From: a virus
DNA: 63,081 nucleotides
Reading direction: 5' to 3' (one strand)
IMG/VR virus record: IMGVR_UViG_3300010373_000008
Span: 1 to 63,081 of that record
Shown here: one piece after another, positions 1-63,081 of the stretch
Position numbering within the stretch: the stretch's first letter is position 1
How the letters are laid out: each line of letters starts with the position of its first letter
The notes under the pieces: model-generated
The model's database searches: none
Told to the model about the DNA's origin: nothing
What the model saw: only the letters and a program-made list of their open reading frames with translations
Translations under genes and position numbers: made by a program

Positions 1-123
1 AAGTCTTGGTCCCTAAGATCAATGTCAGCGGAACAATGACCACATCCGTCTTTGACCATGTGCATGTATTGCGCTTCTGTTAAGTTCTTACCGCGAGGTC
101 CTCGTGCAAATTTCTCTACTGGT
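1..123. repeat. Terminal direct repeat, copy A; identical to 62959..63081 (circular or terminally redundant genome, unit length 62,958 bp)
   Basis: The first 123 nt were compared base by base with the last 123 nt and are identical. The repeat lies inside a coding frame. Confidence 0.95.
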
Positions 124-1343
124 CCAAACTCATTATCCTGCTCTACATTACTCTCTTCTACTGGGAGAATGAGATCTGTCGGCTGACTGAGCAATACAAA
201 TCGTTTCATGATCGAGCTTGTCTTGTGGGTTTCATCTCGCACTCCCAACGCTCTAGCCCGCACAAGCATAGCCGCCTGTAGATTTTCCATAAGATGCGGG
301 GTACGTACTTCCATGACGGCGTGGATAACCTCACCTTCCTTACCTGCACTAATAACTCCGTACACTTTCCTTGGGAAGGATTTATCTTCAGGGTTCGGCG
401 CATCGGGCGCGAATTCATATTCTCCACTAAGCTCTACCCCAATAGATTTACAAGCTGCATCACTGAATCTTTCCTGCACAGTGTGAGTATCTGTAGATGT
501 AGTAGAGAGTAAGATACCTCCATATGCACTCTCTGTCTTATCTTCCCAAGCTCCCTTCTGTGCATTCCAGTACCGTCCAGAAGAATAGTTCGTGCTATTG
601 TATTTAACTACAGGTTTCTCAGGAACCTTTACTGTCTTGTATTTACGAAGATCACTGACATCGAATTCGTAAATGGTATTGTCATGTGGATGCCAGATAG
701 TTTCTTCAAACTCGATACCGAAACGATTTGCTAACCAATAAAGATGGGCATGTTCGCTGGCTGCTAGCATGATATTCTTATCCTTTACAAAAGCAAAGGA
801 GATGGAGCGCTGTCCATTAGATGCGATGTAATGCTTATCCTTAGTCTGATCGTACCACACTAATGCATATGCCGCTGACGCAGGAAGATTCTGTAATGCT
901 TTTTCAGGTCCGTGCTTAAAGATTTGATAGTAGAGCCAGTCCGAATCTACTTCAAAGTCTAGTCCGTCTTCTTTACGACTAAAGCTTGGCACCCCTCCGT
1001 TATGTACACCGATGATATACTCTTGAGTATCCTCATGACTAAACGGGTGGCAGTTATCTAGGGATACTACACCGTGAGTTGCCGCACGATGATGGATGAT
1101 GGTAGCCGATGTATTGTCAGCTTCTTTAAAAAGATTCTGAGCGCCTCTCATCTGAGCAAAAGTTCCACCATCTACAGGCTGCTTAAAGATCCTGACATCC
1201 CTATTCTTCTTGACCTGATACATACCAGTGCTATCTAGTCCTCGTAGGACTCCGGTGATGCATCCGCCTAGTAGAAATTCTCCAAGCTTGACATTGTGTA
1301 CGCGATTCTTTTCACCATTAAACAGAGCTAGAATTCCACACAT
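1..1343 (-). CDS. Class-II (Ntn) glutamine amidotransferase-like protein, N-terminal part; the gene continues at 62847..63081
   Basis: Own translation from ATG 1343..1341 gives MCGILALFNGEKNRV...IIHHRAATHGVVSLDNCHPF. This shows the Cys2 nucleophile and the R-x-x-T-x-G...N-x-x-P-F pattern. The frame stays open to the window edge, so it is missing from the ORF track. The C-terminal part carries CGHC...CSMC cysteine pairs. Confidence 0.75.
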   Translation of the reverse strand, partial: MCGILALFNGEKNRVHNVKLGEFLLGGCITGVLRGLDSTGMYQVKKNRDVRIFKQPVDGGTFAQMRGAQNLFKEADNTSATIIHHRAATHGVVSLDNCHPFSHEDTQEYIIGVHNGGVPSFSRKEDGLDFEVDSDWLYYQIFKHGPEKALQNLPASAAYALVWYDQTKDKHYIASNGQRSISFAFVKDKNIMLAASEHAHLYWLANRFGIEFEETIWHPHDNTIYEFDVSDLRKYKTVKVPEKPVVKYNSTNYSSGRYWNAQKGAWEDKTESAYGGILLSTTSTDTHTVQERFSDAACKSIGVELSGEYEFAPDAPNPEDKSFPRKVYGVISAGKEGEVIHAVMEVRTPHLMENLQAAMLVRARALGVRDETHKTSSIMKRFVLLSQPTDLILPVEESNVEQDNEFGPVEKFARGPRGKNLTEAQYMHMVKDGCGHCSADIDLRDQD

Positions 1344-1354
1344 AATTTTATTCC

Positions 1355-2668
1355 TTAATCTAGGTAAGTTAACTGAAAGTTGATCATTCCAACCACTCTC
1401 CCGCTGCGCACATCTGTCCATGTTAGATGTCCGGGGCGAGTGTCACGCGGCCGTAGATTTCCCATGTCGCGCGTAGGAAATAGATCTCCCACAGGAGGTC
1501 TGCGTGGAATAGGTTGCTCAGGAATAGCCTGCTGAATTTGCCATGGGTTAGCGCCTATCCTATTCAGTTGTTCGGCTAATCTCCCCCTTCTTTCGGCCGG
1601 ACCATTGCGCAGACCGAGCGGATCGCCATCCAGCATCACACGCGGAATCGCTACTTCCTCGTCCTCAGGCGAGCTCGCTTTCTTGGTCTTGGGCTTAGTA
1701 AGCTTCGCTTTTTTAGCGGCAAGCAACCTACTCGGCCGTCCGGGCCAAGAAGACTCAGGAACTTGGAATAGTTTTACAGTTGAGCGTAGTTGAATTAGCT
1801 CTGCTGTAATCAACGCTTCTTGAAAAGAGCGCTCGTCGTACATAGGAGCTAGGACTCGGGTCCACTTACCGAAGACCTTACTGAAGAATTCCGTACCTCC
1901 AAGTTTCCGGGCGTACTGAATCACATCCCCCTTGAATTCTTTCGCAAACTTCTTACAGCATAGGATGACATTGATCCAATCTATGATTCGATTGTAATCG
2001 AAGGTAGTAGGAAGATGTCGAAACTCTAGAGTTCCAAACTTAGCTAGAGGAAGGAGATTGATAGCTTGATACTTGCTGAGTAGTCCTCGATCCTCGTGAA
2101 AATAATCCCATAAATTACCCGCCTCTCCTCGGCGAAAGATAATGTTAGGATCCATTACGTTGCTACGTAATTTGTCCCATCCAAATAGCACCTCAGACAG
2201 TGCTCCGAAGTCTGCTTGGCTATCTCCATAGGCATCACAGAACCCACACGCCCGACGATTCTCGCCGGCATAGGCGAACATCGCTGGCTCCATGATGATA
2301 CACGTCTGCATCATACGTGCAAGCTCCAGAGGATCTGTCTCATTCATGTCAGTGGCATCCAGGTGAATGTGAATGCCAGCCCTAGGGTATCCTATCGAAT
2401 ACTTATTCTTCAGCGCATAGGAACAGATCCACGCCACGGCATCCGTAAGATCCTTACCGACTAGCCCTCCATTCGTGACGAACTCTCGTCCATTTACCTT
2501 AAGAGAATGATCCTCTTTAGAGGACCACATCGGACTTAGATCATTCCACTTGAGGGCTTTCTCTACCTCAACTTCCACCCCGATCTTAGCTCCTGGAATA
2601 GCTAGATCATTAGTCTCAATTGGAATAGAGTGCCTAGGTTTACCGAATATCTGAGCTACACTGGCCAT
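1355..2668 (-). CDS. Glutamine-synthetase-like amidoligase (Amidoligase_2-type COOH-NH2 ligase) with a Pro/Arg-rich C-terminal tail
   Basis: 437-aa ORF with the motifs IGVEVEVEKA, GIHIHLD and GTLEFRH, typical of GS-fold amidoligases. TAA stop. Confidence 0.65.
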   Translation of the reverse strand: MASVAQIFGKPRHSIPIETNDLAIPGAKIGVEVEVEKALKWNDLSPMWSSKEDHSLKVNGREFVTNGGLVGKDLTDAVAWICSYALKNKYSIGYPRAGIHIHLDATDMNETDPLELARMMQTCIIMEPAMFAYAGENRRACGFCDAYGDSQADFGALSEVLFGWDKLRSNVMDPNIIFRRGEAGNLWDYFHEDRGLLSKYQAINLLPLAKFGTLEFRHLPTTFDYNRIIDWINVILCCKKFAKEFKGDVIQYARKLGGTEFFSKVFGKWTRVLAPMYDERSFQEALITAELIQLRSTVKLFQVPESSWPGRPSRLLAAKKAKLTKPKTKKASSPEDEEVAIPRVMLDGDPLGLRNGPAERRGRLAEQLNRIGANPWQIQQAIPEQPIPRRPPVGDLFPTRDMGNLRPRDTRPGHLTWTDVRSGRVVGMINFQLTYLD

Positions 2669-2671
2669 ATA

Positions 2672-3043
2672 TTATTCCTCTTCTTCCCACTCGATCTTTA
2701 CAGTATCCATTACAGTATCAATACGATTGAGAACGGTAACGGTTGCATCAGCCGCTTCAACAGCCTCTTCTTTGGAAGAGAAGATGCGTCCGATAGCATA
2801 TCTTAATGGGGTAAATCCTTCATTACGGTAAACATTACACCATCCTTCTTTCTTTACCTTATTAGGTAGAAGATTACACTTAGTGACCATCGAGCACGTC
2901 CCGTCCTCTTCGTATCTCCTCATAGTTCCGAGGACATCGGTAGCCAGAAATGGCGCACCTGCTCCGCGATTAACTAATCGTCCTTCGATCAGCCAAGTAT
3001 CTCCAAAACTATCTTTGTAAGACTTACCTACTTCAATCTTCAT
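2672..3043 (-). CDS. Hypothetical protein
   Basis: 123-aa ORF, tightly packed in the same-strand array. Confidence 0.6.
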   Translation of the reverse strand: MKIEVGKSYKDSFGDTWLIEGRLVNRGAGAPFLATDVLGTMRRYEEDGTCSMVTKCNLLPNKVKKEGWCNVYRNEGFTPLRYAIGRIFSSKEEAVEAADATVTVLNRIDTVMDTVKIEWEEEE

Positions 3044-3256
3044 TTATCGCTCCGTTTCACTACGTTGCATGTTTTTATGCACAACGGCATCAGAATGTGA
3101 CCATCCTCCATCACGCGCTCTACTCTGCCACGTAAGAGCCTTCACTGTATGAAGTCTAGCATCATTAAAGTCTCCGTCAGTTCTAGCAAGCCCCGCCATT
3201 TCCCAATGCTGGTCGGAGATACTCAAACACTTCTTAGCAGAATAAAATGTACTCAC
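3044..3256 (-). CDS. Hypothetical protein
   Basis: 70-aa ORF. Its start overlaps the stop of the upstream gene. Confidence 0.5.
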   Translation of the reverse strand: MSTFYSAKKCLSISDQHWEMAGLARTDGDFNDARLHTVKALTWQSRARDGGWSHSDAVVHKNMQRSETER

Positions 3257-3615
3257 GACCAGTCTCCCGATGCGATGATCCTTTTGTCGGAGGTGTAGTC
3301 CTTACTGATCTGATAGATAGATACGTGTTCTTCGGTATCTGTTTCTACAATCTCTCGTGTATAGAAGTTGTTATCAGCAGCGCCTTCTCGATATCCTTCA
3401 AGCCTATCCAGCCGGCGAAGAGTATCATTGTCTACTTCATACAGCTCTACCTGTACTGTTCCCGGTTCGTCTAAGCGCACTCCGGGAAATCCACCTAGAT
3501 GATACATGCGTCCTTTAACAGATGCCTTACCTAGGAATTTAGAGTCGGTCAGCAGGCGATGATTACCATGACCTTGCTTCAGTGTACCGTATACAGCTAC
3601 TTTAGTTAGTGACAT
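3253..3615 (-). CDS. Gamma-glutamylcyclotransferase-like (AIG2/GGACT fold) protein
   Basis: Motifs VAVYGTLKQGHGNHRLL...GRMYHLGGFPGV...VQVELYEV. The likely start is ATG at 3615; the ORF track extends it to TTG at 3621. Confidence 0.65.
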   Translation of the reverse strand: MSLTKVAVYGTLKQGHGNHRLLTDSKFLGKASVKGRMYHLGGFPGVRLDEPGTVQVELYEVDNDTLRRLDRLEGYREGAADNNFYTREIVETDTEEHVSIYQISKDYTSDKRIIASGDWS

Positions 3616-3722
3616 TTGCAATTTCCTCCATTTGGTAGGTCTGTTATAATATCTACTAATAGCCCAAATGTAGCTATGCCGAGGGCAATCAAGAGAATAA
3701 TACCAAGTTCATACCATTCCAT
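3606..3722 (-). CDS. Small membrane protein (38 aa)
   Basis: Own translation: MEWYELGIILLIALGIATFGLLVDIITDLPNGGNCKCH. It has a stop/start overlap with both neighbours. Below the ORF-track size cutoff. Confidence 0.4.
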   Translation of the reverse strand: MEWYELGIILLIALGIATFGLLVDIITDLPNGGNCKCH

Positions 3723-4345
3723 CATCGCACCGAACTCATTTCAAATAGCCGTTGGGCGGCATCGTCCAAGAAGTTCCAGTGAACTCCGTCCGGAGATACG
3801 GCTACATGGATACCTCTAAGATGAAGTTGGTACTCCGCTCCTTCAAGCATTCCGATAGTGACCGCCCAGCTAGCGCTGAGTGCAAATCCAGTTGCCTTAG
3901 GATCCTCTTGCAGCCTGCGCACGGCATCACCTAACGTAATGTACGTAGGATTATACACCGAATCTGCAATGGCGTCAGTGATAGTCTTTACAGTGAGAGT
4001 AGTTCCATCAAGTTCGTACCAGTATTCCTTACATGCTGCGGGGATTGTGAACGATACAGCAGTACTGTTAAATCCCTTTGAGGTATGTCGAATAGCTCGA
4101 CGCTGTGCATGCCATACATAATGTCCACTAGGATCTGTACGGTATCCGAGTTCGGGACACTTGACATGCTCCCACTCTAAGGAGTTGATATCAATCGATA
4201 CGCCCTTACCTTTGGATTGCAGATACAAATGATTCGGCTGCTCTGTACACTGTCCCATACATTTATGAGGAATGCCTGTAGTAGGATGCACGATCCAAGA
4301 GTTAAGATAGTATCTGTGTAAGTCAGCGATGTTGTATAGATTCAT
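3722..4345 (-). CDS. Hypothetical protein within the ligase cluster
   Basis: 207-aa ORF, overlap-coupled to both neighbours. Confidence 0.6.
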   Translation of the reverse strand: MNLYNIADLHRYYLNSWIVHPTTGIPHKCMGQCTEQPNHLYLQSKGKGVSIDINSLEWEHVKCPELGYRTDPSGHYVWHAQRRAIRHTSKGFNSTAVSFTIPAACKEYWYELDGTTLTVKTITDAIADSVYNPTYITLGDAVRRLQEDPKATGFALSASWAVTIGMLEGAEYQLHLRGIHVAVSPDGVHWNFLDDAAQRLFEMSSVR

Positions 4346-5196
4346 TATACTTCTCTCTCCGCAGGAACCGCCTCAAAGTCATTCCAAAGTTTGTTGTATA
4401 GTTTACTCAATTCAGAAGGCCAAACTTCTCTAGACACAGCCTCTTGAATAGCAGCACTGTGTGCCTCGATAGATTTGAATAGAACCCTAGCTTTCTCTGG
4501 ACGAGTCAACACCAGATCTAGTGCCCTATACATTGTATCTACTCCCATATGTACAGGATCCGCGAGCCAGTAATTACTAGGAGTTCTGTATTCAATACCG
4601 TAATCCTTTACTCGATACAATCCAGCTAGTCCATAGAACTTCCTTCGTTCACCTTGCTTATCGAATCCATTAGCCAATACATACCCTCCATAACCCATCA
4701 CTTCGATGAACTGAATGAGTGCCCACGGAGGGATCCCTGCATTCTTAACATCGTACCCAAAATGGATATGACCTCCCGCGAATCGATTCAATCCTACTTC
4801 CTTCACGCTAGGAGGACGTCGCATGTTACCCCTTTCCCAAGCGTTAAAGTCCGGATCGCATCCGAATGTCATAGCCTGCTCAGATCGCAAATCTTCCTCC
4901 GAGAATTTATGAGAGGGACTTATGTGCAAGTTAGCATTGGGGATGTAATCTCGTACGATCTTCTTTAGATCTGTAACAGATTGCCGAACCGCCGATGCAA
5001 AAGTTTGCACAGTATTGTAGGCGTTGATGTTGAATTCTAACGTTACTCCGTCCTCTTGAATCTTCAGTCCATGACGATGCCCTGCGATAGGATGGGGTTC
5101 TTCCTTAGTCCCTGGAATCAATCCGACACAGGGGATAACTTTCTTATTACCTCCAATTACAAATACCTCAGGATCCGTACCGATCATAATTGACAT
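4345..5196 (-). CDS. phiEco32-like COOH-NH2 ligase type 2 (GS-like amidoligase)
   Basis: Motifs MIGTDPEVFV, LEFNINA, GGHIHFG and GIEYRTPSNYW match the phage COOH-NH2 ligase family pattern. Confidence 0.65.
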   Translation of the reverse strand: MSIMIGTDPEVFVIGGNKKVIPCVGLIPGTKEEPHPIAGHRHGLKIQEDGVTLEFNINAYNTVQTFASAVRQSVTDLKKIVRDYIPNANLHISPSHKFSEEDLRSEQAMTFGCDPDFNAWERGNMRRPPSVKEVGLNRFAGGHIHFGYDVKNAGIPPWALIQFIEVMGYGGYVLANGFDKQGERRKFYGLAGLYRVKDYGIEYRTPSNYWLADPVHMGVDTMYRALDLVLTRPEKARVLFKSIEAHSAAIQEAVSREVWPSELSKLYNKLWNDFEAVPAEREV

Positions 5197-5204
5197 AATA
5201 GTTC

Positions 5205-5579
5205 TCAGTCTTTTAGAGGCGCGCGCGCCAGTTTGTAGGATGTTGGTACATATACAGGTTTAACAGGAGCTACGATCACTGGTGGATTTTTAATCTTGAT
5301 CCTCGGTTTCATTTTAGAATCTGATTTTAGGTTAGGTATTGGATCGTATTCTGGAATGGACGCACCTACTTCTGATCTAGGATACTCACGTTCGTAGGTA
5401 TAGTCATGCTGTTTCCAGTTATTGGATACCCAAATATTGAGAAGTACCTGTCCCTCCCTTAGCTTCTTTACAACAGCATCCATGATCTTGGAACTAGATC
5501 TCTTCTTGATCCAAACAAACCCGAAAGAATGCTTTAGATTCTTGTCACGAACTTTGTACACTGCAATTGTATTCTCCAT
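5205..5579 (-). CDS. Hypothetical protein
   Basis: ORF 5205..5618. The internal ATG at 5579 avoids overlapping the ATP-grasp gene. Confidence 0.55.
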   Translation of the reverse strand: MENTIAVYKVRDKNLKHSFGFVWIKKRSSSKIMDAVVKKLREGQVLLNIWVSNNWKQHDYTYEREYPRSEVGASIPEYDPIPNLKSDSKMKPRIKIKNPPVIVAPVKPVYVPTSYKLARAPLKD

Positions 5580-5586
5580 TATTTCC

Positions 5587-6399
5587 TCATAACATCCTAG
5601 CCCTGAAGGCTTCGACATAGGCGTTAAGACTTGACTCTGCTTCCAAAGCAGGAGCAGAATTAATCTCTACCACAACTTTATTCATGCTGTCGTGGTTAAC
5701 TAAGATGTCAACAGCACAGTGATTAGCACCAACTGCCCTCGCTGCATCTAACGCCAGAACCCCAAGCTCAGCGCGGTAATTACGAGTATCGCAGCTAAGA
5801 TCTTGCACGGTAAACACCCAGCCGTTAGCTCTGGTTCGTACCAACGTATCAACATCGGCTCCATTTTCCTTCCTCTTCTGTTGAATTAGAATGACATTGC
5901 CGTAACAAACGTGCACTCGATATTCAGCGTGCTTCCTGAAGTATCGTGTGTACAAAGGAGCTACGGGAATAGGCTGCCCTCGACGGACGATCTCTAGGCC
6001 AGCACCGCTGTGTCCTGTGACAGTATGACGCACGACAATCTTACCATCTTCCCTCATCCAACGGTTAAGAGCTTCATCGTCATTTGGATTTCCATCCACC
6101 GCCGTGGCAAGTTCAATAGCTTCCTGTGTAACCCAGCTCACACAAGGTACATGTGCCCGCGATAAGCTCCTGAAAGTACCAATCTTATCAGAGCAAAAGA
6201 TAACCGACTGAGCTGTATTACTGTAGGTCAGATTGCGTTGTACCAACTGATTCTGAGGCTGCCCTACTCCCCAGTTGATTACAAATCTGTCACCGCGAGT
6301 ACGTCGGGTAGATCCTGAAGTAATTAAGCCTACGCCTAGAGCTTCTGCTAGTCTGCGAGCAGACCTAGATCCTCGATTGCGAAGTACATTTACAATCAT
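5587..6399 (-). CDS. ATP-grasp (RimK-like) ligase
   Basis: 270 aa with HTVTGHSGAGLEIV, EYRVHVCYGNVILIQQKRK and CAVDILVNHD..VVVEINSAPAL. Confidence 0.65.
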   Translation of the reverse strand: MIVNVLRNRGSRSARRLAEALGVGLITSGSTRRTRGDRFVINWGVGQPQNQLVQRNLTYSNTAQSVIFCSDKIGTFRSLSRAHVPCVSWVTQEAIELATAVDGNPNDDEALNRWMREDGKIVVRHTVTGHSGAGLEIVRRGQPIPVAPLYTRYFRKHAEYRVHVCYGNVILIQQKRKENGADVDTLVRTRANGWVFTVQDLSCDTRNYRAELGVLALDAARAVGANHCAVDILVNHDSMNKVVVEINSAPALEAESSLNAYVEAFRARML

Positions 6400-6818
6400 T
6401 TCTCTACTGCCTGTTTGATGATGACATACATATGCCTTACCATATTATCACTGTTAGGGTTCATGTAGTACGGAGAGACGTGAGCTTTGCATGTATAAAT
6501 ATATCTCTCCATCGGCTTCCCTGATCCGATAATTTTAAATGATCTTTTAGGAACGTGGTCGAATAATAATTCATCAGCAATTCCTCCCTCTTTATCATGA
6601 AGAAATAAGGATCCTATCCCAGGAATACATGACTTAATTATATCCTCAAGCAGTGCATCCTCACTACTATTAATTAGCATATCCCAATTTTTTTTACCAT
6701 CGTTGATAGGAGCAGGAGTCCGTCGGAAACTATGAAGTACATGACCTGCACAAAATCCTGGCACGTCATCACCCTTCATTGACAAATAGTTTCTGGGTCC
6801 TATTTTAAAGGTGGTCAT
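6396..6818 (-). CDS. Hypothetical protein, paralog of 6815..7399
   Basis: Carries PGFCAGHVLHS, compared with PGCCGLRIIHS in the neighbour. ATG at 6818 overlaps the upstream stop (ATGA). Confidence 0.55.
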   Translation of the reverse strand: MTTFKIGPRNYLSMKGDDVPGFCAGHVLHSFRRTPAPINDGKKNWDMLINSSEDALLEDIIKSCIPGIGSLFLHDKEGGIADELLFDHVPKRSFKIIGSGKPMERYIYTCKAHVSPYYMNPNSDNMVRHMYVIIKQAVEK

Positions 6819-7399
6819 GATTCGTACGCTCCCGCAACAGGAAGTCCTAGAGGATCGTTGCCTACCAATGTCTTGGGAACCATAGCCCAAGTGATTACGT
6901 TTCTACCACTATTGTTTGTGGTACAACTTAAGCGTTGAAAGGAATATTTATCGTTCAGGATTAAATTCAGCCACTTAGCAGTGTGGTAAAGAGTTCCTCC
7001 TTTGACATCTGCAAAGATGATTGTCTTGTTGGCATCTACATATAAATTATCAGCTAGTTTCATGTAATAGATAAAATCCTCTATACTAGAATGAAACTCT
7101 AGTGCGTAAGGCGGCACTGGAAGTCTGGGCTTGTCTACTACATAACCCGCACCGTAAGACGAATGTATGATCCTTAATCCGCAACATCCGGGATAAGGTG
7201 AGAACGAGACTTCCACTAATAGATGAGGATCTGTTATTGCTTTAGTGAAATCATCCCCTTTCAGTTTGCGTCGAAATGCTTCTTCAGAGCAAGGAGCGCA
7301 ACCTTTCAGTAGCTCCTTACCGGGTATAGCATTGTATGCATCCCAATCACGAAGTTTGATATAGTGTTTCTGATAAGAGAACATGGAATCACACCCCAT
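6815..7399 (-). CDS. Hypothetical protein, paralog of 6396..6818
   Basis: 194-aa ORF sharing the PG-x-C-[AG]...HS motif. Confidence 0.55.
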   Translation of the reverse strand: MGCDSMFSYQKHYIKLRDWDAYNAIPGKELLKGCAPCSEEAFRRKLKGDDFTKAITDPHLLVEVSFSPYPGCCGLRIIHSSYGAGYVVDKPRLPVPPYALEFHSSIEDFIYYMKLADNLYVDANKTIIFADVKGGTLYHTAKWLNLILNDKYSFQRLSCTTNNSGRNVITWAMVPKTLVGNDPLGLPVAGAYES

Positions 7400-7634
7400 T
7401 CAGTGAATTGTAGAGAGGGATATCAGAGAGTTTAAATCCAATTGGATTCTCTCGAATAATTCGTACCGGCATCTTTACATCAAACACACATTCATTCTTG
7501 AAGTTGTTAACGTCTACGGCAGTGCTGGCTCCTACCTTGACGTAGATCTTATCGTTCTTAACCGTAGTACCATCAGAACGACGATCGTCACGAAGAGCAC
7601 GGAACATGTTACCAATCTTTAGGTCATTAAACAT
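7389..7634 (-). CDS. Hypothetical protein
   Basis: 81-aa ORF in the same-strand array. Confidence 0.5.
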   Translation of the reverse strand: MFNDLKIGNMFRALRDDRRSDGTTVKNDKIYVKVGASTAVDVNNFKNECVFDVKMPVRIIRENPIGFKLSDIPLYNSLNGV

Positions 7635-7645
7635 TTGTAATCTCC

Positions 7646-7954
7646 TTAAAGAACTTCGACGAATTTACGGGTAATCACGACGCCCGTTGTCGAGAAAACC
7701 TGCGCTTCGGTTTCGGACTTATGGTTCTGCCCCGATAGTCTGCCAGCTTCGTATTCATTTACATAAATTACCCTAGGTTCGGGCTTAATTCGATAATTCC
7801 AGGCAGGCCTGTTAAAACTTACAGTACCGTCGTCCTCAACATCTATCCAACGGGACAGAGCGCCAGGAGGAGTTGCCGCCAGGATCTGAATTGTAGCACC
7901 TTCTCCAAAGGCTTGGATGATAGGCAGTAATGCCAAAGCATCTTGACGTTTCAT
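7646..7954 (-). CDS. Hypothetical protein, member of a 3-copy paralog family
   Basis: Shares NYRIKPEPR with 9654..9977. Confidence 0.55.
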   Translation of the reverse strand: MKRQDALALLPIIQAFGEGATIQILAATPPGALSRWIDVEDDGTVSFNRPAWNYRIKPEPRVIYVNEYEAGRLSGQNHKSETEAQVFSTTGVVITRKFVEVL

Positions 7955-8018
7955 TATTGATTCCTGAGGTTGATAGTATAGAAAGGTTCGTATCGAACGA
8001 ATACAGCTAATGGAAGGG

Positions 8019-8318
8019 TCATTCAGGTACCTCTACCATTTTAATGACGCGCCCATCGGAGGGGGCGTAACTCAACGCGCTTTCTTTCATATCGAAGAAA
8101 ACAACGTCTTCATGTTCTCCTTCGGTAACTACTGCCCATTTAACCAAGGGTCCCTGGTTTACTCGATAATCAAAACGCGCCCAATCCCATGAAGGTTCTG
8201 GACCTGCGTCCCGATTCCAGAGAGCGTAGTCAGTATTGCCGTAGCCGCCCCACCATTCAATCTGCTTACCGTCCACAAATGCCTGCATCACTGCGATCTT
8301 TTCTGCTGTAGTTTTCAT
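8019..8318 (-). CDS. Hypothetical protein, member of a 3-copy paralog family
   Basis: Shares AFVDGK-IE with 9654..9977. Confidence 0.55.
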   Translation of the reverse strand: MKTTAEKIAVMQAFVDGKQIEWWGGYGNTDYALWNRDAGPEPSWDWARFDYRVNQGPLVKWAVVTEGEHEDVVFFDMKESALSYAPSDGRVIKMVEVPE

Positions 8319-8636
8319 TTAGATATCCTTGTAGACGGCAAAAGCGTCGTCATACGTAGGTACGTTATCCACTCCTCCCTCAAGTCCCCACAATAGATAC
8401 TTACCGGAAAACATAGCGCGTTTAGCTAACGTACGTCCTGACTTACGATTGAATTGATCTCCTTTAGAGCATCGTACGATTGACAATTTCCATGTCATAT
8501 CACCTGCAATCGCCGCATGTCGACGAGCAAACACCGTAGCATTGGTGTATTCCTTACCTTTCTTGCTGATGTGTGATTCGCGAATCTGGAAGTAAAGTTC
8601 CGGGGTAGTTGTGGATTTGCGGATTGCTTGAGTCAT
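8319..8636 (-). CDS. Hypothetical protein
   Basis: 105-aa ORF. Confidence 0.55.
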   Translation of the reverse strand: MTQAIRKSTTTPELYFQIRESHISKKGKEYTNATVFARRHAAIAGDMTWKLSIVRCSKGDQFNRKSGRTLAKRAMFSGKYLLWGLEGGVDNVPTYDDAFAVYKDI

Positions 8637-8752
8637 GAGTGTTCTCCTTTTATTTTGAGCAATTAGTATGTGACAAAGTTACTACGCACTTACAACAACT
8701 GCATAGCCACGTATCGCGGCTATTTACAGTAGGGATATAATGTAACATGTGA

Positions 8753-9124
8753 TTAACTTCCTTTAAGTAGTGATGCTGCGTATTCAAGGAGATACAGCTT
8801 CGGAGCAAGGAAGATCTTTAAAGCAACTGACGCTTTAGAAGTAGCGAGAACTGACATAACTGCAATAAGGGATACAAGAATAGTTCCTAGTAGCGCCTTA
8901 GGATCTACGTCAAGTTCCCTGAAGCATTCACTTTTGATTTTGTAAATGCCATAGCCTGCACCAATTGCATAAACAACAGTTAAGAAACAAGACTCTATTC
9001 CCTTAACCAAAAGTAGTTGTTGAATAACGTCTGGGGTCTGTTCTTGTAACCAAACCCCTGTCTGAGTAGCTACTTCCATACCTCTGGTAAGAATAGCAGC
9101 TATGGCTTCGTCTTTAGTGCTCAT
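8753..9124 (-). CDS. Membrane protein
   Basis: 123 aa with hydrophobic segments FLTVVYAIGAGYGIY and LLGTILVSLIAVMSVLA. Confidence 0.55.
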   Translation of the reverse strand: MSTKDEAIAAILTRGMEVATQTGVWLQEQTPDVIQQLLLVKGIESCFLTVVYAIGAGYGIYKIKSECFRELDVDPKALLGTILVSLIAVMSVLATSKASVALKIFLAPKLYLLEYAASLLKGS

Positions 9125-9126
9125 GT

Positions 9127-9348
9127 CTATCCCTCAATTTTGATATTTACAGGATCCCAATAGTATCTATCGTCGCAATCGAAAAACTTAGAATGGTATC
9201 TGCCGTACTTAGTCATGCCTAGCTTGTCTGATTTTATGATTATTCCTGCGTTAGGGCTAATGAACAATACTACATACCCATGATTCGTGGATTTGCGAGC
9301 TACAGGGAATACTGTACCTGCTTTCTCTTTCTCGACTTCAGTTAACAT
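9127..9348 (-). CDS. Hypothetical protein
   Basis: 73-aa ORF. Confidence 0.5.
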   Translation of the reverse strand: MLTEVEKEKAGTVFPVARKSTNHGYVVLFISPNAGIIIKSDKLGMTKYGRYHSKFFDCDDRYYWDPVNIKIEG

Positions 9349-9664
9349 CTCTGCTCCATGTTACTTTCTTTACGTTGTATGCTTTAATGACTTTTTCACA
9401 AATATCGCAAGGTTTTGCTAGTCCATGTTTACCATTAGCTCTGATTCTGATTACATGTAGGCTGTGTACTTTACCTCTCTTAGAGCCTTTAATCAACGCG
9501 GATAGTTCCGCATGGATAAAAGGACGGTTTGGATCGGAGGATCTAGCAGCATACATCTTCTGTAGAGGGTGAGTCTTGCTGTAGCTATTATAGCCTGTAG
9601 CTAAGATTCTACCTCTCTTGTCGAATGCTACCGCTATGATATTCTGACGAATGTTAGACATCAT
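9338..9664 (-). CDS. Cytidine/deoxycytidylate-deaminase-fold zinc deaminase
   Basis: HAELSAL and PCDICEKV (the H-A-E ... P-C-x-x-C zinc motif). Confidence 0.6.
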   Translation of the reverse strand: MMSNIRQNIIAVAFDKRGRILATGYNSYSKTHPLQKMYAARSSDPNRPFIHAELSALIKGSKRGKVHSLHVIRIRANGKHGLAKPCDICEKVIKAYNVKKVTWSRDVN

Positions 9665-9977
9665 CCACTGCTACGTAACGTACAGAACGTCCTGGCACAT
9701 TCGCCAGAATTTTATACTTATCGGCCTCGATCTTGGACGTAAAAGCAAGCGGCGGCATTCGATATTGATGTGTAACTACCCAGACCTCCCGTGGTTCAGG
9801 TTTGATGCGATAGTTGGTAGTAGGTTCTGCAAAATCGTGGCGAGTTCGACGCCCTGGATCGTACCATGTCCCGCTAACAGGATCGAACATTTCGATATCC
9901 TTACCATCAACAAAAGCTCTGATAACGGAAAGATTATCTAGAGCTTTCTTCCAATATTCTCTATTGCCATGTGACAT
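9654..9977 (-). CDS. Hypothetical protein, member of a 3-copy paralog family
   Basis: Carries AFVDGKDIE and NYRIKPEPR. Confidence 0.55.
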   Translation of the reverse strand: MSHGNREYWKKALDNLSVIRAFVDGKDIEMFDPVSGTWYDPGRRTRHDFAEPTTNYRIKPEPREVWVVTHQYRMPPLAFTSKIEADKYKILANVPGRSVRYVAVDDV

Positions 9978-10007
9978 TATATTCTCCTGTCTGGAAATTA
10001 GTAGGCG

Positions 10008-10658
10008 TCACGCGAAATGATCGTCATCTACGCTATCACGCTGCGCCCTAGCTGGATCGTTACGTAGCGTAGCTCTATCAAACATAGTCCAGTTGTAGTC
10101 GAGGATGTAATTATGCGAGTTGCCCTCCAGATTGTACTTATTAGGAGACACACTGATCTTTATGAAGGTACGCATCACCTGCGCAGTAGCTTCTCCTACA
10201 GCATGAACTACAGAGCTATCAAGCTTCAGTAGATGACGATCGGGGAAGGTCACTATATTACTAGGATCCGCCTGTTCTTCAAACTGTACGAGGGAACTTA
10301 CATGATCCTCCTCTACTACGAACAATCCTTTGTTGAATAGGGTAGGGATGCAATCGTACCACACATAGTTGATATCTGAGGATAAGAATCCATCAGCGTG
10401 CCATCCCGGGCGATTTGGAGTTACACCCCCTCCCACGAACATGCGCTTGGCTGTAACATACACGTAGTTGTCTACAAAGGCGCCTGGGTCATTCTCTCTA
10501 ACCTTCTCTAGCAGGGGGTGTAGAAAGCTAAGCCTCATATCTGTAACCCAGTTATCATCTCCCTTCATACTGACTGGTAGGTATAGATAGTACAAGACTT
10601 CTGAGGGCTTTAGTACAATCTCCCCCAAATCTTCAGGAAGCTTCTGCATAGATATCAT
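10008..10658 (-). CDS. Putative Fe(II)/2-oxoglutarate dioxygenase-like protein
   Basis: PGWHADG (HxD), VVHAVGE (distal His) and an R-x-x-x-x-x-S about 10 aa later. Motif spacing only. Confidence 0.4.
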   Translation of the reverse strand: MISMQKLPEDLGEIVLKPSEVLYYLYLPVSMKGDDNWVTDMRLSFLHPLLEKVRENDPGAFVDNYVYVTAKRMFVGGGVTPNRPGWHADGFLSSDINYVWYDCIPTLFNKGLFVVEEDHVSSLVQFEEQADPSNIVTFPDRHLLKLDSSVVHAVGEATAQVMRTFIKISVSPNKYNLEGNSHNYILDYNWTMFDRATLRNDPARAQRDSVDDDHFA

Positions 10659-10692
10659 AATTTATATCCCATCTCTTCAGCTTTCGACCAAG

Positions 10693-10720
10693 TGGCACCC
10701 CTAGACGGACTCGAACCGCC
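10693..10720 (-). tRNA. tRNA 3' fragment (T-arm, 3' acceptor strand and CCA); no intact upstream body
   Basis: The minus strand reads GGCGG-TTCGAGT-CCGTC-TAGGGGT-G-CCA. I could not fold the preceding 50 nt into D and anticodon arms. Confidence 0.5.
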
Positions 10721-10770
10721 AACCAATGGAGTAGAGGGAACTTTTCTATCCAATATACGGTCTAACTAAA

Positions 10771-10847
10771 TGGAACCCCCGCCGAGAATCGAACTCGGAG
10801 TCTCAAGCTTAGAAGGCAAGCGTTTTATCCAATTAAACTACGAGGGC
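10771..10847 (-). tRNA. tRNA-Arg (anticodon UCU), CCA encoded
   Basis: 77-nt cloverleaf: GCCCTCG/CGGGGGT acceptor stem, GTTT/AAAC D stem, anticodon loop CTTCTAA, CCGAG-TTCGATT-CTCGG T arm. The anticodon stem has two U-U mismatches. Confidence 0.65.
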
Positions 10848-10851
10848 ATTT

Positions 10852-11196
10852 ATGAAAACATGTTCAACATGTCGCATAGAAAAGCAAGATACAGAATTTT
10901 ACAACAAAGGCAAAGAAAATAGAACAAACAGTTCGTGCAAGTCGTGTTTTAATGCCTACTGCATAGAACGATGGAAACAACGGAAAATTAAAGTTATTAA
11001 GCAGTTTGGGAACAAATGTGCAGATTGCTCTGTTTCCCACCATCCTAACGTCTACGAATTTCATCACTTAAATCCAGAAACAAAAGACTTTTCATGGGAT
11101 AAAATCCGTCTATTCTCAGAAGAACGCATGCAAAAAGAACTAGCAAAGTGTATTCTGTTATGTGCAAATTGTCATCGTTTACGTCATGTTAAATAG
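10852..11196 (+). CDS. HNH homing-type endonuclease (opposite strand to its neighbours)
   Basis: Cys-rich CxxC pairs, and YEFHHLNP...LLCANCHRLRH (the H-N-H motif). Confidence 0.75.
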   Translation: MKTCSTCRIEKQDTEFYNKGKENRTNSSCKSCFNAYCIERWKQRKIKVIKQFGNKCADCSVSHHPNVYEFHHLNPETKDFSWDKIRLFSEERMQKELAKCILLCANCHRLRHVK

Positions 11197-11221
11197 CTCT
11201 ATCCAATTGAGCTATAGGGGC
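11196..11221 (-). tRNA. tRNA 5' fragment (5' acceptor strand and D arm) abutting the HNH stop codon
   Basis: The minus strand reads GCCCCTA-TA-GCTC-AATTGGATA-GAGC. GCCCCTA pairs 7/7 (one G-U) with TAGGGGT at 10697..10703. Confidence 0.5.
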
Positions 11222-11240
11222 GTATGTAACTAACTTGATA

Positions 11241-11258
11241 CCCTCTCTTTCGAGAGGG
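11241..11258 (-). terminator. Hairpin downstream of gene 11275..11586 (terminator or processing site)
   Basis: CCCTCTC-tttc-GAGAGGG, a 7-bp stem. The T-run after it is weak. Confidence 0.35.
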
Positions 11259-11274
11259 CATAGGGCTAATTACT

Positions 11275-11586
11275 TCAACATTCAAAAAGTAACTCAGCAG
11301 GGCCGCAGTTTTCATACCTACAGTTAGGATTCAAGCAATAATTTAGTGTCTCACCTGTATCTATGCCTGACTCCTTATCTACCATCCGTTCTTCCACCCT
11401 AGAATGATGTGCACTGGAAGTGACAGTCCCCGGCATTAACGACTTCAAGACCATAGATGTTGTTCTAATAGAATCTAGAGATTCGCCGTCCCTAAGTAAG
11501 AGCAGCGCTTCTCTCCATTTGCCCCATCCATGCAATAAATCTCCCGTAGATCCTTTAGGAAGATAGTGTACTTTATATATCTTCAT
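11275..11586 (-). CDS. Hypothetical protein
   Basis: 103-aa ORF. Confidence 0.5.
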   Translation of the reverse strand: MKIYKVHYLPKGSTGDLLHGWGKWREALLLLRDGESLDSIRTTSMVLKSLMPGTVTSSAHHSRVEERMVDKESGIDTGETLNYCLNPNCRYENCGPAELLFEC

Positions 11587-11597
11587 AACAACCTCAA

Positions 11598-12026
11598 TCA
11601 GCTTAGATCAATGCCAGCGGCTTTTAATTGTTCTACGAATTCAGGCAACAGCCGACTAATCTCAAATTTGTAACTCTCTACGAAGCCTTCGACGCCCATG
11701 AGAAGTCGCGCGACTGCCTGCGCACTGGAGTCGTGTGCATTTTGCAATATACAGATTAACCTAGAATGCTTTTCGGGAGCTAATCCGGCAACCACCAGAC
11801 CTCTCCACGCGGTGCTGACCGTAATTCCTTCTCCCACTTCGTCGTAGGGCATTTCTCTATGCTCAATCTTGATAAATGGAGCGGCCCCACATCCTATGCC
11901 TGAATACTTACAAAGGCCAGTATCTTCATCGATAGATGGCCGCCCGTTAGCAAGTACATGCTTGACGGACGTAAACACCACTTCAAACTCAGACATCTGT
12001 TCCAGATTATCGATCGTAATCATCAC
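11598..12026 (-). CDS. Hypothetical protein, weakly similar to 13875..14252
   Basis: 142 aa. GLCKYSGIGCGAAPF resembles GHCKYRGLNGLKCAAGCV. Confidence 0.55.
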   Translation of the reverse strand: MMITIDNLEQMSEFEVVFTSVKHVLANGRPSIDEDTGLCKYSGIGCGAAPFIKIEHREMPYDEVGEGITVSTAWRGLVVAGLAPEKHSRLICILQNAHDSSAQAVARLLMGVEGFVESYKFEISRLLPEFVEQLKAAGIDLS

Positions 12027-12034
12027 TTAACTCC

Positions 12035-12238
12035 TTATGTAAGGAACCAAAATAGATAAGCACAAGACGCTGCAAACAAAACAGGATCTATAACCGAAAT
12101 GGATTTGTGGGACTTATAATATCCTACGCACATGAAGAACAATATGAAGGATACTACAAAAGAACATGCTACTGCAATCAACGTGAGCATCATTAGTAAT
12201 CCTCCCACGGTAGAAATGTACCTTCTACGTCGTCCCAA
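12035..12238 (-). CDS. Small membrane protein
   Basis: 67 aa with two hydrophobic segments. Confidence 0.45.
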   Translation of the reverse strand: MGRRRRYISTVGGLLMMLTLIAVACSFVVSFILFFMCVGYYKSHKSISVIDPVLFAASCAYLFWFLT

Positions 12239-12717
12239 TCTATATATGGATCGAAATACTCGTCGTCGGAGCAGTCGATCTGGTCATAGTAGAAGTCATC
12301 ATAGTACCTATCATCATCTAGGAGATAAGCAGAATAAGCGTCATCCTCTTCTGTCCAACTAGGACAATTCAATTCTTCCAACAAAGTGATTCTGACGCGT
12401 CTTTCTTGAAGGGTCACAGCAAGAACACTATTGCCGCCGCGCCATTTAGCATGTCGCGTTTTGGAACAGCATTGCCTACTGCACATTGCCCTGTTGTTCA
12501 TCCTCTTTTTAGTAGCTTTATAATCACTCCGTTCAAAAATGCCGTTGTGACGCCACCAATAGAATTCCCCGCCCTGAGGCCGGTGTTTCAGCGTCTTGAT
12601 GAAAACCCTATCAGTATGATGACGTCGAATAGCCCTAATCTTAGTAGGAACAGGGATAAGATCCGGCTCAGCGTCCAGCTCGTCCATGTACCGCTCGAAT
12701 GCATCATCTAAGTTCAT
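12193..12717 (-). CDS. Hypothetical protein with a basic core and an extremely acidic Asp/Tyr-rich C-terminus
   Basis: The C-terminus reads LLDDDRYYDDFYYDQIDCSDDEYFDPYIDWDDVEGTFLPWEDY. Confidence 0.55.
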   Translation of the reverse strand: MNLDDAFERYMDELDAEPDLIPVPTKIRAIRRHHTDRVFIKTLKHRPQGGEFYWWRHNGIFERSDYKATKKRMNNRAMCSRQCCSKTRHAKWRGGNSVLAVTLQERRVRITLLEELNCPSWTEEDDAYSAYLLDDDRYYDDFYYDQIDCSDDEYFDPYIDWDDVEGTFLPWEDY

Positions 12718-13028
12718 CAGGCATACTCCTTAGGATTCCACAGGCAATCTTCCCACGCTACTACCTTATGACCTTCAGGTACGATCGGCTCCAAAGCAGA
12801 CGCTCGACAGAAATATTCCCCCTTAGAAAGTTCTGCACCCTGTAATGAAGCATCTGAGATAAAAGTACAATCGTTGTCATCGCCCAAAATCGATTTATGT
12901 CCGGGGATAGGTAGGCAAGGAGTGCCCTTCGGATAGTTACCATATCCTCCGAAGAATCCCTCCGCGTTTAAGTTAGACTTGTATCTAGCGCGCGCCAGCC
13001 TAACCCTTTGACCTTTGTAGAATTTCAT
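12717..13028 (-). CDS. Hypothetical protein; first gene after the island terminator
   Basis: 103-aa ORF. Repeat R1 lies 12 nt upstream of its ATG. Confidence 0.55.
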   Translation of the reverse strand: MKFYKGQRVRLARARYKSNLNAEGFFGGYGNYPKGTPCLPIPGHKSILGDDNDCTFISDASLQGAELSKGEYFCRASALEPIVPEGHKVVAWEDCLWNPKEYA

Positions 13029-13039
13029 TGGATTATCCC

Positions 13040-13066
13040 ATATCGGGGATGAGAACGATTCTCATT
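13040..13066 (-). promoter_or_regulatory. Repeat R1, copy a: 27-nt element with a 7-bp stem / 3-nt loop hairpin
   Basis: atatcggggATGAGAAcgaTTCTCATt, identical to 15744..15770. It sits just upstream of the leftward gene start at 13028. Confidence 0.45.
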
Positions 13067-13067
13067 A

Positions 13068-13114
13068 GTATCGGCCTACGGCCTGCAATGATGCAGGATC
13101 GGAGATCCGATAAG
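13068..13114 (+). repeat. Repeat R2, copy a: 47-nt multi-hairpin element, perfect inverted partner of 15278..15324
   Basis: Reverse complement checked base by base, 47/47. It contains the hairpins GGCCtacGGCC, CCTGCAatgaTGCAGG and ATCGGAgaTCCGAT. Confidence 0.9.
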
Positions 13115-13119
13115 ACGGC

Positions 13120-13146
13120 AAAAAGCCTCCCCCGTTAAGGGGAGGC
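13120..13146 (-). terminator. Intrinsic terminator ending the GC-rich leftward cassette
   Basis: GCCTCCCC / GGGGAGGC 8-bp stem, followed on the minus strand by TTTTT. Confidence 0.65.
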
Positions 13147-13169
13147 GATATATTAGCCTTAGGCTTGTA

Positions 13170-13298
13170 TTAGCGCTTGATGCTACGGCGCGCTTTGTAG
13201 TGGACCTGAGTGTCGCCTATCCATTCAAACCCGGAGCAACGGAGTTTCAGGCCGGGAAGGATGGCAACCATAGCGGGCTTTACGTAATTGATTCGCAT
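13170..13298 (-). CDS. Small protein (42 aa), translationally coupled
   Basis: Own translation: MRINYVKPAMVAILPGLKLRCSGFEWIGDTQVHYKARRSIKR. Its ATG shares a base with the upstream TGA. Confidence 0.4.
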   Translation of the reverse strand: MRINYVKPAMVAILPGLKLRCSGFEWIGDTQVHYKARRSIKR

Positions 13299-13567
13299 CA
13301 CACACGCTCCATTAGGTTAAAGGTTTTACGCTGGTCAGTTCCTTGTTCCTTTTGTCGATCCACGCTCCTGCGTATAAAATTTCTGAAATAGTCGCGATTA
13401 AGAGCCGTGTCGTTGAAAACGTACGCGCGTGAGTATGGCCCTATGCCGTCCACGTAAACGTAATCAAAACCAGACACGTCCGACTTAACAATTTTACCCA
13501 AAAAGCCCTCGCGGACTATAAAATCATCAGGTCCCATACCGCTTATTACGAACACTTTGGTTGACAT
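13298..13567 (-). CDS. Hypothetical protein (GC-rich cassette)
   Basis: 89-aa ORF. Confidence 0.55.
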   Translation of the reverse strand: MSTKVFVISGMGPDDFIVREGFLGKIVKSDVSGFDYVYVDGIGPYSRAYVFNDTALNRDYFRNFIRRSVDRQKEQGTDQRKTFNLMERV

Positions 13568-13578
13568 ATGAGTATCCC

Positions 13579-13878
13579 TTAAACCTTACAGACTCGCACC
13601 TTGTGCTGTCCGCCGATTGTTTTACCGTTGAATTGGTAGAATTTAGTGCGCCCAGAAGTCGCTACTTCAAAGGGTGACCGGGATTTCACGGCATTACTCG
13701 GGCTGACTGTTCCCCTGAGGGATCTACCCCCCGGCTTTATCAGGCGCTCTTGATTCCGTGCCAGTTCCAGCGCTCGCGCTGACATGTCGGATGCTCGCGA
13801 GATATCCCCGCGAGTATGCTTGCAGCGCGCTACATTCAAACTATGCTCCAGCATAGCAATGGGATCTGGGATTTTCAC
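13579..13878 (-). CDS. Hypothetical protein (GC-rich cassette)
   Basis: 99-aa ORF. Confidence 0.55.
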   Translation of the reverse strand: MKIPDPIAMLEHSLNVARCKHTRGDISRASDMSARALELARNQERLIKPGGRSLRGTVSPSNAVKSRSPFEVATSGRTKFYQFNGKTIGGQHKVRVCKV

Positions 13879-14252
13879 GAATCTAATATCGCGCTGTCGA
13901 GATTGAAACAGACGGCAACGGCCTGCAACATCTCCCTCCAGTAACTTACTACGTAACCGTCATGCACAAGCTGCAAGCGACCAATTAATTCAATGTGGAC
14001 GAGCGGTCGGCTGCTTGACCGTGTTGCGATAATGGACATCAAATGATCCCAGCTTTTACCCTCAAAAAAAGGATCGTATTCGTCATCTGATATAACGCAT
14101 CCAGCCGCGCATTTCAGTCCATTCAGGCCGCGATACTTACAATGACCATTAAAGTCCGTTGACCTAGCCTTCTGAGTCATAAGGTGCCGGGCTACTTGAT
14201 CGAAAACTTGCTGTGGTGTCGCAAGGTGTAAATTAGCAAGCGTGATATGCAT
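13875..14252 (-). CDS. Hypothetical Cys-rich protein (GC-rich cassette)
   Basis: ORF 13875..14342. The ATG at 14252 is preceded by GGGAG, giving MHITLANL... Confidence 0.55.
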   Translation of the reverse strand: MHITLANLHLATPQQVFDQVARHLMTQKARSTDFNGHCKYRGLNGLKCAAGCVISDDEYDPFFEGKSWDHLMSIIATRSSSRPLVHIELIGRLQLVHDGYVVSYWREMLQAVAVCFNLDSAILDS

Positions 14253-14345
14253 ATAAACTCCCGATTTAATCGGATGGTACCCAATTGATACCGCAGTTCC
14301 CCCTCCCAGAGTAATATCTGGGAGGGGAAAGTACGCTAGCAACTA

Positions 14346-15212
14346 TTAGCCGTTAGCAGCAACACGCTCGACCACTCCATCATCCGCAAGGGATTCTTCC
14401 AGAGCCTTGATGGCCTTGTCGGTTGCATCGGGTTCGTCCGCAATCTCAGTCGGATTAGCAGCCAGAGCCGCTTCGCGGAACTTCTCGCACCACGGATCCA
14501 GAGCCTCAAGAAACGCATTGGTCAGAACAGGGTCCGCATGTTTCCACGAATCCATGATAGCGCTCACCATACCCAGAGCGGATTGCTGTTCGTGGGTACC
14601 GGCCTTATAAGCCGCTGCGAACTGTGTACTGACTTCGCGTGCGGTGTCATTGCGTTCCTTAGCGTCGTTGTGGCTCTTGAGTTCGTCCGGTGACATGGCC
14701 TGAATCTTCGCCGATGCAGTAGCTTCCACGACATTCCGGACGGTCATGTTCGGTGCGAGAACAGCGCCCGCCTCGTACGCTGAAATGACATTAGCCCGAT
14801 ACTGATCGATAGTTGTTTGGGCCTTTTTCACCACGCGGTCGAGTTTGAACTTGTCGCCGTAACGCGTTTTGATGACCGTTGCCGCCTTAGTCGGGATCAA
14901 TTCCCGTCCAGCTTCGTCGGTCGTGATCTGATCGAAAGCACCATAACCCGCCTCGGAGAGTGCCCTTGCGATTACTGCCGAGCCGATAGCAGCCTTGATG
15001 CCCGCAAAGACTTCATTAGCCGCTGCTACAGCATCGTCACCTTCATGCTCGCCAACTGCATCGCACACAAGGCCGATTGTTTCCTTCCATGTATTCGAGC
15101 GTCCGTGCACCGCCGTTGCGGTCAACAGGGCATTGCTCAATAGGCCGTAGGCCACGCGGTTGACACCTTCGATCCCCTTCGGGACAAAACTAACCAATTT
15201 CACGTTGCTCAT
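14346..15212 (-). CDS. Hypothetical Ala/Glu-rich protein (GC-rich cassette)
   Basis: ORF 14346..15248. The ATG at 15212 is preceded by GAGGGG, giving MSNVKLVSF... Confidence 0.6.
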   Translation of the reverse strand: MSNVKLVSFVPKGIEGVNRVAYGLLSNALLTATAVHGRSNTWKETIGLVCDAVGEHEGDDAVAAANEVFAGIKAAIGSAVIARALSEAGYGAFDQITTDEAGRELIPTKAATVIKTRYGDKFKLDRVVKKAQTTIDQYRANVISAYEAGAVLAPNMTVRNVVEATASAKIQAMSPDELKSHNDAKERNDTAREVSTQFAAAYKAGTHEQQSALGMVSAIMDSWKHADPVLTNAFLEALDPWCEKFREAALAANPTEIADEPDATDKAIKALEESLADDGVVERVAANG

Positions 15213-15277
15213 TGTATACCCCTCACAATAATCTAGATGGTAGATCAATCTGACGTTCAGACTCTACCGCTATACTC

Positions 15278-15324
15278 CTTATCGGATCTCCGATCCTGCA
15301 TCATTGCAGGCCGTAGGCCGATAC
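15278..15324 (-). repeat. Repeat R2, copy b (inverted partner of 13068..13114)
   Basis: 47/47 reverse-complement identity. Confidence 0.9.
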
Positions 15325-15342
15325 GAAGCATAACGCTAATGT

Positions 15343-15531
15343 CTAGAGCGGAGTTACAGGTAATACTTCCAAGGGTCCATACCATCCCCCGTCCTCTGGC
15401 AAGCGCATCTGCCTGTACATGTGTATAGCTTCTCGCTGCGCCTTGCTGACGATTCGGGACGTTTCTTCGACGTCGCGCGTTACTATCGCGAATCTGTGTC
15501 CAGTTTCTAGCTGGAAGATAGTAGCTTTCAC
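15343..15531 (-). CDS. Small early protein (62 aa from GTG 15531)
   Basis: Same frame as ORF 15343..15579. GAGGAA lies 6 nt before the GTG, which overlaps the upstream TGA (GTGA). Confidence 0.45.
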   Translation of the reverse strand: MKATIFQLETGHRFAIVTRDVEETSRIVSKAQREAIHMYRQMRLPEDGGWYGPLEVLPVTPL

Positions 15532-15683
15532 CGAAATTTCCTCGCAAGGTAGAATGCCCATTCCACGGCAATGATGCACCTTGACGCTGCGATTTTCCCT
15601 TCTATCGCTTCGCGTGTCCGCATCTTGATTACCGCGTCCGCGAGTCGCCGGACTTGTTTGATCGCTTGTCTACGTGTCATCAT
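15528..15683 (-). CDS. Small early protein (51 aa); first ORF of the leftward arm
   Basis: Own translation: MMTRRQAIKQVRRLADAVIKMRTREAIEGKIAASRCIIAVEWAFYLARKFR. AAGGGA lies 7 nt upstream. Confidence 0.4.
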   Translation of the reverse strand: MMTRRQAIKQVRRLADAVIKMRTREAIEGKIAASRCIIAVEWAFYLARKFR

Positions 15684-15689
15684 ATCAAT

Positions 15690-15716
15690 TTCCCTTATCG
15701 CCGCTACGCGTCTGCA
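15690..15716 (-). repeat. Repeat R3, left arm of a 27-bp inverted repeat (26/27 with 16317..16343)
   Basis: ttcccttatcgccgctacgcgtctgca. A shorter third copy lies at 15774..15795. Confidence 0.85.
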
Positions 15717-15743
15717 AAGTTTGGTCGGGTTCTATATCCCCGT

Positions 15744-15770
15744 ATATCGGGGATGAGAACGATTCTCATT
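15744..15770 (-). promoter_or_regulatory. Repeat R1, copy b (27/27 identical to 13040..13066)
   Basis: Same hairpin, ATGAGAA-cga-TTCTCAT. It lies 60 nt upstream of the leftward ATG at 15683. Confidence 0.45.
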
Positions 15771-15805
15771 CGCATATCACCGCTACGCGGCTGCACAGTA
15801 AAGCG

Positions 15806-15825
15806 TTGCAGGCCGTAGGCCGATA
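15806..15825 (-). repeat. Partial third copy of R2 (20 nt)
   Basis: ttgcaggccgtaggccgata equals 15305..15324. Confidence 0.8.
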
Positions 15826-16315
15826 AACGCATCTAGATAGCGCACCCAATAGCCGGCATGCGCTAGCGAAAGCGTCTCTACTCACCACTAGATTGACAAG
15901 GAGCACCCGATAGGACCAGTGACCGCAAGCGCCTTGTGGCTCGCGAGATAGTCCGCCCACGGTTGGGCAAGGGACAGTGCAAAGGCGTCTCGCCTAAGCA
16001 TGAGCCACTATACCTACCCCTAACTGAACGTAAGCTGAACGTGCTACCCCGGTTAGCGCCCCTGGAACACCCTCTCCGACCCCCTGCCGATGTAAAGGAA
16101 ACTTGACACAGGCTGTCATCGAGAATGAGAAGCAGTTGCAATTGGACTGTCGATGATGTAGATAGGACTCATTCGCAATTCCCCTGAGCGCAGACCCCCG
16201 GAGTAGCAGCTTGGAAAAAGGGGACCCACTGCGTGGGGTCGGTGGCCCCTATCCTCCAGGGAGCATAAATAAATACAAAACAATAGGGAATTAATTAATA
16301 AGAAGTGCAGGAAAT
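15826..16315 (+). ncRNA. Candidate structured noncoding RNA or control region (ORF-free, GC-rich, many hairpins)
   Basis: Only short antisense-looking ORFs occur here. Hairpins include ATCTAG..(TAGCGCA/TGCGCTA)..CTAGAT at 15831..15893, GTCC-GCCCA-cggt-TGGGC-aa-GGGAC at 15951..15975, and GTGCTA-ccccggt-TAGCGC. Several stems need T-G pairs on the plus strand, so plus is the tentative strand. Confidence 0.3.
16215..16250 (-). terminator. Terminator-like hairpin readable on the minus strand
   Basis: The minus strand reads AGGGGCCACC-GACCCCAC-gca-GTGGGTC-CCC-TTTTT. Confidence 0.3.
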
Positions 16316-16885
16316 ATGCAGCCGCGTAGCGGCGATAAGGGAACTAATGCCCAGGAAATAGATCTAATAAGTATGAATCTAGAAGAAGTAATTAAAAGTT
16401 TGAAGATAAGTACCCCTACTATAACTGAGCCAGAGCCTCTAAGAGCGCCAGCTACAGTAAAGCGTAGGAGAAGTACTCGTAGGGATACGGATGCGCTTAG
16501 AATCGCTAAGACGAGGGCATATGACGTACGTAGATACAGTACAGTAAAGGGGCTGTGGAGACAGCAGAAGAAGTGGCTGAAGCAAAGAGCAGCTAGATAC
16601 AGGGCTAAGGGTAATGAGCTAAAGGCTAAGGGATGTGAGTTAGTCATAACTCTGGAGGAGTGGACTAAGTTGTGGGAATCAGCGGGGCAGGTGTGGTTCC
16701 ACGGAAAGTGGGTACAGGCCCATGAGGCTAGAGGACCTAGGAAAGATAGGGATGTACAGTTAATACGAATAGACGATAACGGTCCTTGGGAGCTTAGTAA
16801 CCTGAAGATCATCTACAACAAGGGTACTATAGCAGATGGAAGAAGAGTTACCGCAGTGCAGGAGCGTAGCGACGATATTGAATAA
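16316..16885 (+). CDS. Arginine/lysine-rich hypothetical protein (possible nucleic-acid binding); first rightward ORF
   Basis: 189 aa. N-terminal half: KRRRSTRRDTDALRIAKTRAYDVRRYSTVKGLWRQQKKWLKQRAARYRAKG. C-terminal part: ITLEEWTKLW...LIRIDDNGPWELSNLKIIY. The start codon is uncertain. Confidence 0.5.
   Translation: MQPRSGDKGTNAQEIDLISMNLEEVIKSLKISTPTITEPEPLRAPATVKRRRSTRRDTDALRIAKTRAYDVRRYSTVKGLWRQQKKWLKQRAARYRAKGNELKAKGCELVITLEEWTKLWESAGQVWFHGKWVQAHEARGPRKDRDVQLIRIDDNGPWELSNLKIIYNKGTIADGRRVTAVQERSDDIE
16317..16343 (+). repeat. Repeat R3, right arm of the 27-bp inverted repeat
   Basis: tgcagccgcgtagcggcgataagggaa. It overlaps the ATG at 16316. Confidence 0.85.
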
Positions 16886-17039
16886 AGATCAGGTGTACTA
16901 CCTTAAGAAAAAGATGCAGGGCTTGGAGCAGGGCGACAAGACCGATAAGATTAAGGAGATTGCCCTTGAGCGTAGGCTTAAGCAGTGGAGAGTCTGGGGG
17001 CTTAAGGAATACCGAGATAAAAATAATTGAAAATAGTTG

Positions 17040-17500
17040 GGGAACTTTTACGACTATTTGGCTATCTAATGTTGTCTAAGTGTTATCAAGACTTAACAGT
17101 CTTTGCATCTAACCATGCAGTCACGGTAAGTGACGATACGTACTCCGTACGTTAATAGGAACGCTGATCTGTCGTTGCTCGGAAGAAAAGCAGATCAACC
17201 TTAGTCTAAGGATAGACATAAAGGAGCTAGTGCAGAGACACTAGCAATATACAATCGGTCCTAGTCCTCTCCGGCCAGAGGGGCTAGGGCCTGGACGTAT
17301 AACCCACTAACCACCCCTTAAGACCGGGGGCGGAGACGATAAACCAATTAAGCGGACATCTTATCAGAGCATTGCTCTTGCATCTAACCATGCAGGAACG
17401 CAGTTCCGATAAGACGATAAGGAGACCTGACTCGGTATCAAGGAGTAGCTTAGATCTGGTGTATTTGGAATTGTTCATATCGAAACGATATCTGATGCAA
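17040..17500 (+). promoter_or_regulatory. Hairpin-dense ORF-poor leader with a duplicated 18-nt hairpin
   Basis: ttgcatctaaccatgcag occurs at 17103..17120 and 17378..17395. A 14-bp hairpin at 17257..17291 needs T-G pairs on the plus strand. Several 5-7-bp hairpins follow, including ACGTACtccGTACGT, GGAACgcaGTTCC and ATATCGaaaCGATAT. Confidence 0.35.
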
Positions 17501-17765
17501 TGGAACGAAGTGAAGTGATAAGAGTTCTGGATAATTGGGTTAGTGGTACTTAACTTGGATAGTGTATCTCATTATCAAAGCATAGCTGTTGTACTGATTA
17601 GATTTAGGTGTATTGCTGTTTAGTGTAGGTGTAAGCTGCTGTCTAATCTCGACAGCTCTGTTTACAGCTAAACGAACAGGATGTCCCTAAGGTCTATGAT
17701 CTTGTTTTATCTGAAGTTACACAGTTCCATGAGTCAAACACATGCAAGCCCGGAGGGCTGATAAG

Positions 17766-18092
17766 ATGGCATTTAATTTCAATCCAATTCAAAAGCGTAA
17801 CGAGTGGTCTGTTCAGATGAAGGCTGCTCTGTACAAAGTTCTAAAGTCAATGCCTGGAGCTTCTGGTACTCCTCAGGTTACACCTACCTCACTAACCAAC
17901 AGCACAGCAGGTACTGCTAATGATACTGTACAAGCTACTCCTCAGACGGTAGCAGCAGGTACGGATACTTCAGCAGCACAGCTAGTAGCTACTAACGCAT
18001 CTCTTACTATCATCAACAACAACTTTGCAGATCTGGTTGTAAAGGTTAATCAGATCCTAACAGCTCTGAAGAATGCCGGTCTAATGTCTTAA
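17766..18092 (+). CDS. Hypothetical (virion-associated?) protein
   Basis: ORF 17742..18092. The ATG at 17766 is preceded by GGAGGG. Confidence 0.55.
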   Translation: MAFNFNPIQKRNEWSVQMKAALYKVLKSMPGASGTPQVTPTSLTNSTAGTANDTVQATPQTVAAGTDTSAAQLVATNASLTIINNNFADLVVKVNQILTALKNAGLMS

Positions 18093-18116
18093 TGAAGAAC
18101 TACCTATGGGGTTTTT

Positions 18117-18488
18117 ATGTCTCGTTCAAAACCCGCTGGGAACAGTTCAAACAATGGACAAGTTCAATCGGCTCAGAAGATTAGTCCCGCAGAAGGGACA
18201 CGGACGGTAGTCGATACTACCCACACCCCTCCCCCGAAAGGTACGGAGGGGAAGATGCTAACCTCTAGGAAGTTCCTACTGTGCTTCTTCGTTTTACTCT
18301 TTAGCTTCCTATTGGTAGCCTATGACAAAGATGTCAGGGCTTTGGAGATCATAGTTCCGGCAGTACTGGCAGTGTACTTCGGAGCTAATGTATCTCAAGA
18401 TTATGTATTCAGGCGTACTCACAAGTCTTCGTACAAAGAAGATGCAGATGTACCATCCAGAGATTTAAGTGACTTAAGGCAAAGATAA
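18117..18488 (+). CDS. Membrane protein, holin candidate
   Basis: Two hydrophobic segments, FLLCFFVLLFSFLLVAY and IIVPAVLAVYFGANV. It lies two genes upstream of the endolysin. Confidence 0.4.
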   Translation: MSRSKPAGNSSNNGQVQSAQKISPAEGTRTVVDTTHTPPPKGTEGKMLTSRKFLLCFFVLLFSFLLVAYDKDVRALEIIVPAVLAVYFGANVSQDYVFRRTHKSSYKEDADVPSRDLSDLRQR

Positions 18489-18802
18489 TGGCAAACGAAG
18501 TACTGTTGGCACCTACCAACGATAGAGAGACATCGACTACAGTTACATGCGACGGTATTGCTCGCATTCAGATAGGTTTGTTTGTAAGTGCTAATATGCC
18601 GATTAGAGAAAGGGTAGGAGCTAGGGTTCTGGTAGAGAATCCCGAGGGAACTATTCCTTACAGGTACCCAGATAAGCGTATGAATGTAGTAGTATTAACG
18701 GCTAACGAGCCTGTCATCTACATCACAGAAGCTGGTACTTATTCTGTAGATAAGCCTCTTACTGATCAGCGAGTTGGTGTATTCGCAGATACGGGCGCAT
18801 AA
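18488..18802 (+). CDS. Hypothetical protein
   Basis: 104-aa ORF. Confidence 0.55.
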   Translation: MANEVLLAPTNDRETSTTVTCDGIARIQIGLFVSANMPIRERVGARVLVENPEGTIPYRYPDKRMNVVVLTANEPVIYITEAGTYSVDKPLTDQRVGVFADTGA

Positions 18803-19246
18803 ATGAACGAATGGTTTTCTAGAGAAGTAGAAGAACTTAAAGACGACGAGGGATTTAGATCTAAGCCCTACAAAGATACACTCGGTTACTGGACTATCGG
18901 ACATGGACACCATGATGGTGTTACGGCCAACACAGCTCCCATAAATGAAGAGGATGCTGAGTCTTTGTTAATCGAGCGTATGGAGAAGGCTTGGGATGAT
19001 GCTCGGTACGTATGTCCTAGCTTCGATCAGCTTGATGGCCCGCGTAAGGGCATCATGTTAAATCTAGCATACCAACTAGGGCGTAAGGGCTTGTCGGGCT
19101 TTCACGGCACTCTCAGGGCCATAGATGAGCAAGATTGGGATACAGCAGCAACTAGACTTATGAATTCCCTGTTCGCTAGACAGACTCCTAGCAGAGCTAA
19201 GCGAGCAGCCTATAGACTAAAGTACGGTGAATATGCATCCCGCTAA
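18803..19246 (+). CDS. Endolysin, T4-lysozyme-like (GH24) muramidase
   Basis: ELKDDEGFRSKPYKDTLGYWTIGHGH motif. Confidence 0.75.
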   Translation: MNEWFSREVEELKDDEGFRSKPYKDTLGYWTIGHGHHDGVTANTAPINEEDAESLLIERMEKAWDDARYVCPSFDQLDGPRKGIMLNLAYQLGRKGLSGFHGTLRAIDEQDWDTAATRLMNSLFARQTPSRAKRAAYRLKYGEYASR

Positions 19247-19451
19247 AGACATAGCTATCTGTAGGTATGATCTTAAGTATAAAGCTTTTGGATCAGACGA
19301 TAAGCAATACCTAAAAGGTATGAGTGATTACCGTAAAGGTGAGCCATTCAATCCCATTGAATCAGATAGATGGCGTCTAGGATACAAACTAGAAGCAGCA
19401 AAGAATATGACATTTGAAAATTATATTGGAGAATATTTACCTCGTGGCTAA
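19227..19451 (+). CDS. Hypothetical protein
   Basis: 74-aa ORF. Confidence 0.5.
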   Translation: MNMHPAKDIAICRYDLKYKAFGSDDKQYLKGMSDYRKGEPFNPIESDRWRLGYKLEAAKNMTFENYIGEYLPRG

Positions 19452-19920
19452 GCGTACTAAACCAAAAGATATCCCGATTGTGATCCTGACTAATGACCGC
19501 AATCCTGCTAAAGCTAATCTGATGTTCAGTTTATATAATGCAGTGAAGGCTGGTAAGTTAGGGTATATGGACGGTATGGATCCGGATACTGGTTCTATTG
19601 TTCCTATGCTAGTAGGTATTGAACCTAGCCCTGACGGTAAGTTTGAAGCTAACAATATTTATCCCTTGGCTATTCTGGTACGTTCCGAAGAGGAATCTTT
19701 CAAGTACTGGATGCCTGATGGTGGTGGTAATTACTACAAACGAAACGGAGATCCCGTCTCTATGACGGAGACTGATAATAATGCAGAAGCAATCGTTGAA
19801 CAGTTCGCAGAGTCAGCAGGACTTGGAGGCACCATCTTCGATCACGGAGACGCCGGGACCGAAATTATCAAAGTACGGAAAGCCCCTAGGAAGAAAGCCA
19901 AAGGAACAGCCGAAGGCTGA
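19414..19920 (+). CDS. Hypothetical protein
   Basis: 168-aa ORF. Its last ~140 nt overlap the terminase small-subunit frame. Confidence 0.5.
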   Translation: MKIILENIYLVAKRTKPKDIPIVILTNDRNPAKANLMFSLYNAVKAGKLGYMDGMDPDTGSIVPMLVGIEPSPDGKFEANNIYPLAILVRSEEESFKYWMPDGGGNYYKRNGDPVSMTETDNNAEAIVEQFAESAGLGGTIFDHGDAGTEIIKVRKAPRKKAKGTAEG

Positions 19921-20302
19921 GCACTGGGCTGAACGCGTTAAGAGGATGTACGAAGAAGGATGTTCTGACGATGAGATCTGTAGAGAGATCCAGATCAGTA
20001 GGAAGGAATTCCTTCGTCGTTCTAAAGATGATCCCATGTTCGGTAAGCTTGTTGAGTACGGACACGTAGCTCGCAAAGCTTGGTACATGAGGATGGGTCG
20101 TAAAGCTATTACAGAAGGAGCTAAGTCTCAGTCGTTTAACTTCTGGCAATCCATCATGAAGAATGATTTCGGATGGGGTGCAGAGAGTACGTCTGACGGC
20201 AAACCTGCTGAAACATTATCTCCCTTAGAATTAGTGGAACGAGTTACAGAACTGCGAAAGAGATTAAAAGAAGCCCCGGAGTTTAGCGATCTTGCACACT
20301 GA
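19781..20302 (+). CDS. terS: Terminase small subunit (HTH type); start uncertain
   Basis: GKPLGRKPKEQPKAEHWAERVKRMYEEGCSDDEICREIQISRKEF. It lies directly upstream of the large subunit. Confidence 0.55.
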   Translation: MQKQSLNSSQSQQDLEAPSSITETPGPKLSKYGKPLGRKPKEQPKAEHWAERVKRMYEEGCSDDEICREIQISRKEFLRRSKDDPMFGKLVEYGHVARKAWYMRMGRKAITEGAKSQSFNFWQSIMKNDFGWGAESTSDGKPAETLSPLELVERVTELRKRLKEAPEFSDLAH

Positions 20303-21185
20303 TGATGACGATTGGGATTTAGTTCCCTCTGTAGATTTAGATATTCCTATCGATGAGGAATTACTTAATCGCGCAGCTAAGATTAAAGTCCGTGCACAGA
20401 ATAAACACATCAGCCCTCACGATGTACTCGAACTACAATCCCTCCTTAAAGAGATGGAAAGGCGTACCGAGATCTCAGGAGTTGATAAGTGGTATGTACC
20501 CGGCACTCCATTCGGCATCGACAAACTTCCTAAACATAAAGCAATCTTCGATTCTACAAAAGACTATAGAGAAGTTTTGATCCTAGGAGGAAACCGTACT
20601 TCCAAGACCACGACAGGATGTTACCTCAGCACAGTAACCGCGACAGGATTATATCCTGATTGGTGGGACGGTGTTGTATATCCTGGACCTGTGAATAACT
20701 ATTCAGTAGGTAAGTCAGCACAGACCGTACTTCAAACTCTACAGGAATGTCTGATGGGTCCGTCTGGTCAATGGGGTACAGGATTAATTCCTAAGCATCT
20801 CATTGAGAAGACTGTCCATAAGTCAGGAGTACCCGGAGCAATCCGTGAAGTACATGTACGTCATGTTCCTTCAGGAGGTATCTCTACAATTACGTTCATG
20901 TCCGCAGACCAGAAGGCTCACGCTTTCTTTGGTCTAAAGGGACATATCATGCATGTAGATGAACCTACCGATGAAGATGTGTACAACGAGATCCTAGTCC
21001 GTACCATGACTACCAACGGTCGTGTAATTCATACCATTACTCCCAAGAAAGGTTTGACTAGAATGCTAGCCAACTTCTTAAGTGACTGTCATCTACTAGC
21101 AGGCACCAAGAAGATTAAAGGTCTCGAACAGGCTAAGGCTTTGATGGACATAGAAGCAGAAGCTAAGAGGCAAGACAGTGAGTGA
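20292..21185 (+). CDS. terL: Terminase large subunit, ATPase half (separate ORF)
   Basis: Walker A LGGNRTSKTT, Walker B GHIMHVDE, and coupling motif HTITP. It ends in TGA TAA. Confidence 0.75.
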   Translation: MHTDDDDWDLVPSVDLDIPIDEELLNRAAKIKVRAQNKHISPHDVLELQSLLKEMERRTEISGVDKWYVPGTPFGIDKLPKHKAIFDSTKDYREVLILGGNRTSKTTTGCYLSTVTATGLYPDWWDGVVYPGPVNNYSVGKSAQTVLQTLQECLMGPSGQWGTGLIPKHLIEKTVHKSGVPGAIREVHVRHVPSGGISTITFMSADQKAHAFFGLKGHIMHVDEPTDEDVYNEILVRTMTTNGRVIHTITPKKGLTRMLANFLSDCHLLAGTKKIKGLEQAKALMDIEAEAKRQDSE

Positions 21186-21966
21186 TAAGGTCGAAGAAGT
21201 AGTAGGCAACGCTGCTAAATACAGTAGAGCTGCTATCTCCATTAGCTGGGCGGATGCTCCTTGGTTGACCGAGGAAGCTAAGCAGCAAGTACGTGAATCC
21301 ACTCCTCCTCATCTACGAGAGACTGTTGAGAATGGTACCTTCGCTATTGGCGATGGTGCTATTTATCCAATTCCTGTAGAAGAGATTACAATTCCTATGA
21401 AGGATACGTTTGATATCCCCAAACATTGGAGATTCATCTACGGAATGGATGTAGGCTGGAATAGAACTGCCGTAGCTTTCTTGGCGCAGAATCCTGAGAC
21501 TGGCGTATGGTACATGTACGATGAACATTACCAAGGTAACCAGCCTCCAGAAGTCCATGCAGCTCGTATCAAAGCCGTAGCAGGTGATTGGATGTCGGGA
21601 GCTATTGATCCTGCGTCTAAGAATCGTTCACAAAGCGACGGTCAGCAGTTATTGGTATCCTATCGTAAGCTGGGACTTAGATTACGAGAAGCCAATAATG
21701 CGGTTGAGTCTGGTATTCAAACTGTTTGGTCCCTGTTAGCAGCAGGCAAACTAAAGATCTTTGCTAACTGCTACAATTTCTTGAATGAATACATTTTGTA
21801 CAGACGAGAAAAGGGTAATGTAGTCAAGGAAAATGACCATCTGATGGACGCACTTCGTTATGGAATTGTTGAACATAGGTATGCTTCGCTTAAACCTAGG
21901 CAAGGGCAGTCTATACCGGGCATTAACGGCCCTCTAATTCAGGTAAAGCGTAGATATGACTATTGA
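21178..21966 (+). CDS. terL: Terminase large subunit, nuclease half (separate ORF in the +1 frame)
   Basis: ISISWADAPWLTEE, GMDVGWNRTAVAF and NDHLMDALRYG. The GTG start is preceded by AAGAGG 7 nt upstream. Confidence 0.75.
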   Translation: MSDKVEEVVGNAAKYSRAAISISWADAPWLTEEAKQQVRESTPPHLRETVENGTFAIGDGAIYPIPVEEITIPMKDTFDIPKHWRFIYGMDVGWNRTAVAFLAQNPETGVWYMYDEHYQGNQPPEVHAARIKAVAGDWMSGAIDPASKNRSQSDGQQLLVSYRKLGLRLREANNAVESGIQTVWSLLAAGKLKIFANCYNFLNEYILYRREKGNVVKENDHLMDALRYGIVEHRYASLKPRQGQSIPGINGPLIQVKRRYDY

Positions 21967-24238
21967 ACAAGATCTTACTATCCTAACTGATGGAGAAGAC
22001 AGTGATCTTCTTCGTCAGGTTATTGAGATTCAGGTACAAGCAGAAGAGCAACTGCGAGCAGATCGTGAAAATCTATACGATAAGCTAGCTCGTACCGTAG
22101 AATCTAAGTTACAAACTCGTATCGGTCGCAGGGGAGTCAAGCAGGTTCAGATGCTAGAGAGTCTAAGGCTCGTACTAGGATCTTTATCTGCTAATGACTG
22201 GACCAATATCAATGATCCTTTCCAGAGAGAGCGAGTAAACCGCCCAGCCCAAGTCAACATCACCCGATCTAAGTGTGAAATCGCTATAAGTCAGATGTCT
22301 AGTTTCCAGTTCGCTGCTGGTGATAAGAATTGGCAGCTAGCTCCTCCTCAGGTCATGGATGTAGATCAAGAAGATATCCAAACTATCTCTAACATCGAAG
22401 GAGTTCAGCTAAGTCCTGAACAAGTTGTAGATGTTAAGATGGGTTTGATGGAAAGGGAGATGGAACATCAGCTAGTTCTCACCGACTACGCACGAGAATG
22501 CCGTAAGGGTATGGATAATGAGGTCGTTATGGGTACAGCAGTACTCAAGGGACCTATGAATGTAGGACGTTTACGTAAGATTTACCGAAAAGAAGTTACA
22601 TCTGAAGGTAAAGTAATTCGTGTTCCGACATTTGAAACGGAATATCTCCCTCACATTTATTCAGTCAATCCATTGCTATGGTATCCAGATGATACGGTTA
22701 ACTGTGTAGAGGATTGTGAAGACTCAATCGAAGTTCACCCTAAATCCAAGACACAGCTCAAAGCATTGATGCAGCACAAGGGCTTTATCGCAGAGGAAAT
22801 CGAGAAGGCTTGTAAAGAAGACCCACGAAGCTATACTACTGCTCCATTTGTAGATCAGGGATCTGTTACTTCTGGTAACGGGGATCTATTCAAGGATAAG
22901 TATCTAGTACTTGAGTTCCACGGTCCTATCTGCCGAGCAGATCTAGAATTGATGGGCAAGCCTCCTACTTATGATAGTCCAGATGATTACTACTACGCAG
23001 AAGTGTGGGTAGTAAATGGACGTGTAATCAGAGTAGAGATGTCTAACCTAGAAGGTTGTCATCGTATTCCCTACTTCGTAAGTGTATGGGAGAAGGATCC
23101 GGGTTCTATCTTCGGATTTGGTGTACCGATGTTGATTCGAGATCAGCAGCGTATCATCAATGAAACTCATCGCATGATCTTGGACAACGCTGGTATCAGT
23201 GCTGGTCCTCAGGTTATTGTGGATACTACTCTCATCAAGCCTGCCGAAGGTGGTCTAGAATGTACTCCTTGGAAGGTGTGGTATGTAAATGAGTTCGGTG
23301 CAGATGTTAGCAAAGCTATGTCTTTCTACATGCCCCCGAATGCATTTGAAGGTTTGTCTGCTCTATTCATGATGACTAAGCAGATCGCAGATGAAGAGTC
23401 TAGTATTTCTCTAATGGCTCCCGGTCTGGATCTACCCACAGGTGCAGCAGATAATGCTACGTCTATGGCTATCATGAATCAGAATGCAACCAGTCCGTTA
23501 TTCTTTAAAGCAGAAGAATGGGATGACAACATCACCAAGCCATTGCTTGAGAGTGTGTATGACTGGAATATGCAGTACAATCCCAAGGATGAGATTAAGG
23601 GAAGTTTCTCAGTAGATGTACGTACTCCTACGCAGTTACTACGAGGTACTCAAGAACAGCAGAAGCTAGAACGTTTGTCTATGGAGATCTCACAAGGATC
23701 TCCTCTAGGTGAATGGATCAAGCTTGATGGCCTAGCTAATGCTCGCATTAGACTCATGAGGTTACCCGCAGCAGGAATTGTAAAGACTCCTGAAGAAGTA
23801 GCAGAAGAGAGGGCTAATGCACCAGAGCCACCTCCCGATCCTGCTATGATTGAAGCACAGGCTAAGATGGCACAGATTGAAGTGCAGAACAAGCGATTAG
23901 ATCTAGATGCTCAGAAGCTTCAGATGGAAATGCATCAGAAGAATGAAGAGTTAAAGATGCAGTTAGCTGTTCAGATGGAAACCAATCGTGTGCGTGAAAT
24001 CGAAGCTATGGCATCTATCCAGAAGGCTCAGTACGATTTTGAATCTTCTATGGCCCAGCTAGCTTCTCGTAGCGAGGCAGATAGAGCTAAGATTCTAAGC
24101 AGTATTAATGCAGAGGAGATGAGAGCACAGACTGCTAAGTTCCTAGCTGGTACTAATGTAGGATTGAAAGTACGTCAGCAAGATATGGATGCACAGGAAC
24201 TCGCATTTAAGAGAGAAACGGGTAAACCCGGAATCTAA
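21956..24238 (+). CDS. Portal protein
   Basis: 760 aa. Called from its position between terminase and scaffold/capsid and its coiled-coil C-terminus. Confidence 0.65.
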   Translation: MTIEQDLTILTDGEDSDLLRQVIEIQVQAEEQLRADRENLYDKLARTVESKLQTRIGRRGVKQVQMLESLRLVLGSLSANDWTNINDPFQRERVNRPAQVNITRSKCEIAISQMSSFQFAAGDKNWQLAPPQVMDVDQEDIQTISNIEGVQLSPEQVVDVKMGLMEREMEHQLVLTDYARECRKGMDNEVVMGTAVLKGPMNVGRLRKIYRKEVTSEGKVIRVPTFETEYLPHIYSVNPLLWYPDDTVNCVEDCEDSIEVHPKSKTQLKALMQHKGFIAEEIEKACKEDPRSYTTAPFVDQGSVTSGNGDLFKDKYLVLEFHGPICRADLELMGKPPTYDSPDDYYYAEVWVVNGRVIRVEMSNLEGCHRIPYFVSVWEKDPGSIFGFGVPMLIRDQQRIINETHRMILDNAGISAGPQVIVDTTLIKPAEGGLECTPWKVWYVNEFGADVSKAMSFYMPPNAFEGLSALFMMTKQIADEESSISLMAPGLDLPTGAADNATSMAIMNQNATSPLFFKAEEWDDNITKPLLESVYDWNMQYNPKDEIKGSFSVDVRTPTQLLRGTQEQQKLERLSMEISQGSPLGEWIKLDGLANARIRLMRLPAAGIVKTPEEVAEERANAPEPPPDPAMIEAQAKMAQIEVQNKRLDLDAQKLQMEMHQKNEELKMQLAVQMETNRVREIEAMASIQKAQYDFESSMAQLASRSEADRAKILSSINAEEMRAQTAKFLAGTNVGLKVRQQDMDAQELAFKRETGKPGI

Positions 24239-24441
24239 TGAGCGTATTCAAAGATGATACTTGGTCTTATCTAGAGGTATATCTCAAGCAGCAGCTTGAT
24301 AATTCCCTTACTAAGATGACGCAAACTGATACATCGTACAAAGAGATTATGCGTTTGCAAGGACAAGTGCAGGCGTACAAGACACTACTAAATCTTCCGC
24401 AGTCACATGAGACTGTCGCAAGAACTAACAGGATTACATAA
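24238..24441 (+). CDS. Hypothetical protein
   Basis: 67-aa ORF. Confidence 0.45.
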   Translation: MSVFKDDTWSYLEVYLKQQLDNSLTKMTQTDTSYKEIMRLQGQVQAYKTLLNLPQSHETVARTNRIT

Positions 24442-25390
24442 CTTGACAACTGATACTCTCTCCGAACAAGACGCAGAGAAATTGTTTAACGATGCATATA
24501 ACAGCGTTTCTGGTAAAGCACCATCAGAAGAAGTTGTAGTACCACCAGCAGTAGTAGAACCTACTCCTGAACCAGAGGTTGAGCCGAAACAAGAGGAGCC
24601 GCCTGCTCCTATTGAAGAGCAGCCCCAAACCCCAGATCCTGTAGACGCATGGCTTAAGGATGCACCTGAAGAGGTCCGTCAACGCTACGTCAAGGAACTA
24701 ACAGACTTTAACGCCAATCGCCAGAGGCAGGCCGGATTACAGCGGCATCTAATGGAAGCTCGTCAAGAGCTTGAGCGTGTAAGGGGGCAAGTTAAAACTG
24801 CTCCTCCAGTTACTCCGGTCGCGGAGAAACCGTTGGAGAAGTGGAAGGCATTGACTGAGACGGATTCGGAACTTGCACTTAGTGTAGAGGAACGCATCCA
24901 ACGAGCAGTCGAACAGGTAAAACTAGAGGTAGAACAAAAGCTGACACATATTACTGCTCCTCTAGTGACGAGTCAGTATGATCAGTATATCGAACGCGAG
25001 GTTAATCTGCTTAAGCAGGTAGTACCCAACTATGAAGAAGTCGTAAATCACCCTCAGTTTATTGACTGGATCTCCCATCAATCCGCTGATGTTCAGAACA
25101 AGTATTCTACTTCCGTCAATCACCAAGACGCAATTCAGATTATGAAGCTGTATGATTATGACCTACGTATTAATGGCTATGTACCGCCCCAACAGAGCAC
25201 TCCGGCAGAGTCACCCAACCCGCAGGCAGATGCTATTGCCGCTCAGCGGGCAGCTAGAGTTTCCTCTTCAGCTCCTACTACAAGGGCCGCAGTTAAGGTA
25301 CCAACACGGGATCCTAATGCACCTATGACAGAAGCTGAAGAAAAGGAAATCTTTGAAAAGGCTTACAACGCGGCAAGTCGCCGCACATAA
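24407..25390 (+). CDS. Scaffolding protein candidate
   Basis: Pro/Glu-rich N-terminus and helical, charged remainder, immediately upstream of the capsid gene. The start may be TTG at 24443. Confidence 0.5.
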   Translation: MRLSQELTGLHNLTTDTLSEQDAEKLFNDAYNSVSGKAPSEEVVVPPAVVEPTPEPEVEPKQEEPPAPIEEQPQTPDPVDAWLKDAPEEVRQRYVKELTDFNANRQRQAGLQRHLMEARQELERVRGQVKTAPPVTPVAEKPLEKWKALTETDSELALSVEERIQRAVEQVKLEVEQKLTHITAPLVTSQYDQYIEREVNLLKQVVPNYEEVVNHPQFIDWISHQSADVQNKYSTSVNHQDAIQIMKLYDYDLRINGYVPPQQSTPAESPNPQADAIAAQRAARVSSSAPTTRAAVKVPTRDPNAPMTEAEEKEIFEKAYNAASRRT

Positions 25391-25408
25391 CTACTAAGGA
25401 AATGAATC

Positions 25409-26419
25409 ATGGCTTCTAATGCCTATATGACTTATAATGATCCGGGTATTGCCCCCCAGATCGGCATCGTAAAGATTGCCGAACTACTTGCCCGTATCGA
25501 ACCGATCACTATCACAGATAAGTACAGCTCATTTACACCGCTCCCGAAGAATCGTGGTGAGGTTATTAAGTGGCGTCGTATTCGTCCGATGGCTGTTAGC
25601 ACGGGCGTTCTTACTGAGGGCGTTACTCCGGCACCGAGCCAGTTCGGATATGACAGTGTTACTACTGTTATTCAGGAATTCGGCGTGTGGGTACAGTTCA
25701 CTGATAAGATCGCAGATCTACACGAAGATCGTGTGTTCAACGATGCGATGACTGCTATTGGTGATAACATTGCCTCCACCAAGGAAGCTATTATCTGGGG
25801 TCAGTTGCGCGGCGGTACGCAGGTATTCTACGCGAACGGCACTACAGTAGGTGGTATCAATACTCCGATCACTGCTAATCTCGTAGCTGCTGGTGTCAAT
25901 CTACTTAAGCGTAACTATGGTAAGAAGATCACCGATCGCCTCGCGGCGGGTCCGGGCTTCAATACCAGTCCGGTTAATGGCAGCTATGTAGCTTACGGAC
26001 ACGTTGATGCTGAGAATGATTACCGTAACATCGACGGCTTTGTCCCTATTGAAGCCTATGGTAGCTTCAAGCCTATTGATGAGCATGAGATTGGCAAGGT
26101 TAACGAAGTACGTATTCTCATTAGCCCGCAGCTTACTGGTGATGTCGGCGCTGGCGCTACTGTTGCTGGCACTGGCATGCGCTCTGAGGGTGGTACTAAT
26201 GTTGACGTTTACTATACTGTAATCGTTGCTAAGGATGCCTACGGTACTGTAGCTCTCAAGGGCATGAAAGCTGTTGAGATGCACGTTGAACAGCCTCGTA
26301 TGCAGAATGGCGATCCGCTCGGTCAGCGCGGCTTCGTAGCAGCTAAGTACTGGTTCCAAGCACTGCGTCTAAATGAGCTTTGGATGGTCCGCCTTGTTCA
26401 CGGTGTCACAGCTCTCTAA
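25409..26419 (+). CDS. Major capsid protein (HK97 fold, N4-gp56-like family)
   Basis: 336 aa with LTEGVTPAPSQFGYDSVTTVIQEFGVWVQFTDKIADLHEDRV, plus gene order. Confidence 0.7.
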   Translation: MASNAYMTYNDPGIAPQIGIVKIAELLARIEPITITDKYSSFTPLPKNRGEVIKWRRIRPMAVSTGVLTEGVTPAPSQFGYDSVTTVIQEFGVWVQFTDKIADLHEDRVFNDAMTAIGDNIASTKEAIIWGQLRGGTQVFYANGTTVGGINTPITANLVAAGVNLLKRNYGKKITDRLAAGPGFNTSPVNGSYVAYGHVDAENDYRNIDGFVPIEAYGSFKPIDEHEIGKVNEVRILISPQLTGDVGAGATVAGTGMRSEGGTNVDVYYTVIVAKDAYGTVALKGMKAVEMHVEQPRMQNGDPLGQRGFVAAKYWFQALRLNELWMVRLVHGVTAL

Positions 26420-26435
26420 TTTAAAGGAAATATAA

Positions 26436-27011
26436 ATGGCTACTATTCTTGCTCCCTCTTATCGTAAGGGTACTGTACTTCGTCCGGCTGATCAGACTCA
26501 GCCGAATGAGGCAGACTTTACGTTGTACTTCCCTAACGGGACTGCCGCGTATAGCGGCGGTGATATTGTTAAGATGATTCGTATTGGTGAGGGCGTCACA
26601 GTCCTAGCCGTTGAACTAGATGTTAACGGTTCTCTTGCTACGTCAGGTCTCACACTTGATGTAGGTACGGATCTAGTTGCTGACTGCTTTATTGATGGCG
26701 CAACCATCGGTAATGCGGCAGGTGGTATTGTAACTGTCATCGGAGGCTTGCCTACAACGTCCGGCTTTGCTGATGGTTACATTGCTCCGAGTAATGCCGT
26801 TCGTGATATTACAGTTAGTTTCCTAGGCACCCTAACAGGTCCAGTAACTAACACTGTACGTTCACTGACTATGCGTATCAAGTACGGCTATCAGCTACCT
26901 GAAACTATCGTCACTGGTGTTACTGATCAGACTTATCCGTTTGCCGGTTCCAAGATTGTATCTCCGGCTAGTACTTTCAATTACAACGGTCAGGCTTATC
27001 CGTTTGCGTAA
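26436..27011 (+). CDS. Virion protein (head decoration candidate)
   Basis: 191-aa Gly/Thr-rich ORF directly after the capsid gene. Confidence 0.45.
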   Translation: MATILAPSYRKGTVLRPADQTQPNEADFTLYFPNGTAAYSGGDIVKMIRIGEGVTVLAVELDVNGSLATSGLTLDVGTDLVADCFIDGATIGNAAGGIVTVIGGLPTTSGFADGYIAPSNAVRDITVSFLGTLTGPVTNTVRSLTMRIKYGYQLPETIVTGVTDQTYPFAGSKIVSPASTFNYNGQAYPFA

Positions 27012-27053
27012 TAGCTATACCCTCAGTACCTGAGGTTCGTCACAACGAGAGAA

Positions 27054-27080
27054 GGCTCCTCCCCACCTGGGGAGGTAGCC
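27054..27080 (+). terminator. Strong hairpin after the capsid/decoration genes
   Basis: GGCT-CCTCCCC-acct-GGGGAGG-(t)-AGCC, preceded by CCTCAG-tac-CTGAGG at 27021..27035. The T-run is weak. Confidence 0.35.
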
Positions 27081-27102
27081 CTTGGTATCTAAAGAGAACA
27101 TA

Positions 27103-27702
27103 ATGGTCGATACAACAAAGCTACGAGAAGATCTAGAAAACATGACTATGGGCGAAGTTCGCAAGCAAGCAAGCACCGTCCACGGAATTAAAGCATTACC
27201 CCAGCATACTAAGCTAGAGATCATCGATATGATCTGTGCTCATGCTACACGTACTGACACTGTACGTTTGTCCAATGGTGCTCTACAGCCGGGCTATGCT
27301 CGGGTTCGTCTGCATCAGACTGAAGGCCGCAGTGATGCGGATGTACTTTGGAATGTTAACGGACAGAACTTCTTCGTTCCTATGAATAAAGAAGTAGATG
27401 TACCTATTAAGTTGTATGAAGCAATCAAAGCTGCACAGGAAGATACTTTCTCGCAGGATAAGAGCAAGCGTACTGATAACCTAGAATCTAATAATGATAT
27501 TCAAGGCACGCGTCGCGATAGCTATCCTTATTCTGTAATTGGAATTGTACCCGGTCCAGATCCTCGTCCTACTCCTTGGGAGAAAAGCCGCGACCGCGCG
27601 CTAGCTGAATACGAGGAGTTCCGGAAAGAGAATGAATACTGGCCAAGCAAAGAAGCTCTACGAGCTTGGAAATTAAATAAGTCTAATGAGAAGCGTAATT
27701 AA
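27103..27702 (+). CDS. Hypothetical protein with an N-terminal Rho_N/SAP-like helix motif
   Basis: MTMGEVRKQASTVHGIKALPQHTKLEIIDMI. Confidence 0.45.
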   Translation: MVDTTKLREDLENMTMGEVRKQASTVHGIKALPQHTKLEIIDMICAHATRTDTVRLSNGALQPGYARVRLHQTEGRSDADVLWNVNGQNFFVPMNKEVDVPIKLYEAIKAAQEDTFSQDKSKRTDNLESNNDIQGTRRDSYPYSVIGIVPGPDPRPTPWEKSRDRALAEYEEFRKENEYWPSKEALRAWKLNKSNEKRN

Positions 27703-27717
27703 TAAAGGCAATTAAGA

Positions 27718-29103
27718 ATGGCAAAGAAGACGTACGTACAACTTGTAAATGATGCCATTCTAGAATCAGGGGCCGACTTGGCCCTTTATTCAAATGATGG
27801 TACTGATTTCGTAACTAACACTACTTCCCTGATGGTGAAGTTTAAAGGATGGACAGCAAGGGCGTGGAAGACTATCCAGCAGGAAGCTGATGACTGGCAT
27901 TTTCTAACAAGCCGTGGCGTGGTAAACACCGGCCCCGGTATTATGTTCTACACAGAAGGTGTTATTCCGGGAACTGTACCTCCTACGGTAGATATCTACG
28001 ATGCCGATGATGTCATCAAGGTTAATGCATTATCCATTCGTAATATGACAGATCTTACTGGCGGCTACAGCTCAGAAGATCCATCTAAAAACTACGGATA
28101 CGTAAAGATCGCGGAAGCATCTCAGCCTGTGAATTTTACACTTAAGCCGGGCAATGACTACTTCTATTTGAATGGACGATTGATACAGTACACAGCGGGA
28201 ATGAACACCAATCTATTTTACGATAGAGGTACTACTCCCGGCTCAATTGTATCAGTAGTATTCCGTAATGCAGTTACCATGTTGAATCCAAGAGCATTCA
28301 ATAATGCAGCTACTATCACTGACATGGAACCGTTTACTCAAGATTATACCCGAGGTACTGATGGGTTCGCTTTCACCTCTAATAATAAAGAACTCAACAG
28401 ACTAATACAAGATGCAATCAATAGGTCGATTGATTATGAAATTGCGCTATTTCAGTACCCCTTAGATAGCTACACTCCATACGAATATATAAATGGTGCA
28501 GACCTCGATAATCCTATTCTGTTCACTACATTAGCCGCTGGAGATCCACTATCTATAGATCTTATCGATTCCAAAGCATACGTGCATAGTTGGCGCAGTT
28601 ATGATTGGAATGAGGAATTAGGACCTGATGATTTCACAGATCATGTTAAGGAAGTCAATCAAGCTACCTACAAGATCATCAGCAAATCTAGTCCAGAAAC
28701 CGGCAACAGCATTCCTCTTCTGTGTATTCCTTGGCAGGGATTCCTAGAGCAGGTATCTACTAGCCAGAATATGACATCTGAGCCTAGGTTTATTTCAGAA
28801 GATTCACAGGGACGCTGGGCCTTATGGCCTCATCCTAAAGAGGCGGTGACGATCACATTTGATTACACTCGTACTCCTCAAGTACTAGCTAACTTCGACG
28901 ATGTTCCTCAGCACTTACCTAGTGAGTATGAAGATCTAATCATGTGGCGAGCCTTGATGTTCTACGCAGAGTACGATGAACAGCCGTCAGTTCTACTAAG
29001 GGCAAAGAAGAACTTCACAGATATCTTGTATAGATTTGAGAAACAAAAGCGGCCTAAGTTTACATTTCGACCAGCTCGGTTTATTGTAAACGACTACTAC
29101 TAG
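27718..29103 (+). CDS. Virion structural protein
   Basis: 461 aa, in the structural module. Confidence 0.5.
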   Translation: MAKKTYVQLVNDAILESGADLALYSNDGTDFVTNTTSLMVKFKGWTARAWKTIQQEADDWHFLTSRGVVNTGPGIMFYTEGVIPGTVPPTVDIYDADDVIKVNALSIRNMTDLTGGYSSEDPSKNYGYVKIAEASQPVNFTLKPGNDYFYLNGRLIQYTAGMNTNLFYDRGTTPGSIVSVVFRNAVTMLNPRAFNNAATITDMEPFTQDYTRGTDGFAFTSNNKELNRLIQDAINRSIDYEIALFQYPLDSYTPYEYINGADLDNPILFTTLAAGDPLSIDLIDSKAYVHSWRSYDWNEELGPDDFTDHVKEVNQATYKIISKSSPETGNSIPLLCIPWQGFLEQVSTSQNMTSEPRFISEDSQGRWALWPHPKEAVTITFDYTRTPQVLANFDDVPQHLPSEYEDLIMWRALMFYAEYDEQPSVLLRAKKNFTDILYRFEKQKRPKFTFRPARFIVNDYY

Positions 29104-29114
29104 GAGATTCATGA

Positions 29115-32100
29115 GTGGCAACTACTAACCAGTACACTCCGCAAATCGTGGGGCTGGAAGGGGGTCTAGATTTCACGACTCCTAAACTAGCTGCTACTCC
29201 AGGATCACTATCCGATTGCTATAACTTTGAAGTAACTGACCGTCTAGGCTACGCTCGTATCATGGGATACGAGCGCTTTGACGGAAGCTTTGCTCCTAGT
29301 TTAGCATACACTAATTCTATTACTCTGATCCACGATCCTGTAGTTTATTCTATTACACCTTACCCTGTACGGTCTCCAGTATTTCTAGCTACTGATCCTA
29401 TCAATACTTTCGGTACTGTGGTACAGGCAGGAGCTACACAGACAGTTGTGGCAGTATCTAACTTCCAGAAGTTTGAGGCTCTACTGTATTTCCTACAGGG
29501 ATTATCCTCAGAGACATCTGTAGAGATGACAAGTCCTATCGGAAGCCAATCTTGGATTGTAACTGGATATCTTCTTAATGCTGGAGCAGATGCTAGAGCT
29601 ACAACTATCTTACGTAATACTCAATTCAATAATCTATCTTCTTATGTAGACACTCCTGATTCAGAAGATTTTCAATCTCCGGTGATAGGTTTGAGATTGT
29701 ACAAAGATCGTCTGTATGCGATTCGTAATCTAAATCGTGTATACTTTCAGGAAGGCAACAACGAGCCTTTCCCCGGACAAATCCTAAAGCACATAGAACT
29801 AGGAATGCCTATTGAGATTCCTGTACTAGATATCACAGTAACAGCAGGAGATTGGGAAACAGGAGATGCTGAAGGGTATATCTTAACGTATGCTCCGGAT
29901 GGTCAATTATCCTATACACTAGACAACGCCACTACTAGCATCTCAAATGTCCTTACTATAAAGGGTATCCAACCTAGCGCCGCTGATTTAATTCAGGATG
30001 TAACGCAGGCTGGTATATGGGTATCTGGAGATACTACTAATCCTACATGGACTCCCGTAGATATGGGATACGAGTTCTCTTTCAGGAATGGTACATCTAA
30101 CGGTCCTCCTATGACTTACTTCAGAGGATCCTTGGTTGGCTCAGGACCTGAGACTCAGACCAAAGCTTCAGTGGCTACTAATGTATCACTAGGAGCTACA
30201 TGGAGTGCTGTAGGAGGAACTCCTGTACAGGCTTTAGCTAACAAGGATGACTTGGTATATCTAACACGTACCTCCAGTTCTATAAATCCCGGAACACAGG
30301 GATACGTGAGTACCTACAATTTCGATTCAGCTATTAATGTTCCTGCTGATGCTACTATACAAGGTATCAAAATTACCATAAGAGGAGCTGCTACAGGCAC
30401 AAGTGCTACTAAGAGATTCGATGTACAGCTATGGAGTCCTGCTGCTTTCCTAGGAACTGCCAAGTCAATAAGCTTCTCCAATACACTAGAAGATTATGTA
30501 CTAGGAGGAGAGGGAGATACATGGGACGTAGCTGACATAAGAGCTGCTCTGTCTCTACCCGATTTCGGCTTTACTATCAATGCATATCAGAGTGCTGCGA
30601 ATCCAGCTACTTGGGTTTATGACTACGCTGAGATGGCAGTTACGTACACTAGGACTATTGAGAACTACTACTTCTGGAATGGTACTGATGATGTACGTGC
30701 TGAGATTACAAACTACTTTGTAGACGAAGGCGATTGGACACTTAACAATGCTCACGGTTTTATGCAGGTAGCTAGCATGAGCAAAGTAGGAGCTGGTACG
30801 CGTACCTACATTACCGCTGGAGATGAAATCCGTACTCTTCCGGGGGGCGCTGGAGTAGTAATCGCCACAGTAGAAAGCAATGCTAAGTACGCTACATTGC
30901 CGGGTCTTAAATTACTAGAGCAGAATGATAGTCGTTATCAGATGATCGTAGCGAACTTCTACGGCAACGAGGATTGGGAAGCTATATATGGAGTTAGTGG
31001 TGCAGGCCGCGGCTTTAGTTACGATGGCTATTATTTCCGTAGGTTATTTACTGGACTATCTGAAGAGATTGATAAACCACGCCACGTCATCTTCTTCCAG
31101 CACCATCTAGGTCTTGGGTATCGAGCAGGCAACCTTACACTGTCTGTGATTGGAGAACCTGAGAACTTCGATGGAGCAGCAGGAGCTAGCTCATGGGATC
31201 TTGGTGATGCTGTGACTGGATTGATTCGTATGAATGGATCTACTCTGGGCATAGCTTGTAAAGATTCTATCAACAGCTTGACTGGATCTAGTATCGATGA
31301 CTTCTCCGTGCGTTGTATTAATCCGTACGAAGGTGCTATTGAATACACAGTTGCGGACATCGGTAAACCAGTGTACTGCTCCTACAAAGGTGTTTCCTTA
31401 TTTGAACAGACAGCAGCTTACGGCGATTATCTAGGAGTTAGATTGAGTGCAGGTATTACTAGCTGGTTGACACCTAGGTTACAGGGAAGAGTTCCTCCTA
31501 TTGATATCTTCACAACGGAGGTAGCTAAATCCGGAGGCTCTCCAGTTGCCGGCACGTACATCCGACAGACTACTTCTATAGGACCTCTTGTAGCTATTCC
31601 AGTTAGATCTAAGAACCAGTACAGACTCCTATTCAAGGATGGTACTGTTATGACCATGACTTTGATGGGAGTAGAACAGAAGCCTGTATTTACTTTCCAA
31701 GCTGCCATTGTTCATAACAATGATTCGGAAGCATTCAATGCCCCCTATTCTAACTTCATACCCAGAGCTGAATGTTCTTCGGTAGATAGTCTAGGCAGAG
31801 AGCGTATCCACATGTCTCATTACAACGGTCCTAGAGATAGACCTACAGGTTCTAATCCTTGGTACGTCTATGAGTTTGAGAGGTCTTGGACTTTCGATGG
31901 TAGAGGTATCCCAGCTTATTTCATTACTAACTCTAACTTCAAAGATCAGCCATTTACATTTGGTAAGATCGAGAAGATACGTGCTAATGGATTAAGTTAT
32001 GGATATGCTCCATGTAGAGTATTGGCTAGCGAAGGTTATCTGAATGCTGATCCATCTAGAGTAGGACAACAGGAGATCCAGGAAATAAATCTTCCTAGAG

Positions 32101-32309
32101 CACCTGCTAAGTTCCTAGCTTCGGATTTTGTTCCGTTCACCAATATAGCTAACGTTCCCAAAGAAGGTACAAGTTTCAATCTCACATTCCTATCCTACGA
32201 TACTCTGGGAATTATGAATCCGTTTGACTTTAAGTTAGCAGATCCTTGTCCGCCATTCGCCGTACAGACCCTGCTATTACAAACCCTAAGCGCTAAAGGA
32301 GATGTTTAA
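29115..32309 (+). CDS. Large virion/tail structural protein
   Basis: 1064-aa ORF with a GTG start. Confidence 0.55.
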   Translation: MATTNQYTPQIVGLEGGLDFTTPKLAATPGSLSDCYNFEVTDRLGYARIMGYERFDGSFAPSLAYTNSITLIHDPVVYSITPYPVRSPVFLATDPINTFGTVVQAGATQTVVAVSNFQKFEALLYFLQGLSSETSVEMTSPIGSQSWIVTGYLLNAGADARATTILRNTQFNNLSSYVDTPDSEDFQSPVIGLRLYKDRLYAIRNLNRVYFQEGNNEPFPGQILKHIELGMPIEIPVLDITVTAGDWETGDAEGYILTYAPDGQLSYTLDNATTSISNVLTIKGIQPSAADLIQDVTQAGIWVSGDTTNPTWTPVDMGYEFSFRNGTSNGPPMTYFRGSLVGSGPETQTKASVATNVSLGATWSAVGGTPVQALANKDDLVYLTRTSSSINPGTQGYVSTYNFDSAINVPADATIQGIKITIRGAATGTSATKRFDVQLWSPAAFLGTAKSISFSNTLEDYVLGGEGDTWDVADIRAALSLPDFGFTINAYQSAANPATWVYDYAEMAVTYTRTIENYYFWNGTDDVRAEITNYFVDEGDWTLNNAHGFMQVASMSKVGAGTRTYITAGDEIRTLPGGAGVVIATVESNAKYATLPGLKLLEQNDSRYQMIVANFYGNEDWEAIYGVSGAGRGFSYDGYYFRRLFTGLSEEIDKPRHVIFFQHHLGLGYRAGNLTLSVIGEPENFDGAAGASSWDLGDAVTGLIRMNGSTLGIACKDSINSLTGSSIDDFSVRCINPYEGAIEYTVADIGKPVYCSYKGVSLFEQTAAYGDYLGVRLSAGITSWLTPRLQGRVPPIDIFTTEVAKSGGSPVAGTYIRQTTSIGPLVAIPVRSKNQYRLLFKDGTVMTMTLMGVEQKPVFTFQAAIVHNNDSEAFNAPYSNFIPRAECSSVDSLGRERIHMSHYNGPRDRPTGSNPWYVYEFERSWTFDGRGIPAYFITNSNFKDQPFTFGKIEKIRANGLSYGYAPCRVLASEGYLNADPSRVGQQEIQEINLPRAPAKFLASDFVPFTNIANVPKEGTSFNLTFLSYDTLGIMNPFDFKLADPCPPFAVQTLLLQTLSAKGDV

Positions 32310-32311
32310 TA

Positions 32312-33100
32312 ATGCCTAGCTATCAGGATCGATATGGCAGGTATCAGAGTCAGGGAACGGCAGGGACCTCAGGTCCCCTGCCTCCCGGCTTTACTGGTAA
32401 CCCCGGCCAAGCATACACTAGACAAGTACAACCTAATGAACTTGTATCTAACAATCTAACAGGATTACTAGCCCGCAACAATCCTTACATTACACAAGCG
32501 GAGCAGGCCGGTACCCGGCAAGCCGCTGCTAGGGGAGGGCTAAACAGTTCTATTGCAGCAGGAGCAGCTAGAGGAGCGGCTATTCAGGCAGGTCTTCCGA
32601 TTGCTCAGGGAGATGCTCAAGCGTACGGAAACGCTGCTGGTCAGAACCAAGACGCACTAAACACCGTCCTGACTACTGGCATGAATAATGCTACTAGCAT
32701 GTACGGTGCTGATCAGTCTCTTGCGGGTACTATGTACAATGCAAACATGAATCTCACTGGACAGCGTGAGAATCTAGCCTATCAAGGCGAGCAGCGTGGA
32801 TTGGATCGTACCTTTGAGGATTACATGTCTCAGCAGGGATTCAGTCAGCAGCAGATTAGAGACGCCCAGCAGCAGGGTTATGGTATGCAGAACTTAGCGG
32901 CGCAAGCTGGCTTTGGACTGCTAAACAATAATCAGAACTTCAGATATAACGCAGCATTGCAGGGAATGAATAATCCATATATCATGAACAACCAAGAAGC
33001 TTTTGGTGGATTTATGAATTGGGCTGGCGGTGACGCCAACGCATATATGAATCAGCTATTCCAGTTTGCATTCGGCGGATTTGGCGGAGGTAGGCCGTAA
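32312..33100 (+). CDS. Gln/Asn/Gly/Ala-rich low-complexity virion protein
   Basis: 262 aa. Confidence 0.5.
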   Translation: MPSYQDRYGRYQSQGTAGTSGPLPPGFTGNPGQAYTRQVQPNELVSNNLTGLLARNNPYITQAEQAGTRQAAARGGLNSSIAAGAARGAAIQAGLPIAQGDAQAYGNAAGQNQDALNTVLTTGMNNATSMYGADQSLAGTMYNANMNLTGQRENLAYQGEQRGLDRTFEDYMSQQGFSQQQIRDAQQQGYGMQNLAAQAGFGLLNNNQNFRYNAALQGMNNPYIMNNQEAFGGFMNWAGGDANAYMNQLFQFAFGGFGGGRP

Positions 33101-33435
33101 TGTCTTGGACTTCATGGTTCAGTAGTGATGATGACGGATCAGATAATTCATGGTGGGGCTACGCAATGGCCGCTGCTTCTGAGTACGCTGATTCCGAAGG
33201 TAAGAAGAAAGACAAGAAGAAAGATTTCGAGAATCAACTGAAGCTACTTCGAGAAAGATACGCACTTGAAGATCAGTACAAACAAATTGAAGGCCAGAGA
33301 TTAGCGGATTCCTATAAAGGATATGCTCAGTACAATCAACCTACTGATGCTACGTCAGGTAACCCTACTAATCCTATGCAGGCTTTTAGTAACCAACCTC
33401 AAGGACTATTGAACTATGGCCGATACGGTCGATAA
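33100..33435 (+). CDS. Hypothetical protein
   Basis: 111 aa. Confidence 0.5.
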   Translation: MSWTSWFSSDDDGSDNSWWGYAMAAASEYADSEGKKKDKKKDFENQLKLLRERYALEDQYKQIEGQRLADSYKGYAQYNQPTDATSGNPTNPMQAFSNQPQGLLNYGRYGR

Positions 33436-33862
33436 TGACATCGCCTATGCGGCAGTAATGAATACTGTCTTTCAGGGCGGAGGTCTACAGCAGATTCAGC
33501 AGACTCTTCAGGGAGTACCTGATCCAGTACCAGCATTGGCTAACATGATCTTCAGCCTATTGTCCACCGCCCGCGAAGCTAGCCAGTCTATGAATCTAAA
33601 TCCTAAGATCTGGACTAGCGCCGGAGGCGTATTGGATAGAGTTACCAAAGATATCTGTCAGCTAGCAGCTAGCATGGGAGTACAAGGAGCAGATACTCCT
33701 GACTTCGGTGTAGCTGTTAAAGCAGAGATTGTTAATCTCATGAAGGCACAGGATCAGGCGGGAGATACGGAGGTGCAACCTAGTCCGGGACTATTAGCTC
33801 AAGCTGTAGGTCCCCCTCAAGGACAAGCACCTCCTCAAGGTGGAGGTATGATGAATGGCTAG
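33416..33862 (+). CDS. Hypothetical protein
   Basis: 148 aa. Confidence 0.5.
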   Translation: MADTVDNDIAYAAVMNTVFQGGGLQQIQQTLQGVPDPVPALANMIFSLLSTAREASQSMNLNPKIWTSAGGVLDRVTKDICQLAASMGVQGADTPDFGVAVKAEIVNLMKAQDQAGDTEVQPSPGLLAQAVGPPQGQAPPQGGGMMNG

Positions 33863-34553
33863 TTCAGGACTACTTGCCGCTTTAGGCGGAGCTGCTAAGT
33901 ATGGCTTAGCTCAAGAATCTCGTAAGCAAGATGAGGCTTCTGAAGAGCGTAAGTTACGTCTAAAGCAGCAACTAGAACAGCAGTTGTGGGAAGCTAAGAC
34001 TAACTACGCTAAACAGAATCCTACCTATCAGAAATTCATTACAGATGAATCCACAGGTGATACTATTGGATTCGATGAGTTCGGTGGATCTAAGTTGCTA
34101 AGAGAAGCTAGCCCAGAAGAGAGGGCTAGACGAGCGGAAGCGCGTGATCTAAATAAACGTAGCATTGAATCTGATATGAGTTACAAAGATGCTCAGATCG
34201 GACGTATGAAAGTAGAGGCAGAAACTCTACCAGCGTATCGAGAAGCTTTATCCAAACGAGCATTACGTCCTCCTCAGCCTAGAACCCCTCCTGTAAAACA
34301 ACAGCCTCTAGACGAAGAGCTAACAGCTAATGCTATCAAGCTAGTCAAGCAACTCAACCCTGATTATGATGGAGCTAATACACCTTTACCTGAGGATCCA
34401 GAATACGCGGACTATTGGGCAGAAGTACAGCGTATCAAATCCGCTCTGGCAGCTAAGAAGGGATTACTACCTCAAGCTACACAGACTAACGATTTTGATT
34501 CTCTAGTACCGTCAGGCGATGCTATGATCAAGAGTGACCTATTCAGCAATTAA
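33855..34553 (+). CDS. Hypothetical coiled-coil protein
   Basis: 232 aa, rich in charged residues. Confidence 0.5.
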   Translation: MASSGLLAALGGAAKYGLAQESRKQDEASEERKLRLKQQLEQQLWEAKTNYAKQNPTYQKFITDESTGDTIGFDEFGGSKLLREASPEERARRAEARDLNKRSIESDMSYKDAQIGRMKVEAETLPAYREALSKRALRPPQPRTPPVKQQPLDEELTANAIKLVKQLNPDYDGANTPLPEDPEYADYWAEVQRIKSALAAKKGLLPQATQTNDFDSLVPSGDAMIKSDLFSN

Positions 34554-34565
34554 CGGAGCTAATCA

Positions 34566-37500
34566 ATGGCGCAGGAAGATATTTGGATTCAACAGGCTAA
34601 TGACGCTATTCGTCGTGGAGCCGATCCAGCAAAAGTAGAAGCTCTTCTTATGGAGAAGATGCGCTCTGCTGGTATGGACCCTAAAGCTCCTGCTACAGCT
34701 CCTGAGAAGAAGGCTGAAGATGGGAGATATGCTAAGTTCGATAACTCTAATCTAGATAAACTAAATGCAGTTCCGGCTCGATACGGTTCCGGTTCTGTAG
34801 ACATTGGAATGCTAGATACAGGTAGATACGATACTGAAGGTAATATGTACGACGAGGATGGTCGTATTATCTTTCAATCTCCTGAGAGTAAAGAACGTAA
34901 TAATGCAGAGCGCCGTGGCGCGCAGATGGATGCCTTGGATGCTGCCAAGTACGGAGCACAGGGAGTAGCTTCTCGTACGCTACGCGGCCTAGGATTAGAT
35001 GCGAAAGTACCAGAGGCTATCTTCTCTGAAGATCAAACAGCTCAGAAAGCAGGACAAGCAGCAGGCTCGCTAGCTGCTGCTCTTCCTGTTATCCTGAATC
35101 CGTACACAGCTACTGGTTTCGGTCTAACACAAGGATCCGCAGGCTATCAAGAAGCTAGAGATGCTGGAGCTACCAAGAGTGGAGCTGCATTAGCAGGAGC
35201 TACTGAAGCAGCTCTGTTTCCTTTACAGAGATTGGTACCCGGAGCTTTGGGAGGTAATCTTGCGACTAGAATACTTACCGGAGCCGGGCTAAACGTTGGA
35301 GCTGGTATAGGTACGGATGCTGTTATGAATGCGGTTACTCCGGATGCATTGAAGAGAGATCTACTAGATCCTTATAGTAGAATTCCCGATGCTATCTTAG
35401 GCGTAGCTGCTGGCGCAGCATCTAGAGGTGCTCGTTCCCGCCCAGCAGTTCGTACTGGAGATCCTGCCATAGATGCAGGAATCAATCTAGTAGATGAGAT
35501 TTCAACTCGCACTCCTGTGCAGGGAGATCTTTTTGCGGATCAGCCAATAACTTCCAGGGATCTGTTTTCTGGTGATGAAGTCCCAGCCTCTCTTATGGAG
35601 CAGCGCCGTATTCGTCAGGAGCAAGCTCTACGAGGAGAAGAGGCACAGAGAACTGAGGCCGAGAATACTCAGCTAGAGAGGGATTATATCCTAGATCAGC
35701 AGGATCGTCTCAATGCCCAAGCGCAAGAAGGTATCGTATCAAGACAGGGAGATATTCCAGAACCCTTCATGGGACTGGCGGATACTATTCCCGCAGATGT
35801 TAATGCTCCTAATCCTCGCCAGATCTTTACTAGAGAAGGGGAGACTGTAGGAGTCAGGGATCAGCAGCCTAATTCAGCTATGGCAGATGCCATGCTGCAA
35901 GGATGGATTGATAGAGGTCAGTTGCGCAATGAGTCTACTCCAGTACCAGAGAGATCTCCTGAAGTATTTGAACCTAGCAGAACTCCAACAGTAGATCAAA
36001 CACCTGTACAACCGTCACTGGATCTAGTAGCGCAGCCTGATTTGTTTGGCAACGAGCAGATTGGCAAACCTCTAGAAACAGTTATACGTAATCCAGAAGT
36101 AGCTTACAAAGCTACTAAAGATCTAGACGTGGCTAAATCTCGTGAAGATCTCATCAGTGCAATCAAATCTGGAGGACAGCCTTTGTTCGCAGAGGCATTG
36201 CCCGATGGTAAGATTGTATCTAAAGGAGCACCTGCACACCTTCTAGATGCTTTGCGTAATGATACCCTAACAGTACGTCAGGTATTTGACGAAGCCTCCA
36301 AGAGCCTTCCTACTGATCCGGAAGCTAAGCAACATTCTGCTAATCTTATTAAGTATGCAGGTGCTTTGGCTGACAGGATGGGAGGTAAGGATACAGGGTT
36401 CACTGTATTAGATTCCAACAAACCCGCACATGCTCAAGTTCTATCTAGATCCGGATTACGAGAAGATCAGTTTGATGCCTTCTTTGATCCAGTTACTAAT
36501 AAGATCTATATCAAACCCTCAACTTCTGGATTCAATACTCTAGTCCACGAAGCTGTCCATGCTGTTACATCTAAGATGCTATACATGGGAGATCAGGGGG
36601 ATCTTAAAGGACCTGCACAAACGGCTTATGTAAATCTACGTAGCACTTTTGAAGATCTACTGAAACCTGAACTAACAGCTCGTGCTTCTGAATTACCTAA
36701 GGGAATGCAGCGTAGACTTAGTGAGTATGGATTAACCAATCTTGATGAATTCTATTCAGAGTTCTTTAGCAATGGTGTATTCCGTAATTCATTGAAAGCC
36801 ATGAAAGTTACTCCTGAATGGACTTCTAAATTAAGTCCTATTCTAAGAGCGGCTGTAGGTAAAGCTAAGAATCTATATGATGTAGTCGTTAGTAACTTCT
36901 CTAAGATGATGGCTAAGGCAGGACTACGTAGTCAATCTGATCTTGGGCTAGCTAAGAATGCGGAATCTGCATACGAGCTAATGTTTGCAAGGATGGATAA
37001 GCTACATAATTCTATCGAAGATTCAGATGCTCAGTCCAGTAGAGAAATTAATGCTCGCAATACAACTCCTGAGATCGATACCAGTTTCCTAGGAGAGCAG
37101 GTACCTGGCCGTGATGTACTACCTTCAGATAAGTCTGAAGAACCACAGGCTCCTCGTTCTAGGTTACGTGCGGGTCTTAGGCAGGCATTTGCCACTAAAG
37201 GAATTGAACCTAAAGTCTACGACGCTCGACAGCTAGCTTCTGGAGAACAAGCTGCTGGTGCCTACAGGGCTAGTACAATCTCCAATGCGCTATCTTCTGG
37301 TCTAGATAAATCTCCAGAGTTACGTGATACTGTTCTAAATGTAATGCAAGGAAAGGAAGATCCTAGAACATTCCTGTCTTCTATAAAAGAAACTAATCCA
37401 CAGCTTCACGGGGCGGTAAGGGATTTCTTGAATGATAGACATGCCAATGCTCTAGAGTATGCTAGAACTATCGCATCTAATCCTAATGCATCTGCTGAGC

Positions 37501-40214
37501 AATTGGCATTTGCGGCCAAGGCATTGAAAAATAGTAACACCTATATCCATCGTGCCTATGAAGCTAACACTGATCCTCCTAAGAAGGGAGTAATCAAGTG
37601 GATGCAGGGCGGGTACATGGATCGTAAGTTACAGATGGCGAATTCGGCAGAGGCCAAACTAGGAAAGAACGAGAGAACTAATCTACCATTAACTGAGGAT
37701 CAGAAATCTAGATTAAAACCCGAAGAGGTTAAGAACCTAGAACAGCTACGCGCTATGAGGGGTTGGGTTAGTAATTGGCTTAAGCCTACTCCTGAAGCTC
37801 TTAATAAGATGTCTGTAGAAGATGCCGGTGAATTGTATAGGATGCATACTGGACTAGATCCAGCAGAGATCACTAGAGATATACCTAGTAATGCTGCTAA
37901 GAAAGATGCACTGATCACAGGCTATCAAGATGCGCTGTCTAAGAACTCCGACTTTAATCAGTTTGTAGATAATACCATCAAGCAGTTATCAGGACTATCT
38001 CCAGATAAGGTAGGAGCTGTAATCAAGTATACCCAGAACATGAGACTTGGTTCTGATGTATTCTCCCAGAGATCCAATGTTCCTCCTGCGCTTAGAGCTT
38101 GGTGGGGAGAGATTAAAGATCCAGTTGCGCAAGCTGTACAGACTCTATCCACGCAGACAGCTCAGATCTCTCAACTAAAAGGTCTAACTAAACTACGTGA
38201 TGATGGATTAGGAACTATCTTTACAGAGGATGCAGGAAGTAAGACTCATACGGAGATTCTATCTGGAGATAAGATGGGACCTCTTAAAGGACTACGTACT
38301 ACTCCAGACGTTAAGAAGAGTTTGGATTCCATCTTGAAGATAGATCAGAGTGCTGGCGATATTCTTGATGCTCTAGTAGCAGAGGGAAAGGATTATGAAT
38401 TAGCTAGGTACGTAGGAAGTGCTCCTCTGATATTAGCGTCTAAGCTAAGCTCAGCTAAGAAGATGTCAACGATCGTGTTTAATCAAGGTCGATGGGCTAT
38501 GAACTTCTTGGGATCCTTTGGACAGACTGTATCTAATGGTAATCTAAATCTGCCTTCATGGAAGAGAGGGGCAGAGGCTACTCTGGCAGCAATTAATTCT
38601 TCTGGAAGAAAGGTACTTAATCCTGATGTAGAGACTCTGTTTCGTAACAACATCTGGGAACCTACTCAGATTTCAGAGATCTACTCCGGAGCAGGTACCG
38701 AGCACGTTCGTAACATGCTAAAGAAAGCTGCTGGTTCTACATCTATCAAAGACATGGTTAAGTCTGGTATAGATAAAGGAATGGCAATCGCTAAGGAAGG
38801 GTACAGTTCTACTGATCTATGGACTAAGGCAGCTAACTTCTTTCATGATGTAGATGTATGGACTGAGCATTTCAAGACTCGTGATCCTAGTATGACTAAA
38901 GAGCAGATCGAAAGATTTGTTGCTGAACGTACCAACAATACCAACATCACTCCATCCAGAGCACCTACTGTTCTTAAGTCAGTAGAGAGACTAGGAGGTA
39001 CTCAGTATCTTCCTTATCAATACGAAACTTTCAGGACTACCATCAACAATCTAACTACTGGACTTAGCGACGCTAAGGAAGGAGCTAAGACTGGAGATAT
39101 GAGGCTCATGAGGAATGGTATTCAGAGGTTAATGGGGGCAGGTCCTGCTATGCTTTATTCGCAGACTGCTTTCCACGCAGGCTTGGCAGCAAGTTTGTCA
39201 GCTCTAGGTTATGCTGTATCTACACTAGATCCTGACGACGAAAGGCGCAAGCACTTAGATCTGGATCCTAGTCATTTAGGCTCTGAGGTAGTAGTTCTTA
39301 CAGACGATAAAGGAAAGGAATGGACCATTGATGTAGGACAGTTACCTCCTATGGATCCAGCCATGAGACCTACTAGTTCTGTTATAGATGCTGTTATGAA
39401 GTTAGGGCAGGGAGATACCAAGGGTGCAGAGAAGTCTATCACTGATGCTGGAAAGCAGATGTGGGGATTAGTATCCTCTAACTCTATGTATCGTAATCTA
39501 CTCAAAACTGTTACCGGTAAGGATCCTAGTACTGCTCGTAGCAATCCTGACATGTATGACGCAGCTCAGAAAGCAGGACAAGAACTTGGTATTGATAAGG
39601 AAAATATCAATAGGATCATGAATCTAACTGAGATCTTTGTACCTAAAGGAGCTGCTGAAACAGCTAGAGCCATTAACTCCAAGACTGATCAGTCAATCAA
39701 GAATCTTATTGGGGGCGGTCTAGGTGTCAGAGAGTTAAGTCCTTTGAAAGACCTTAATGCTTACTTCGGATATGAGCGTAAAGAGAAACTGCAAGAAGCT
39801 AAGCAAGCATATGCAGATATGCTCAAGCAGAACTTCCCAGTTGCTCCTGAAGCTGTGGAGAAGAAGTTTGTTAGTGGACTGAAGGATGCCGCTAAACCTT
39901 ATGCCGAGTTACAGCAGGCAGTAAGAGCAGCTAAAGAGCAAGGAGTTCAGCGTAAAGATCTGACTTCTGTTCTTAAGGGGATGGGTTTAAGTGAGGATAT
40001 GCAGACTGCTATCCTGCGAGGACGTAAGTTCCCGGTATCTTTTATGATCACGGAGTTAGAGAAAGATCTAGAACAGCGTATGCTCAAGAACATTGACGAT
40101 CCCGCCAAGAAGACTGAACTACGTAAGCTATACCGCGATAACACACGTCTGATTAATAGACTGTACAAGAAGTACCGCAATGTAGACATAGAGGAATTAG
40201 TTAATGGCAAGTAA
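34566..40214 (+). CDS. Giant internal-virion/ejection protein candidate with a zincin HExxH motif
   Basis: 1882 aa. Single motif: IYIKPSTSGFNTLVHEAVHAVTSK. Confidence 0.5.
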   Translation: MAQEDIWIQQANDAIRRGADPAKVEALLMEKMRSAGMDPKAPATAPEKKAEDGRYAKFDNSNLDKLNAVPARYGSGSVDIGMLDTGRYDTEGNMYDEDGRIIFQSPESKERNNAERRGAQMDALDAAKYGAQGVASRTLRGLGLDAKVPEAIFSEDQTAQKAGQAAGSLAAALPVILNPYTATGFGLTQGSAGYQEARDAGATKSGAALAGATEAALFPLQRLVPGALGGNLATRILTGAGLNVGAGIGTDAVMNAVTPDALKRDLLDPYSRIPDAILGVAAGAASRGARSRPAVRTGDPAIDAGINLVDEISTRTPVQGDLFADQPITSRDLFSGDEVPASLMEQRRIRQEQALRGEEAQRTEAENTQLERDYILDQQDRLNAQAQEGIVSRQGDIPEPFMGLADTIPADVNAPNPRQIFTREGETVGVRDQQPNSAMADAMLQGWIDRGQLRNESTPVPERSPEVFEPSRTPTVDQTPVQPSLDLVAQPDLFGNEQIGKPLETVIRNPEVAYKATKDLDVAKSREDLISAIKSGGQPLFAEALPDGKIVSKGAPAHLLDALRNDTLTVRQVFDEASKSLPTDPEAKQHSANLIKYAGALADRMGGKDTGFTVLDSNKPAHAQVLSRSGLREDQFDAFFDPVTNKIYIKPSTSGFNTLVHEAVHAVTSKMLYMGDQGDLKGPAQTAYVNLRSTFEDLLKPELTARASELPKGMQRRLSEYGLTNLDEFYSEFFSNGVFRNSLKAMKVTPEWTSKLSPILRAAVGKAKNLYDVVVSNFSKMMAKAGLRSQSDLGLAKNAESAYELMFARMDKLHNSIEDSDAQSSREINARNTTPEIDTSFLGEQVPGRDVLPSDKSEEPQAPRSRLRAGLRQAFATKGIEPKVYDARQLASGEQAAGAYRASTISNALSSGLDKSPELRDTVLNVMQGKEDPRTFLSSIKETNPQLHGAVRDFLNDRHANALEYARTIASNPNASAEQLAFAAKALKNSNTYIHRAYEANTDPPKKGVIKWMQGGYMDRKLQMANSAEAKLGKNERTNLPLTEDQKSRLKPEEVKNLEQLRAMRGWVSNWLKPTPEALNKMSVEDAGELYRMHTGLDPAEITRDIPSNAAKKDALITGYQDALSKNSDFNQFVDNTIKQLSGLSPDKVGAVIKYTQNMRLGSDVFSQRSNVPPALRAWWGEIKDPVAQAVQTLSTQTAQISQLKGLTKLRDDGLGTIFTEDAGSKTHTEILSGDKMGPLKGLRTTPDVKKSLDSILKIDQSAGDILDALVAEGKDYELARYVGSAPLILASKLSSAKKMSTIVFNQGRWAMNFLGSFGQTVSNGNLNLPSWKRGAEATLAAINSSGRKVLNPDVETLFRNNIWEPTQISEIYSGAGTEHVRNMLKKAAGSTSIKDMVKSGIDKGMAIAKEGYSSTDLWTKAANFFHDVDVWTEHFKTRDPSMTKEQIERFVAERTNNTNITPSRAPTVLKSVERLGGTQYLPYQYETFRTTINNLTTGLSDAKEGAKTGDMRLMRNGIQRLMGAGPAMLYSQTAFHAGLAASLSALGYAVSTLDPDDERRKHLDLDPSHLGSEVVVLTDDKGKEWTIDVGQLPPMDPAMRPTSSVIDAVMKLGQGDTKGAEKSITDAGKQMWGLVSSNSMYRNLLKTVTGKDPSTARSNPDMYDAAQKAGQELGIDKENINRIMNLTEIFVPKGAAETARAINSKTDQSIKNLIGGGLGVRELSPLKDLNAYFGYERKEKLQEAKQAYADMLKQNFPVAPEAVEKKFVSGLKDAAKPYAELQQAVRAAKEQGVQRKDLTSVLKGMGLSEDMQTAILRGRKFPVSFMITELEKDLEQRMLKNIDDPAKKTELRKLYRDNTRLINRLYKKYRNVDIEELVNGK

Positions 40215-40725
40215 CTCAGTAGGTACACCGCAATCCTCTTTGTATCATCTACGTCAAGGAGCGCGTCCCGATAACCGGGACCGCTCTGCGGAACAGAACT
40301 CCACGAATTCAGGTAACCCTATGATGCCCATGTTCAATACTGCACCAAATGCACAGTACTCACAATTCTATGGAGGCCAGGATCCTAATCTAGGCAGGTA
40401 CACTCCTCCTACGATTAACAATCCTAGCAACATGAGTGGTGCTCCTCAGTGGAATAACAACCCTGGAGGCTATGCTTATAATCTTCCGAATGCTTACGGA
40501 GGTTATCAGGGGTTAGGTAACTCATGGCTTCAGAATTACCTAGGTCAAGGAGGTCCTCAGATGATGCCAGCTCCTCAGCCTGAGAATCTTATCAGGAACA
40601 ATCAGCAACAGCCTCCTCAGCAGCCAGCTCCAGAGATGTCTAATCCTGTAGGTGCCGTTGCTCCTCAATTCAATCCTAACATAAGGGCTGGGGGTTATAT
40701 CTTCGATCCCCGTACTAGGGGTTAA
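40204..40725 (+). CDS. Pro/Gln/Asn-rich low-complexity protein
   Basis: 173 aa. Confidence 0.5.
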   Translation: MASNSVGTPQSSLYHLRQGARPDNRDRSAEQNSTNSGNPMMPMFNTAPNAQYSQFYGGQDPNLGRYTPPTINNPSNMSGAPQWNNNPGGYAYNLPNAYGGYQGLGNSWLQNYLGQGGPQMMPAPQPENLIRNNQQQPPQQPAPEMSNPVGAVAPQFNPNIRAGGYIFDPRTRG

Positions 40726-40727
40726 CT

Positions 40728-41495
40728 ATGGCAGATCAGAGATGGACTGAAACAGGCCCTCGTCCTTTGTGGCAACGAGGAGTTGATCTAGCTATCCCCG
40801 GATCTACTAGAGACTATCGTTCTCTGTTCGGGGGTAATAGGACTGCTGCGGAAAGAGCTATTGCTGCCGCTAGGATAGCCTCTAGTGCAACAGGAGTAGG
40901 AGGTATGCTAGCCAAGCTAGGTATTAAACTAGCTGACAAATACGTACAATCCATGCCCTCCACTATCTGGAGGCAGTTGACAGAAAGCGATAAAGCTATC
41001 CTGAAAGATTATGGGGTAACTGACGCGGATTCACTTACTGAATATTTGAATTCATATAATCCAGACGCATTAGGAACAGTTACAAATAATTCATCTGGTC
41101 TAGGGCTTAACATGCCGGGACAAAATTTCGGCTTGAATAGTCCTATCATGCCTCAGATGGATAGAGGTCCGGCTATGAATCCTACTGTTTCTGTGGGGGA
41201 TATTCAGCAGTACAGTCCTGCTCCAGTAGTCGCTCCTCAAGTGCAACAGCCAACAGCATCTAATCCATATAGTTACTACGGAGATGAAGTTAACTCAGGA
41301 CCTCCAGTTCCTAATATCTCAGGACCTAGAGGTTCCGGCGGTACATTCTCTACGGGATCAGGAGTGGGAGGATTTGGAACCGGCAGTGCGGCTACTATAA
41401 CTAATGCAGGACAATGGAGAGGTTATGGTGGTAATGGCGGAGTACCTCAAGGATTGAATAATCTAGAAGTTCCTATGGGATACTGGGCACGATGA
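40728..41495 (+). CDS. Hypothetical Gly/Ser/Pro-rich protein
   Basis: 255 aa. Confidence 0.5.
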   Translation: MADQRWTETGPRPLWQRGVDLAIPGSTRDYRSLFGGNRTAAERAIAAARIASSATGVGGMLAKLGIKLADKYVQSMPSTIWRQLTESDKAILKDYGVTDADSLTEYLNSYNPDALGTVTNNSSGLGLNMPGQNFGLNSPIMPQMDRGPAMNPTVSVGDIQQYSPAPVVAPQVQQPTASNPYSYYGDEVNSGPPVPNISGPRGSGGTFSTGSGVGGFGTGSAATITNAGQWRGYGGNGGVPQGLNNLEVPMGYWAR

Positions 41496-41758
41496 CGCCC
41501 GAGTATCTCGAACGTCTAGTGAGAGTAGAATCTAGACTGACTCTACAGGACCTACATAATGATCGCATAGAGAAAGTACAGAGAGATACAGCTTCTCGTG
41601 TAGAAGATGTTAACTCTAAGCTCGATGATATCTTACTAGGACTGGAACGTAACAAAGGATTCATCGGAGGTGTTCTATTCGTCACCTCTGCTATATGGTT
41701 ATTCCTAAAAGCGGGATTACCTTATATCATGAAACTACTAGGTAAGGAGTATAACTAA
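41492..41758 (+). CDS. Small protein with a C-terminal transmembrane helix
   Basis: GFIGGVLFVTSAIWLFLKAGLPYI. Confidence 0.5.
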   Translation: MTPEYLERLVRVESRLTLQDLHNDRIEKVQRDTASRVEDVNSKLDDILLGLERNKGFIGGVLFVTSAIWLFLKAGLPYIMKLLGKEYN

Positions 41759-42711
41759 TGGCTGGTGGTCTTGATCAATGCCCCCCTGTTATCAACTTGG
41801 TCAAGAGCCAGCCTGATGTAGAGAGGCAGTACATCAATAATGCTTTACGTGCATTGGCTAGATGTATCGGAGCTGGACTTAACATCCCAGATCCTACCGG
41901 ACATGCTGGAGAATATCTCAGTACTGATGGCACTACTATCTTCTGGGCTACTATATCCGGATCAGGAACTGTAACATCTGTCAACGCTAGTGGAGGATCT
42001 ACAGGACTTACCTTCTCCGGGGGTCCTGTAACTACTTCAGGAACTCTCACGCTTGCTGGTACTCTGGCAGTAACTAATGGAGGCACAGGGGCTACTACAG
42101 CTAATGCTGCTCTCAACAACTTACTGCCTAGTCAAGTGGGTAACTCTACTAAAGTACTAACTACTGATGGAAGTAATGCTAGCTGGCAGGCATCTTCTGG
42201 AGGTATAACTTCTGTAGTAGAAGGTACTGGTATTCAGATCGATGCCGCAGATCCTAGTAATCCTATTATCAACAACAGTGGCTTACTATCAATCTTCGGT
42301 GTTAATGTAGATAATACTAATCCTCAAGATCCTGAGATCCTCCCTGCTGATGGATCTGTAAATTTTAGCATAGGTAATCCTCCGTTAACAGTGGGAGCTA
42401 TCATAGCTACTGGAACATACTTCTTCCAGCTACCAGCTAATTATGTATTTACAGATTGGCAACTATATGTTTATCCAGCAGCTACTACTTCTGTAGATGT
42501 TAGGTATCAAGTATTCCCTACATTACCAACCGCTGGCAACAGCATTACATCAGGGATTCCCCCCAGCACGGTAGCTGCGACTTCTAATACTGGATCAACT
42601 TCAGGTTGGTCTACAGTTAATGTGTCTAGGGGAAACTGGATTGCCTTCTCGGTTACAGCTAACAACGTAGCAACATTCATAAGTCTTTCAGTTAAAGGAG
42701 GAAAGCACTAG
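41758..42711 (+). CDS. Tail fibre protein
   Basis: GTVTSVNASGGSTGLTFSGGPVTTSGTLTLAGTLAVTNGGTGATTANAALNNLLPSQ, a common tail-fibre N-terminal repeat. Confidence 0.6.
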   Translation: MAGGLDQCPPVINLVKSQPDVERQYINNALRALARCIGAGLNIPDPTGHAGEYLSTDGTTIFWATISGSGTVTSVNASGGSTGLTFSGGPVTTSGTLTLAGTLAVTNGGTGATTANAALNNLLPSQVGNSTKVLTTDGSNASWQASSGGITSVVEGTGIQIDAADPSNPIINNSGLLSIFGVNVDNTNPQDPEILPADGSVNFSIGNPPLTVGAIIATGTYFFQLPANYVFTDWQLYVYPAATTSVDVRYQVFPTLPTAGNSITSGIPPSTVAATSNTGSTSGWSTVNVSRGNWIAFSVTANNVATFISLSVKGGKH

Positions 42712-43697
42712 TGGCAACTTATTACATTACCAGCGCAGATGTTGGTGCGCCTGCTCTAACAGGACAAAATGGATCCGGAGTAGCTGTGGTCACCTACATA
42801 GCTGGTATTGCCGGACTGTCCGTGGCATACACCGGAACCAATCGTTGCATTATCATAATGCCTAATGGAGATCCCATTAGGTTCCACCATGACAGTGCTG
42901 CGTCAGGTGATGCTAGGCTGATGATTGTTAGGGCCGCAGAGTCAGCAACAGGAATAGATACTTTAGTGGATCCTTTTCCATTAGTGTCTCAAGTACCAGA
43001 TTCTCAGTGTAATTGGTTAATGTCATCCACAGCCTCTGCTGTGGCTAGGTCTTGGTGGGCACTTGTAGACACTACACACGGTTTCTTTTGGTTTGTTGTA
43101 GATATCATCAATACTGCCGGAACTGTAGCTGGCTTTGTGGGTGGAGGAGGTATGTATTTCGGGGGACAGTCTTTATTAGCAGCAGATTCTTATTGCTCTT
43201 TTATAACTACAAAACTAGATGCTACTAATAACGCCTCAGGAGCTGCTTTCAATTGGGCCGGTCTCCCAAATCAGAGCGCGAAGTTGTTCTGGAAAAGAAC
43301 AAGAGATGGAACTATAAAAAGTCCACGAGGATTTGTAGGTCCTTATGGAAATGCAACAACACTAAGTGTTACTTCAGGTCCTTTCTATCCAGATCCCGAC
43401 GATGGTAAATACAGGAGAGAGAGGATGTTCGTGGGTGACACCTATAGTCAGGGCACATTTGCTGGAATTAGTCCTGAAGTAAAAAGAGCTTGGGTTCCCC
43501 ACATGTGGTTCCCTCAACATGCCATTAATGGATATTCAGGCATCAATGTAGGAGACACATTTACTGATGGAGCATATGATATGCAGATAGGAGCTTCAGC
43601 AACATTCTGTCATTTTCCGTTGAACAGTGCTGCTGGGGCAGTCGGAGCTATGTGTGTTGAAGTTACTGACACATGGTCAGCTCCGAGTTTAATCTAA
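42711..43697 (+). CDS. Tail-associated hypothetical protein
   Basis: 328 aa, GTG start. Confidence 0.5.
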   Translation: MATYYITSADVGAPALTGQNGSGVAVVTYIAGIAGLSVAYTGTNRCIIIMPNGDPIRFHHDSAASGDARLMIVRAAESATGIDTLVDPFPLVSQVPDSQCNWLMSSTASAVARSWWALVDTTHGFFWFVVDIINTAGTVAGFVGGGGMYFGGQSLLAADSYCSFITTKLDATNNASGAAFNWAGLPNQSAKLFWKRTRDGTIKSPRGFVGPYGNATTLSVTSGPFYPDPDDGKYRRERMFVGDTYSQGTFAGISPEVKRAWVPHMWFPQHAINGYSGINVGDTFTDGAYDMQIGASATFCHFPLNSAAGAVGAMCVEVTDTWSAPSLI

Positions 43698-44041
43698 TGC
43701 CTATAGCACGCGGTAATATCGGAAGATCCTTTCCTGTATCTAATGGTTCTAAATCTTTCGGACAGTTCACTCATAATAAACAGCCGACATATGTGCACGT
43801 CGATTTGTCAGGAGTAACTCCTTTCAATGTGGTTAATCTATTCACAATCAAAGGCACATTCGTAGATAGGACCAATGCTACTTCAGGAGGCATGGCTTAC
43901 TTCTATGACTTAGATGATGGTGGTTATAATGCTTATGAGGTAGGTACAGGAAACGCTTGGTCAATTACTGTGGCTGGTGCAGTAGTGACTGTTGTACGAA
44001 TCTCCAGCACAGGTGTATCAGTTACAATGTATGCAGCCTAA
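43697..44041 (+). CDS. Hypothetical protein
   Basis: ORF 43673..44041, with an ATG at 43697. Confidence 0.5.
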   Translation: MPIARGNIGRSFPVSNGSKSFGQFTHNKQPTYVHVDLSGVTPFNVVNLFTIKGTFVDRTNATSGGMAYFYDLDDGGYNAYEVGTGNAWSITVAGAVVTVVRISSTGVSVTMYAA

Positions 44042-44051
44042 AGGAATCTGA

Positions 44052-44933
44052 ATGAAATTAAAACTACTACTCTCTTCACTACTACTAGCATTACCACTAA
44101 CCGCAACAGCACAGCCTTTTCGATACTATTGGGTACAGCGAAATGCTACTGATACCGGCTTTGTTAATCGTAACTGTGGCACTGTTCCATCTGTAGATGC
44201 ACTTACCTATCGCAGGAATTTCGATGATACGTGCCAGTGGATGGTACTTGGTACGGGTCTAGTCAATAACAATGGCGTGCTCAGTGTAACTCTCAGTGCT
44301 GGCCCTACAGGGGCTACGGGAGCAACTGGCCCTATGGGACCCACAGGTCCTCAAGGTATTCAAGGCAACGCTGGTGGTGCAGGGGATGTAGGTCCCGCTG
44401 GGGCAGATGGTGCTACCGGCCCTCAGGGTGAGATAGGTCCTACAGGACCGACAGGCGCTGCTGGTAGCGACGGAGCTACAGGTCCCACTGGACCTGCTGG
44501 TCTTGATGGAGCACAAGGTGCTGTTGGAGCAAAGGGTGATGTAGGACCGCAAGGTCCCGCCGGTCCTGCTGCTTTTGGATATCCTACAACTCGCTCCGTT
44601 TCTCTAGCAACAGCTTATCAGTGCACTAATCCAGCTAAGCCCTGCTTCTTTACATTTACTGTAACTTCGACAGCCAGCTTAAGCTTGACTGCTGGTACTA
44701 CCAATGCTGCGGATATCCTTGTAGGATCCACGAGCGGAGTAGCTGGAGGTACAGGTACTGTCATTGCTAAGTATAGCAATAGCATTACTGGTACATTGAT
44801 TGTAGGATTAGGAATCAACACTAATGCAAATTCTAGCTATACAATAGCGGTACCTGTGGGTGGGTACGTTGCAGTACGTCAGACAACAGGAACGGTATCA
44901 ATCGTATCAGCATATGATCAAAGCTCTGGTTAA
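44052..44933 (+). CDS. Collagen-like repeat protein with an N-terminal signal-peptide-like segment
   Basis: N-terminus [22 protein letters not shown], then 30 uninterrupted G-X-Y triplets encoded at 44301..44570. Confidence 0.65.
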
Positions 44934-45285
44934 TCAGTACAAGATCTATATCTATATAGCTCTGGCTGCATTGCTTATTACTGGTTGGTTATTTGATAGA
45001 CATCATCAGTACAATAAAGGTGTAGCTCAGTGCCAGCTAAAGCAAGCTGAAGCACAGGCAGACTACTGGCAGGAACGCTCTAAGCGTTTAGCAGTTGAAG
45101 GGAAGGAAGCTCTTAAACAAGAGCAGTCGGTATCTAAAGTTATCAATGAAAGGACAGCTTCTAAAGCTGCTAAGGTGGAACGAAGTGTTGAACTGGAAAA
45201 GGTATCTAAGCGTACTGATTGCGGCTGGGATGATGACGAGCTGCGGCATCTTAACGAAACCATTCGTGAAGCCAACGGAACGTGA
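44914..45285 (+). CDS. i-spanin (Rz-like) candidate
   Basis: N-terminal TM helix [16 protein letters not shown] followed by a charged coiled coil. Confidence 0.5.
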
Positions 45286-45454
45286 TCCTCTTTGGTGCCC
45301 TCCGTCAGCTATGTCTTACTGTTCAGATCTTGAGATAATTACAAACGAAAAAACCCCCAAGGCTTTTGCCGAGGGGGTTGTAGTTGACTACGGTATCTGT
45401 AAATTTAAACAGAAGATCTTAGCTGATTGTATTTCTAGATACGAGATACATTAG
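45230..45454 (+). CDS. o-spanin (Rz1-like) candidate overlapping the i-spanin 3' end
   Basis: MMTSCGIL with Cys at position 5. It lies in the +1 frame of ORF 45095..45454 and is Pro-containing with several Cys. The lipobox is weak. Confidence 0.35.
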   Translation: MMTSCGILTKPFVKPTERDPLWCPPSAMSYCSDLEIITNEKTPKAFAEGVVVDYGICKFKQKILADCISRYEIH

Positions 45455-45624
45455 AAACGGAACTCAGTCTGTTTGGTATCAGGGGGAGAATACTCTCCCT
45501 CTGCTATCCTTTCTATAGAAGCTAGTTCATCATAGATAATCTGTGGAATCTTTACATCATCGTATTGCTCCATAGCAACTAGACGTGCTGTGATGTTATC
45601 AATTGTTATTCTTAAGTTGCTCAT
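45451..45624 (-). CDS. Small protein (57 aa); last gene of the leftward arm
   Basis: Own translation: MSNLRITIDNITARLVAMEQYDDVKIPQIIYDELASIERIAEGEYSPPDTKQTEFRF. Confidence 0.4.
   Translation of the reverse strand: MSNLRITIDNITARLVAMEQYDDVKIPQIIYDELASIERIAEGEYSPPDTKQTEFRF
45484..45499 (+). terminator. Hairpin just past the end of the rightward arm
   Basis: GGGAGA-atac-TCTCCC followed by a T-rich tract. It lies inside the convergent minus-strand ORF. Confidence 0.3.
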
Positions 45625-45766
45625 TAATCAGCTTGATCTGTGTAGTGCTAAACATACCGGCAGCCCATTTGGAAGCTGTAGCAATTCCGTACTTATCTTT
45701 CATCTCTCTTAGACGATTAGTCCAACGAGCTACCATCTTAGGGTGGTCAATAATTACTTGACCCAT
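45599..45766 (-). CDS. Small protein (55 aa)
   Basis: Own translation: MGQVIIDHPKMVARWTNRLREMKDKYGIATASKWAAGMFSTTQIKLINEQLKNNN. Its ATG overlaps the upstream TGA. Confidence 0.4.
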   Translation of the reverse strand: MGQVIIDHPKMVARWTNRLREMKDKYGIATASKWAAGMFSTTQIKLINEQLKNNN

Positions 45767-46530
45767 CAAAGAGCTACACTCATAAGTACATTCTTCCTCT
45801 CGTCCTTAGTCGTAAGACTATATCTACCCCTACTCCAAGACTTACAACTGGTACAGAAGTACCTAGGAAAGATCCCTGTATTAGTCTTGGTAGTACCACG
45901 CTTCTGAACATTATGTGAACCGCAATGGTAACACATCTCGCCCTTGGCTAGTTGTTCAGGCGTAGCGTAGAGAGCAGCATTCGGTGCTCCTACCACCCAT
46001 CCCTTAAGCTTGTCGTGCAACTTCTCCAGGATAACTACGTCTTGTCGGTTATACTTGAGCATCGTTGCCTTAGCTTTCTCATCCCCCTTCATACACTTAA
46101 TCCACAACTCAAATCCTTCGTGCTTCATCTTAGCACCAACTTCAAAGTCCTTAACTACGAACTCCAGTTTGTTAGATGGAAGTTTGAATTGCTTCTTGAC
46201 TGTCTCTAGTAGATCTACCTGCTTGTAAGGAGCTGGAGGTCCCATGCCTGCCTTAATAAATTCCCTATTGATCATAGGAATATCAAAGCGCTTACCATTG
46301 TAACTTACAACTACATCAGCTTCTTCCAACACCTCGTGTAGCTTACTTAGGAAATCTTCGTCAGTCCATCAACGAGTGATCATGGGTGCTTTGGGACCTT
46401 TGAACTTAGCAGACCAAGCAATGGTTTGTCCTGTGCTGAGCAACTGATTGATGGCTGTATGATTGGACCATAGACTCCAGATGCCTGCTAACAGAAAGCT
46501 GGATTCAATGTCTAGATATAATACTTTCAA
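45766..46530 (-). CDS. PolB-exonuclease-like 3'-5' exonuclease with a C-terminal zinc ribbon; interrupted by an in-frame TGA at 46369..46371
   Basis: Own translation from TTG 46530: MKVLYLDIESS (Exo I DxE)...PMITR*WTDEDFLSKLHEVLEEADVVVSYNGKRFDIP...YNRQDV...CYHCGS..CTSCKS. The same frame is kept across the stop. Confidence 0.6.
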
Positions 46531-46539
46531 TAGGGTACC

Positions 46540-46707
46540 TTACTTGAGTAGACGATTCAAGATAACAAGAGCGTCATCCAGTTCAGCTAGTACTTCTTCT
46601 TTTACATCACCGTCACCTACAGCAGCTTCGATCTCTGGATAAGCTGAATCAACAGCATTAAAGATTAGGCGTAGATCTCGACGGCTCAGTTCAATTGTGT
46701 CACTCAT
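46540..46707 (-). CDS. Small acidic protein (55 aa)
   Basis: Own translation: MSDTIELSRRDLRLIFNAVDSAYPEIEAAVGDGDVKEEVLAELDDALVILNRLLK. Confidence 0.4.
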   Translation of the reverse strand: MSDTIELSRRDLRLIFNAVDSAYPEIEAAVGDGDVKEEVLAELDDALVILNRLLK

Positions 46708-46838
46708 GACATGTCCTCGTAATACAGGCTGTGTCTCTTACCGCACTTACTACACTCGTATGATTCTTTCTCGTAGTCACTGTATGTCATTACGAAATCG
46801 TGATCACACGCACTGATTCTAGCAACTGTATCAGTCAT
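46704..46838 (-). CDS. Small zinc-ribbon-like protein (44 aa)
   Basis: Own translation: MTDTVARISACDHDFVMTYSDYEKESYECSKCGKRHSLYYEDMS. Confidence 0.4.
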   Translation of the reverse strand: MTDTVARISACDHDFVMTYSDYEKESYECSKCGKRHSLYYEDMS

Positions 46839-47202
46839 TTAAGAAATCTTCCTGTAATTTGGAACTAGCACCTTTGGCAGGCCTATCATCTACTAACATA
46901 TCTATAGTCATGGCATCCAGGATAAGGGCACAGCATGCCATAGCATGGGCTATATGATGCACCTTACTATCCTTCGCAACGTTTTCCCCATCCCAGAAAG
47001 CATCTATATGTCTTTCCATTGCTGCCTTATATGTGGAGATTGAGATTGCCGAATCTCTCCAGTTATAAGGTCCATATTTCTTAGCTCCATCTGCTAGTGC
47101 TAATGCTAGATAATACTTAGCGCTTGGAGGAACTAAATGTAATGGAACTTTATTACGCCCTAGTAATGACTTGGGGTTGTTATCGGGATAGAACTCACTC
47201 AT
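46831..47202 (-). CDS. dATP/dGTP diphosphohydrolase-like (DUF5664-type) protein
   Basis: NKVPLHLVPPSA...ALADGAKKYGPYNWRD...AAMERHIDAFWDGE pattern. Confidence 0.5.
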   Translation of the reverse strand: MSEFYPDNNPKSLLGRNKVPLHLVPPSAKYYLALALADGAKKYGPYNWRDSAISISTYKAAMERHIDAFWDGENVAKDSKVHHIAHAMACCALILDAMTIDMLVDDRPAKGASSKLQEDFLND

Positions 47203-47578
47203 TAATCCATTCCTCTGGAATAGGTGCTACGCACCATTTAACTCCCCTACTGTTACACCAATCTCCGTAGGTATTCTTGGCTCCTTTCTGTAGAGGCTGG
47301 TTACGCATAAACACCATACGAATATCTAGCTTGTCTTTGTACTGTTCCATGACTAAGGCCATCTTCTTTCGAGATTGATTATCGAATTTTCCTTTCAGCT
47401 CAAGGATGATTCCGTTGGGCAGGATGATATCTGGCTTGTAGATATGCTTTGATTCTGGTTGAATGAATGGTAGCTTAAGTGTTTCGTATTCAAACGTTAC
47501 CTTACGTTTCCGTAGATCCGCAGCAATCGTTTCTTCAAATCGTGATCTGTACTTATTTACTTTTCGAGCTTTCTTCAC
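47195..47578 (-). CDS. T7 endonuclease-I-type Holliday junction resolvase
   Basis: RSRFEETIAADL..VTFEYE...YKPDIILPNGIILELKGKF. Confidence 0.7.
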   Translation of the reverse strand: MKKARKVNKYRSRFEETIAADLRKRKVTFEYETLKLPFIQPESKHIYKPDIILPNGIILELKGKFDNQSRKKMALVMEQYKDKLDIRMVFMRNQPLQKGAKNTYGDWCNSRGVKWCVAPIPEEWINE

Positions 47579-47655
47579 AGTTCCTCATTCTTTAAATAAT
47601 CTAGATACCGCTGGTACTAAGTATAGTTTACCAGTAACAGCGGCTATAGTCAAGC

Positions 47656-48510
47656 CTATGATCCACAAGGAGACCACAAGGATACGGTTCTTGTGCGCTG
47701 CATCCACAGTAAAGTTCCAATCTCCTGTAAGGCTTCGTCTACTTTACCTAGAGTCCAGAGCTTATTGTAAGAGTCTTTAACTACTCTCCACATTTCTTCT
47801 TCTGATCTACACTTAGATAGTAACTTAGCTGCTGTCTTAGGTCCTACATCCGGAAGGCCCGGGATATTATCGGAACTATCTCCCATCAGCATCTGAATGT
47901 AGAAGTATCTCTTAGCTTCTAGTGGTTCAATAAACTCTAGTTCTTTCTTGACCCAATCGTAGTACCATCCTCCAACCTGCTTGAGGTCTTTGTCGATAGT
48001 AACCAGTACTGGAGTCTTACCCATAGCCAGCAATTCTTCAGAGCGAATAGCCAGTTCATCGTCAGCTTCCATGTCATTAATTACAACAGCTCTGTGTTTC
48101 TTTATAGCCCTATCTCTACAAGCCTCGTAGTGTTGTGGCTTAGCTGTTAGCTTTCTATTGCCTTTGTATTCCTGCAAGGTAGCGATCTTATTACGAAAGT
48201 TATTCGATCCAGTAAGATATACTTCCCAAGCGCATGGCATAGAAGTTGTAACAGATTCAAAGATAGAATCCAGATTAGCCAAAGCATTCTGTACAGGTTC
48301 TACAAAGAGCTTGTGTTCAATCTCTACATCTAGAAAATCTACGCTCTTGGCTAGTTCATTAGCTAGAGTCATAGTCCTCACCACACCTAGTAACTTATCT
48401 CCTTGGTATACGTAGTATTGCTTCTTCTCGCAAGGGCATGCGGCTCGGTAAATAGCCGAGTCATAATCAAATAGACACACGGTATTCTTTAGATCTAAAT
48501 CTGGTAGCAT
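47656..48510 (-). CDS. 5'-3' exonuclease / flap endonuclease (FEN, T4 RNase H-like)
   Basis: YKGNRK, INDMEADDELA, TIDKDL and GDSSDNIPGLPDVGPKTAAKLL. Confidence 0.75.
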   Translation of the reverse strand: MLPDLDLKNTVCLFDYDSAIYRAACPCEKKQYYVYQGDKLLGVVRTMTLANELAKSVDFLDVEIEHKLFVEPVQNALANLDSIFESVTTSMPCAWEVYLTGSNNFRNKIATLQEYKGNRKLTAKPQHYEACRDRAIKKHRAVVINDMEADDELAIRSEELLAMGKTPVLVTIDKDLKQVGGWYYDWVKKELEFIEPLEAKRYFYIQMLMGDSSDNIPGLPDVGPKTAAKLLSKCRSEEEMWRVVKDSYNKLWTLGKVDEALQEIGTLLWMQRTRTVSLWSPCGS

Positions 48511-48662
48511 TAGAATCTCGATACGACCACTGAGAGTTTACTGTAACGATAAGCTAGTTCCTTAACTAATTCTTCTAGCTCTACTCTCTCCATCTTAGCA
48601 GATGTTACAGAGCTAGCCAGTTCAATGAGTTCTCTTTCTTTGAAGTTACTGAAGCTAGTCAT
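48510..48662 (-). CDS. Small protein (50 aa)
   Basis: Own translation: MTSFSNFKERELIELASSVTSAKMERVELEELVKELAYRYSKLSVVVSRF. Confidence 0.35.
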   Translation of the reverse strand: MTSFSNFKERELIELASSVTSAKMERVELEELVKELAYRYSKLSVVVSRF

Positions 48663-48826
48663 GATTCCTCGCATTCAAGATCTGCTAAATTCTTCCGTAG
48701 ATAAGTCTGCTCTGCTTCTAGTTCAGTTAAATAGTTACGTTCTTCTAGCAAGTAGTTTGTTAGAGAAGGGATTCTATCACTTAGAACTGCGAGCCTGTCC
48801 TTAATCAATTTGGTTAAATAACTCAC
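48659..48826 (-). CDS. Small coiled-coil protein (55 aa, GTG start)
   Basis: Own translation. The GTG overlaps the upstream TGA. Confidence 0.35.
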   Translation of the reverse strand: MSYLTKLIKDRLAVLSDRIPSLTNYLLEERNYLTELEAEQTYLRKNLADLECEES

Positions 48827-49527
48827 GGCGTCGGCTCCTGATTACAAACATCATCTCCTGTACGACAGTCGCCGGAGTTGTCAATAGGACCTAGGCTATC
48901 TTGCCTACCGCTATTGTTATTACGATTGCCAATCACATTACCGTCTCCACTTACCAGATTGTTTCCAGCAGTGTTAGTAGTAGTGGTAGTATTGCCGTAA
49001 TTACCACCAACAACAATGTTAGGAGAACTGGCGACTGTAGACCATGCTTGATTGGATTGTCCGACGATCTCTGACCACATCTGATTTTGAGAGATGCGTT
49101 CTGCACTGGTGTTATCACTCAAATGCCTCTGCGTCTTGTTGGTTTCTACGATACCAGCCCAGCTTGTGCTTCCCGGAACTAGAAGTCCGGCCCACTGGAT
49201 AGCTCGATCTCCGAATGTAACTTCTCTCTGAGGTGCTGCAATCCTATTACTATTGTTAGAACCCTGACCAGCAAGGCTGGCTACCGTGTCTGCAATCGCC
49301 TTGTAAGAGGCTACAGAGGCCACGCAGTTATCAGAGGTACATGCCTTAAGCATGTCATTGTAGTCAGTCCTCTGAGCTACTACGCTAGCTTCTTTAGCCA
49401 CTGCTTGATTGATCTCTACCTGCTTAACTGTCTCTAGATAAGCTTGATAGTTATTCTTATTGGAAGGTGTAGTGGAGCAGCCTGCTAATACTACTGCAAT
49501 CATTACACCGAGTGCTGCTTTAATCAT
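48823..49527 (-). CDS. Lipoprotein
   Basis: MIKAALGVMIAVVLAGCSTT (lipobox LAGC), with an Asn/Gly/Thr-rich C-terminal half. Confidence 0.6.
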   Translation of the reverse strand: MIKAALGVMIAVVLAGCSTTPSNKNNYQAYLETVKQVEINQAVAKEASVVAQRTDYNDMLKACTSDNCVASVASYKAIADTVASLAGQGSNNSNRIAAPQREVTFGDRAIQWAGLLVPGSTSWAGIVETNKTQRHLSDNTSAERISQNQMWSEIVGQSNQAWSTVASSPNIVVGGNYGNTTTTTNTAGNNLVSGDGNVIGNRNNNSGRQDSLGPIDNSGDCRTGDDVCNQEPTP

Positions 49528-49551
49528 TAAGATTCTCCAGTCTTTAGTATG

Positions 49552-49740
49552 TTAGTTAACTTGACCATTGTAGTACCTATTCCATAATGCGATTCTTTCG
49601 TCTTTAGATAATCCTGCTTTATGCATAAATTCACTTTCCATGATTGCCATGAATTCATCTTCCGAGATTTTATCTGGAGCATTATCTTTATCAATACGTC
49701 CTCTAGCCCATCTCATGATTCTGATAATAAGCTTATCCAT
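49552..49740 (-). CDS. Hypothetical protein
   Basis: 62 aa. Confidence 0.45.
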   Translation of the reverse strand: MDKLIIRIMRWARGRIDKDNAPDKISEDEFMAIMESEFMHKAGLSKDERIALWNRYYNGQVN

Positions 49741-50227
49741 AAAACTTGTGATCTCCTATTGTTGTAAATCCCCTTCGAGGAGGGTGGCTGTTAAAGTACA
49801 GGAAGCTTCTGATCTCTGTTGATAGTGCTCCGTAGTTACTAGTAACATACTCAGATATCTCATTAGCTTTTACGAGTGCTGCTCTATCTATACTATTCTT
49901 GGGATTAGGCTTTACTCTGTAAGAGTACTGCCCCCGCTGTTTTGCCAAGTCACAAACGTCTGTCCGTGAGAATTTCGAGGAGAGGGATCGGTTGAGGAGA
50001 GTCGCTGCGACAGCAATTTGACCAGCTCTAGATTGATTTCTCGACTCGTTGTAAACCACTCTAGCAATACATTGTCGCTCGGATTGTGTCCATCCATTGC
50101 TTTGAGCAGGCATGCTTTCAATATCGATCTTTGTAACTGTTCTACCTTCGGGTATATAGTTATGAAAGTAGCAGATTGCATTAGTTAATAGTGTTCCCAT
50201 GATTATAAGCCATCCAAACATCTTCAT
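49733..50227 (-). CDS. SleB-like cell-wall hydrolase with an N-terminal signal anchor
   Basis: CIARVVYNESRNQSRAGQIAVAATLLNR, after the TM segment FGWLIIMGTLLTNAICYF. Confidence 0.65.
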   Translation of the reverse strand: MKMFGWLIIMGTLLTNAICYFHNYIPEGRTVTKIDIESMPAQSNGWTQSERQCIARVVYNESRNQSRAGQIAVAATLLNRSLSSKFSRTDVCDLAKQRGQYSYRVKPNPKNSIDRAALVKANEISEYVTSNYGALSTEIRSFLYFNSHPPRRGFTTIGDHKFYG

Positions 50228-50231
50228 ATGC

Positions 50232-50429
50232 TTATTCCTTAGATTCCAATCTCTTCAAGGCATTGGCAACTACGAAATCAGGCCAGCCTTTTTCAGTAGC
50301 ATGTTTCAGAGAAAGATGGTTAATGAATCTACGCCTGTGTAACTCCACCATCCCTTTCAGTAGATCAGCCACTTCCTTGTGGCTAACATATCTTACTTGT
50401 TTATTTACTAGCATCTCTATACTGTTCAA
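50232..50429 (-). CDS. Hypothetical protein
   Basis: 65 aa. Confidence 0.45.
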   Translation of the reverse strand: MNSIEMLVNKQVRYVSHKEVADLLKGMVELHRRRFINHLSLKHATEKGWPDFVVANALKRLESKE

Positions 50430-50778
50430 GTATGATCAGCTTAAGATCCTCATTATTCCATTCATAGTTGTCGGGAATGTTTAGCACAACATTCTTTCTT
50501 TTCTTTAGAAGATCGCTGAAATCTTTCCATGCCTTATCGTAGATCTTTTGTTCTACGAACACAATCTCATCAGCCCATCCAATAAGTACAGGATCCAAAA
50601 CAATAAGAGCATATTCTTCAGATGCCCCTACCGCTCGTGTATTGTATCCGTACTCACTGTGAAGTACATTAGCTACAGTAGGACTGCGAAGTAATCCGGC
50701 ACTACAAACTGCTAGTACTTTCTTAGTACCTGTCTGATAAGGGTTGCTAGCATTTCCCATTCGATTTAGAAAGCTCAC
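50401..50778 (-). CDS. Low-molecular-weight phosphotyrosine phosphatase / ArsC-like protein
   Basis: KVLAVCSAGLLRSPT, the C-X5-R-S P-loop. Confidence 0.6.
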   Translation of the reverse strand: MSFLNRMGNASNPYQTGTKKVLAVCSAGLLRSPTVANVLHSEYGYNTRAVGASEEYALIVLDPVLIGWADEIVFVEQKIYDKAWKDFSDLLKKRKNVVLNIPDNYEWNNEDLKLIILEQYRDASK

Positions 50779-51539
50779 ACATTCTCCATTAGAGCCTTGT
50801 AACTTACAGGATATAACTCGGCTACAATCTTATCTACCATCTGCGCGAAGTCACGAGTTTCTTTCTGAGTATGACTATCGAGTCTCTGCTTAAGCATCTG
50901 AACCCAAGCCAGTAGAGATCCTGTCCACATCCATGTAGTGTACATGTTCTGAGGTAACACCATACGAGCTTGCTCCGGAGCTACTCCCCCAGCTAGCAAC
51001 TCATTATAACATAGTACTGACCATTGTACTGCTCCCTCAGCTAGATTCCTAGGAGCTACTTGTGAGGTTACTTTATTACCTTCTGGTAAGGTGGTGTATT
51101 CGTAGTGAGTAACTAATGCCACTTCCTCATCACTACTGCCTTGCTTAACATTATCAGCAGCCTTACGCCACTTATCTGGCCAGTAGAATTCAGGCGATGT
51201 CTTTACATAACGTCGTGATTCCTCACTCCAACTAAAGCCTACTTGATGCTTCATCAATTGACGAGCTACAAATAGCGGAGCCTTGCACTGTAATGTAAGA
51301 TGCGGATGGCGGAATGGAAGTACGTGTTTATGTTTAGCTAGATAGTTAATGAGTCTTACGTCTTTGTCATTAAGATCATTGCTATGTTTACCAAAGGAAG
51401 CTCGTGCTGCATTAACAACAAGTAGGTCACTGCCTGAATGATCTACATATTCAACCTTCACGTAATACCCTCCCTTTCTTAATATAGTTGCCGTACTTCT
51501 GATAGTACCATCTCCGTGGCATGAAGGTAAATATTCCAT
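50775..51539 (-). CDS. thyX: ThyX-like flavin-dependent thymidylate synthase with a non-canonical signature motif
   Basis: VNAARASFGK, LPFRHPHLTLQCKAPLFVARQLMKHQVGFSWSEESRRY and ARMVLPQNMYT. The start may be the GTG at 51461, which follows AGGGAGGG. Confidence 0.6.
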   Translation of the reverse strand: MEYLPSCHGDGTIRSTATILRKGGYYVKVEYVDHSGSDLLVVNAARASFGKHSNDLNDKDVRLINYLAKHKHVLPFRHPHLTLQCKAPLFVARQLMKHQVGFSWSEESRRYVKTSPEFYWPDKWRKAADNVKQGSSDEEVALVTHYEYTTLPEGNKVTSQVAPRNLAEGAVQWSVLCYNELLAGGVAPEQARMVLPQNMYTTWMWTGSLLAWVQMLKQRLDSHTQKETRDFAQMVDKIVAELYPVSYKALMENV

Positions 51540-51645
51540 TTCTAATGGAATGCTCTTTTATGCAATCAGCTTTCCATTCATGAAAGGTTTTCACTACAGA
51601 ACCTCCGGTTGCGTGCTTATCTTCTAATGGACTTTTGTTATCCAT
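51451..51645 (-). CDS. Small protein (64 aa)
   Basis: The portion of ORF 51451..51723 from ATG 51645, which overlaps the MazG stop (ATGA). Confidence 0.35.
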   Translation of the reverse strand: MDNKSPLEDKHATGGSVVKTFHEWKADCIKEHSIRNGIFTFMPRRWYYQKYGNYIKKGRVLREG

Positions 51646-51938
51646 CAGATCTCCTTGATAAAGACACCATCTACAGTCTTGCCTTTGCGATCCTTGATCT
51701 GATTGTAAGCTTCTACTACACAATCCTCGAAATCAAATCCTAGTTGGGCTGCTACAATAACCAGTGTTACAACTACGTCTCCGATGCCGTCGATCTGTCC
51801 TACTCGATCCCCTTCATTAATAGCATCAGCTAGCTCTCCTAGCTCTGACATTGTTTTTAGTAGCTGAGTCTTAGGATCAGATCCGTCAATCAGATTACGT
51901 TCTGTTGCCCAATCTAGAATCTTATCGTACACAAACAT
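51645..51938 (-). CDS. MazG-like nucleoside triphosphate pyrophosphohydrolase
   Basis: MSELGELADAINEGDRVGQIDGIGDVVVTLVIVAAQLG. Confidence 0.65.
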   Translation of the reverse strand: MFVYDKILDWATERNLIDGSDPKTQLLKTMSELGELADAINEGDRVGQIDGIGDVVVTLVIVAAQLGFDFEDCVVEAYNQIKDRKGKTVDGVFIKEI

Positions 51939-51942
51939 ATTA

Positions 51943-52074
51943 TCAATCAATTATATTGTTCCTAAATTCGTAGAGGAGAATCTCATAGATCTCCTCTCTA
52001 TTGTTGTACTGTTTCTTCTTAAGAACTTCGTACTCTTCTTTTGTGATAGGCTCTATATCTATCAAGATGCACAT
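51943..52074 (-). CDS. Small protein (43 aa)
   Basis: Own translation: MCILIDIEPITKEEYEVLKKKQYNNREEIYEILLYEFRNNIID. Confidence 0.3.
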   Translation of the reverse strand: MCILIDIEPITKEEYEVLKKKQYNNREEIYEILLYEFRNNIID

Positions 52075-53699
52075 GCCTCACAGTCATCTTTAGATGCAGC
52101 AATGTTACTACTAGAGTAAACATAATACAGACCTAAGATATTCGGATCCTCGAACGCTTTGCGATGTACCTCCGCTACTCGTTTAGGATCTGTGCCTGCT
52201 CCGAAGAACAGATTAAGAGATTGCCACTGATCGATATAAGGAGCACGAGCACTAGCTACTCGTAAGATATCTTCTTGATTGATTTCAAAGGCTGTCTTGA
52301 ACACTGCCTTCTCTTGATCCGTGAGCCAGTCTACATGCTGTACTGATCCAAACTTGTCAATCAAACTCTGAACTGTTTGCTTATTGAAGATTCCTTTAGC
52401 CTTCATCAACTTCAACAGTGCAGGATTGATACGATCCATCTCTCCTCCAGCAGTTGATTGTGTGAATGTCATAGCAGGATCTGGGTTGATACCTTCAGAA
52501 ATTCCTCCCATGATTAATGCTGTACTCTTTGTGGGAGCTACGGCAATTAGGCTAGCATTACGTCCTTTACTTTCATCCTCTGCTTCCGCTCTGATGTGCT
52601 TGAACACTTCGATGTTCCACATATGAGCTTCAAGTGATCCAAATGGAATCATGTTATCTTGCAGATAGGTATGATACCCCATGACACCTAGACCAATTGC
52701 CCTATACTTCTCCGTGAATCTTACAGCATTTTCCATTCCCGGCATGACTTTGGCTTTATCTAGGAATTCAGAGCATACACAATCTAAGAACTTAGTAGCC
52801 ACTCGTACTAGATTAGTATCTTTCCATTCATTCCACTTAGCTAGATTGAGGCTAGCTAGCACACAGGTGTATGTTAGATCAGTATATGAAGGGAGCAATA
52901 TCTCTGAGCATAGGTTACTCGCGTAATGTTGTAGTCCGTCGTCTTTGTATCTTTTAGGTAAGGCTCGTCTAGCTTTATCAATGAACCAAAAGTAACCCTT
53001 ACCTGTCAGCATCTTAGCCTTCAGAGTACGGGCGAATCTTGTACGAGCTTCTGCATTACCCTTCTCTAGGGCATCAATGAAATCATCACTAACGTTCCAT
53101 CCGATGTTTAGATCGTCCGGTTCTTTCTCTAAGTGACTTACGATCTCGTAGAAGTCGGGGTGGTCGATAGGAATGTACCCAGCGAAGCTGCCTCGTCGGA
53201 CACCTCCTTGGCTAACTTCTCTACTGTCCTGCACAAATCCTTTAAGAACTGGTAAGATACCCGAGGCCTTTCCATTACTAGTGATAGCTGCGCCTCTACC
53301 TCTAATCTTCCCAAGGTACGCCGAAGTTCCAAACCCGTACTTCGTAAGTAGTGCAGCTTCTCGTCTAGCTGTGTAGAATCCATCGATACTATCCTCTACA
53401 TATTGTCCGGCACAGCTTACAATCAATCCTCTATCAGTACCGCAGTTAGCTAGGATGGGAGTACTAGGACTCAACCATCCCATCCACATGGCCTCGAAGA
53501 ATGCGTCCCTCCAATACGGAGGATCTTCTGTATGCCTAGCTAATGTGTGAGCTATTGCTTGCAATTGATCGCAATAACTTTCTGCCCATTGATACTTCTC
53601 TTTGAACAGTTGGTATCCCGCCGTGGTCATCCACCCAGGAACTGATTCAACTTTCTGTTGCTGCTTACGTTCCTCGCTAAGCTTCTGATAATTACTCAA
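52062..53699 (-). CDS. nrdA: Ribonucleotide reductase large subunit (short, no ATP-cone)
   Basis: YASNLCSEILLP (N-x-C-x-E) and C-terminal CEACAS. Confidence 0.75.
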   Translation of the reverse strand: MSNYQKLSEERKQQQKVESVPGWMTTAGYQLFKEKYQWAESYCDQLQAIAHTLARHTEDPPYWRDAFFEAMWMGWLSPSTPILANCGTDRGLIVSCAGQYVEDSIDGFYTARREAALLTKYGFGTSAYLGKIRGRGAAITSNGKASGILPVLKGFVQDSREVSQGGVRRGSFAGYIPIDHPDFYEIVSHLEKEPDDLNIGWNVSDDFIDALEKGNAEARTRFARTLKAKMLTGKGYFWFIDKARRALPKRYKDDGLQHYASNLCSEILLPSYTDLTYTCVLASLNLAKWNEWKDTNLVRVATKFLDCVCSEFLDKAKVMPGMENAVRFTEKYRAIGLGVMGYHTYLQDNMIPFGSLEAHMWNIEVFKHIRAEAEDESKGRNASLIAVAPTKSTALIMGGISEGINPDPAMTFTQSTAGGEMDRINPALLKLMKAKGIFNKQTVQSLIDKFGSVQHVDWLTDQEKAVFKTAFEINQEDILRVASARAPYIDQWQSLNLFFGAGTDPKRVAEVHRKAFEDPNILGLYYVYSSSNIAASKDDCEACAS

Positions 53700-53840
53700 T
53701 AGATTTCTTTCCTCTGTCTTTAGCTTGGGCTTCTATATAACTAATCAATAGACTTAGATCATGTATTCCTATCTTAAAGGGACCACGATGTCTTATTTCT
53801 TTAGCCGCTTGCAGGAGCTGTCTGCCAGTTACTGGCACAT

Positions 53841-54749
53841 CTAATCCCATACGAATTCACTCTCGTCCCATTCTCTACTGTATTCCCTACCTTGCCCAGT
53901 AAAGAAATCATTGGATACATAGTTGTTGATCCCATTATAGAACCATCCAGCAATTGGATTGTACGTTACTTCAAACAGATTCTCGTACCCTAAGTTCCTT
54001 AGTACTAGATTGATACGACTTTCAATGAAGTGCTTCATCTGTACATCTGTAATGCCTTCGATCTTTCCCTTGGAAAAGATCTTGTCTACGATAGCACACT
54101 CGTGCTCATATACGGTACGAGCCATGTTGTAGATATCATCTTCTAAAGTTACAGTTGAATCGTAACCTTCTTTCTTCAAGGTTCTGAATAACCAAGCACT
54201 AGCTTCGGAATGAATAGCCTCATCTCTAGCTGAGAAGTTAATACCACGTACTACATTAAGTAGTTTGTTCTTTCCTTGAGACTGGAAGTGCTTTAAGAAA
54301 GCGAAGTTACTGTAAAGGATAACTCCCTCAGCAAAAGCTAGGGCAGCTAGAGCTGTGGTTAAATCTTTGGACATAGCCCAATTGTGTAGAGAGTTAGCTC
54401 TCGCAGTTAATTCAGGATCTCTTAGGTATTCAGTGTAGAACTTATCATCAGCAAGTCCTAAAGCTTCATTGATCTTGGAGTAGAATGGACTGTGAACACA
54501 CAGCTCAATAAAGGAGAAGCACTTAGCCATGCGTTGAATATCAGCAGGTCGTTGGAAATTATCAAATACTAAACGTTGCCAATACTCCGTACCGATAATC
54601 ACTTCATACATGGTGAATAGCTTCAGAGTTGTAGTAACTCCGTGGCGTTCTGATTCAGTCATGTTAACTAGAATATCTTGTACGTCCTTCTCTACTTTAA
54701 TCTCTTCTGCTGTCCAGAATACAGACAATTGATCTTCGGTAAACTTCAA
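53841..54749 (-). CDS. nrdB: Ribonucleotide reductase small subunit
   Basis: FWTAEEIKVEKD, FAEGVILYSNFAFLKHF and SARDEAIHSEA. The N-terminus may be mis-set, because the only start available is a TTG. Confidence 0.75.
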   Translation of the reverse strand: MKFTEDQLSVFWTAEEIKVEKDVQDILVNMTESERHGVTTTLKLFTMYEVIIGTEYWQRLVFDNFQRPADIQRMAKCFSFIELCVHSPFYSKINEALGLADDKFYTEYLRDPELTARANSLHNWAMSKDLTTALAALAFAEGVILYSNFAFLKHFQSQGKNKLLNVVRGINFSARDEAIHSEASAWLFRTLKKEGYDSTVTLEDDIYNMARTVYEHECAIVDKIFSKGKIEGITDVQMKHFIESRINLVLRNLGYENLFEVTYNPIAGWFYNGINNYVSNDFFTGQGREYSREWDESEFVWD

Positions 54750-54802
54750 AGCCTCTGGATATTCTACGATATACGTTTGTTTAGGCTGTAGTATATGGGA
54801 CG

Positions 54803-54997
54803 TTATTGTCGTGCTCCATTATCTGCTAGTGTAAACTTGGAACGTACTTTATTCTCCACTAAATCAGCGATTATAATTGCCTCCTCGGGGCTACTGTTGG
54901 TCTGGCGTTCTTGCATGTAAGAGGCAAACCAAAGTTCAATACAGCATTTATCAATTGTATATTGCATATAATTATTTCCTAATATGTTATTAGACAT
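54803..54997 (-). CDS. Hypothetical protein
   Basis: 64 aa. Confidence 0.45.
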   Translation of the reverse strand: MSNNILGNNYMQYTIDKCCIELWFASYMQERQTNSSPEEAIIIADLVENKVRSKFTLADNGARQ

Positions 54998-55006
54998 GGT
55001 TATCCT

Positions 55007-55210
55007 TTAGATAGCTAAACGAAGTACTGGGACTTCTTCTCCTGCTCCATCAGCTACTAGTACTGAGCTGATATTAATCAGTGTAGTCTCCGCGCCTGTA
55101 CGTTGCATAGTGGCAATAGCTCTTTCAATTATCAGCTCTAGATCAGTCTCGAACACCAGTTGTACTGGCTGTCCGGACTTAAGTGTTACGATTTGAGGTA
55201 CGCTAGTCAT
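55007..55210 (-). CDS. Hypothetical protein
   Basis: 67 aa. Confidence 0.45.
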   Translation of the reverse strand: MTSVPQIVTLKSGQPVQLVFETDLELIIERAIATMQRTGAETTLINISSVLVADGAGEEVPVLRLAI

Positions 55211-55211
55211 G

Positions 55212-55463
55212 TTAGTGAGTGGGTCCTTCTGGCCACAGAATCTCCATCTGCTCTGGCTCCTTAGCTAACACTGCCTTTAAGCTAGCATCAAGTGATCTAG
55301 CCCAACGAATGGCCTCGAACAGAACAGTAGAGCTTACTTCCTGAACTTTCGTTTTACTATTGTAAACGCCATATCCCCTTGTTAGTCCCTGCTCTTTCTC
55401 GTAATGATTATCAGTGATTAGTACAGTGTAGTCCCCTGTTTCAAACAGGATGTTATTGTTCAT
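55212..55463 (-). CDS. Hypothetical protein
   Basis: 83 aa. Confidence 0.5.
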   Translation of the reverse strand: MNNNILFETGDYTVLITDNHYEKEQGLTRGYGVYNSKTKVQEVSSTVLFEAIRWARSLDASLKAVLAKEPEQMEILWPEGPTH

Positions 55464-55537
55464 TTATTATTCTCGTAATAGAAAGCCCCTCCAAGATAGA
55501 AGGGCTAGCATATCTATTTAGATATCCCCATTATTCA

Positions 55538-56068
55538 TCAGAAAGGAATATCATCGTCGGGGAATAGTTCAGCAGGCTTGGGAGTCTGTGCTTTGGCTTC
55601 CTCTACAGGATGCTCCGGAGGAGCTAGCCTCTTAGTATCATCGAAGTAACGCACAGTGAACTTATCAATATACATCTCGACTAGTTCAACTTTCTGAGCT
55701 ACTGTCTTGGCTTTGCCAAAGTCTAGAGCATTGGATTCAATCAGTAGCTTTACAGTCTCGATAGAATCCTTACGGCTCGACTGGTAGATAATAGAATCCT
55801 GTCGATCAGTATCAGGGACCCATGTCCTCTTAGGTGCAACTTCTACATTAGAAGGAACAGTAGGCTTAGCTAGTTGCTTAATTGTACGAGGATCAGCGTT
55901 CCAATACTGGCCCTTCTGCTCAGCCTCGAATTCGATGTAGTCACCCTCCTTAACAGGAGCAGCTACCTTACCTGTGCCGTACTGTACATTGTCTGCTACA
56001 AATCGATGCATCATCCCGTACTGACCGGGGGTAGACGTTACTCGTTCAACAGTTGCTGTAATCTTCAA
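55538..56068 (-). CDS. ssb: Single-stranded DNA-binding protein with an E. coli SSB-type acidic tip
   Basis: The C-terminus ends ...ELFPDDDIPF. It sits next to the polymerase. Confidence 0.65.
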   Translation of the reverse strand: MKITATVERVTSTPGQYGMMHRFVADNVQYGTGKVAAPVKEGDYIEFEAEQKGQYWNADPRTIKQLAKPTVPSNVEVAPKRTWVPDTDRQDSIIYQSSRKDSIETVKLLIESNALDFGKAKTVAQKVELVEMYIDKFTVRYFDDTKRLAPPEHPVEEAKAQTPKPAELFPDDDIPF

Positions 56069-56071
56069 GAA

Positions 56072-56293
56072 TCAAATCTCCGATTTAGATTTAGACCAGA
56101 TCATAATCGTATCATCTGGGTTGTTCAGTGTGTATCGTAGTACATAACAGAAGATGTTATCAGATGGAAATTCTTTTAACATCAGAGACGCTACATCTAT
56201 TGCCTGCTTTCTAGCAGAATAAACTCCCAGATCTGAATCTCTTACAGCAGCAAATATATCAGCATGTGCTGAGTATACATACTTAGTAGCCAT
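56072..56293 (-). CDS. Hypothetical protein
   Basis: 73 aa. Confidence 0.45.
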   Translation of the reverse strand: MATKYVYSAHADIFAAVRDSDLGVYSARKQAIDVASLMLKEFPSDNIFCYVLRYTLNNPDDTIMIWSKSKSEI

Positions 56294-56478
56294 TACCGAA
56301 TCTTCACTAGCTTGTAGATTGCTTCTTTCTTACGGCCCAACTTGACGGCGACTGGCTCTATACCTCGTTTCATATATTCTCTAGCCCTTTCTCTAGAGGA
56401 AAAGAATCCGCTAGATGTTGGATATGCCAAGAACTCGCCGGCATTATCTCTGTACGATACCACATACTTGTTCTTCAT
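56293..56478 (-). CDS. Hypothetical protein
   Basis: 61 aa. Confidence 0.45.
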   Translation of the reverse strand: MKNKYVVSYRDNAGEFLAYPTSSGFFSSRERAREYMKRGIEPVAVKLGRKKEAIYKLVKIR

Positions 56479-56517
56479 AAGAGTATTATACCTTAATAAT
56501 TAACTGTTGTCAACTTA

Positions 56518-58371
56518 TCAGATCTCCATCTGATACTTAAACTTATCACCCTCTCCCCAATGGGTACCTATGCCAATCTCACACCCTAAAGGCACTGTCA
56601 TCTTAAAGCTATAGAGATTCTCCAGTGTAAAGAATACGTCACTTGTGAAAGCTTTTACGATCTGCGCTTTGATCCACTCTAGATCTTCATCAGGACTCAC
56701 TTCCAAGACTACTGAATCATGGATGGTCAATACAAACCTTACCTTCCTACCACGTAGCCTGTGCCATAACCACACTAGACTGATAGGGACAATCTCTCCT
56801 GTACTGATTCCTTGGATTGGAAAGTTAAAGATAGCTGTCATGTTATCTACTTTCCCGTAGGCATTCATGCCAGTGCCGGGCCAGAAGAATTCCATTCCAT
56901 AAGGAGTACGTAGCTTACCTGTCTTTAGAACTTCGTATGTCCATGCGGTCTGCGCGGTGTACATGACATGATACTTATCCGCGAAGAATTTAGAGTACGC
57001 CTTATCGGCTTTAGTTATTCCTGTGCCGCCGAAGGTGGGACGGAATGTCTTAGGCTTGGCAGCTTGCCTAGCTTCTGCTACAGTCTTACCTTTAAATTCA
57101 GGATCTGATCCTTCTTTGATATAGAACTCAGCAGTAACGCTGTGAATATCAGCAGACTCAATGATCTCCTGTAGAGCTACAGGATCTCCTGTCAAAGAAG
57201 CAGCTCCTCGGAACTCTAGTTGAGATTGATCTGCCTCTACAATTAACCAATCCTCATGACGTGCTGTCACTAGCTTCTTATATTCACGAGGCATATTCTG
57301 CAACTGAATACCAAGCTCTGTTCCATTACGGAATGATAACTTCCTGCCGGAACTAGATAATCTGTGTGTAGAAGTTACTCCTTGGTTGTACAGTCCTTTG
57401 AAATTGCAATCATGTTCCTCACATACTCCCTTAAAGAACTCTAAGGTCTTGGATAGCTTGGCCTGTAGATTGGCCTGTCTCTTGAAAAGATCTAGGAACT
57501 CACGTTGTAGTTTGTTCGTAGCTTTCAGACTAGCAATAACTTCCTTAGTCGTTCCTCTCTGACCCGATGCTGTTCGTAGAGGCTGGCCCCTCCTGTCTCG
57601 TACTTCATCGAAGCCCAGCGTGTCATACAGAAGCTCTCCCACCTGCTGTCGAGATCTCCAATTAAGATCCCCGTATTGTCGTAATTGTTCTTCAACGTCT
57701 CGATATTCATGCAGCACCTTATCGTATTCAGACTTAACTCTTTCTGGATCTAAGGTAACGCCATTCTTTTCCATGTCTACCAGAACCGGAGTCAGTAGAC
57801 AACGAGCATATACTAGATGAAGTTGATCTCTATCTTTTAGTTCTTCCAACTGTTTAAGAAATACTTCAAGAGTAGTACGTACGTCCTCGTGGCAATACTC
57901 TTGTAGCCAAGGCTTGGGTATAGATCTAGGATCGACTCCTAGTTTAATCATCCAAGATACTGAATCGATCTTTCCCTGTAATCCCCTACGTTTAGCTAGA
58001 GATCCTAGGTCTTTAGGATCCTTCCTATTACCTAGGAGAACCCACTCAGCTAGGAAGGTATCGTATACAACTACTTCATGCAGATCTAAGCCGCATCTAT
58101 CTAACCAACCTAGCTCGAACTTAGCATTCTGTGCTACTAAATAATCTACCTCTGAAATCGCACGTAGAAGCTCCTGCTGCTCGTGCTCGCTTCCCCATGT
58201 GTGATGGGTAGTCTTAGTTCTGGAATCGTACCAGCAAGCTAACAGGAGTTCATTCTGTAGATTGAGTGATGATCCATATTCAATGGCAGATGTTTCAAAG
58301 TCTAGTACAATGTAACTTCCAGTCAAGTACAGATCAGGATCTGGACTGGTAAGTCTTTTAGGTAACTTCAA
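56518..58371 (-). CDS. Family A DNA polymerase with a 3'-5' exonuclease domain
   Basis: Exonuclease motifs: IVLDFETS, AQNAKFELGWL, YCHEDV. Polymerase motifs: A EADQSQLEFR, B RQAAKPKTFRPTFGG, C LTIHDSVVLE. Confidence 0.85.
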   Translation of the reverse strand: MKLPKRLTSPDPDLYLTGSYIVLDFETSAIEYGSSLNLQNELLLACWYDSRTKTTHHTWGSEHEQQELLRAISEVDYLVAQNAKFELGWLDRCGLDLHEVVVYDTFLAEWVLLGNRKDPKDLGSLAKRRGLQGKIDSVSWMIKLGVDPRSIPKPWLQEYCHEDVRTTLEVFLKQLEELKDRDQLHLVYARCLLTPVLVDMEKNGVTLDPERVKSEYDKVLHEYRDVEEQLRQYGDLNWRSRQQVGELLYDTLGFDEVRDRRGQPLRTASGQRGTTKEVIASLKATNKLQREFLDLFKRQANLQAKLSKTLEFFKGVCEEHDCNFKGLYNQGVTSTHRLSSSGRKLSFRNGTELGIQLQNMPREYKKLVTARHEDWLIVEADQSQLEFRGAASLTGDPVALQEIIESADIHSVTAEFYIKEGSDPEFKGKTVAEARQAAKPKTFRPTFGGTGITKADKAYSKFFADKYHVMYTAQTAWTYEVLKTGKLRTPYGMEFFWPGTGMNAYGKVDNMTAIFNFPIQGISTGEIVPISLVWLWHRLRGRKVRFVLTIHDSVVLEVSPDEDLEWIKAQIVKAFTSDVFFTLENLYSFKMTVPLGCEIGIGTHWGEGDKFKYQMEI

Positions 58372-58596
58372 TAATTAATTCCTCTAGAGTAGTAGCCTGT
58401 AGCGAGTGGACATTAGAATGTCTAGGAGCGTAAGGCTATGTAGATATAACTGAATATCAAAATCCAACTAGCTATGTTTAAGAAATCTACTGCAGTTCTT
58501 ATTATGGTTTTTATATATAGCTCTTAGCTTTTAAGTAGGTGTATGCTATAGTAGGGTCCTGCTATACACATATGATAGCATATAAATCTTCACCTG
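58372..58596. promoter_or_regulatory. AT-rich 225-bp intergenic region upstream of the polymerase operon
   Basis: No ORF. Contains the inverted repeat TATGCTAT...ATAGCATA. Its function was not determined. Confidence 0.3.
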
Positions 58597-58779
58597 TCAA
58601 GACATATCAAGTGGTAAAATAACCTTGGACTTGTCTACAAACTTGTCATCGTAATAAAGTCCTACATTTAGATAGTTGTTAATAACATATCCTTGTTCCG
58701 AAAGCCTAGACTCCCATACTGCTTCCGTCCACAAACTGATGGACAATTTACTGGGATCAAATTCAGTTGTCATACACAC
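58597..58779 (-). CDS. Hypothetical protein
   Basis: 60 aa. Confidence 0.45.
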   Translation of the reverse strand: MCMTTEFDPSKLSISLWTEAVWESRLSEQGYVINNYLNVGLYYDDKFVDKSKVILPLDMS

Positions 58780-58916
58780 GCCTCCAGATTCTCTACGTCT
58801 TTCTCATCAAATAGAAGTTCTAAATCCTCATTAGTTCCTACAGGATCAGCATCCGGCTTCACACGATATCCCATCAGTAGCCAGTCTAAGTACGTGTTAT
58901 TCATTTTCTTGCTCAT
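58770..58916 (-). CDS. Small protein (48 aa)
   Basis: ATG at 58916 within ORF 58770..59054. It overlaps the upstream TGA (ATGA). Confidence 0.35.
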   Translation of the reverse strand: MSKKMNNTYLDWLLMGYRVKPDADPVGTNEDLELLFDEKDVENLEACV

Positions 58917-59185
58917 GTTGATTCTTCGGCGGGCGGCTTGGGAAGTGGTTGCCAGTGGGTTGGTGCAGACCAGTGAGCAGTGCTGCCCAAGCCGAATCGA
59001 TCCTTTGTCCAGTTTCCTTTCGCGCCGTACTGCACTTTGCCGCGGGGCCACCAATGTCCCGTCAGAACCTCGTCATTCCAAAATAGGAGCACATGCGTCC
59101 CGTCCTTCGGCGCGCTCTCAATCGGCCGCCACTTCTCTTCTAGTTTAATCTTCTCGCTCTTAGCTCTATCAAATACACTCATCAC
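58913..59185 (-). CDS. DUF551-like phage protein
   Basis: KWRPIESAPKDGTHVLLFW pattern. The local DNA is GC-richer. Confidence 0.5.
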   Translation of the reverse strand: MMSVFDRAKSEKIKLEEKWRPIESAPKDGTHVLLFWNDEVLTGHWWPRGKVQYGAKGNWTKDRFGLGSTAHWSAPTHWQPLPKPPAEEST

Positions 59186-59496
59186 TTGGTCCTAGCTGCG
59201 CTGGGGGAGGGTGCGACTGGAAGGTGACCACATACATCTACCAGCATCATAGACATGTTGGCGACATCCGCAGCGTACTCACGGATGCGATCTGCGTCGT
59301 TGTCTCGCGCCGCCTTTGCAAGCTTCGCGACGTGGTAGTAGATTTCTAGTGTAGCTGTTTCACGAGACATTGACAGCCACCCAGGACGATCACCCTTGCC
59401 GGAATTAGCATGCAGCTCCGAGATCATCATGGAAACGAACGGTTGCAGTACGTCGTCATATTTACCAGTCATAGGAGCAAGATCCTCTAGCAGCAT
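59182..59496 (-). CDS. MazG-fold NTP pyrophosphohydrolase-like protein
   Basis: ELHANSGKGDRPGWL...LEIYYHVAKLAKA...DVANMSMML. Confidence 0.4.
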   Translation of the reverse strand: MLLEDLAPMTGKYDDVLQPFVSMMISELHANSGKGDRPGWLSMSRETATLEIYYHVAKLAKAARDNDADRIREYAADVANMSMMLVDVCGHLPVAPSPSAARTK

Positions 59497-59809
59497 CGAT
59501 TGCGGAATCCCAGCTCTTCTTTTCCCATCTATCCAGATCTCGACTATCTATGTAGTCATTTACGTATCTAGTAAATTTACTATCAGAGCGCAGATTCTCC
59601 CTCTTCATCATAATTTTATATCGCTCCGCATCTTCCCTGCACTCAGCAAGCGCGGCTTCGGCTTTCTCTGCCCTCAATGAGTCGCTACGGCTCAATTCCA
59701 GCGCCATTCTAGTTGCGTATTGTGCCTGATCAATCTTTGAATTTAGCACAAAGACCTCTGCACGAAGATCGAGGATCGTACCCTCCATCACTGCTTTGGA
59801 TATGCTCAT
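59462..59809 (-). CDS. Coiled-coil hypothetical protein
   Basis: 115 aa. Confidence 0.45.
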   Translation of the reverse strand: MSISKAVMEGTILDLRAEVFVLNSKIDQAQYATRMALELSRSDSLRAEKAEAALAECREDAERYKIMMKRENLRSDSKFTRYVNDYIDSRDLDRWEKKSWDSAIDAARGSCSYDW

Positions 59810-59890
59810 ACATACTGTTCCTCGAACATGTCTAGATCAGGATCATCGTTTTCAAATAGAGAACCTAGATCTCCCCACACACCGTTGATT

Positions 59891-60118
59891 TTAATTAGCA
59901 TATACTTGCTCCCATTCAATACTAACTCCGTTATTGCATACGACTCTAACGCTTCCTTGAGGTACTCTAGTCGTTAGGTACTTTAGTCCTCCGTAAGGAA
60001 TGCAGATAGATTGCGCTGTGTTAATTGTTTCAGTACTAACATCGTCGCCGATACCTACCGCTATGAATACGGATAGCATTGTTCCGAATATAATTCCCAC
60101 CAGAAACTGGTCCATCAC
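59891..60118 (-). CDS. Small membrane protein
   Basis: FLVGIIFGTMLSVFIAVGIG. Confidence 0.45.
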   Translation of the reverse strand: MMDQFLVGIIFGTMLSVFIAVGIGDDVSTETINTAQSICIPYGGLKYLTTRVPQGSVRVVCNNGVSIEWEQVYAN

Positions 60119-61329
60119 AGATCCTCAATTCTACTTAGAGTAGGGTTAATTCTCACAGCCCAATGACTGTGCTTAGCTGAAATCTTATTCTTGGGCAGGT
60201 TAAACATACGCTGGTTCAACTGATCGAACTCTGGATTAACTCCCGCCATCAACATTAGATCTGCTGTTGCTGGGATACCTGTGTTACTGAAGTCTACATC
60301 TCCCATACCTAGTACTAACTTGTTGTCGGCACTATCTCCTGCTTGTGTAATAGATACTGCTAGAGCATTATGTTTCTTACCAGCATTGCGCATAAATGTA
60401 GCAGCCATTTCTAGCTGATTAACTCTAGTCTCTCCTCCTACATTCATGTTCCGGATCTGGTCAACAGCAAATCCATCAGGATGATATCTATCTAGATACC
60501 TATTTATCTCTCGGGGAGTTCCTGGATTAAGAGGAATGAAGATGATATTGTTCCAGTTAAATTTCTCCAAGCGCTCGTTAGCTACCTTCTTATTCTCTCG
60601 TATCTGGTCAGCAGTCATGCCTGTCAAGCAGCTAGCCATACGAACACGAGTATCAATAACTGGCTCTTCATTACCGAAGATAATGAAACGCAGTCCTTGC
60701 ATAGCGAAGGCACGAGCTATAGATAGAGTAATCGCTGTCTTACCTGTCTCAGGTCTAGCTGCAATTACAATATGGTGACCACGTTTTGTCTTACCTTCTA
60801 GTACAGTGTTGAGTGATTTGGGATACAACTCAATCCTGTTAGCGGGGTCGAATGCTTCATCAATCAAATCATCTAAGGATCCTCCTTCATAAATCTCTTC
60901 CTCCTCTACATGCTTAACTGCACTTAAGTTCGAGTATTGTTCTATAAGTTCGTCGATCTTCGTTGACTTCTCCTTGTTAAGGAGAGCCGCTCCTAGCCTG
61001 TTGCCTACGTCAGAGCGCTTAGTTTCTAGGATAAGATCAACTAAGTTGACAGATGATACATCAATAGCCGAGCACTGTTTGATGTACTCATCGTACAGTT
61101 CTCTGTGCTGAGCTGACTTCTCAAATCGATGTTCCAACGTAGCTAAGATAATCTCTCTATCAATCTTCTTAGCAGATTCATCCTTCTCGTAGAATTCAGA
61201 TGCTAATGCTAATGCTAGACGTCCATACGGACTCAGTGAGTCTGGACTTAAGTGTTGAGATATTCTAGACCATGCAGTTCTGTCCTTGAAAATAGCTGCT
61301 ATAGTTTTCTTTTCAAAGTTATCTGTCAA
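60115..61329 (-). CDS. DnaB-like replicative helicase
   Basis: Walker A AARPETGKTAITLS, Walker B-like FAVDQIRNM, and ITQAGDSA. Confidence 0.75.
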   Translation of the reverse strand: MTDNFEKKTIAAIFKDRTAWSRISQHLSPDSLSPYGRLALALASEFYEKDESAKKIDREIILATLEHRFEKSAQHRELYDEYIKQCSAIDVSSVNLVDLILETKRSDVGNRLGAALLNKEKSTKIDELIEQYSNLSAVKHVEEEEIYEGGSLDDLIDEAFDPANRIELYPKSLNTVLEGKTKRGHHIVIAARPETGKTAITLSIARAFAMQGLRFIIFGNEEPVIDTRVRMASCLTGMTADQIRENKKVANERLEKFNWNNIIFIPLNPGTPREINRYLDRYHPDGFAVDQIRNMNVGGETRVNQLEMAATFMRNAGKKHNALAVSITQAGDSADNKLVLGMGDVDFSNTGIPATADLMLMAGVNPEFDQLNQRMFNLPKNKISAKHSHWAVRINPTLSRIEDL

Positions 61330-61439
61330 TTAGTCTGATCCCCAATTAGAATAAGTACGAGTATTGTAGCTGACTTTCTCAGCTTGTTTCTTTTCCCACT
61401 CAACCATAGATAGAGCTGTGGGATTTTCTTCATAAGCCA

Positions 61440-62285
61440 TTATAGTAAATCCTTAAAAAGTATTTCCAACTCCTTATCCGAACAGTCCTTGATGTCTTTA
61501 GTCAGCACTAGGATAGTTAGCTTTGGAAATAAATCCTTATACATCAACAACATATCTACTGCCTTTCCTGTAGCATCCTTATCCAAGGCGATTACTATGT
61601 GACTATATCCTGACTTCAGTAGTTCATTCACCTTCAAGGCGCTAAGATTAGTACCTAACAGAGCAACGCTGTTCATGTACAAGCATGCCTTGATTGCGCT
61701 GAACTGATCCTCTACTACAATCAAAGGTAATTTCAAGTTACTCTTTACAAAGTTGAAAGGATACCATGACATGGGTACATTGTCAACTCCTTGAATCATT
61801 CTGATAAGACTCTTAGGTCCCTCTCCTTCTCCTAGTCTACGAAAGTTTTGCCCTACGATCTGCAATGTCCTAGATCTAACTGGAATAGCTACGCGAGGCG
61901 AGCCTGCGTACCAATCCACGTAAGTCATCTGTGCACAATTGATATCTTGGTCAGTGAAGCCGTACTTATCCTTGAGACTATTACGAATCTCATCTGGAAG
62001 CTTGTGCAACTTCCCTCTGTAAGTTAGATCGAGATCTTTTTTCTTACTGGCGCTTTCTTTTTTCGTACCACTACCACTTCTACTGAGGGATCCACATCTA
62101 CTACAGGATGCTCTGTGACAGTTGTAGTTGATTTGGGTTTGCGTGACTTTAAGACTGAGCGTACGTTCTTTGCTGGTACCTCCGTTACAGAAGGGACAGA
62201 GCTGGCCGGCGAGTTGGACTTCATCGGATACACCTCCTGCAATTTCGAGAATAAGGAACTCTTCAAGGGAGATTTTACTAGGCAC
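61440..62285 (-). CDS. DNA primase (zinc finger + TOPRIM)
   Basis: CPFCNGG...NYNCHRASCSRCG, then VVEDQFSAIK and IALDKDATGKA. The GTG start is preceded by AAGAAGGAA. Confidence 0.75.
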   Translation of the reverse strand: MPSKISLEEFLILEIAGGVSDEVQLAGQLCPFCNGGTSKERTLSLKVTQTQINYNCHRASCSRCGSLSRSGSGTKKESASKKKDLDLTYRGKLHKLPDEIRNSLKDKYGFTDQDINCAQMTYVDWYAGSPRVAIPVRSRTLQIVGQNFRRLGEGEGPKSLIRMIQGVDNVPMSWYPFNFVKSNLKLPLIVVEDQFSAIKACLYMNSVALLGTNLSALKVNELLKSGYSHIVIALDKDATGKAVDMLLMYKDLFPKLTILVLTKDIKDCSDKELEILFKDLL

Positions 62286-62845
62286 GGGAATTCCTTCTTA
62301 ATAAGCGGTACTGCCTTGGCACAGTTGTCTCGATATACAGAGGATCTGCCAATTCCAATATTGGAATCAATGACTTCTCCAATGCGAGTTACACATTCAT
62401 CGGTAAGCATGTATCCCCTATTAGACTCTGGGGAATAGATACCGCATAGAATGATACTATCACCACCAGGGTGGGCTTTATTAATGAATGGGGGTAGTGT
62501 TACAAACATACCTTTCTTAGCGTTAGAGAGTGCTTTGAAAACATTGTAACTATGCTGCCCCGGATTTGTAGAAGCTCCGTTTGGCCCTATACTACAAACT
62601 CTAGCACTAATTACAACACAAGAAACATTTGGAAACTTGGCTTTAAATTGGTTATCAAATTCAGGAGTGTCTACAAAATCCTTAATCTCATCATAAGTAG
62701 CATATGTATTTGTAATACCACTCCACTTATCCTTTTTAATAGGACCGTGTACTACGGCCATGTAAGAGAAAGCACCAAGACCGCAGTTACCAGTTACGTT
62801 ATGCATGACTGTATGATCATACTGGGACATTAAAGTTAGAGTCAT
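62024..62845 (-). CDS. Hypothetical protein whose frame stays open 262 nt into the primase gene
   Basis: 273-aa ORF. The last ~87 aa are a Ser/Pro/Val/Lys-rich tail translated from the primase -1 frame. Confidence 0.5.
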   Translation of the reverse strand: MTLTLMSQYDHTVMHNVTGNCGLGAFSYMAVVHGPIKKDKWSGITNTYATYDEIKDFVDTPEFDNQFKAKFPNVSCVVISARVCSIGPNGASTNPGQHSYNVFKALSNAKKGMFVTLPPFINKAHPGGDSIILCGIYSPESNRGYMLTDECVTRIGEVIDSNIGIGRSSVYRDNCAKAVPLIKKEFPCLVKSPLKSSLFSKLQEVYPMKSNSPASSVPSVTEVPAKNVRSVLKSRKPKSTTTVTEHPVVDVDPSVEVVVVRKKKAPVRKKISI

Positions 62846-62846
62846 A

Positions 62847-63081
62847 TTACTTCACCAGAGTAAGAGTAGGGCGTACTGGAATATCAACACCACCAGATAC
62901 TGCATCATCTAAACACATGGAACAGATAGGAGTCGTACCCCCAGCGCCCCATCCAATAAAGTCTTGGTCCCTAAGATCAATGTCAGCGGAACAATGACCA
63001 CATCCGTCTTTGACCATGTGCATGTATTGCGCTTCTGTTAAGTTCTTACCGCGAGGTCCTCGTGCAAATTTCTCTACTGGT
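62847..63081 (-). CDS. C-terminal end of the glutamine amidotransferase-like gene (joins 1..1343 across the overlap)
   Basis: Own translation: ...DFIGWGAGGTTPICSMCLDDAVSGGVDIPVRPTLTLVK, ending at TAA 62849..62847. Confidence 0.7.
   Translation of the reverse strand, partial: PVEKFARGPRGKNLTEAQYMHMVKDGCGHCSADIDLRDQDFIGWGAGGTTPICSMCLDDAVSGGVDIPVRPTLTLVK
62959..63081. repeat. Terminal direct repeat, copy B
   Basis: Identical to 1..123. Confidence 0.95.

Follow-up and report, generated by a model that had tools for sequence, protein, structure and literature searches.

The leftward gene cluster at the start of this phage genome is not new: its gene families identify it as the amidoligase module known from phiEco32 (gp77-86) and Bruynoghevirus (PhiCHU gp24-30), with the gene order rearranged. 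From a comparison set of approximately 130 related loci, i.e., 64 IMG/VR and phage loci and 66 GTDB contigs, we define the core of this module as a phiEco32-type COOH-NH2 ligase (CNL), the protein g06, an Amidoligase_2 enzyme (AL2), a zinc-ribbon glutamine amidotransferase (GATase), one or two ATP-grasp enzymes and at least one enzyme that cleaves gamma-glutamyl amides. As to function, the reading we put first is a gamma-glutamyl-centred build-and-trim pathway of amide-bond chemistry, which may yield a small-molecule or small-moiety product on an amine acceptor; we hold it tentatively, as plausible enough to lead with if still rather more apt to be wrong than right.

The initial annotation, made from the letters alone, had implied that this set of genes was unusual, but an equal module occupies an equal position, just upstream of a primase or helicase gene, in the window and in the cultured phages phiEco32, Bruynoghevirus, TacPo2, PJNS034 and StenR_269. 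It had also stated that such enzyme combinations had been noted in phages, as is borne out by the excerpt of Iyer et al. 2009 quoted in PMC10580990 and by the gene lists in PMC3890496, and that no substrate was established, in agreement with the literature searched, which gave no experimental function, substrate, product or phenotype for any module member.

Circular assembly and operon layout

The window, i.e., the whole stretch of 63,081 nucleotides analysed, is a circular phage assembly of 62958 bp with a 123-bp end duplication, since its bases 1-123 are identical to the final 123 (62959-63081) and its source is a MEGAHIT k141 contig (63099 bp). The GATase gene therefore resumes at 62958-62847, and the wrapping of the cluster is real but trivial. 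Eleven minus-strand ORFs run tightly packed from 7399 to 1, with junctions consisting of ATGA or TAATG overlaps or gaps of 3-11 nt, and codon usage prefers the annotated frame in 11/11; ORFs and junctions agree with the contiguous, overlap-coupled leftward genes, wrapping to 62847, that had been described. The conserved unit of the window's lineage reaches one gene beyond the GATase, to g00.

6815-7399, minus strand: g11, 194 aa, PGCCGLRIIHS; without relatives, lineage-specific insertion
6396-6818 (ORF 6396..6890), minus strand: g10, 140 aa (start ATG 6818), PGFCAGHVLHS; without relatives, lineage-specific insertion
5587-6399, minus strand: RimK-like ATP-grasp ligase, 270 aa
5205-5579 (ORF 5205..5618), minus strand: g08, 124-137 aa, likely start 5579
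4345-5196, minus strand: CNL, phiEco32-type COOH-NH2 ligase, 283 aa
3722-4345, minus strand: g06, 207 aa, conserved core partner
3606..3725, minus strand: hydrophobic mini-ORF, 39 aa, in ATGA overlap with the g06 stop
3253-3615/3621, minus strand: GGACT/AIG2-type gamma-glutamyl(amine) cyclotransferase, 120-122 aa, likely start ATG 3615
3044-3256, minus strand: g04, 70 aa, without relatives
2672-3043, minus strand: g03, 123 aa, without relatives
1355-2668, minus strand: AL2, Amidoligase_2, 437 aa
1..1343, minus strand: class-II (Ntn) GATase, residues 1-447 of 484; ATG at 1343, then Cys2
62847..62958, minus strand: C-terminal end of the same GATase across the join, residues 448-484 and stop
62024..62845, minus strand: g00, 273 aa, directly downstream of the GATase

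No homologue of g03, g04, g10 or g11 was found in the 64 loci or in the closest relatives L065 and L003, and g03 and g04, which have no Pfam or PHROG match, are probably not part of the system. In L065, the closest relative, the g12 homologue directly precedes the ATP-grasp gene, therefore g10 and g11 together are read as an insertion. These two had been presented as paralogous PG-x-C...HS proteins belonging to the cluster; their lack of homologues in any related locus speaks against membership, and paralogy finds no support in BLASTP (E = 2.6 over 11 residues) or in Smith-Waterman alignment (z = 0.7; 54/300 shuffles score as high). Among the "several unknowns" that had been listed, g03 and g04 indeed lack relatives, whereas g06 had been missed as a core member.

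The 39-aa hydrophobic ORF, which is not conserved, fills the "100-nt gap" that separates g06 from GGACT; L065 and L003 have no gap at its position. Conservation of g08 is confined to these two closest relatives (36-39% identity), and it has no family match. The same two relatives keep g00 (32-36% identity), which carries the motifs TGNCG and AHPGGDSII-C and a Ser/Thr/Lys-rich tail overlapping the primase reading frame, and has no match in Pfam, PHROG, PADLOC or NCBIfam.

Core enzymes and their partner protein

Across the 64 IMG/VR and phage loci, the linked genes are the GATase in 62, AL2 in 62, ATP-grasp in 57 and g06 in 53 (kinship ignored), and a primase or helicase match lies downstream of the module in 46-47. 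The order CNL-g06-AL2 is invariant in these loci, with genes often overlapping; this linkage pattern is replicated in the 66 GTDB contigs. When a Bruynoghevirus underwent directed evolution, its amidoligase and GATase genes repeatedly acquired missense mutations (PMC11450229), which shows that these genes are under selection. The initial annotation was right in its five enzyme-family calls (GATase, AL2, CNL, ATP-grasp and GGACT) according to Pfam and PHROG profile searches; every motif it quoted is present, and the catalytic residues are intact in all five enzymes, including Cys2 of the GATase.

CNL matches COOH-NH2_lig at 4.5e-7, exceeding the Pfam cut-off, and phrog_3815 at 1.2e-50; it keeps all family-invariant residues (D8, E10, K31, D49, E54, C113, D116, R138, H143, H145, R184, E202, R204), and its family is essentially confined to phage-sized contigs. 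The window's AL2 scores 19 bits against Amidoligase_2, where the cut-off is 22, but is matched by phrog_7469 at 7e-36, and PF12224 is matched by 28/28 aligned relatives; again all family-invariant residues are kept (E32, E34, D53, S55, E62, H100, H102, E127, R138, E215, R217). Its catalytic part (residues ~1-340) is followed by a non-conserved tail of ~100 aa, and alignments to L065 and L003 end at residues 358-371. The last 100 aa contain 14% Arg and 12% Pro, compared with ~5% each in the catalytic part, confirming the Pro/Arg-rich tail noted earlier. The two ligases are barely related (hhalign E 0.0033 over 42 columns), and since their profiles found no sequence relatives among solved structures in the PDB, acceptor specificity cannot be inferred from such structures.

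The ATP-grasp enzyme matches phrog_2599 at 3.8e-43, and its family profile matches RimK (4iwx, 2.1e-12), alpha-L-glutamate ligases and LysX. Invariant residues are present (K72, E159, R161, K175, D231, E245, N247); in NCBIfam, the models for MptN and CofF match weakly, and TIGR00768 gives 32.6 bits against a cut-off of 143. The GATase (484 aa, ending at 62847) matches GATase_6 at 1.7e-8 and phrog_4736 at 6.6e-39, and residues C2, R86, T89, G91, N97, H99, N115, G116 and D133 are conserved across 67 homologues, R86 and D133 being those through which PurF and GlmS bind glutamine by its free alpha-carboxylate and alpha-amino group. Profile searches found no SIS or other synthase domain, and the NCBIfam glmS model covers only residues 23-126 (33.6 bits; cut-off 418). 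A C4 zinc ribbon (C434, C437, C460, C463) straddles the circular join, its first CxxC encoded at window positions 36-47 and its second within 62847..62958; the CxxC-x22-CxxC pattern occurs in 41-45 of the 67 homologues, which is almost every homologue whose aligned part reaches those columns.

GGACT, called as 120 aa in the source contig, matches PF06094 (3.3e-24) and phrog_2520 (1.1e-24). The window has no Peptidase_C26, which is the cleaving enzyme of most other phages' modules (PF07722, 1e-17), and uses GGACT. Of the 61 loci whose flanks extend for 6 kb or more on each side, 60 have one and/or the other (raw counts, kinship ignored), which lends independent comparative support to the gamma-glutamyl-type build-and-trim mechanism that the initial annotation had suggested from the gene families. 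They are not simple substitutes, because 7 IMG/VR and 7 GTDB loci carry both, and a minimal subtype consists of CNL, C26 and GGACT only (L080, L082, L105, L111, L115). Both enzymes are known for activity on free gamma-glutamyl compounds whose alpha-amine is also free.

Of the core components, g06 shows the tightest linkage, and wherever present it lies between CNL and AL2. Its family is phage-only (554 cluster representatives, ~185-216 aa); none of the 150 representatives listed is a fusion protein, and no Pfam or PDB sequence match was found. PhiCHU gp25 matches the g06 HMM at 1e-5, and phiEco32 gp85 matches the profile at E 0.0023 with the motifs DF..YY.GTW and P.RQ...G in register. An AF2 model (pLDDT 95.8, pTM 0.88) gave no fold match with Foldseek against the PDB (best E 0.12, TM <0.25), and against BFVD it matched uncharacterised phage proteins only. 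The family alignment shows conserved acidic residues (D8, E196, D199) and an invariant Arg-rich loop, with no conserved Cys or His, no invariant Lys and no conserved termini. Since it offers neither a conserved Cys or His nor a recognisable fold, any role for g06 is a guess.

Candidate functions of the module

The steps that follow, including substrates, step order, complex formation and biological role, are inferred from family chemistry. The locus itself is a phiEco32/LUZ24-type amidoligase module, read as an early or middle operon just before the replication genes. CNL and AL2 may each use ATP to turn a carboxylate into an acyl-phosphate, which is then joined to an amine; in this superfamily the carboxylate is typically the gamma-carboxylate of glutamate, which would give gamma-glutamyl-amide bonds. 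Translationally coupled between the ligases, g06 might bind or present an anionic acceptor or hold both ligases together. The ATP-grasp enzyme could then add an alpha-linked glutamate or other amino acid to a terminal carboxylate, and the GATase could either provide ammonia from glutamine for the amidation of a carboxylate or hydrolyse a gamma-glutamyl amide itself. Finally, GGACT (or C26) would cut off a gamma-glutamyl group whose alpha-amine is free, with release of 5-oxoproline (or glutamate); such a group would serve for transient protection or activation, or be a by-product for recycling. The predicted product is a gamma-glutamyl-amine or short peptide-amide on a low-molecular-weight amine (polyamine or amino-acid derivative) and not a protein tag.

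A rather unlikely alternative is that the ligases place glutamate or short peptide tags on a host or phage protein, as in RimK action or pupylation, with g06 as target or adaptor and GGACT and GATase as erasers. The ATP-grasp profile is nearest to RimK, the enzyme that adds glutamate to ribosomal protein S6; two GS-superfamily ligases around a small conserved protein recall PafA/Dop and Pup; the g06 gene always lies between the ligases and encodes conserved acidic residues; and phage R2K-clade ATP-grasp enzymes have been predicted by Aravind's group to modify host proteins (PMC4431377). However, g06 is predicted to be a well-folded 200-aa protein, different from disordered tags, its termini vary and no Lys is invariant, loci without g06 retain every enzyme, and the cleaving enzymes are known for activity on free gamma-glutamyl compounds. 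Distinctly less probable is modification of the cell envelope, in which peptidoglycan precursors or another envelope polymer would be amidated or extended so as to prevent superinfection or to help lysis. Peptidoglycan has gamma-linked D-Glu and free carboxylates in its stems, which are amidated by GATase-dependent MurT/GatD and AsnB-type enzymes and extended by ATP-grasp ligases; envelope modification was also the original proposal for phiEco32 in the excerpt of Iyer et al. 2009 quoted in PMC10580990, and a hydrophobic ORF lies inside the cluster. That ORF is not conserved, however, the translations of the core proteins show on reading no signal peptide or membrane segment, Mur-ligase, transpeptidase and flippase genes are linked in none of the ~130 loci, and the module accompanies replication genes rather than lysis genes.

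The position directly upstream of primase/helicase in most loci, together with the C-terminal zinc ribbon of the GATase, the Arg-rich loop of g06 and the co-occurrence of amidoligase and glutamine-amidotransferase domains with thymidine-hypermodification genes on viral metagenome contigs (PMC8989533), would fit attachment of an amino-acid-derived group to a base or nucleotide. We consider this very improbable: ThyX is encoded in the window, no dUMP hydroxymethylase, 5-hmdU DNA kinase, aGPT-Pplase-like, DpdA or QueC-type gene occurs among the ~40 window proteins scanned, and modified bases of phiEco32 or LUZ24-like phages are not reported in the literature searched. There is only a slight chance that the module boosts host ammonium or glutamine assimilation or glutathione-like synthesis during infection, as when the GATase, amidoligase, "glutathione synthase" and GGCT of Phage-ZRK32 were read as nitrogen auxiliary metabolic genes, with indirect support from a reported phage-dependent boost to growth in the presence of nitrate or ammonium (PMC10945688). 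The window's enzymes are far from housekeeping GlnA, GshA/B and GlmS (NCBIfam scores ~10-fold under the cut-offs), the CNL and AL2 profiles lack PDB sequence matches, the CNL family is essentially confined to phage-sized contigs, and the dedicated phage-only partner g06 points to a specialised product.

Comparison with known systems

The gene families of the window are those of phiEco32 (Kuravirus) gp77-gp86 and of Bruynoghevirus (LUZ24, PaP3, PhiCHU gp24-gp30, UFV-P2 ORF21-29; PMC3890496), namely CNL, a ~200-aa protein in the g06 position, AL2, a GATase of ~480-680 aa, ATP-grasp and GGCT. Protein identity is only ~30-37%, with no DNA similarity, and the window differs in placing the ATP-grasp gene first and GGACT between g06 and AL2, in having primase and helicase as separate genes, and in its extras (g10, g11, g03, g04, the 39-aa ORF and the Pro/Arg-rich AL2 tail). 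The closest cultured genome backbone is that of Stenotrophomonas phage StenR_269/Xanthomonas phage DES1 (PolA 44-45% identical), which has the same replication arm of primase, DnaB-like helicase, ribonucleotide reductase, ThyX and 5'-3' exonuclease, and a giant virion protein that bears the annotation virion RNA polymerase and matches the window's 1882-aa ORF with 24% identity across 548 aa. Its module likewise holds g06, AL2, GATase, ATP-grasp and GGCT, but in StenR_269 another GS-like enzyme replaces CNL (no match to the CNL HMM) and there is an extra short GATase.

Pupylation resembles the module in its two GS-superfamily enzymes with a small dedicated protein and in its gamma-glutamyl-amide chemistry; g06, however, is a folded protein that lacks a conserved terminus and does not resemble Pup, and CNL and AL2 have no PDB sequence match. 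Among solved or curated proteins, the ATP-grasp enzyme is closest to RimK, LysX, CofF and MptN, with Mg/ATP ligands conserved, although its scores lie far under the family cut-offs and no S6-like, LysW-like or cofactor context was seen; within this family, CofF and MptN add alpha-Glu to cofactor tails. In butirosin synthesis, the ATP-grasp enzyme BtrJ installs a gamma-glutamyl group that the GGCT-fold enzyme BtrG later removes as 5-oxoproline, a protect-deprotect pairing of ATP-dependent ligase and GGCT-fold enzyme like that of the module, but butirosin synthesis uses an acyl carrier protein and a transferase, neither of which is linked in the phage module. The Puu pathway of E. coli gamma-glutamylates an amine transiently through PuuA (gamma-glutamylputrescine synthetase) and PuuD (gamma-glutamyl-GABA hydrolase), and its pairing of a GS-superfamily carboxylate-amine ligase with Peptidase_C26 is found in most phage loci. 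The window differs in having GGACT for C26 and ligases of other families (PF14395, PF12224), and the phage module in its extra ligases, class-II GATase and g06, with no oxidase or dehydrogenase steps linked. As precedents that act on small molecules, PuuA/PuuD, BtrJ/BtrG and CofF/MptN support the small-molecule reading of the phage module.

Genome layout and cluster organisation

Bases 1-123 of the window are identical to 62959-63081, an exact 123-bp end duplication, and the sequence is also found as a 63,099-bp MEGAHIT k141 contig in ENA assembly ERZ27256675 (141-bp overlap). The window is therefore a circular phage assembly of 62,958 bp, and the wrap of the gene cluster to 62847 described in the initial annotation is real, but is an end duplication made in assembly; as far as can be told, a biological terminal repeat is not indicated. 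The genome (GC 44.6%) has a plus-strand arm (~17.7-45.3 kb) encoding portal, major head, tail-fibre and terminase-like proteins, and a minus-strand arm, running from ~17.5 kb through position 1 to ~45.4 kb, that carries early genes, the amide-ligase cluster and then primase, DnaB-like helicase, PolA, ribonucleotide reductase and ThyX, as well as a 5'-3' exonuclease and a polymerase exonuclease subunit. Window 1-7700 had no DNA-level match among 50,697 phage records, and the nearest cultured phages by PolA were Stenotrophomonas phage StenR_269 (45%) and Xanthomonas phage DES1 (44%).

As initially described, eleven tightly packed minus-strand ORFs run from 7399 down to 1. Their junctions are ATGA or TAATG overlaps or gaps of 3-11 nt, and codon usage favours the annotated frame in all eleven. 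A promoter and terminator scan of window 1-9000 gave counts no higher than shuffled expectation. The cluster lies just upstream of the primase and helicase genes in the early/middle arm.

Unnamed ORFs of the cluster region (g00-g12) and replication genes
2672-3043, minus strand: g03
3044-3256, minus strand: g04
3722-4345, minus strand: g06, 207 aa
5205-5618, minus strand: g08
6396-6890, minus strand: g10
6815-7399, minus strand: g11
7389-7634: g12
62024-62845, minus strand: g00
61440-62285, minus strand: primase, following the class-II glutamine amidotransferase and then g00
60115-61329, minus strand: helicase, following the primase
45766-46332 and 56518-58371, minus strand: parts of the split DNA polymerase

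Several features lie elsewhere in the genome. ARAGORN and Rfam place a tRNA-Arg(TCT) at 10771-10847 (minus strand), and a tRNA-Arg in the early arm is common also to phiEco32 and StenR_269. A 1882-aa ORF (34566-40214, plus strand), which has no PHROG match, shares 24% identity across 548 aa with StenR_269's 'putative virion-associated RNA polymerase' and so may be an N4-like virion RNA polymerase. The 3'-5' exonuclease subunit of the split DNA polymerase (phrog_403) is ~10 kb from the PolA polymerase domain, and between them are ribonucleotide reductase, ThyX, a lysozyme-like protein and the 5'-3' exonuclease. A 123-aa protein (46831-47202, minus strand) matches phrog_801 (MazG-like dATP/dGTP pyrophosphohydrolase) and phrog_2252, and adjoins an endonuclease VII-like protein (47195-47578).

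Searches of Pfam, PHROG, PADLOC and NCBIfam found no family for ORF g00, which in the window's lineage always directly follows the glutamine amidotransferase, with counterparts in the window's two closest relatives, loci L065 (13901-14761) and L003 (5631-6467). The conserved motifs TGNCG(L/F) and N-x-AH-P/S-GGDSII-x-C, which precede a Ser/Thr/Lys-rich tail, mark it as a possible Cys/His enzyme. At 62024-62285 (minus strand; ~260 nt) the g00 tail shares its DNA, in a different frame, with the zinc-finger N-terminus of the primase (CPFC...CHRASC). Both frames align to L065 and L003, where the overlap is equally long. Codon-usage scores are intermediate in both frames; either the two genes truly overprint each other or the end of g00 is mis-set.

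Enzyme families and the g06 protein

Profile searches agreed with all five enzyme-family calls of the initial annotation, i.e., a class-II glutamine amidotransferase (GATase), an Amidoligase_2 enzyme (AL2), a COOH-NH2 ligase (CNL), an ATP-grasp enzyme and a gamma-glutamyl(amine) cyclotransferase (GGACT). The family-invariant residues of catalytic type are all kept in the window proteins. CNL matches COOH-NH2_lig (PF14395) at 29.8 bits against a cut-off of 25 and phrog_3815 at 1.2e-50, and keeps all 28 family-invariant residues. AL2 on its own is sub-threshold for Amidoligase_2 (PF12224; 19 bits against a cut-off of 22), but we count it in this family because it matches phrog_7469 (7e-36), PF12224 is matched by 28/28 aligned relatives, and the invariant E/E/D/E/H/H/E/R/E/R set is kept. 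Its Pro/Arg-rich tail, singled out earlier, is present (R 14%, P 12%) but lacks conservation even among the closest relatives. A GS-type fold for CNL and AL2 is putative, based on Pfam family descriptions and conserved Glu/His/Arg motifs. Compared profile to profile, the two match over 42 columns around the GGH.H motif only, so calling them two GS-like paralogues goes beyond what sequence can demonstrate here; neither profile matched a PDB chain at E up to 10.

The ATP-grasp enzyme matches phrog_2599 at 3.8e-43, and its family profile matches RimK (4iwx) at 2e-12. Assignment as a RimK equivalog was rejected (TIGR00768, 32.6 bits against a cut-off of 143.4); by these scores it is a relative of RimK and not an orthologue. 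The Pfam match of GGACT is at 3.3e-24. PADLOC models of known and candidate anti-phage defence matched none of ten cluster proteins.

The 484-aa GATase starts with MCGI at 1343 and extends past the window start to finish at 62847. It scores above the cut-offs for GATase_6 (1.7e-8) and GATase_4, and matches phrog_4736 at 6.6e-39. An Ntn domain (~1-240) and a variable middle region precede a C-terminal C4 zinc ribbon, which is found in nearly all homologues that reach that far. The nucleophile Cys is kept, together with R86, N115-G116 and D133, the residues that bind glutamine and form the oxyanion hole in PurF and GlmS. No SIS or other synthase domain was found with NCBIfam, and therefore the 'GlmS' label in PHROG and RefSeq is a misnomer; TIGR01135 (GlmS) scored 33.6 bits against a cut-off of 418, with only residues 23-126 matching.

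Two parts of the initial annotation failed, the observation being otherwise real. The proposed paralogy of g10 and g11, drawn from a PG-x-C...HS pattern, was not significant (BLASTP E = 2.6; Smith-Waterman z = 0.7), and BLASTP and shuffled Smith-Waterman comparisons also rejected g00, which has a similar G-x-C-G motif, as a paralogue. Membership of g10, g11, g03 and g04 in the system had been assumed, and an iterative-HMM comparison of 64 related loci found no homologue of any of them. In L065, a 63.7-kb Logan contig and the closest relative (proteins ~50-60% identical), the ATP-grasp gene is immediately preceded by a g12 homologue, and AL2 by GGACT. These adjacencies, with the absence of homologues, indicate that the four ORFs are lineage-specific insertions. 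For g08 and g00, conservation extends to the two closest relatives only.

The stop of CNL and the start of g06 overlap as TAATG, and in the window g06 is separated from AL2 by the inserted genes GGACT, g04 and g03. Searching 1.84 billion entries with a profile yielded 554 g06 relatives (50%-identity representatives), 303 of them at E up to 1e-10. The 150 relatives listed are all stand-alone proteins, mostly of ~185-216 aa, with a few shorter ones that are probably truncated, and no fusion ('Rosetta stone') was seen among these 150. Positions conserved in at least 90% include D8, F9, R12, Y13, R82, Q87, R90, G91, N96, T97, Q195, E196 and D199, and there is a conserved loop, R-x-P-x-R-Q-x-x-R-G-I-x-x-x-N-T. 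Pfam (44 members scanned), PHROG, NCBIfam, PADLOC and a PDB sequence profile gave no match to g06. An AF2 model built with an 8-sequence alignment was unusable (pLDDT 45), and one built with a 143-sequence alignment from the representative-library search reached pLDDT 95.8 and pTM 0.88. Its best Foldseek match in PDB had E 0.12 and a TM below 0.25, with a faint Tudor/SH3-like resemblance of the N-terminal barrel, and BFVD returned only uncharacterised phage proteins. The gp85 protein of phiEco32 aligns to the g06 profile (E 0.0023) with two signature motifs in register.

Beside g06 is a 39-aa ORF (MMEWYELGIILLIALGIATFGLLVDIITDLPNGGNCKCH; 3606-3725, minus strand) that probably contains a transmembrane helix; it is joined to the g06 stop through an ATGA overlap and also overlaps the start of GGACT. 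L065 and L003 lack this ORF, and neither has a gap there. A g06-less architecture (L016-L018, L032, L036, L062 and similar loci) consists of CNL, a long GATase (585-830 aa) and a long AL2 (~500-595 aa), sometimes with a second GATase; a search of the longer proteins of these loci for a hidden g06 domain found none.

Distribution across related loci

The comparison covered 62 IMG/VR loci with a CNL relative, together with the phages TacPo2 and PJNS034, scanned with iterative HMMs built from the window proteins. The analysis demonstrates gene content, residue conservation and linkage. GATase and AL2 each occur in 62/64, the ATP-grasp enzyme in 57/64 (often as two copies) and g06 in 53/64, where its gene invariably sits between those of CNL and AL2; in 46-47/64 the module is followed by a match to primase or helicase. 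De novo clustering of the remaining neighbourhood ORFs added a seventh family, present in 51 loci, of Peptidase_C26 (C26)/class-I GATase type (PF07722, 1e-17). Of the 61 loci flanked by at least 6 kb on each side, 60 encode C26 and/or GGACT. The window lineage has GGACT only, as in Bruynoghevirus and Kuravirus, and the C26 HMM had no match in the window at E up to 10.

The same architecture recurred in an independent second set, made up of 66 GTDB contigs. Its CNL-profile matches are almost all contigs of phage size that had been binned into MAGs, and the system is therefore restricted essentially to phages; the CNL profile gave no evidence of a cellular version in the GTDB contigs. In a minimal variant (loci L080, L082, L105, L111 and L115), CNL occurs with two C26 genes and GGACT, and AL2, class-II GATase, the ATP-grasp enzyme and g06 are absent. 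This suggests that CNL and the gamma-glutamyl-cleaving enzymes form an autonomous sub-module.

Candidate pathways and the module in known phages

Making or breaking amide bonds is common to all enzyme families of the conserved set, and several are specific for gamma-glutamyl amides whose alpha-amino group is free. Ligases of GS/GCS type form gamma-glutamyl amides via gamma-glutamyl phosphate, C26 hydrolases and GGACT cleave them, and glutamine, which class-II GATases bind, is itself a gamma-glutamyl amide. Small molecules are the substrates of the same family pairings in three established cases: the Puu pathway (PuuA/PuuD), protection of the butirosin side chain (BtrJ/BtrG) and the tailing of cofactors (CofF, MptN). 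Given this chemistry and these precedents, we tentatively favour a gamma-glutamyl-centred build-and-trim pathway on a low-molecular-weight amine, for which we infer the substrates, the order of steps and complex formation. In such a pathway g06 would be a non-catalytic presenter or scaffold, the GATase would donate ammonia or act as an amidase, and GGACT would provide a deprotecting or recycling step. The initial build-and-trim reading was broadly right, but it is not a new one. A bolder and more doubtful proposal is that CNL, g06 and AL2 constitute a phage-specific three-part machine, in which g06 (200 aa), whose Arg-rich loop is invariant and whose fold has no PDB match, would be a new kind of carrier or specificity subunit. 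The product would be a gamma-glutamyl-linked compound or modification new to phage biology; it might be a modified polyamine or a peptide-amide that serves in genome packaging, host takeover or counter-defence, and GGACT or C26 would provide the deprotecting step.

Protein tagging is unlikely. It would accord with the suggestion by Aravind's group that phage R2K ATP-grasp enzymes modify host proteins (PMC4431377), but its pupylation-like form, a PafA/Dop-like pair of ligases with a small disordered tag ending in Gln/Glu, was rejected, given that the CNL and AL2 profiles lack a PDB match at E up to 10 and that g06 is folded in the model, with termini that are not conserved. We consider modification of an envelope precursor less probable still; for phiEco32, Iyer et al. 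2009, as quoted in PMC10580990, predicted a role in cell-wall modification and superinfection exclusion. Nucleotide or DNA modification is improbable: Lee et al. noted that, in metagenomes, thymidine-hypermodification genes can have amidoligase and amidotransferase domains nearby (PMC8989533), but supporting genes were not found in the scan of ~40 window proteins, with small ORFs covered in part; no dUMP hydroxymethylase, TET/JBP, 5-hmdU DNA kinase or aGPT-Pplase, and so no thymidine or base hypermodification cluster, was recognised among them. The scan brought up only ThyX, ribonucleotide reductase, the MazG-like protein, exonucleases and polymerase. Least probable is nitrogen auxiliary metabolism, the reading given to the gene set on indirect growth data in an eLife paper (PMC10945688).

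The comparative results limit the hypothesis to gamma-glutamyl-amide chemistry and single out the proteins that should be studied in combination. The literature searched gives no biochemical characterisation of the module, and the interest of the locus lies in its function and in the refinements made here, i.e., g06 as a partner with an unmatched fold, a near-universal gamma-glutamyl cleaver and a conserved GATase zinc ribbon. The identity of the product would explain a conserved early/middle infection function and correct labels that mislead, among them 'GlmS', 'S6 glutaminyl transferase' and 'nitrogen auxiliary metabolic genes'. The window adds little beyond cultured phages, and cultured relatives are better suited to address the question. 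When a Bruynoghevirus was subjected to directed evolution, its amidoligase and its GATase repeatedly acquired missense changes (PMC11450229).

UFV-P2 and other LUZ24-like phages carry COOH-NH2_lig, a protein of unknown function, Amidoligase_2, GATase, ATP-grasp and AIG2/GGCT genes directly before the primase/helicase (PMC3890496). We confirmed the same gene series in Bruynoghevirus PhiCHU (gp24-gp32), Kuravirus phiEco32 (gp86 down to gp75), Pantoea phage TacPo2 and E. coli phage PJNS034; StenR_269 carries a variant form. A tblastn search with CNL matched 313 phage records, with hosts including Pseudomonas, Escherichia, Vibrio, Aeromonas and Proteus, and also a crAss-like phage. The module is among the most widespread functionally uncharacterised multi-enzyme gene sets of lytic phages, ranging from Pseudomonas therapy phages (Bruynoghevirus) and Kuravirus to marine OM43 phages, crAss-like phages and hundreds of metagenomic lineages, and the window locus, with GGACT as its gamma-glutamyl-amide cleaver, is a rearranged member of this known, widely distributed phage module.

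Follow-up and report, generated by a model that had tools for sequence, protein, structure and literature searches.

Homing endonucleases usually spare their host, either because they reside in self-splicing introns or inteins or because they are placed between genes. In Nanoarchaeum and other archaea, tRNA genes are split so that the 5' and 3' parts are encoded apart. Each archaeal tRNA half carries half of the anticodon arm and complementary leader or trailer sequence, which forms a bulge-helix-bulge, and the halves are joined by the archaeal splicing endonuclease.

The closest characterized system to the locus described here is SegB of phage T4, a free-standing GIY-YIG homing endonuclease encoded in the T4 tRNA gene cluster beside tRNA-Arg (PMC2330249). 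According to that account, SegB recognizes a conserved tRNA-gene motif, is present in some related phages and absent from others, and spreads with neighboring tRNA genes by gene conversion, its activity having been shown experimentally (PMC2330249). HNH-type endonuclease ORFs have also been reported in the tRNA gene region of phage T5 (2004 work as cited in PMC2330249). Group I introns with homing endonuclease genes occur in the anticodon loops of bacterial tRNA genes (PMC3984707). Finally, “fractured genes” are described as protein genes that are interrupted by the gene of a free-standing homing endonuclease and whose function is restored by split inteins (PMC2677866).

The locus analyzed here lies in the window, by which we mean the whole stretch of DNA that was studied: a complete virus record of 63,081 bp with direct terminal repeats (IMG/VR record IMGVR_UViG_3300010373_000008). 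As in T4, a free-standing endonuclease gene is found among phage tRNA genes, and as in T5 it lies within a phage tRNA region. The reading that we favor, with a probability of about 0.8, is that a free-standing HNH homing cassette with its own tRNA-Arg(UCU) appears to have landed inside a single resident Arg tRNA gene. An earlier note on this DNA had proposed that a homing-endonuclease cassette disrupted or rearranged a tRNA cluster. The disruption is borne out by the recurrence of the layout and by the filled and empty sites in Kuravirus described below, but the cluster has to be replaced by one resident gene.

The split tRNA locus and its parts

Two pieces of a tRNA gene lie 475 nt apart between the flanking genes at 11275-11586 and 10008-10658 (Table 1). 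In the 5' stump, the acceptor 5' strand (7 nt) is followed by TA and then by a D arm whose 4-bp stem (GCTC/GAGC) encloses a loop of 9 nt; the 3' stump consists of a 5-bp T stem, the loop TTCGAGT, a 7-nt acceptor 3' strand, G73 and CCA. Direct reading agreed with the earlier note on an acceptor 5' strand plus complete D arm in minus-strand 11221-11196, on the T arm, acceptor 3' strand and CCA in minus-strand 10720-10693, and on the 7/7 pairing of the two acceptor strands (3' side 10700-10694), which includes one G-U at 1:72. The 5' piece was also said to end at the TAG stop codon of the HNH gene, and the ORF coordinates bear this out: base 11196, the last of the 5'-stump D stem, is shared by both and is the complement of the G in the TAG. 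Between the pieces, the ORF list and ARAGORN confirm the antisense HNH gene and the intact tRNA-Arg(UCU).

Table 1. Features of the split tRNA locus, in window coordinates.
Feature	Position	Strand	Basis or remark
Hairpin, 10-bp stem and GAAA loop	11238..11262	-	just upstream of 5' stump
5' stump of resident Arg tRNA gene	11196..11221	-	read directly; tRNA positions 1-25
10-nt direct repeat, left copy (D loop)	11198..11207	-	right copy 10745-10754
HNH endonuclease gene (predicted), 114 aa	10852..11196	+	ORF list; antisense to all neighbors
Intact spare tRNA-Arg(UCU)	10771..10847	-	ARAGORN and Rfam RF00005
Spacer, spare tRNA to inner remnant	10755..10770	-	read directly
Inner remnant (decayed D loop to variable loop)	10721..10754	-	collinear alignment with intact tRNA-Arg(UCU) genes
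3' stump: T arm, acceptor 3' strand, G73, CCA	10693..10720	-	read directly; scripted orphan T-arm search

The hairpin upstream of the 5' stump has a folding energy of -24.4 kcal/mol (z -3.74), and none of 200 shuffles was as stable. It may be a terminator or a processing site that separated the upstream gene from the original tRNA. It was not called by the terminator scan because it has no T run.

ARAGORN, run without and with intron and pseudogene modes, the latter allowing introns of up to 1000 nt and lowered pseudogene thresholds, called only the tRNA-Arg(UCU) at 10771-10847 at this locus. Its further calls in these modes were spurious and lay elsewhere, and none united the two pieces. An overlooked complete tRNA gene, against which the earlier note had advised a check, did not emerge from ARAGORN or Rfam, and by both programs the minus-strand tRNA-Arg(UCU) is the only tRNA in the genome. 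We also ran a scripted search for pairs in which a T arm and acceptor 3' strand are preceded, at most 1.6 kb upstream, by an acceptor 5' strand of 7/7 complementarity that leads through TA or TG into a D arm. The real window gave 2 cases, the intact tRNA-Arg and the split pair, against 1 case in total from 100 dinucleotide-preserving shuffles.

What the split gene formerly encoded can be read from its ends. An intact gene for tRNA-Arg(TCG) in a 512-kb jumbo-phage contig, the sole exact match of the 5' stump, begins with the same 26 nt, and the 3' end of that gene differs from the 3' stump of the window by 1 base of the acceptor strand. The stumps also resemble the intact tRNA-Arg(UCU) genes of two further contigs (L216 and L002). 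Both stumps have Arg-type features, namely an A after GG in the D loop and G73. By these marks the split resident gene is an Arg tRNA gene. Its anticodon was most likely UCU, because in addition to the stump matches there is a TCT in the decayed loop (CCTCTAC) of the remnant that precedes the 3' stump and, by analogy, the split gene is a tRNA-Arg(UCU) in every informative relative.

The ORF between the stumps matches seven PHROG families, five of which are annotated as HNH endonuclease (best match phrog_2255, E 1e-30). The window protein has every Cys, His and Asn that is invariant among 23 homologues, and its conserved residues include H71, H72, N106, H108, H112 and C56/C59/C104/C107, plus an N-terminal CxxC...CxxC. 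Neither Pfam, searched with the window protein, nor PDB sequences, searched with the family profile, gave a match at E<=0.01, and PF01844 is carried by one distant homologue. On the strength of its conserved residues, 10852-11196 is an intact gene for a predicted HNH endonuclease. The gene is not an intein because the ORF is antisense to the split gene. Its ATG and the 5' end of the spare tRNA, which are on opposite strands, are 4 nt apart, and the acceptor stem of that tRNA, read in antisense, contains a Shine-Dalgarno-like GAGGG (10842-10846) 5 nt ahead of the ATG. A promoter and terminator scan found no plus-strand promoter for the HNH gene and nothing convincing.

The intact tRNA-Arg(UCU) scores 57.7 bits with RF00005 (gathering score 29) over the full length of the model (1-71). 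Its D stem is GTTT/AAAC, as opposed to the GCTC/GAGC of the resident gene. AGA and AGG make up 43% of the Arg codons in 39 long ORFs, and keeping a tRNA-Arg(UCU) is therefore plausibly useful to the phage and selected.

Related loci and the filled and empty site of Kuravirus

Relatives of the HNH protein in cultured phages comprise 405 records, of which the nearest, at 55.8% identity, belong to four Escherichia phages, including JacquesWildberger_Bas92 (Bas92). In the HNH tree the window and Bas92 are sisters (support 94/94). The tree also contains a well-supported clade whose HNH genes share the strand of an adjacent, whole tRNA-Arg, and the antisense types, the window included, fall outside this clade.

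A profile search of IMG/VR with the HNH family returned more than 558 stretches, of which 80 were kept. A tRNA-Arg(UCU) lies within 100 bp of the HNH match in 35 of these 80 loci, and in 29 of the best 35, and Arg(UCU) accounts for 42 of the 231 tRNAs predicted in the 80 loci. The orientation of the HNH gene relative to the tRNA varies among loci.

The full layout, a 5' stump, an antisense HNH gene, a spare tRNA-Arg and a 3' stump, is found in at least a dozen unrelated phage contigs in addition to Bas92. The order of the window is seen again in L163: a 5' stump to about position 20, the antisense HNH gene, an intact tRNA-Arg(UCU), a short remnant, and a T arm plus acceptor. More decayed versions of the window layout are present in L162, L182, L194 and L195. 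A second order is seen in L167, L171/172 and L177/178, where a 5' stump to about position 30 is followed by the spare tRNA-Arg, the antisense HNH gene and a 3' part that starts from the anticodon loop; L174 has this order with acceptor halves that do not pair. Only a 5' stump was found in L166, and L164 is without a spare tRNA and has an HNH gene with an in-frame stop. The acceptor halves pair 7/7 in L163, L164, L167, L171/172, L177/178, L195 and Bas92, and their sequences differ from locus to locus; the insertions therefore went into different resident genes. The 5' junction falls at differing tRNA positions, about 16, 20, 21, 25, 30 and 31. The spare tRNA-Arg(UCU) occupies the same position within the split in Bas92, L162 and L163, where it is followed by a spacer (17-22 nt) similar to that of the window. 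The spare tRNA belongs to the cassette as cargo and is no bystander.

The earlier note had asked for relatives that lack the HNH gene, and these exist for the nearest HNH relative. At the site that is filled in Bas92 with the window layout (stump, antisense HNH gene, spare tRNA-Arg and remnant), the Kuravirus phages LAMP, IMEP8 and phiEco32 have one whole, uninterrupted tRNA-Arg(UCU) with homologous flanks and no HNH gene, that is, a presence/absence polymorphism at the same site. On the 5' side, the tRNA-Arg of LAMP and the Bas92 sequence are identical up to and including the D loop. On the 3' side, their identity resumes at base 1 of the anticodon loop and continues past the CCA, and strong differences are confined to the 8-9 nt between these identical segments. 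Such a sharp boundary marks a recombination junction rather than even decay. It indicates that in a Bas92-type locus the outer parts would come from the recipient and the inner remnant from the cassette. In Kuravirus the HNH gene and the spare tRNA are an insertion into the resident tRNA-Arg gene.

For the lineage of the window itself, a blastn search with the locus matched none of 50,697 phage records, the exact 28-nt 3' stump was not matched in IMG/VR, and a neighbor protein used as a single query found no relative there. Relatives of the 216-aa neighbor gene were found by profile in IMG/VR and metagenomes; they are too distant for synteny, and a deaminase-like gene is the only one common to the window and their contigs. 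In these contigs the tRNA is absent or elsewhere, and an empty site of the window's own lineage was not found among them.

Could the HNH gene have been inserted alone, next to a tRNA-Arg(UCU) that was already its neighbor in a cluster, with tandem duplication or the ordinary decay of that cluster accounting for the stumps? The tRNA clusters of phages change readily, a tRNA-Arg(UCU) lies beside a tRNA-Met in the relative L002, and in many relatives, those of the sense-strand types, the HNH gene is beside and not inside tRNA-Arg. However, the empty site in Kuravirus holds one tRNA-Arg and the filled site holds stumps plus a second, very different tRNA-Arg. The HNH gene and the spare tRNA are also 4 nt apart, with the ribosome-binding motif of the former within the antisense of the latter, and the nested order is identical in unrelated contigs. 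Insertion of the HNH gene alone is therefore improbable, and we retain the joint arrival of HNH gene and spare tRNA.

The earlier note had found the missing half of neither piece nearby, which does not hold for the 3' piece: the 34 nt before the T arm (10754-10721) are collinear with the D loop, the D-stem 3' strand, the anticodon arm and the variable loop of intact tRNA-Arg(UCU) genes, in decayed form. This inner remnant also aligns with the remnant in Bas92, and the window and Bas92 share derived remnant sequence after the D loop. It probably travels with the cassette. Its loop has C33 and C38, no anticodon-stem pairing is possible, it folds no better than shuffles (z +0.98), and it has no Rfam match at E<=10. 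We had considered 10754-10721 as a cassette hairpin of the type seen in L162 and L163 and dropped this assignment, since the LAMP/Bas92 comparison and the alignment with intact genes favor a tRNA remnant; the L162/L163 hairpin looks like a further-deleted version of it. The insert is flanked by a 10-nt direct repeat, ATTGGATAGA (11207-11198 = 10754-10745), which has 3 copies in the window against 0.24 expected by chance; 0 of 100 shuffles reached 3.

An intron-containing or trans-assembled tRNA had been ranked as less likely in the earlier note, and in the present analysis it found no support. The split tRNA would then still be functional, the insert of about 475 nt being an intron or the halves being joined in trans, and the phage would have two Arg tRNAs. 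Different as their sequences are, the acceptor halves of the window and of several relatives do pair 7/7, and in L164 and the L167-type loci, where the insert sits at the 5' edge of the anticodon loop, its precise removal restores a perfect tRNA-Arg(UCU). In the window, joining the pieces anywhere gives no match for the D-stem 3' strand and no anticodon stem, in keeping with the earlier failure to find the anticodon-stem complementarity expected of a group I intron. Because the D loop and anticodon arm before the 3' piece are decayed, the pieces could not yield a working tRNA even if they were joined. The position of the 5' junction varies among relatives, and ARAGORN in intron mode finds nothing. 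Rfam gave no Intron_gpI, other intron family or ribozyme at E<=10 over 10300-11700 and no intron family at E<=0.1 in 12 related loci, and a gathering-score scan of the whole window and a scan of 20 HNH loci without tRNAs gave no intron or ribozyme. Nor would splicing be needed as a rescue, because a complete tRNA with this specificity is already present in the insert. A functional split tRNA is thus highly improbable. Fragments of different tRNAs that complement each other by coincidence can be given almost no weight, since, short as the fragments are, with no intact copy of the exact tRNA found and with one such pair arising in the shuffled windows, the 7/7 pairing comes with canonical D and T arms in the correct order and orientation, both have Arg-type features, the 5' stump exactly matches a tRNA-Arg, and the many independent parallels in other loci, each with matching halves, exclude chance complementarity.

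A possible mode of spread

Under the favored insertion of an HNH/tRNA cassette, the ancestral phage would have had one ordinary Arg tRNA gene between the two genes that now flank the locus. The cassette would have consisted of the antisense free-standing HNH gene, the intact tRNA-Arg(UCU) and the short decayed remnant of an earlier target. Upon its arrival, the outer ends of the resident gene would have been left as non-functional stumps and the middle lost or left to decay. The insertion would have been cheap for the phage because the spare tRNA maintains the capacity to decode AGA and AGG.

We propose that spread would occur in mixed infections. Where a co-infecting phage lacks the cassette, its intact tRNA-Arg gene of the resident type would be cut or nicked by the HNH enzyme at a point between D loop and anticodon loop. 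Repair would then copy the cassette from the donor, with the tRNA stumps of the donor and any longer flanking homology serving as homology arms. On the outside, the acceptor and T-arm sequences would still be those of the new host, and on the inside the old decayed remnant would come in with the cassette. The preservation of the outer parts in every recipient would explain why they are pristine and complementary and the inner remnant is decayed. The spare tRNA would avoid being cut because its D stem is unlike the resident type, GCTC/GAGC. A GCTC/GAGC D stem occurs in none of 16 tRNA-Arg(UCU) genes that adjoin an antisense HNH gene (Bas92 counted), and 9 of 10 resident stumps have GCTC. The spare tRNA may thus be immune to the HNH enzyme.

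The nuclease activity of the HNH protein, its cut site, its target specificity and the biased inheritance of the cassette are all putative and are proposed here from sequence. Some points tell against the scheme. The D arm of the 5' stump is still complete, and an enzyme that recognized nothing more than this arm could go on cutting the filled locus. At about 25 and 28-60 nt, the homology arms internal to the tRNA are also very short.

A wider proposal is that the loci represent widespread self-complementing cassettes, in which the HNH enzyme targets the near-universal core of tRNA-Arg(UCU) genes, compensated changes in the D stem make the spare immune, and the halves of the destroyed tRNA gene act as portable homology arms. 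We put this forward tentatively, at slightly less than even odds. If true, such cassettes could jump between phage families with no other shared sequence, as from Kuravirus coliphages to the unrelated 63-kb phage of the window, and could occupy a conserved gene without an intron and at no cost to the host.

If the mechanism holds, it would explain why a lone tRNA-Arg(UCU) lies beside an HNH gene in so many phages, why tRNA finders report orphan tRNA pieces there, and how tRNA genes move between unrelated phages. The family is also a possible source of endonucleases whose target in a tRNA gene is defined. Annotators should label the stumps remnants rather than a split or intron-containing tRNA.

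Comparison with known systems

T4 SegB differs from the window in several respects. SegB is a GIY-YIG enzyme with experimentally demonstrated activity, whereas the window encodes an HNH protein whose activity is predicted. As the published account places it, segB lies between whole tRNA genes, without stumps and on the same strand as the tRNAs; the window gene is antisense and is bordered by stumps. In addition, the SegB account, as far as it is drawn on here, describes no dedicated, sequence-diverged spare of the targeted tRNA, and the window has such a spare. The T5 endonuclease ORFs, as cited, are within a cluster but are not nested in a split tRNA gene with a spare copy.

The group I introns of bacterial tRNA genes resemble the locus in that a mobile, endonuclease-bearing element sits in a tRNA gene, and the L164- and L167-type inserts share the position at the edge of the anticodon loop. 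In the window, by contrast, no ribozyme was detected, the endonuclease gene is antisense, and the exons can no longer be joined. Function is kept by a second gene copy here and by RNA splicing in the introns. In the “fractured genes”, as described, an endonuclease gene likewise splits a host gene and a function-preserving device is included. That device is protein trans-splicing of the two halves; in the window the halves are abandoned and a spare tRNA gene is supplied, the target being a tRNA gene and not one for a protein.

Archaeal split tRNAs also have their 5' and 3' parts encoded apart. The 5' piece of the window, however, ends at position 25 and runs into the antisense of the HNH C-terminus, and its 3' piece has no complementary leader and is preceded by a region that is not unusually structured.

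A literature search found no publication describing an HNH/spare tRNA-Arg cassette in a split tRNA gene, and an endonuclease nested in a destroyed tRNA gene together with a spare copy is combined in none of the systems compared. Beside self-splicing and placement between genes, such cassettes would represent a third solution, in which the element occupies a gene, destroys it and supplies the replacement.

Interrupted tRNA-Arg genes and their remnants

In the related locus L164, the tRNA-Arg(UCU) gene is split by an antisense HNH gene, and the spare tRNA that accompanies the HNH gene in the window is absent. The insertion point is the exact 5' edge of the anticodon loop, and precise excision of the insert would result in a perfect tRNA. 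An Rfam search of this interrupted gene found no intron. Codon 11 of the L164 HNH gene is an in-frame stop.

The 3' remnant that lies downstream of the antisense HNH gene in four further loci (L171, L172, L177 and L178) gave a weak full-length tRNA match (RF00005, 29.1 bits, which is at threshold), and ARAGORN made no tRNA call for it. In these same four loci, a second copy of the acceptor 5' strand of the stump, the outer end of the split resident gene, is the antisense of the first HNH codons.

With respect to codon use in the window, whose genome has a G+C content of 44.6%, AGA accounts for 25% and AGG for 18% of arginine codons across the 39 ORFs that are 150 aa or longer.

Features in the window and in related loci
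Feature	Location	Strand	Remarks
tRNA-Arg(UCU) split by antisense HNH gene	L164:2355-2894		IMGVR_UViG_3300045988_016711
3' remnant downstream of antisense HNH gene	L171:2030-2094	-	same place in L172, L177, L178
216-aa neighbour gene	window 10008-10658	-	phrog_1843, function unknown
tmRNA gene	L167:1804-2188	-	RF00023, 60 bits, E 6e-21
Twister-P1 ribozyme-like match	L182:5279-5347	-	48.5 bits, below gathering score 67.2; E 9e-8 in that search

The 216-aa neighbour gene

The 216-aa neighbour has more than 100 homologues, and its NRPGWHxDG motif is invariant. A functional link to tRNAs is possible because homologues adjoin tRNA genes: in L005 and L097, tRNA-Pro comes first and ends 17 bp from the homologue, while in L002 the homologue is followed by tRNA-Arg and tRNA-Met. 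In many large phage contigs, tRNA clusters directly adjoin the homologue.

Other RNA elements

In the L167 phage contig, the split tRNA-Arg locus is followed ~200 bp further downstream by the tmRNA gene. The sense-strand types (L168, L173, L176 and L179-L191), in which the HNH gene lies beside a whole tRNA-Arg(UCU), carry a short AT-rich hairpin between the tRNA 3' end and the HNH start codon. This hairpin is a possible regulator of HNH translation or of 3' processing of the tRNA.

HNH genes of phage FelixO1

Salmonella phage FelixO1 has three annotated HNH genes within a 2.7-kb part of its tRNA cluster (24848-27589). The one at 26003-26395, which no tRNA-Arg adjoins in the FelixO1 annotation, encodes a protein with 49% identity to the window's HNH.

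Follow-up and report, generated by a model that had tools for sequence, protein, structure and literature searches.

The window that we have analyzed is a stretch of 63,081 nucleotides from a viral record (IMGVR_UViG_3300010373_000008). It belongs to a lineage of podophages with an SU10/phiEco32-like virion, whose relatives are DES1 and StenR_269. A 47-nt sequence found at 13068-13114 appears again at 15278-15324, 2163 nt away, as a perfect reverse complement. Identity between these two arms reaches 98% over 50 nt (13065-13114 against 15278-15327), and an exact 20-nt third copy of part of the same sequence is located at 15806-15825. Both the inverted repeat and its partial third copy had been described in a sequence-only reading of this DNA, and both are borne out by sequence comparison. 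A perfect inverted repeat of this length within 63 kb is far above chance expectation. It is not an assembly artefact: The possibility of a chimera had been raised, but the k-mers of the source contig, a MEGAHIT k141 assembly of 63,099 bp, span each of the arms. An independent Logan assembly with k=31 breaks exactly 30 nt into each arm. No direct repeats flank the arms, and target-site duplications are absent.

The segment between the arms opens the leftward early arm, as the same reading had indicated, and it contains five ORFs, all on the minus strand. The first one, p288 (14346-15212), is conserved in this phage group as its first leftward early gene, and codes for an alanine-rich, all-helical protein whose family is small and rare. 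Its AlphaFold model has a pLDDT of 48, too poor for fold searches, and a peptide-pattern search of IMG/VR found no match for this protein. The p125 gene (13875-14252) is a member of phrog_17693, a promiscuous accessory gene present in many unrelated phages, often with several copies per genome. The p99 ORF (13579-13878) has a GTG start without a Shine-Dalgarno sequence and is not called in either of the two public assemblies, it is doubtful as a gene. We have considered p125 and p99 as a single frameshifted gene and rejected it, since p125 homologs are complete at about 120 amino acids. The p89 gene (13298-13567) is an ORFan accessory gene, and a small ORF of 42 or 43 amino acids (13170-13301), called in one assembly only, is the last one before the terminator. 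These ORFs had been described as five overlap-coupled units. All five exist, but overlaps are found at only two junctions, 125/99 and 89/42. On the other side of the left arm lies p103, for which a search only returned the protein itself.

The segment has a GC content of 51.5%, against 44.6% for the genome, which places it in the top 2.7% of stretches of the same size. The proposed GC-rich cassette is real as far as its average composition is concerned, but the arms are not its limits: The GC-rich zone starts at about 13.2 kb and continues past the right arm to about 16.3 kb, while p89 (45%) and p125 (47%), inside the arms, do not differ from the average. Most of the excess comes from p288, which is both the largest and the GC-richest gene and makes up 40% of the segment. 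Its homolog in L005, a related phage discussed below, has 58.6% GC in a genome with 49.5%; judging from these sequences, a high GC content is a trait of the p288 family.

A clean intrinsic terminator had been proposed at 13120-13146, and we find it there. It ends the p288 operon on the minus strand, with a 9-bp stem (13146-13125) containing seven G:C pairs and a 4-nt loop, followed by TTTTT; the left arm's 13 kb contain no other strong terminator. A perfect 17-bp palindrome, ATGAGAACGATTCTCAT, which resembles an operator, is found at 13049-13065, between the left arm and the start codon of p103. Its paralogue at 15753-15769 comes right after the minus-strand unit of the central hairpin pair described below, reading leftward. 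The core of this second copy, AATGAGAATCnTTCnCAT, is invariant in L003 (another related phage) and L005, and the palindrome that comes after leftward units is invariant across the three phages. The order of elements at the left arm is terminator, hairpin pair, palindrome, ribosome-binding site and gene. At the other end of the segment, the 5' leader of p288 (GTATAGCGGTAGAGTCTGAACGTCAGATTGATCTACCATCTAGAT, 15231-15276, minus strand) has the potential to fold into a hairpin, and L003 shares it with 95% identity. A G+C-rich hairpin without a T-run (14285-14342, minus strand), also conserved in L003, follows p288 and may be an RNA 3' or processing structure.

Each arm consists of two hairpins of the same family, placed head-to-head. 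In the left arm (13068-13114), a minus-strand unit at 13068-13087, TGCA-GGCC-GTA-GGCC-GATAC, faces p103, and a plus-strand unit at 13092-13114, TGCA-GGATC-GGA-GATCC-GATAAG, faces the terminator, with a 4-nt spacer (ATGA) between them. In the right arm, the unit with the GGATC stem (15278-15300, minus strand) faces p288 and is separated by 65 nt from the downstream start codon of this gene, and the unit with the GGCC stem (15305-15324, plus strand) faces away. Identity between the arms stops precisely at the module edges, GTATC and GATAAG. As for the suggested fold into three short hairpins, the two family hairpins and a TGCA/TGCA centre are present in the arm. Nevertheless, since the whole arm is quasi-palindromic, its single strand reaches minimum energy as a single long, imperfect hairpin (-13.1 kcal/mol, z = -4.4).

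The consensus of this family is formed by TGCA, a stem of 4-6 bp, a 3-nt loop (mostly G-N-A) closed by a C:G pair, the matching stem and GATAAG. We have detected 13 copies of the structured motif, when 0.16 would be expected by chance and 200 shuffles gave a maximum of 2. All 13 have motif positions within 13,087-17,743, and the family is confined to 13.06-17.77 kb, around the point where transcription diverges, a region near the minimum of the cumulative GC skew. The members score 25-41 bits with a covariance model, which finds no further member in the rest of the genome at E < 0.5. One divergent pair (15774-15826), conserved in L003, is located exactly at the strand switch. Its units, separated by an 11-nt spacer, are GCCGC-GTA-GCGGT (15774-15795, minus strand) and GGCC-GTA-GGCC (15807-15826, plus strand); the latter corresponds to the third copy of the sequence-only reading. 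Two other divergent pairs share the same 8-nt spacer, TCTAACCA: 17082-17139, in a non-coding stretch (units 17082-17107, minus, and 17116-17139, plus), and 17360-17413 (units 17360-17382, minus, and 17391-17413, plus). The remaining units are single. TGCA-GACGC-GTA-GCGGC-GATAAG (15694-15716, minus strand) lies 10 nt before the ATG that opens a 51-aa ORF. TGCA-GCCGC-GTA-GCGGC-GATAAG (16317-16339, plus strand) lies about 33 nt before p189, the first rightward gene, counted to its likely true start (MNLEEV, ~16373). Finally, TGCA-AGCCC-GGA-GGGCT-GATAAG (17743-17765, plus strand) abuts the ATG (17766) of a 108-aa gene.

Pairing is found in 98.6% of the stem cells, against 63% in shuffles and 17–46% when the partners are slid. 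Compensatory double changes are present at four of the five stem positions, the closing C:G pair is invariant, and only one of 71 stem cells is a G:T wobble. The flanks, TGCA and GATAAG(R), are conserved. Triloops of the C:G-closed G-N-A type appear in 10 of the 13 units, three of which contain an exact GCGTAGC, and loops which depart from this form are restricted to units facing no gene. According to nearest-neighbour energies, single hairpins are only marginally stable (-3 to -6 kcal/mol). For p108, p51, p189 (true start), p103 and p288, a unit precedes the start codon by 0-65 nt, and one unit of each divergent pair faces antisense or no gene. Neither the orientation of the units nor their distance to start codons is random, and they are placed at the 5' ends of early transcription units.

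A comparison with relatives had been suggested as a check of the cassette, on the understanding that finding its genes without the repeats would speak against it. This is what we observe. The first leftward gene beside the control region is a p288 homolog both in L003 (85% amino acid identity) and in L005 (36%), and the 47-mer is absent from both. L005, the closest long relative, lacks p125, p99, p89 and p43. The site in L003 is not empty: It is missing the inner 41 nt of the right arm and retains the outer flanks of the module, TTTATC-AGC-GATAAG. L003 also lacks the segment ~15340-15716, including the hairpin unit at 15694-15716, and the ends of this deletion abut copies of the motif, which is the one informative comparison of this kind. 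Its orthologous central unit keeps the hairpin with a fully swapped, compensatory stem. From these comparisons, the segment is one conserved lineage gene joined to variable accessory genes.

Outside L003, the related loci examined do not contain the family in its present form. No recurrent hairpin flanks are present in DES1, L004, L005, L010 or L011, the covariance model detects no members in 439 kb of related loci, and a generic motif scan of IMG/VR gave at least two structured motifs in 0 of the 118 loci listed. Its absence from L005 and these other related loci indicates that the family is young, its conservation being seen in one related contig. The region from 12 to 17 kb had no megablast match among 50,697 phage records, and exact scans of IMG/VR with the core of the 47-mer and three other blocks conserved in L003 returned nothing. 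A concatenated query of eleven small proteins gave no match. Exact-sequence matches in JGI metagenomes and GTDB genomes were dismissed as chance, as they had no other homology.

A scan for sigma-70-like sites found 8 between 11 and 19 kb, where 11 were expected; none is in the control region and none coincides with a hairpin unit. The motif itself was rejected as a sigma-70 promoter: TGCA and GATAAG are spaced 12-13 nt apart, conservation is missing in the hexamers upstream, and no site of the scan falls at a unit. It was also rejected, by eye and on spacing, as a sigma-54 promoter. Searches of Pfam, PHROG, NCBIfam and PDB revealed no phage RNA polymerase, no sigma factor was found, and a pattern search gave no RNA polymerase catalytic motifs. 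We have paid attention to a giant virion protein of 1882 amino acids, which matches internal virion protein C of the T7 type and is similar, in its HExxH region, to T7-type internal core proteins. Catalytic patterns, Pfam, PHROGs, NCBIfam and single-sequence and family-profile searches of PDB do not support it as an RNA polymerase. Among solved structures, its family profile does not hit any RNA polymerase; with a pLDDT of 44, the AlphaFold model of the conserved C-terminal 883 amino acids is too poor for a fold search. Another candidate, a protein of 1064 amino acids, is a tail protein.

Each arm is a bidirectional control module, made of two head-to-head family hairpins which are capable of forming a cruciform. 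We lean towards the view that the arms are duplicated or gene-converted copies of a bidirectional early promoter or regulatory module, with a geometry like that of phage N4 and an architecture like that of the PeSLs of T4-type phages. The units are most likely early promoters, or elements tightly associated with promoters, which would be recognised in part by their structure, as in N4; we infer their promoter function and direction. Transcription would start at or just after GATAAG and proceed in the direction opposite to TGCA. From its place inside the long control region, the right arm would drive the first leftward early operon (p288, p125, possibly p99, p89 and p42), which would stop at the intrinsic terminator. 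Past this terminator, the left arm, together with the conserved 17-bp palindromic operator, would restart transcription towards p103 and p174. As the stems of other family members differ, the two perfectly identical arms point to a single module that was recently duplicated or gene-converted. As the module is quasi-palindromic, its orientation should be functionally irrelevant, so an inverted copy can persist.

Known systems share some of these features. N4-type promoters have a stem of 5-7 bp, a 3-nt loop and a GC-rich heptamer (PMC4496689), while LUZ7 has nine early hairpin promoters, some of them in tandem, with stems of at least 4 bp and a start 13-14 nt from the loop centre (PMC9163698). 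As in these N4-like phages (Schitoviridae), the DNA hairpin is short and GC-rich, its stem has 4-7 bp, and its 3-nt loop, closed by a C:G pair, has a purine in the centre. Variable stem positions are kept only as pairs and the flanks are conserved, as in N4. Several copies are present, only in the early region and some in tandem, with a presumably fixed short distance between the hairpin and its gene side. On the other hand, this phage has no recognisable RNA polymerase of N4 or other type, its virion module is SU10/phiEco32-like, and its flank consensus, TGCA ... GATAAG, is unrelated to that of N4. Divergent pairs, frequent here, are not described in N4 or LUZ7. Polarity may also be different. 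The stable G-N-A loop of N4 is on the template strand and the start is on the 5' side of the loop (PMC4496689), whereas our G-N-A loops are on the TGCA...GATAAG strand, which is non-template if transcription runs towards GATAAG. Gene positions, flank conservation and purine starts favour this direction; in pairs, both polarities have the same outcome. The N4 analogy is formal, not exact: The N4 polarity would predict transcription away from the genes faced by single units.

PeSLs (promoter-early stem-loops) of T4-type phages are composite terminator/promoter motifs which mediate modular shuffling (PMC2839356, PMC4122927). Like them, our module is a repeated sequence of ~50 bp with a stem-loop and a presumed early promoter, placed between small early genes in a hyperplastic region. 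Indels between relatives may also end at its copies, as in the one informative comparison, L003. Homologs of p125 occur in such regions of T4-like phages. PeSLs, however, are found in myoviruses as direct repeats with a recognisable sigma-70 early promoter, whereas we find a quasi-palindromic hairpin pair without a sigma-70 consensus, and its two identical copies are inverted. By this analogy, the repeated modules probably also act as recombination points which shuffle small early genes. A more ambitious proposal would be that a podophage lineage unrelated to N4 starts its early genes at extruded DNA-hairpin promoters. They would be read by an unrecognised virion-delivered polymerase or by the host RNA polymerase in an unconventional, structure-dependent mode, and the promoter pairs would double as recombination hot spots which duplicate, invert and shuffle early genes. 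We consider this stronger version possible, if rather unlikely.

The hairpins might instead act in RNA, as 5'-UTR stabilisers, processing sites, nut/boxB-like antitermination signals or operators for a phage RNA-binding protein controlling early-gene translation, the arms being two copies of such a site. Units are in fact found in 5' leaders, just before ribosome-binding sites or overlapping them: The 3' flank doubles as a Shine-Dalgarno sequence in GATAAGGAG and GATAAGGGA, and at 17743 the loop and 3' stem form GGAGGG and precede the ATG by 9 nt. RNA hairpins that are bound by proteins typically have covarying stems and conserved single-stranded flanks, and the fold of a whole pair as a long imperfect hairpin recalls an RNase III site. 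Nevertheless, we find a role in RNA unlikely. With divergent pairs on both strands, any given transcript would carry half of the units in the wrong sense, and the early promoters would remain unaccounted for. The C:G-closed G-N-A triloop is the signature of unusually stable DNA mini-hairpins (PMC13037366, PMC4496689) and does not correspond to any known stable RNA loop. The scarcity of G:T wobbles and the lack of a matching Rfam family argue in the same direction.

The sequence-only reading also considered a segment that can invert, with the arms as crossover sites, so that the 2163 bp would flip by a recombinase or by phage homologous recombination to give two genome isomers. Phage recombination is able to use a perfect 47-bp inverted repeat as its substrate, a 5'-3' exonuclease and a T7-type endonuclease I resolvase are encoded in the genome, and the k=31 assembly graph fits either orientation. 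The k141 assembly, however, shows a single orientation, and the relatives retain the orientation of p288 without any arms. Pfam annotation and targeted scans of the whole genome revealed no serine or tyrosine recombinase, invertase, integrase or transposase. Moreover, nothing would be switched: A flipped segment would keep the same GGATC unit before p288 and the same terminator closing the operon. As the arms are symmetric bidirectional modules, inversion would leave gene drive unchanged, so there is no switch. The Mu G and P1 C segments (Hin/Gin/Cin) are similar in being phage segments of ~2 kb between short perfect inverted repeats. They differ from our case, which has no invertase gene or enhancer, an inversion that would alter neither expression nor protein C-termini, and arms that belong to a larger regulatory repeat family. 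We regard an invertible segment as improbable, although inversion at low frequency by general recombination may occur.

An acquired moron or mobile cassette, with five genes imported jointly and the repeats as ends or scars, is very unlikely and largely refuted by the relatives. What stands of this proposal is that most of the small genes are accessory and variable and, as in phage morons, have a terminator of their own and a putative promoter in a variable early region; p125 is promiscuous, and the part from p125 to p42 is absent from L005. The elevated GC would also fit, had it not been a family trait of p288 which extends past the right arm. The repeat does not delimit a mobile unit: It encloses p288, vertically inherited and syntenic in L003 and L005 without the repeat, and the arms are members of a 13-copy family. 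Neither a transposase nor target-site duplications are present, and the site retained in L003 still has its outer flanks. As judged from the genomes compared, the segment is not a transposable unit, and it is not a dedicated invertible switch either.

Selfish miniature palindromic repeats (REP/BIME- or MITE-like) without a regulatory role, or signals for replication priming or origins, would account for hairpins with a conserved flanking tetranucleotide in inverted pairs, which recall REP/BIME and the substrates of HUH enzymes, for their position near the GC skew minimum and for the stable GCGNAGC mini-hairpins, first described in phage origins (PMC13037366), but they are most improbable, as the genome encodes no RAYT/IS200-type transposase, target-site duplications are missing, only two copies are identical, the units are non-randomly placed with respect to start codons, and compensatory stem changes with conserved flanks indicate selection on structure and not recent proliferation.

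In summary, our preferred reading is that of a duplicated bidirectional early control module. The p288 gene, conserved as the first early gene, is a reasonable candidate for host takeover. A small palindromic control module that is copied in either orientation may give rise to perfect inverted repeats which mimic transposon ends or invertible switches, which calls for caution in phage annotation and in the interpretation of cassettes in early regions rich in anti-defence genes. To our knowledge, DNA-hairpin promoters which depend on structure have so far been described in N4-like phages only, together with their giant virion polymerase. If our reading is true, this would be a second, independent hairpin family with N4 geometry, in a phage without a recognisable RNA polymerase. 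In that case, either hairpin promoters would be more widespread than thought, or other machinery would be able to read such structures.

The 47-mer GTATCGGCCTACGGCCTGCAATGATGCAGGATCGGAGATCCGATAAG at 13068–13114 is the exact reverse complement of 15278–15324, and a 20 nt partial copy, also exact, is found at 15806–15825, as the sequence-only reading had reported. The arms are 2163 nt apart, and a repeat finder lengthens their match to 50 nt at 98% identity. The window matches a MEGAHIT contig (k141; 63,099 bp; ENA ERZ27256675) in which both 47-nt arms are bridged by 141-mers. An independent k=31 Logan assembly (SRR6185512) has a 2223-bp contig made up of the inter-arm segment and, at both ends, exactly 30 nt of the arm; the adjoining contig begins within the left arm. 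Since 141-mers span both arms and the Logan contigs agree, the repeat is no assembly artefact, and the chimera that had been considered is not borne out.

Each arm pairs two short hairpin units, set head to head on either side of a 4-nt spacer and written TATC-GGCC-TAC-GGCC-TGCA and TGCA-GGATC-GGA-GATCC-GATAAG. Read in one direction, the units have a common pattern: TGCA, a stem of 4–6 bp, a 3-nt loop, the matching stem and GATA(A/C)(G). A structure-aware scan detects 13 units, all within 13,087–17,743, against 0.16 expected and a maximum of two in 200 Markov shuffles. They are arranged as five divergent pairs (spacers of 4, 4, 8, 8 and 11 nt) and three singles. A covariance model built on these units and two from a relative scores the 13 at 25–41 bits; the next matches reach 10–20 bits and are mostly in the same region, and over the 63 kb no match with E < 0.5 is found outside it. 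Stem cells are paired in 98.6% of cases, compared with 63% in shuffles and 17–46% when the partners are slid, and compensatory double changes are found at four of the five stem positions. The pair closing the loop is invariably C:G, the loop on the TGCA...GATAAG strand is GGA, GTA or GCA in 10 of the 13 units, and three units contain the exact mini-hairpin sequence GCGTAGC. To judge from these stems and loops, the hairpin is under selection. No Rfam family matches it.

With its two related, head-to-head units, the arm is a quasi-palindrome in its own right, so in functional terms an "inverted" copy hardly differs from a direct one. As a single strand, one long imperfect hairpin is favoured (−13.1 kcal/mol, z = −4.4). 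The two arms are identical right up to the module boundaries and no further, and the other family members differ in their stems; these observations indicate that one module was recently duplicated or gene-converted. A repeat of this kind is what duplicating a palindromic control module ordinarily produces. Both arms are copies of the same hairpin module, which is recurrent, bidirectional and constrained in its structure, and which is located at the boundaries of early transcription units.

Leftward genes start at about 16 kb and rightward ones at about 16.3 kb, and a divergent hairpin pair (15774–15826) lies exactly at the strand switch. In the TGCA to GATAAG direction, units are found 0 nt upstream of the start codon of p108 (ATG), 10 nt upstream of that of p51, 39 nt upstream of p103, the next leftward gene beyond the left arm, and 65 nt upstream of p288, which lies between the arms. 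For p189, the distance from the unit to the probable true start downstream is about 33 nt. Around the left arm, reading leftward, the stop codon of the last ORF is followed by the terminator, then the hairpin pair, the 17-bp palindrome, the ribosome-binding site and p103. The intrinsic terminator proposed at 13120–13146 is indeed strong: on the minus strand, a 9-bp stem (13146–13125) with seven G:C pairs is followed by T5. It is the sole strong terminator in the 13-kb left arm of the genome.

A long divergent non-coding control region occupies 15684–16315, possibly 15213–16372: The p51 and p78 ORFs (15343–15683) overlap each other and are called in neither public assembly, so the region may extend to 1.16 kb. 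Two of its blocks (15892–15955 and 16066–16107) are 87–93% identical to L003, a Logan contig of 1484 bp from a related phage, while their flanks diverge. No sigma-70-like site is found in the control region. Eight are present in 11000–19000 and 15 in 1–13200, when shuffles predict 11 and 24.6 ± 5.1, a hint that the phage may avoid, or not rely on, canonical host promoters in its left arm.

Further to the right, the 735 nt at 17031–17765 have no convincing ORF and contain two divergent hairpin pairs. Strong hairpins (17224–17246, 17258–17293 and 17311–17335) and terminator-like sites (17638–17656 on the plus strand, 17245–17226 on the minus strand) are also present, and Rfam gives no match. This stretch may encode small early RNAs.

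The perfect 17-bp palindrome ATGAGAACGATTCTCAT is located between the left arm and the p103 ribosome-binding site (13049–13065), with a second copy after the central leftward unit (15753–15769). The palindrome ATGAGAAnnnTTCTCAT is also found in L003 (437–463) and in L005 (4141–4160 and 4342–4378), a related 65-kb IMG/VR contig with a portal identity of 50%; no other non-coding element is as well conserved among the three phages. Four modules from these phages share its core AATGAGAATCnTTCnCAT without change. The sole variable position is uncompensated, which fits a protein operator, not a structural hairpin. The palindrome looks like a putative operator of an early regulator.

We infer that the units would act as early promoters or promoter-bound elements. 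N4-type promoters have a stem of 5–7 bp, a 3-nt loop and a GC-rich heptamer, the identity of the stem being free if pairing is kept (PMC4496689), and the geometry of our units matches. LUZ7 has nine early hairpin promoters, some of them tandem, with stems of at least 4 bp and starts 13–14 nt from the loop centre (PMC9163698). With the same spacing, transcription from our units would begin on a purine, at the conserved GATAAG or immediately past it. The TGCA-to-GATAAG polarity is favoured because of the adjacent genes, the longer conservation on the GATAAG side, the putative palindromic operator downstream and the restriction of non-canonical loops to units facing no gene. On the other hand, N4 has its G-N-A loop in the template strand, and by that rule our units would be read the other way. 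Divergent pairs give bidirectional output under both polarities, so either choice leaves our interpretation of the arms unchanged. The architecture seen here, a terminator, a stem-loop and a presumed promoter repeated between small early genes, with the ends of an indel relative to L003 at repeat copies, has a parallel in the PeSL modules of T4-type phages (PMC2839356, PMC4122927). PeSLs carry a sigma-70 consensus, however, and the modules described here do not. The main rival is that the hairpins work in RNA, as leader stabilisers, processing or antitermination sites, or translational operators. Their leader positions and overlaps with Shine-Dalgarno sequences fit, but their occurrence on both strands and their DNA-type G-N-A loops are left unexplained.

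The promoter model is weakest on the side of the polymerase, as we recognise neither an RNA polymerase nor a sigma factor in the phage. A virion protein of 1882 aa (34566–40214) is Cys-free and has a HEAVH zincin-like motif; its HExxH region and residues 652–786 resemble the T7-type internal virion protein C. Its homolog in Stenotrophomonas phage StenR_269 has been annotated, on indirect grounds only, as a putative virion-associated RNA polymerase (PMC10747016). Nothing here supports this annotation; RNA polymerase motifs are absent and the family profile matches no polymerase among solved structures. A single-sequence model of the conserved C-terminal part was unusable. The 1064-aa protein is a tail protein.

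Between the arms lies a single operon, which opens with a conserved gene, continues with variable accessory genes and closes at a terminator; it does lie at the start of the leftward early genes. Its five leftward ORFs exist, but the overlap claimed for all of them is found at only two junctions. The 99-aa ORF has a GTG start, no Shine-Dalgarno sequence, and is called in neither of the two public assemblies; the 42-aa ORF is called in one only. The small-domain protein p125 (13875–14252) belongs to phrog_17693 and has homologs, 37–51% identical, in many unrelated phages of Pseudomonas, Caulobacter, Sinorhizobium, Burkholderia and Vibrio; the family, also found in phages of Synechococcus, often has several copies per genome, up to 3–4. 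We have found no relative of p288 in Pfam, PHROG, NCBIfam or PDB, and its AlphaFold model is all-helical, with low confidence (pLDDT 48). The remaining inter-arm ORFs are ORFans. In L002, the Logan contig of the same phage (SRR6185512), a single G-to-T change at the equivalent of ~15170 produces a premature stop in p288 (E15*), suggesting a population polymorphism or a dispensable gene. The p288 leader (15231–15276), which can fold into a long hairpin, shares 95% identity with its L003 counterpart, more than the coding DNA does (78%). An invertible segment has no recombinase to serve it and its inversion would switch nothing; low-level flipping by the phage's own recombination functions may occur. 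As for selfish palindromic repeats, no transposase, target-site duplications or near-identical copies are found.

The segment is GC-richer than the genome, as had been noted (51.5% and 44.6%, top 2.7% of windows of the same size), but the GC-rich zone (~13.2–16.3 kb) crosses the right arm. The p78 and p51 ORFs and the control region have 52–53% GC, while p89 (45%) and p125 (47%), between the arms, are average. The main source of the signal is p288, with 55.5% GC and a GC3 of 0.59, compared with 0.385 ± 0.05 in 26 long genes.

This podovirus encodes an SU10/phiEco32-like portal, adaptor and capsid, together with a family A DNA polymerase, ribonucleotide reductase, Thy1 and an amidoligase/GATase cluster. 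Its closest annotated relatives, Xanthomonas phage DES1 and StenR_269, are distant (~40% capsid identity). The cluster (1–11000 and 45000–63000) includes amidoligase (COOH-NH2_lig), GATase, GGACT and ATP-grasp-type genes, accompanied by dCMP deaminase, Thy1, MazG and dGTP diphosphohydrolase-like genes, a combination suggestive of nucleotide or DNA modification chemistry. A tRNA-Arg(TCT) is found in the left arm of the window (10771–10847, minus strand).

Among 5.8 billion clustered proteins, p288 has only two close homologs, from the same phage and from L003 (85%); its remote family has 10 representatives among 1.84 billion. L003 aligns to the control region and has the central hairpin pair: One unit, with its GGCC stem, is identical; in the other, the hairpin is preserved although its stem has changed completely (GAACC-GGA-GGTTC, compared with GCCGC-GTA-GCGGT). 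The pair is followed by the same palindrome and directly by the p288 homolog; ~15340–15716, with one unit and two small uncalled ORFs, is absent. Of the right arm, L003 also lacks the inner 41 nt and keeps only TTTATC-AGC-GATAAG, followed by the conserved leader; this degenerate remnant suggests that these quasi-palindromes are also deletion-prone. In L005, the first leftward gene is a p288 homolog (281 aa, 36% identity) adjoining an 830-nt non-coding region, the first rightward gene is a p189 homolog, and p64, p123 and p141 homologs keep their order. No homolog of p125, p99, p89, p43, p103, p174, p51, p78 or p108 is found in L005. Its p288 homolog has 58.6% GC in a 49.5% genome (GC3 0.67, 18% Ala), which makes the GC excess a trait of the family. 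Short hairpins with 3-nt loops and different flanks lie near the palindrome box of L005, and tRNA-like sequences appear by eye at ~5650–5840, just right of its control region. Members of the TGCA/GATAAG family are absent from L005 and from 439 kb of other related loci, so the family in its present form is young and lineage-specific. The putative palindromic operator and p288 are older.

Both the synteny and the composition of p288, whose homologs in L003 and L005 occur without the repeats, contradict the idea of an acquired cassette bounded by the inverted repeat. The sequence-only reading is partly supported: The small genes are accessory, but the arms do not delimit a mobile or invertible unit. 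The hairpin module family is a more interesting object than the repeat; it is possibly a second, N4-independent case of structure-dependent early promoters.
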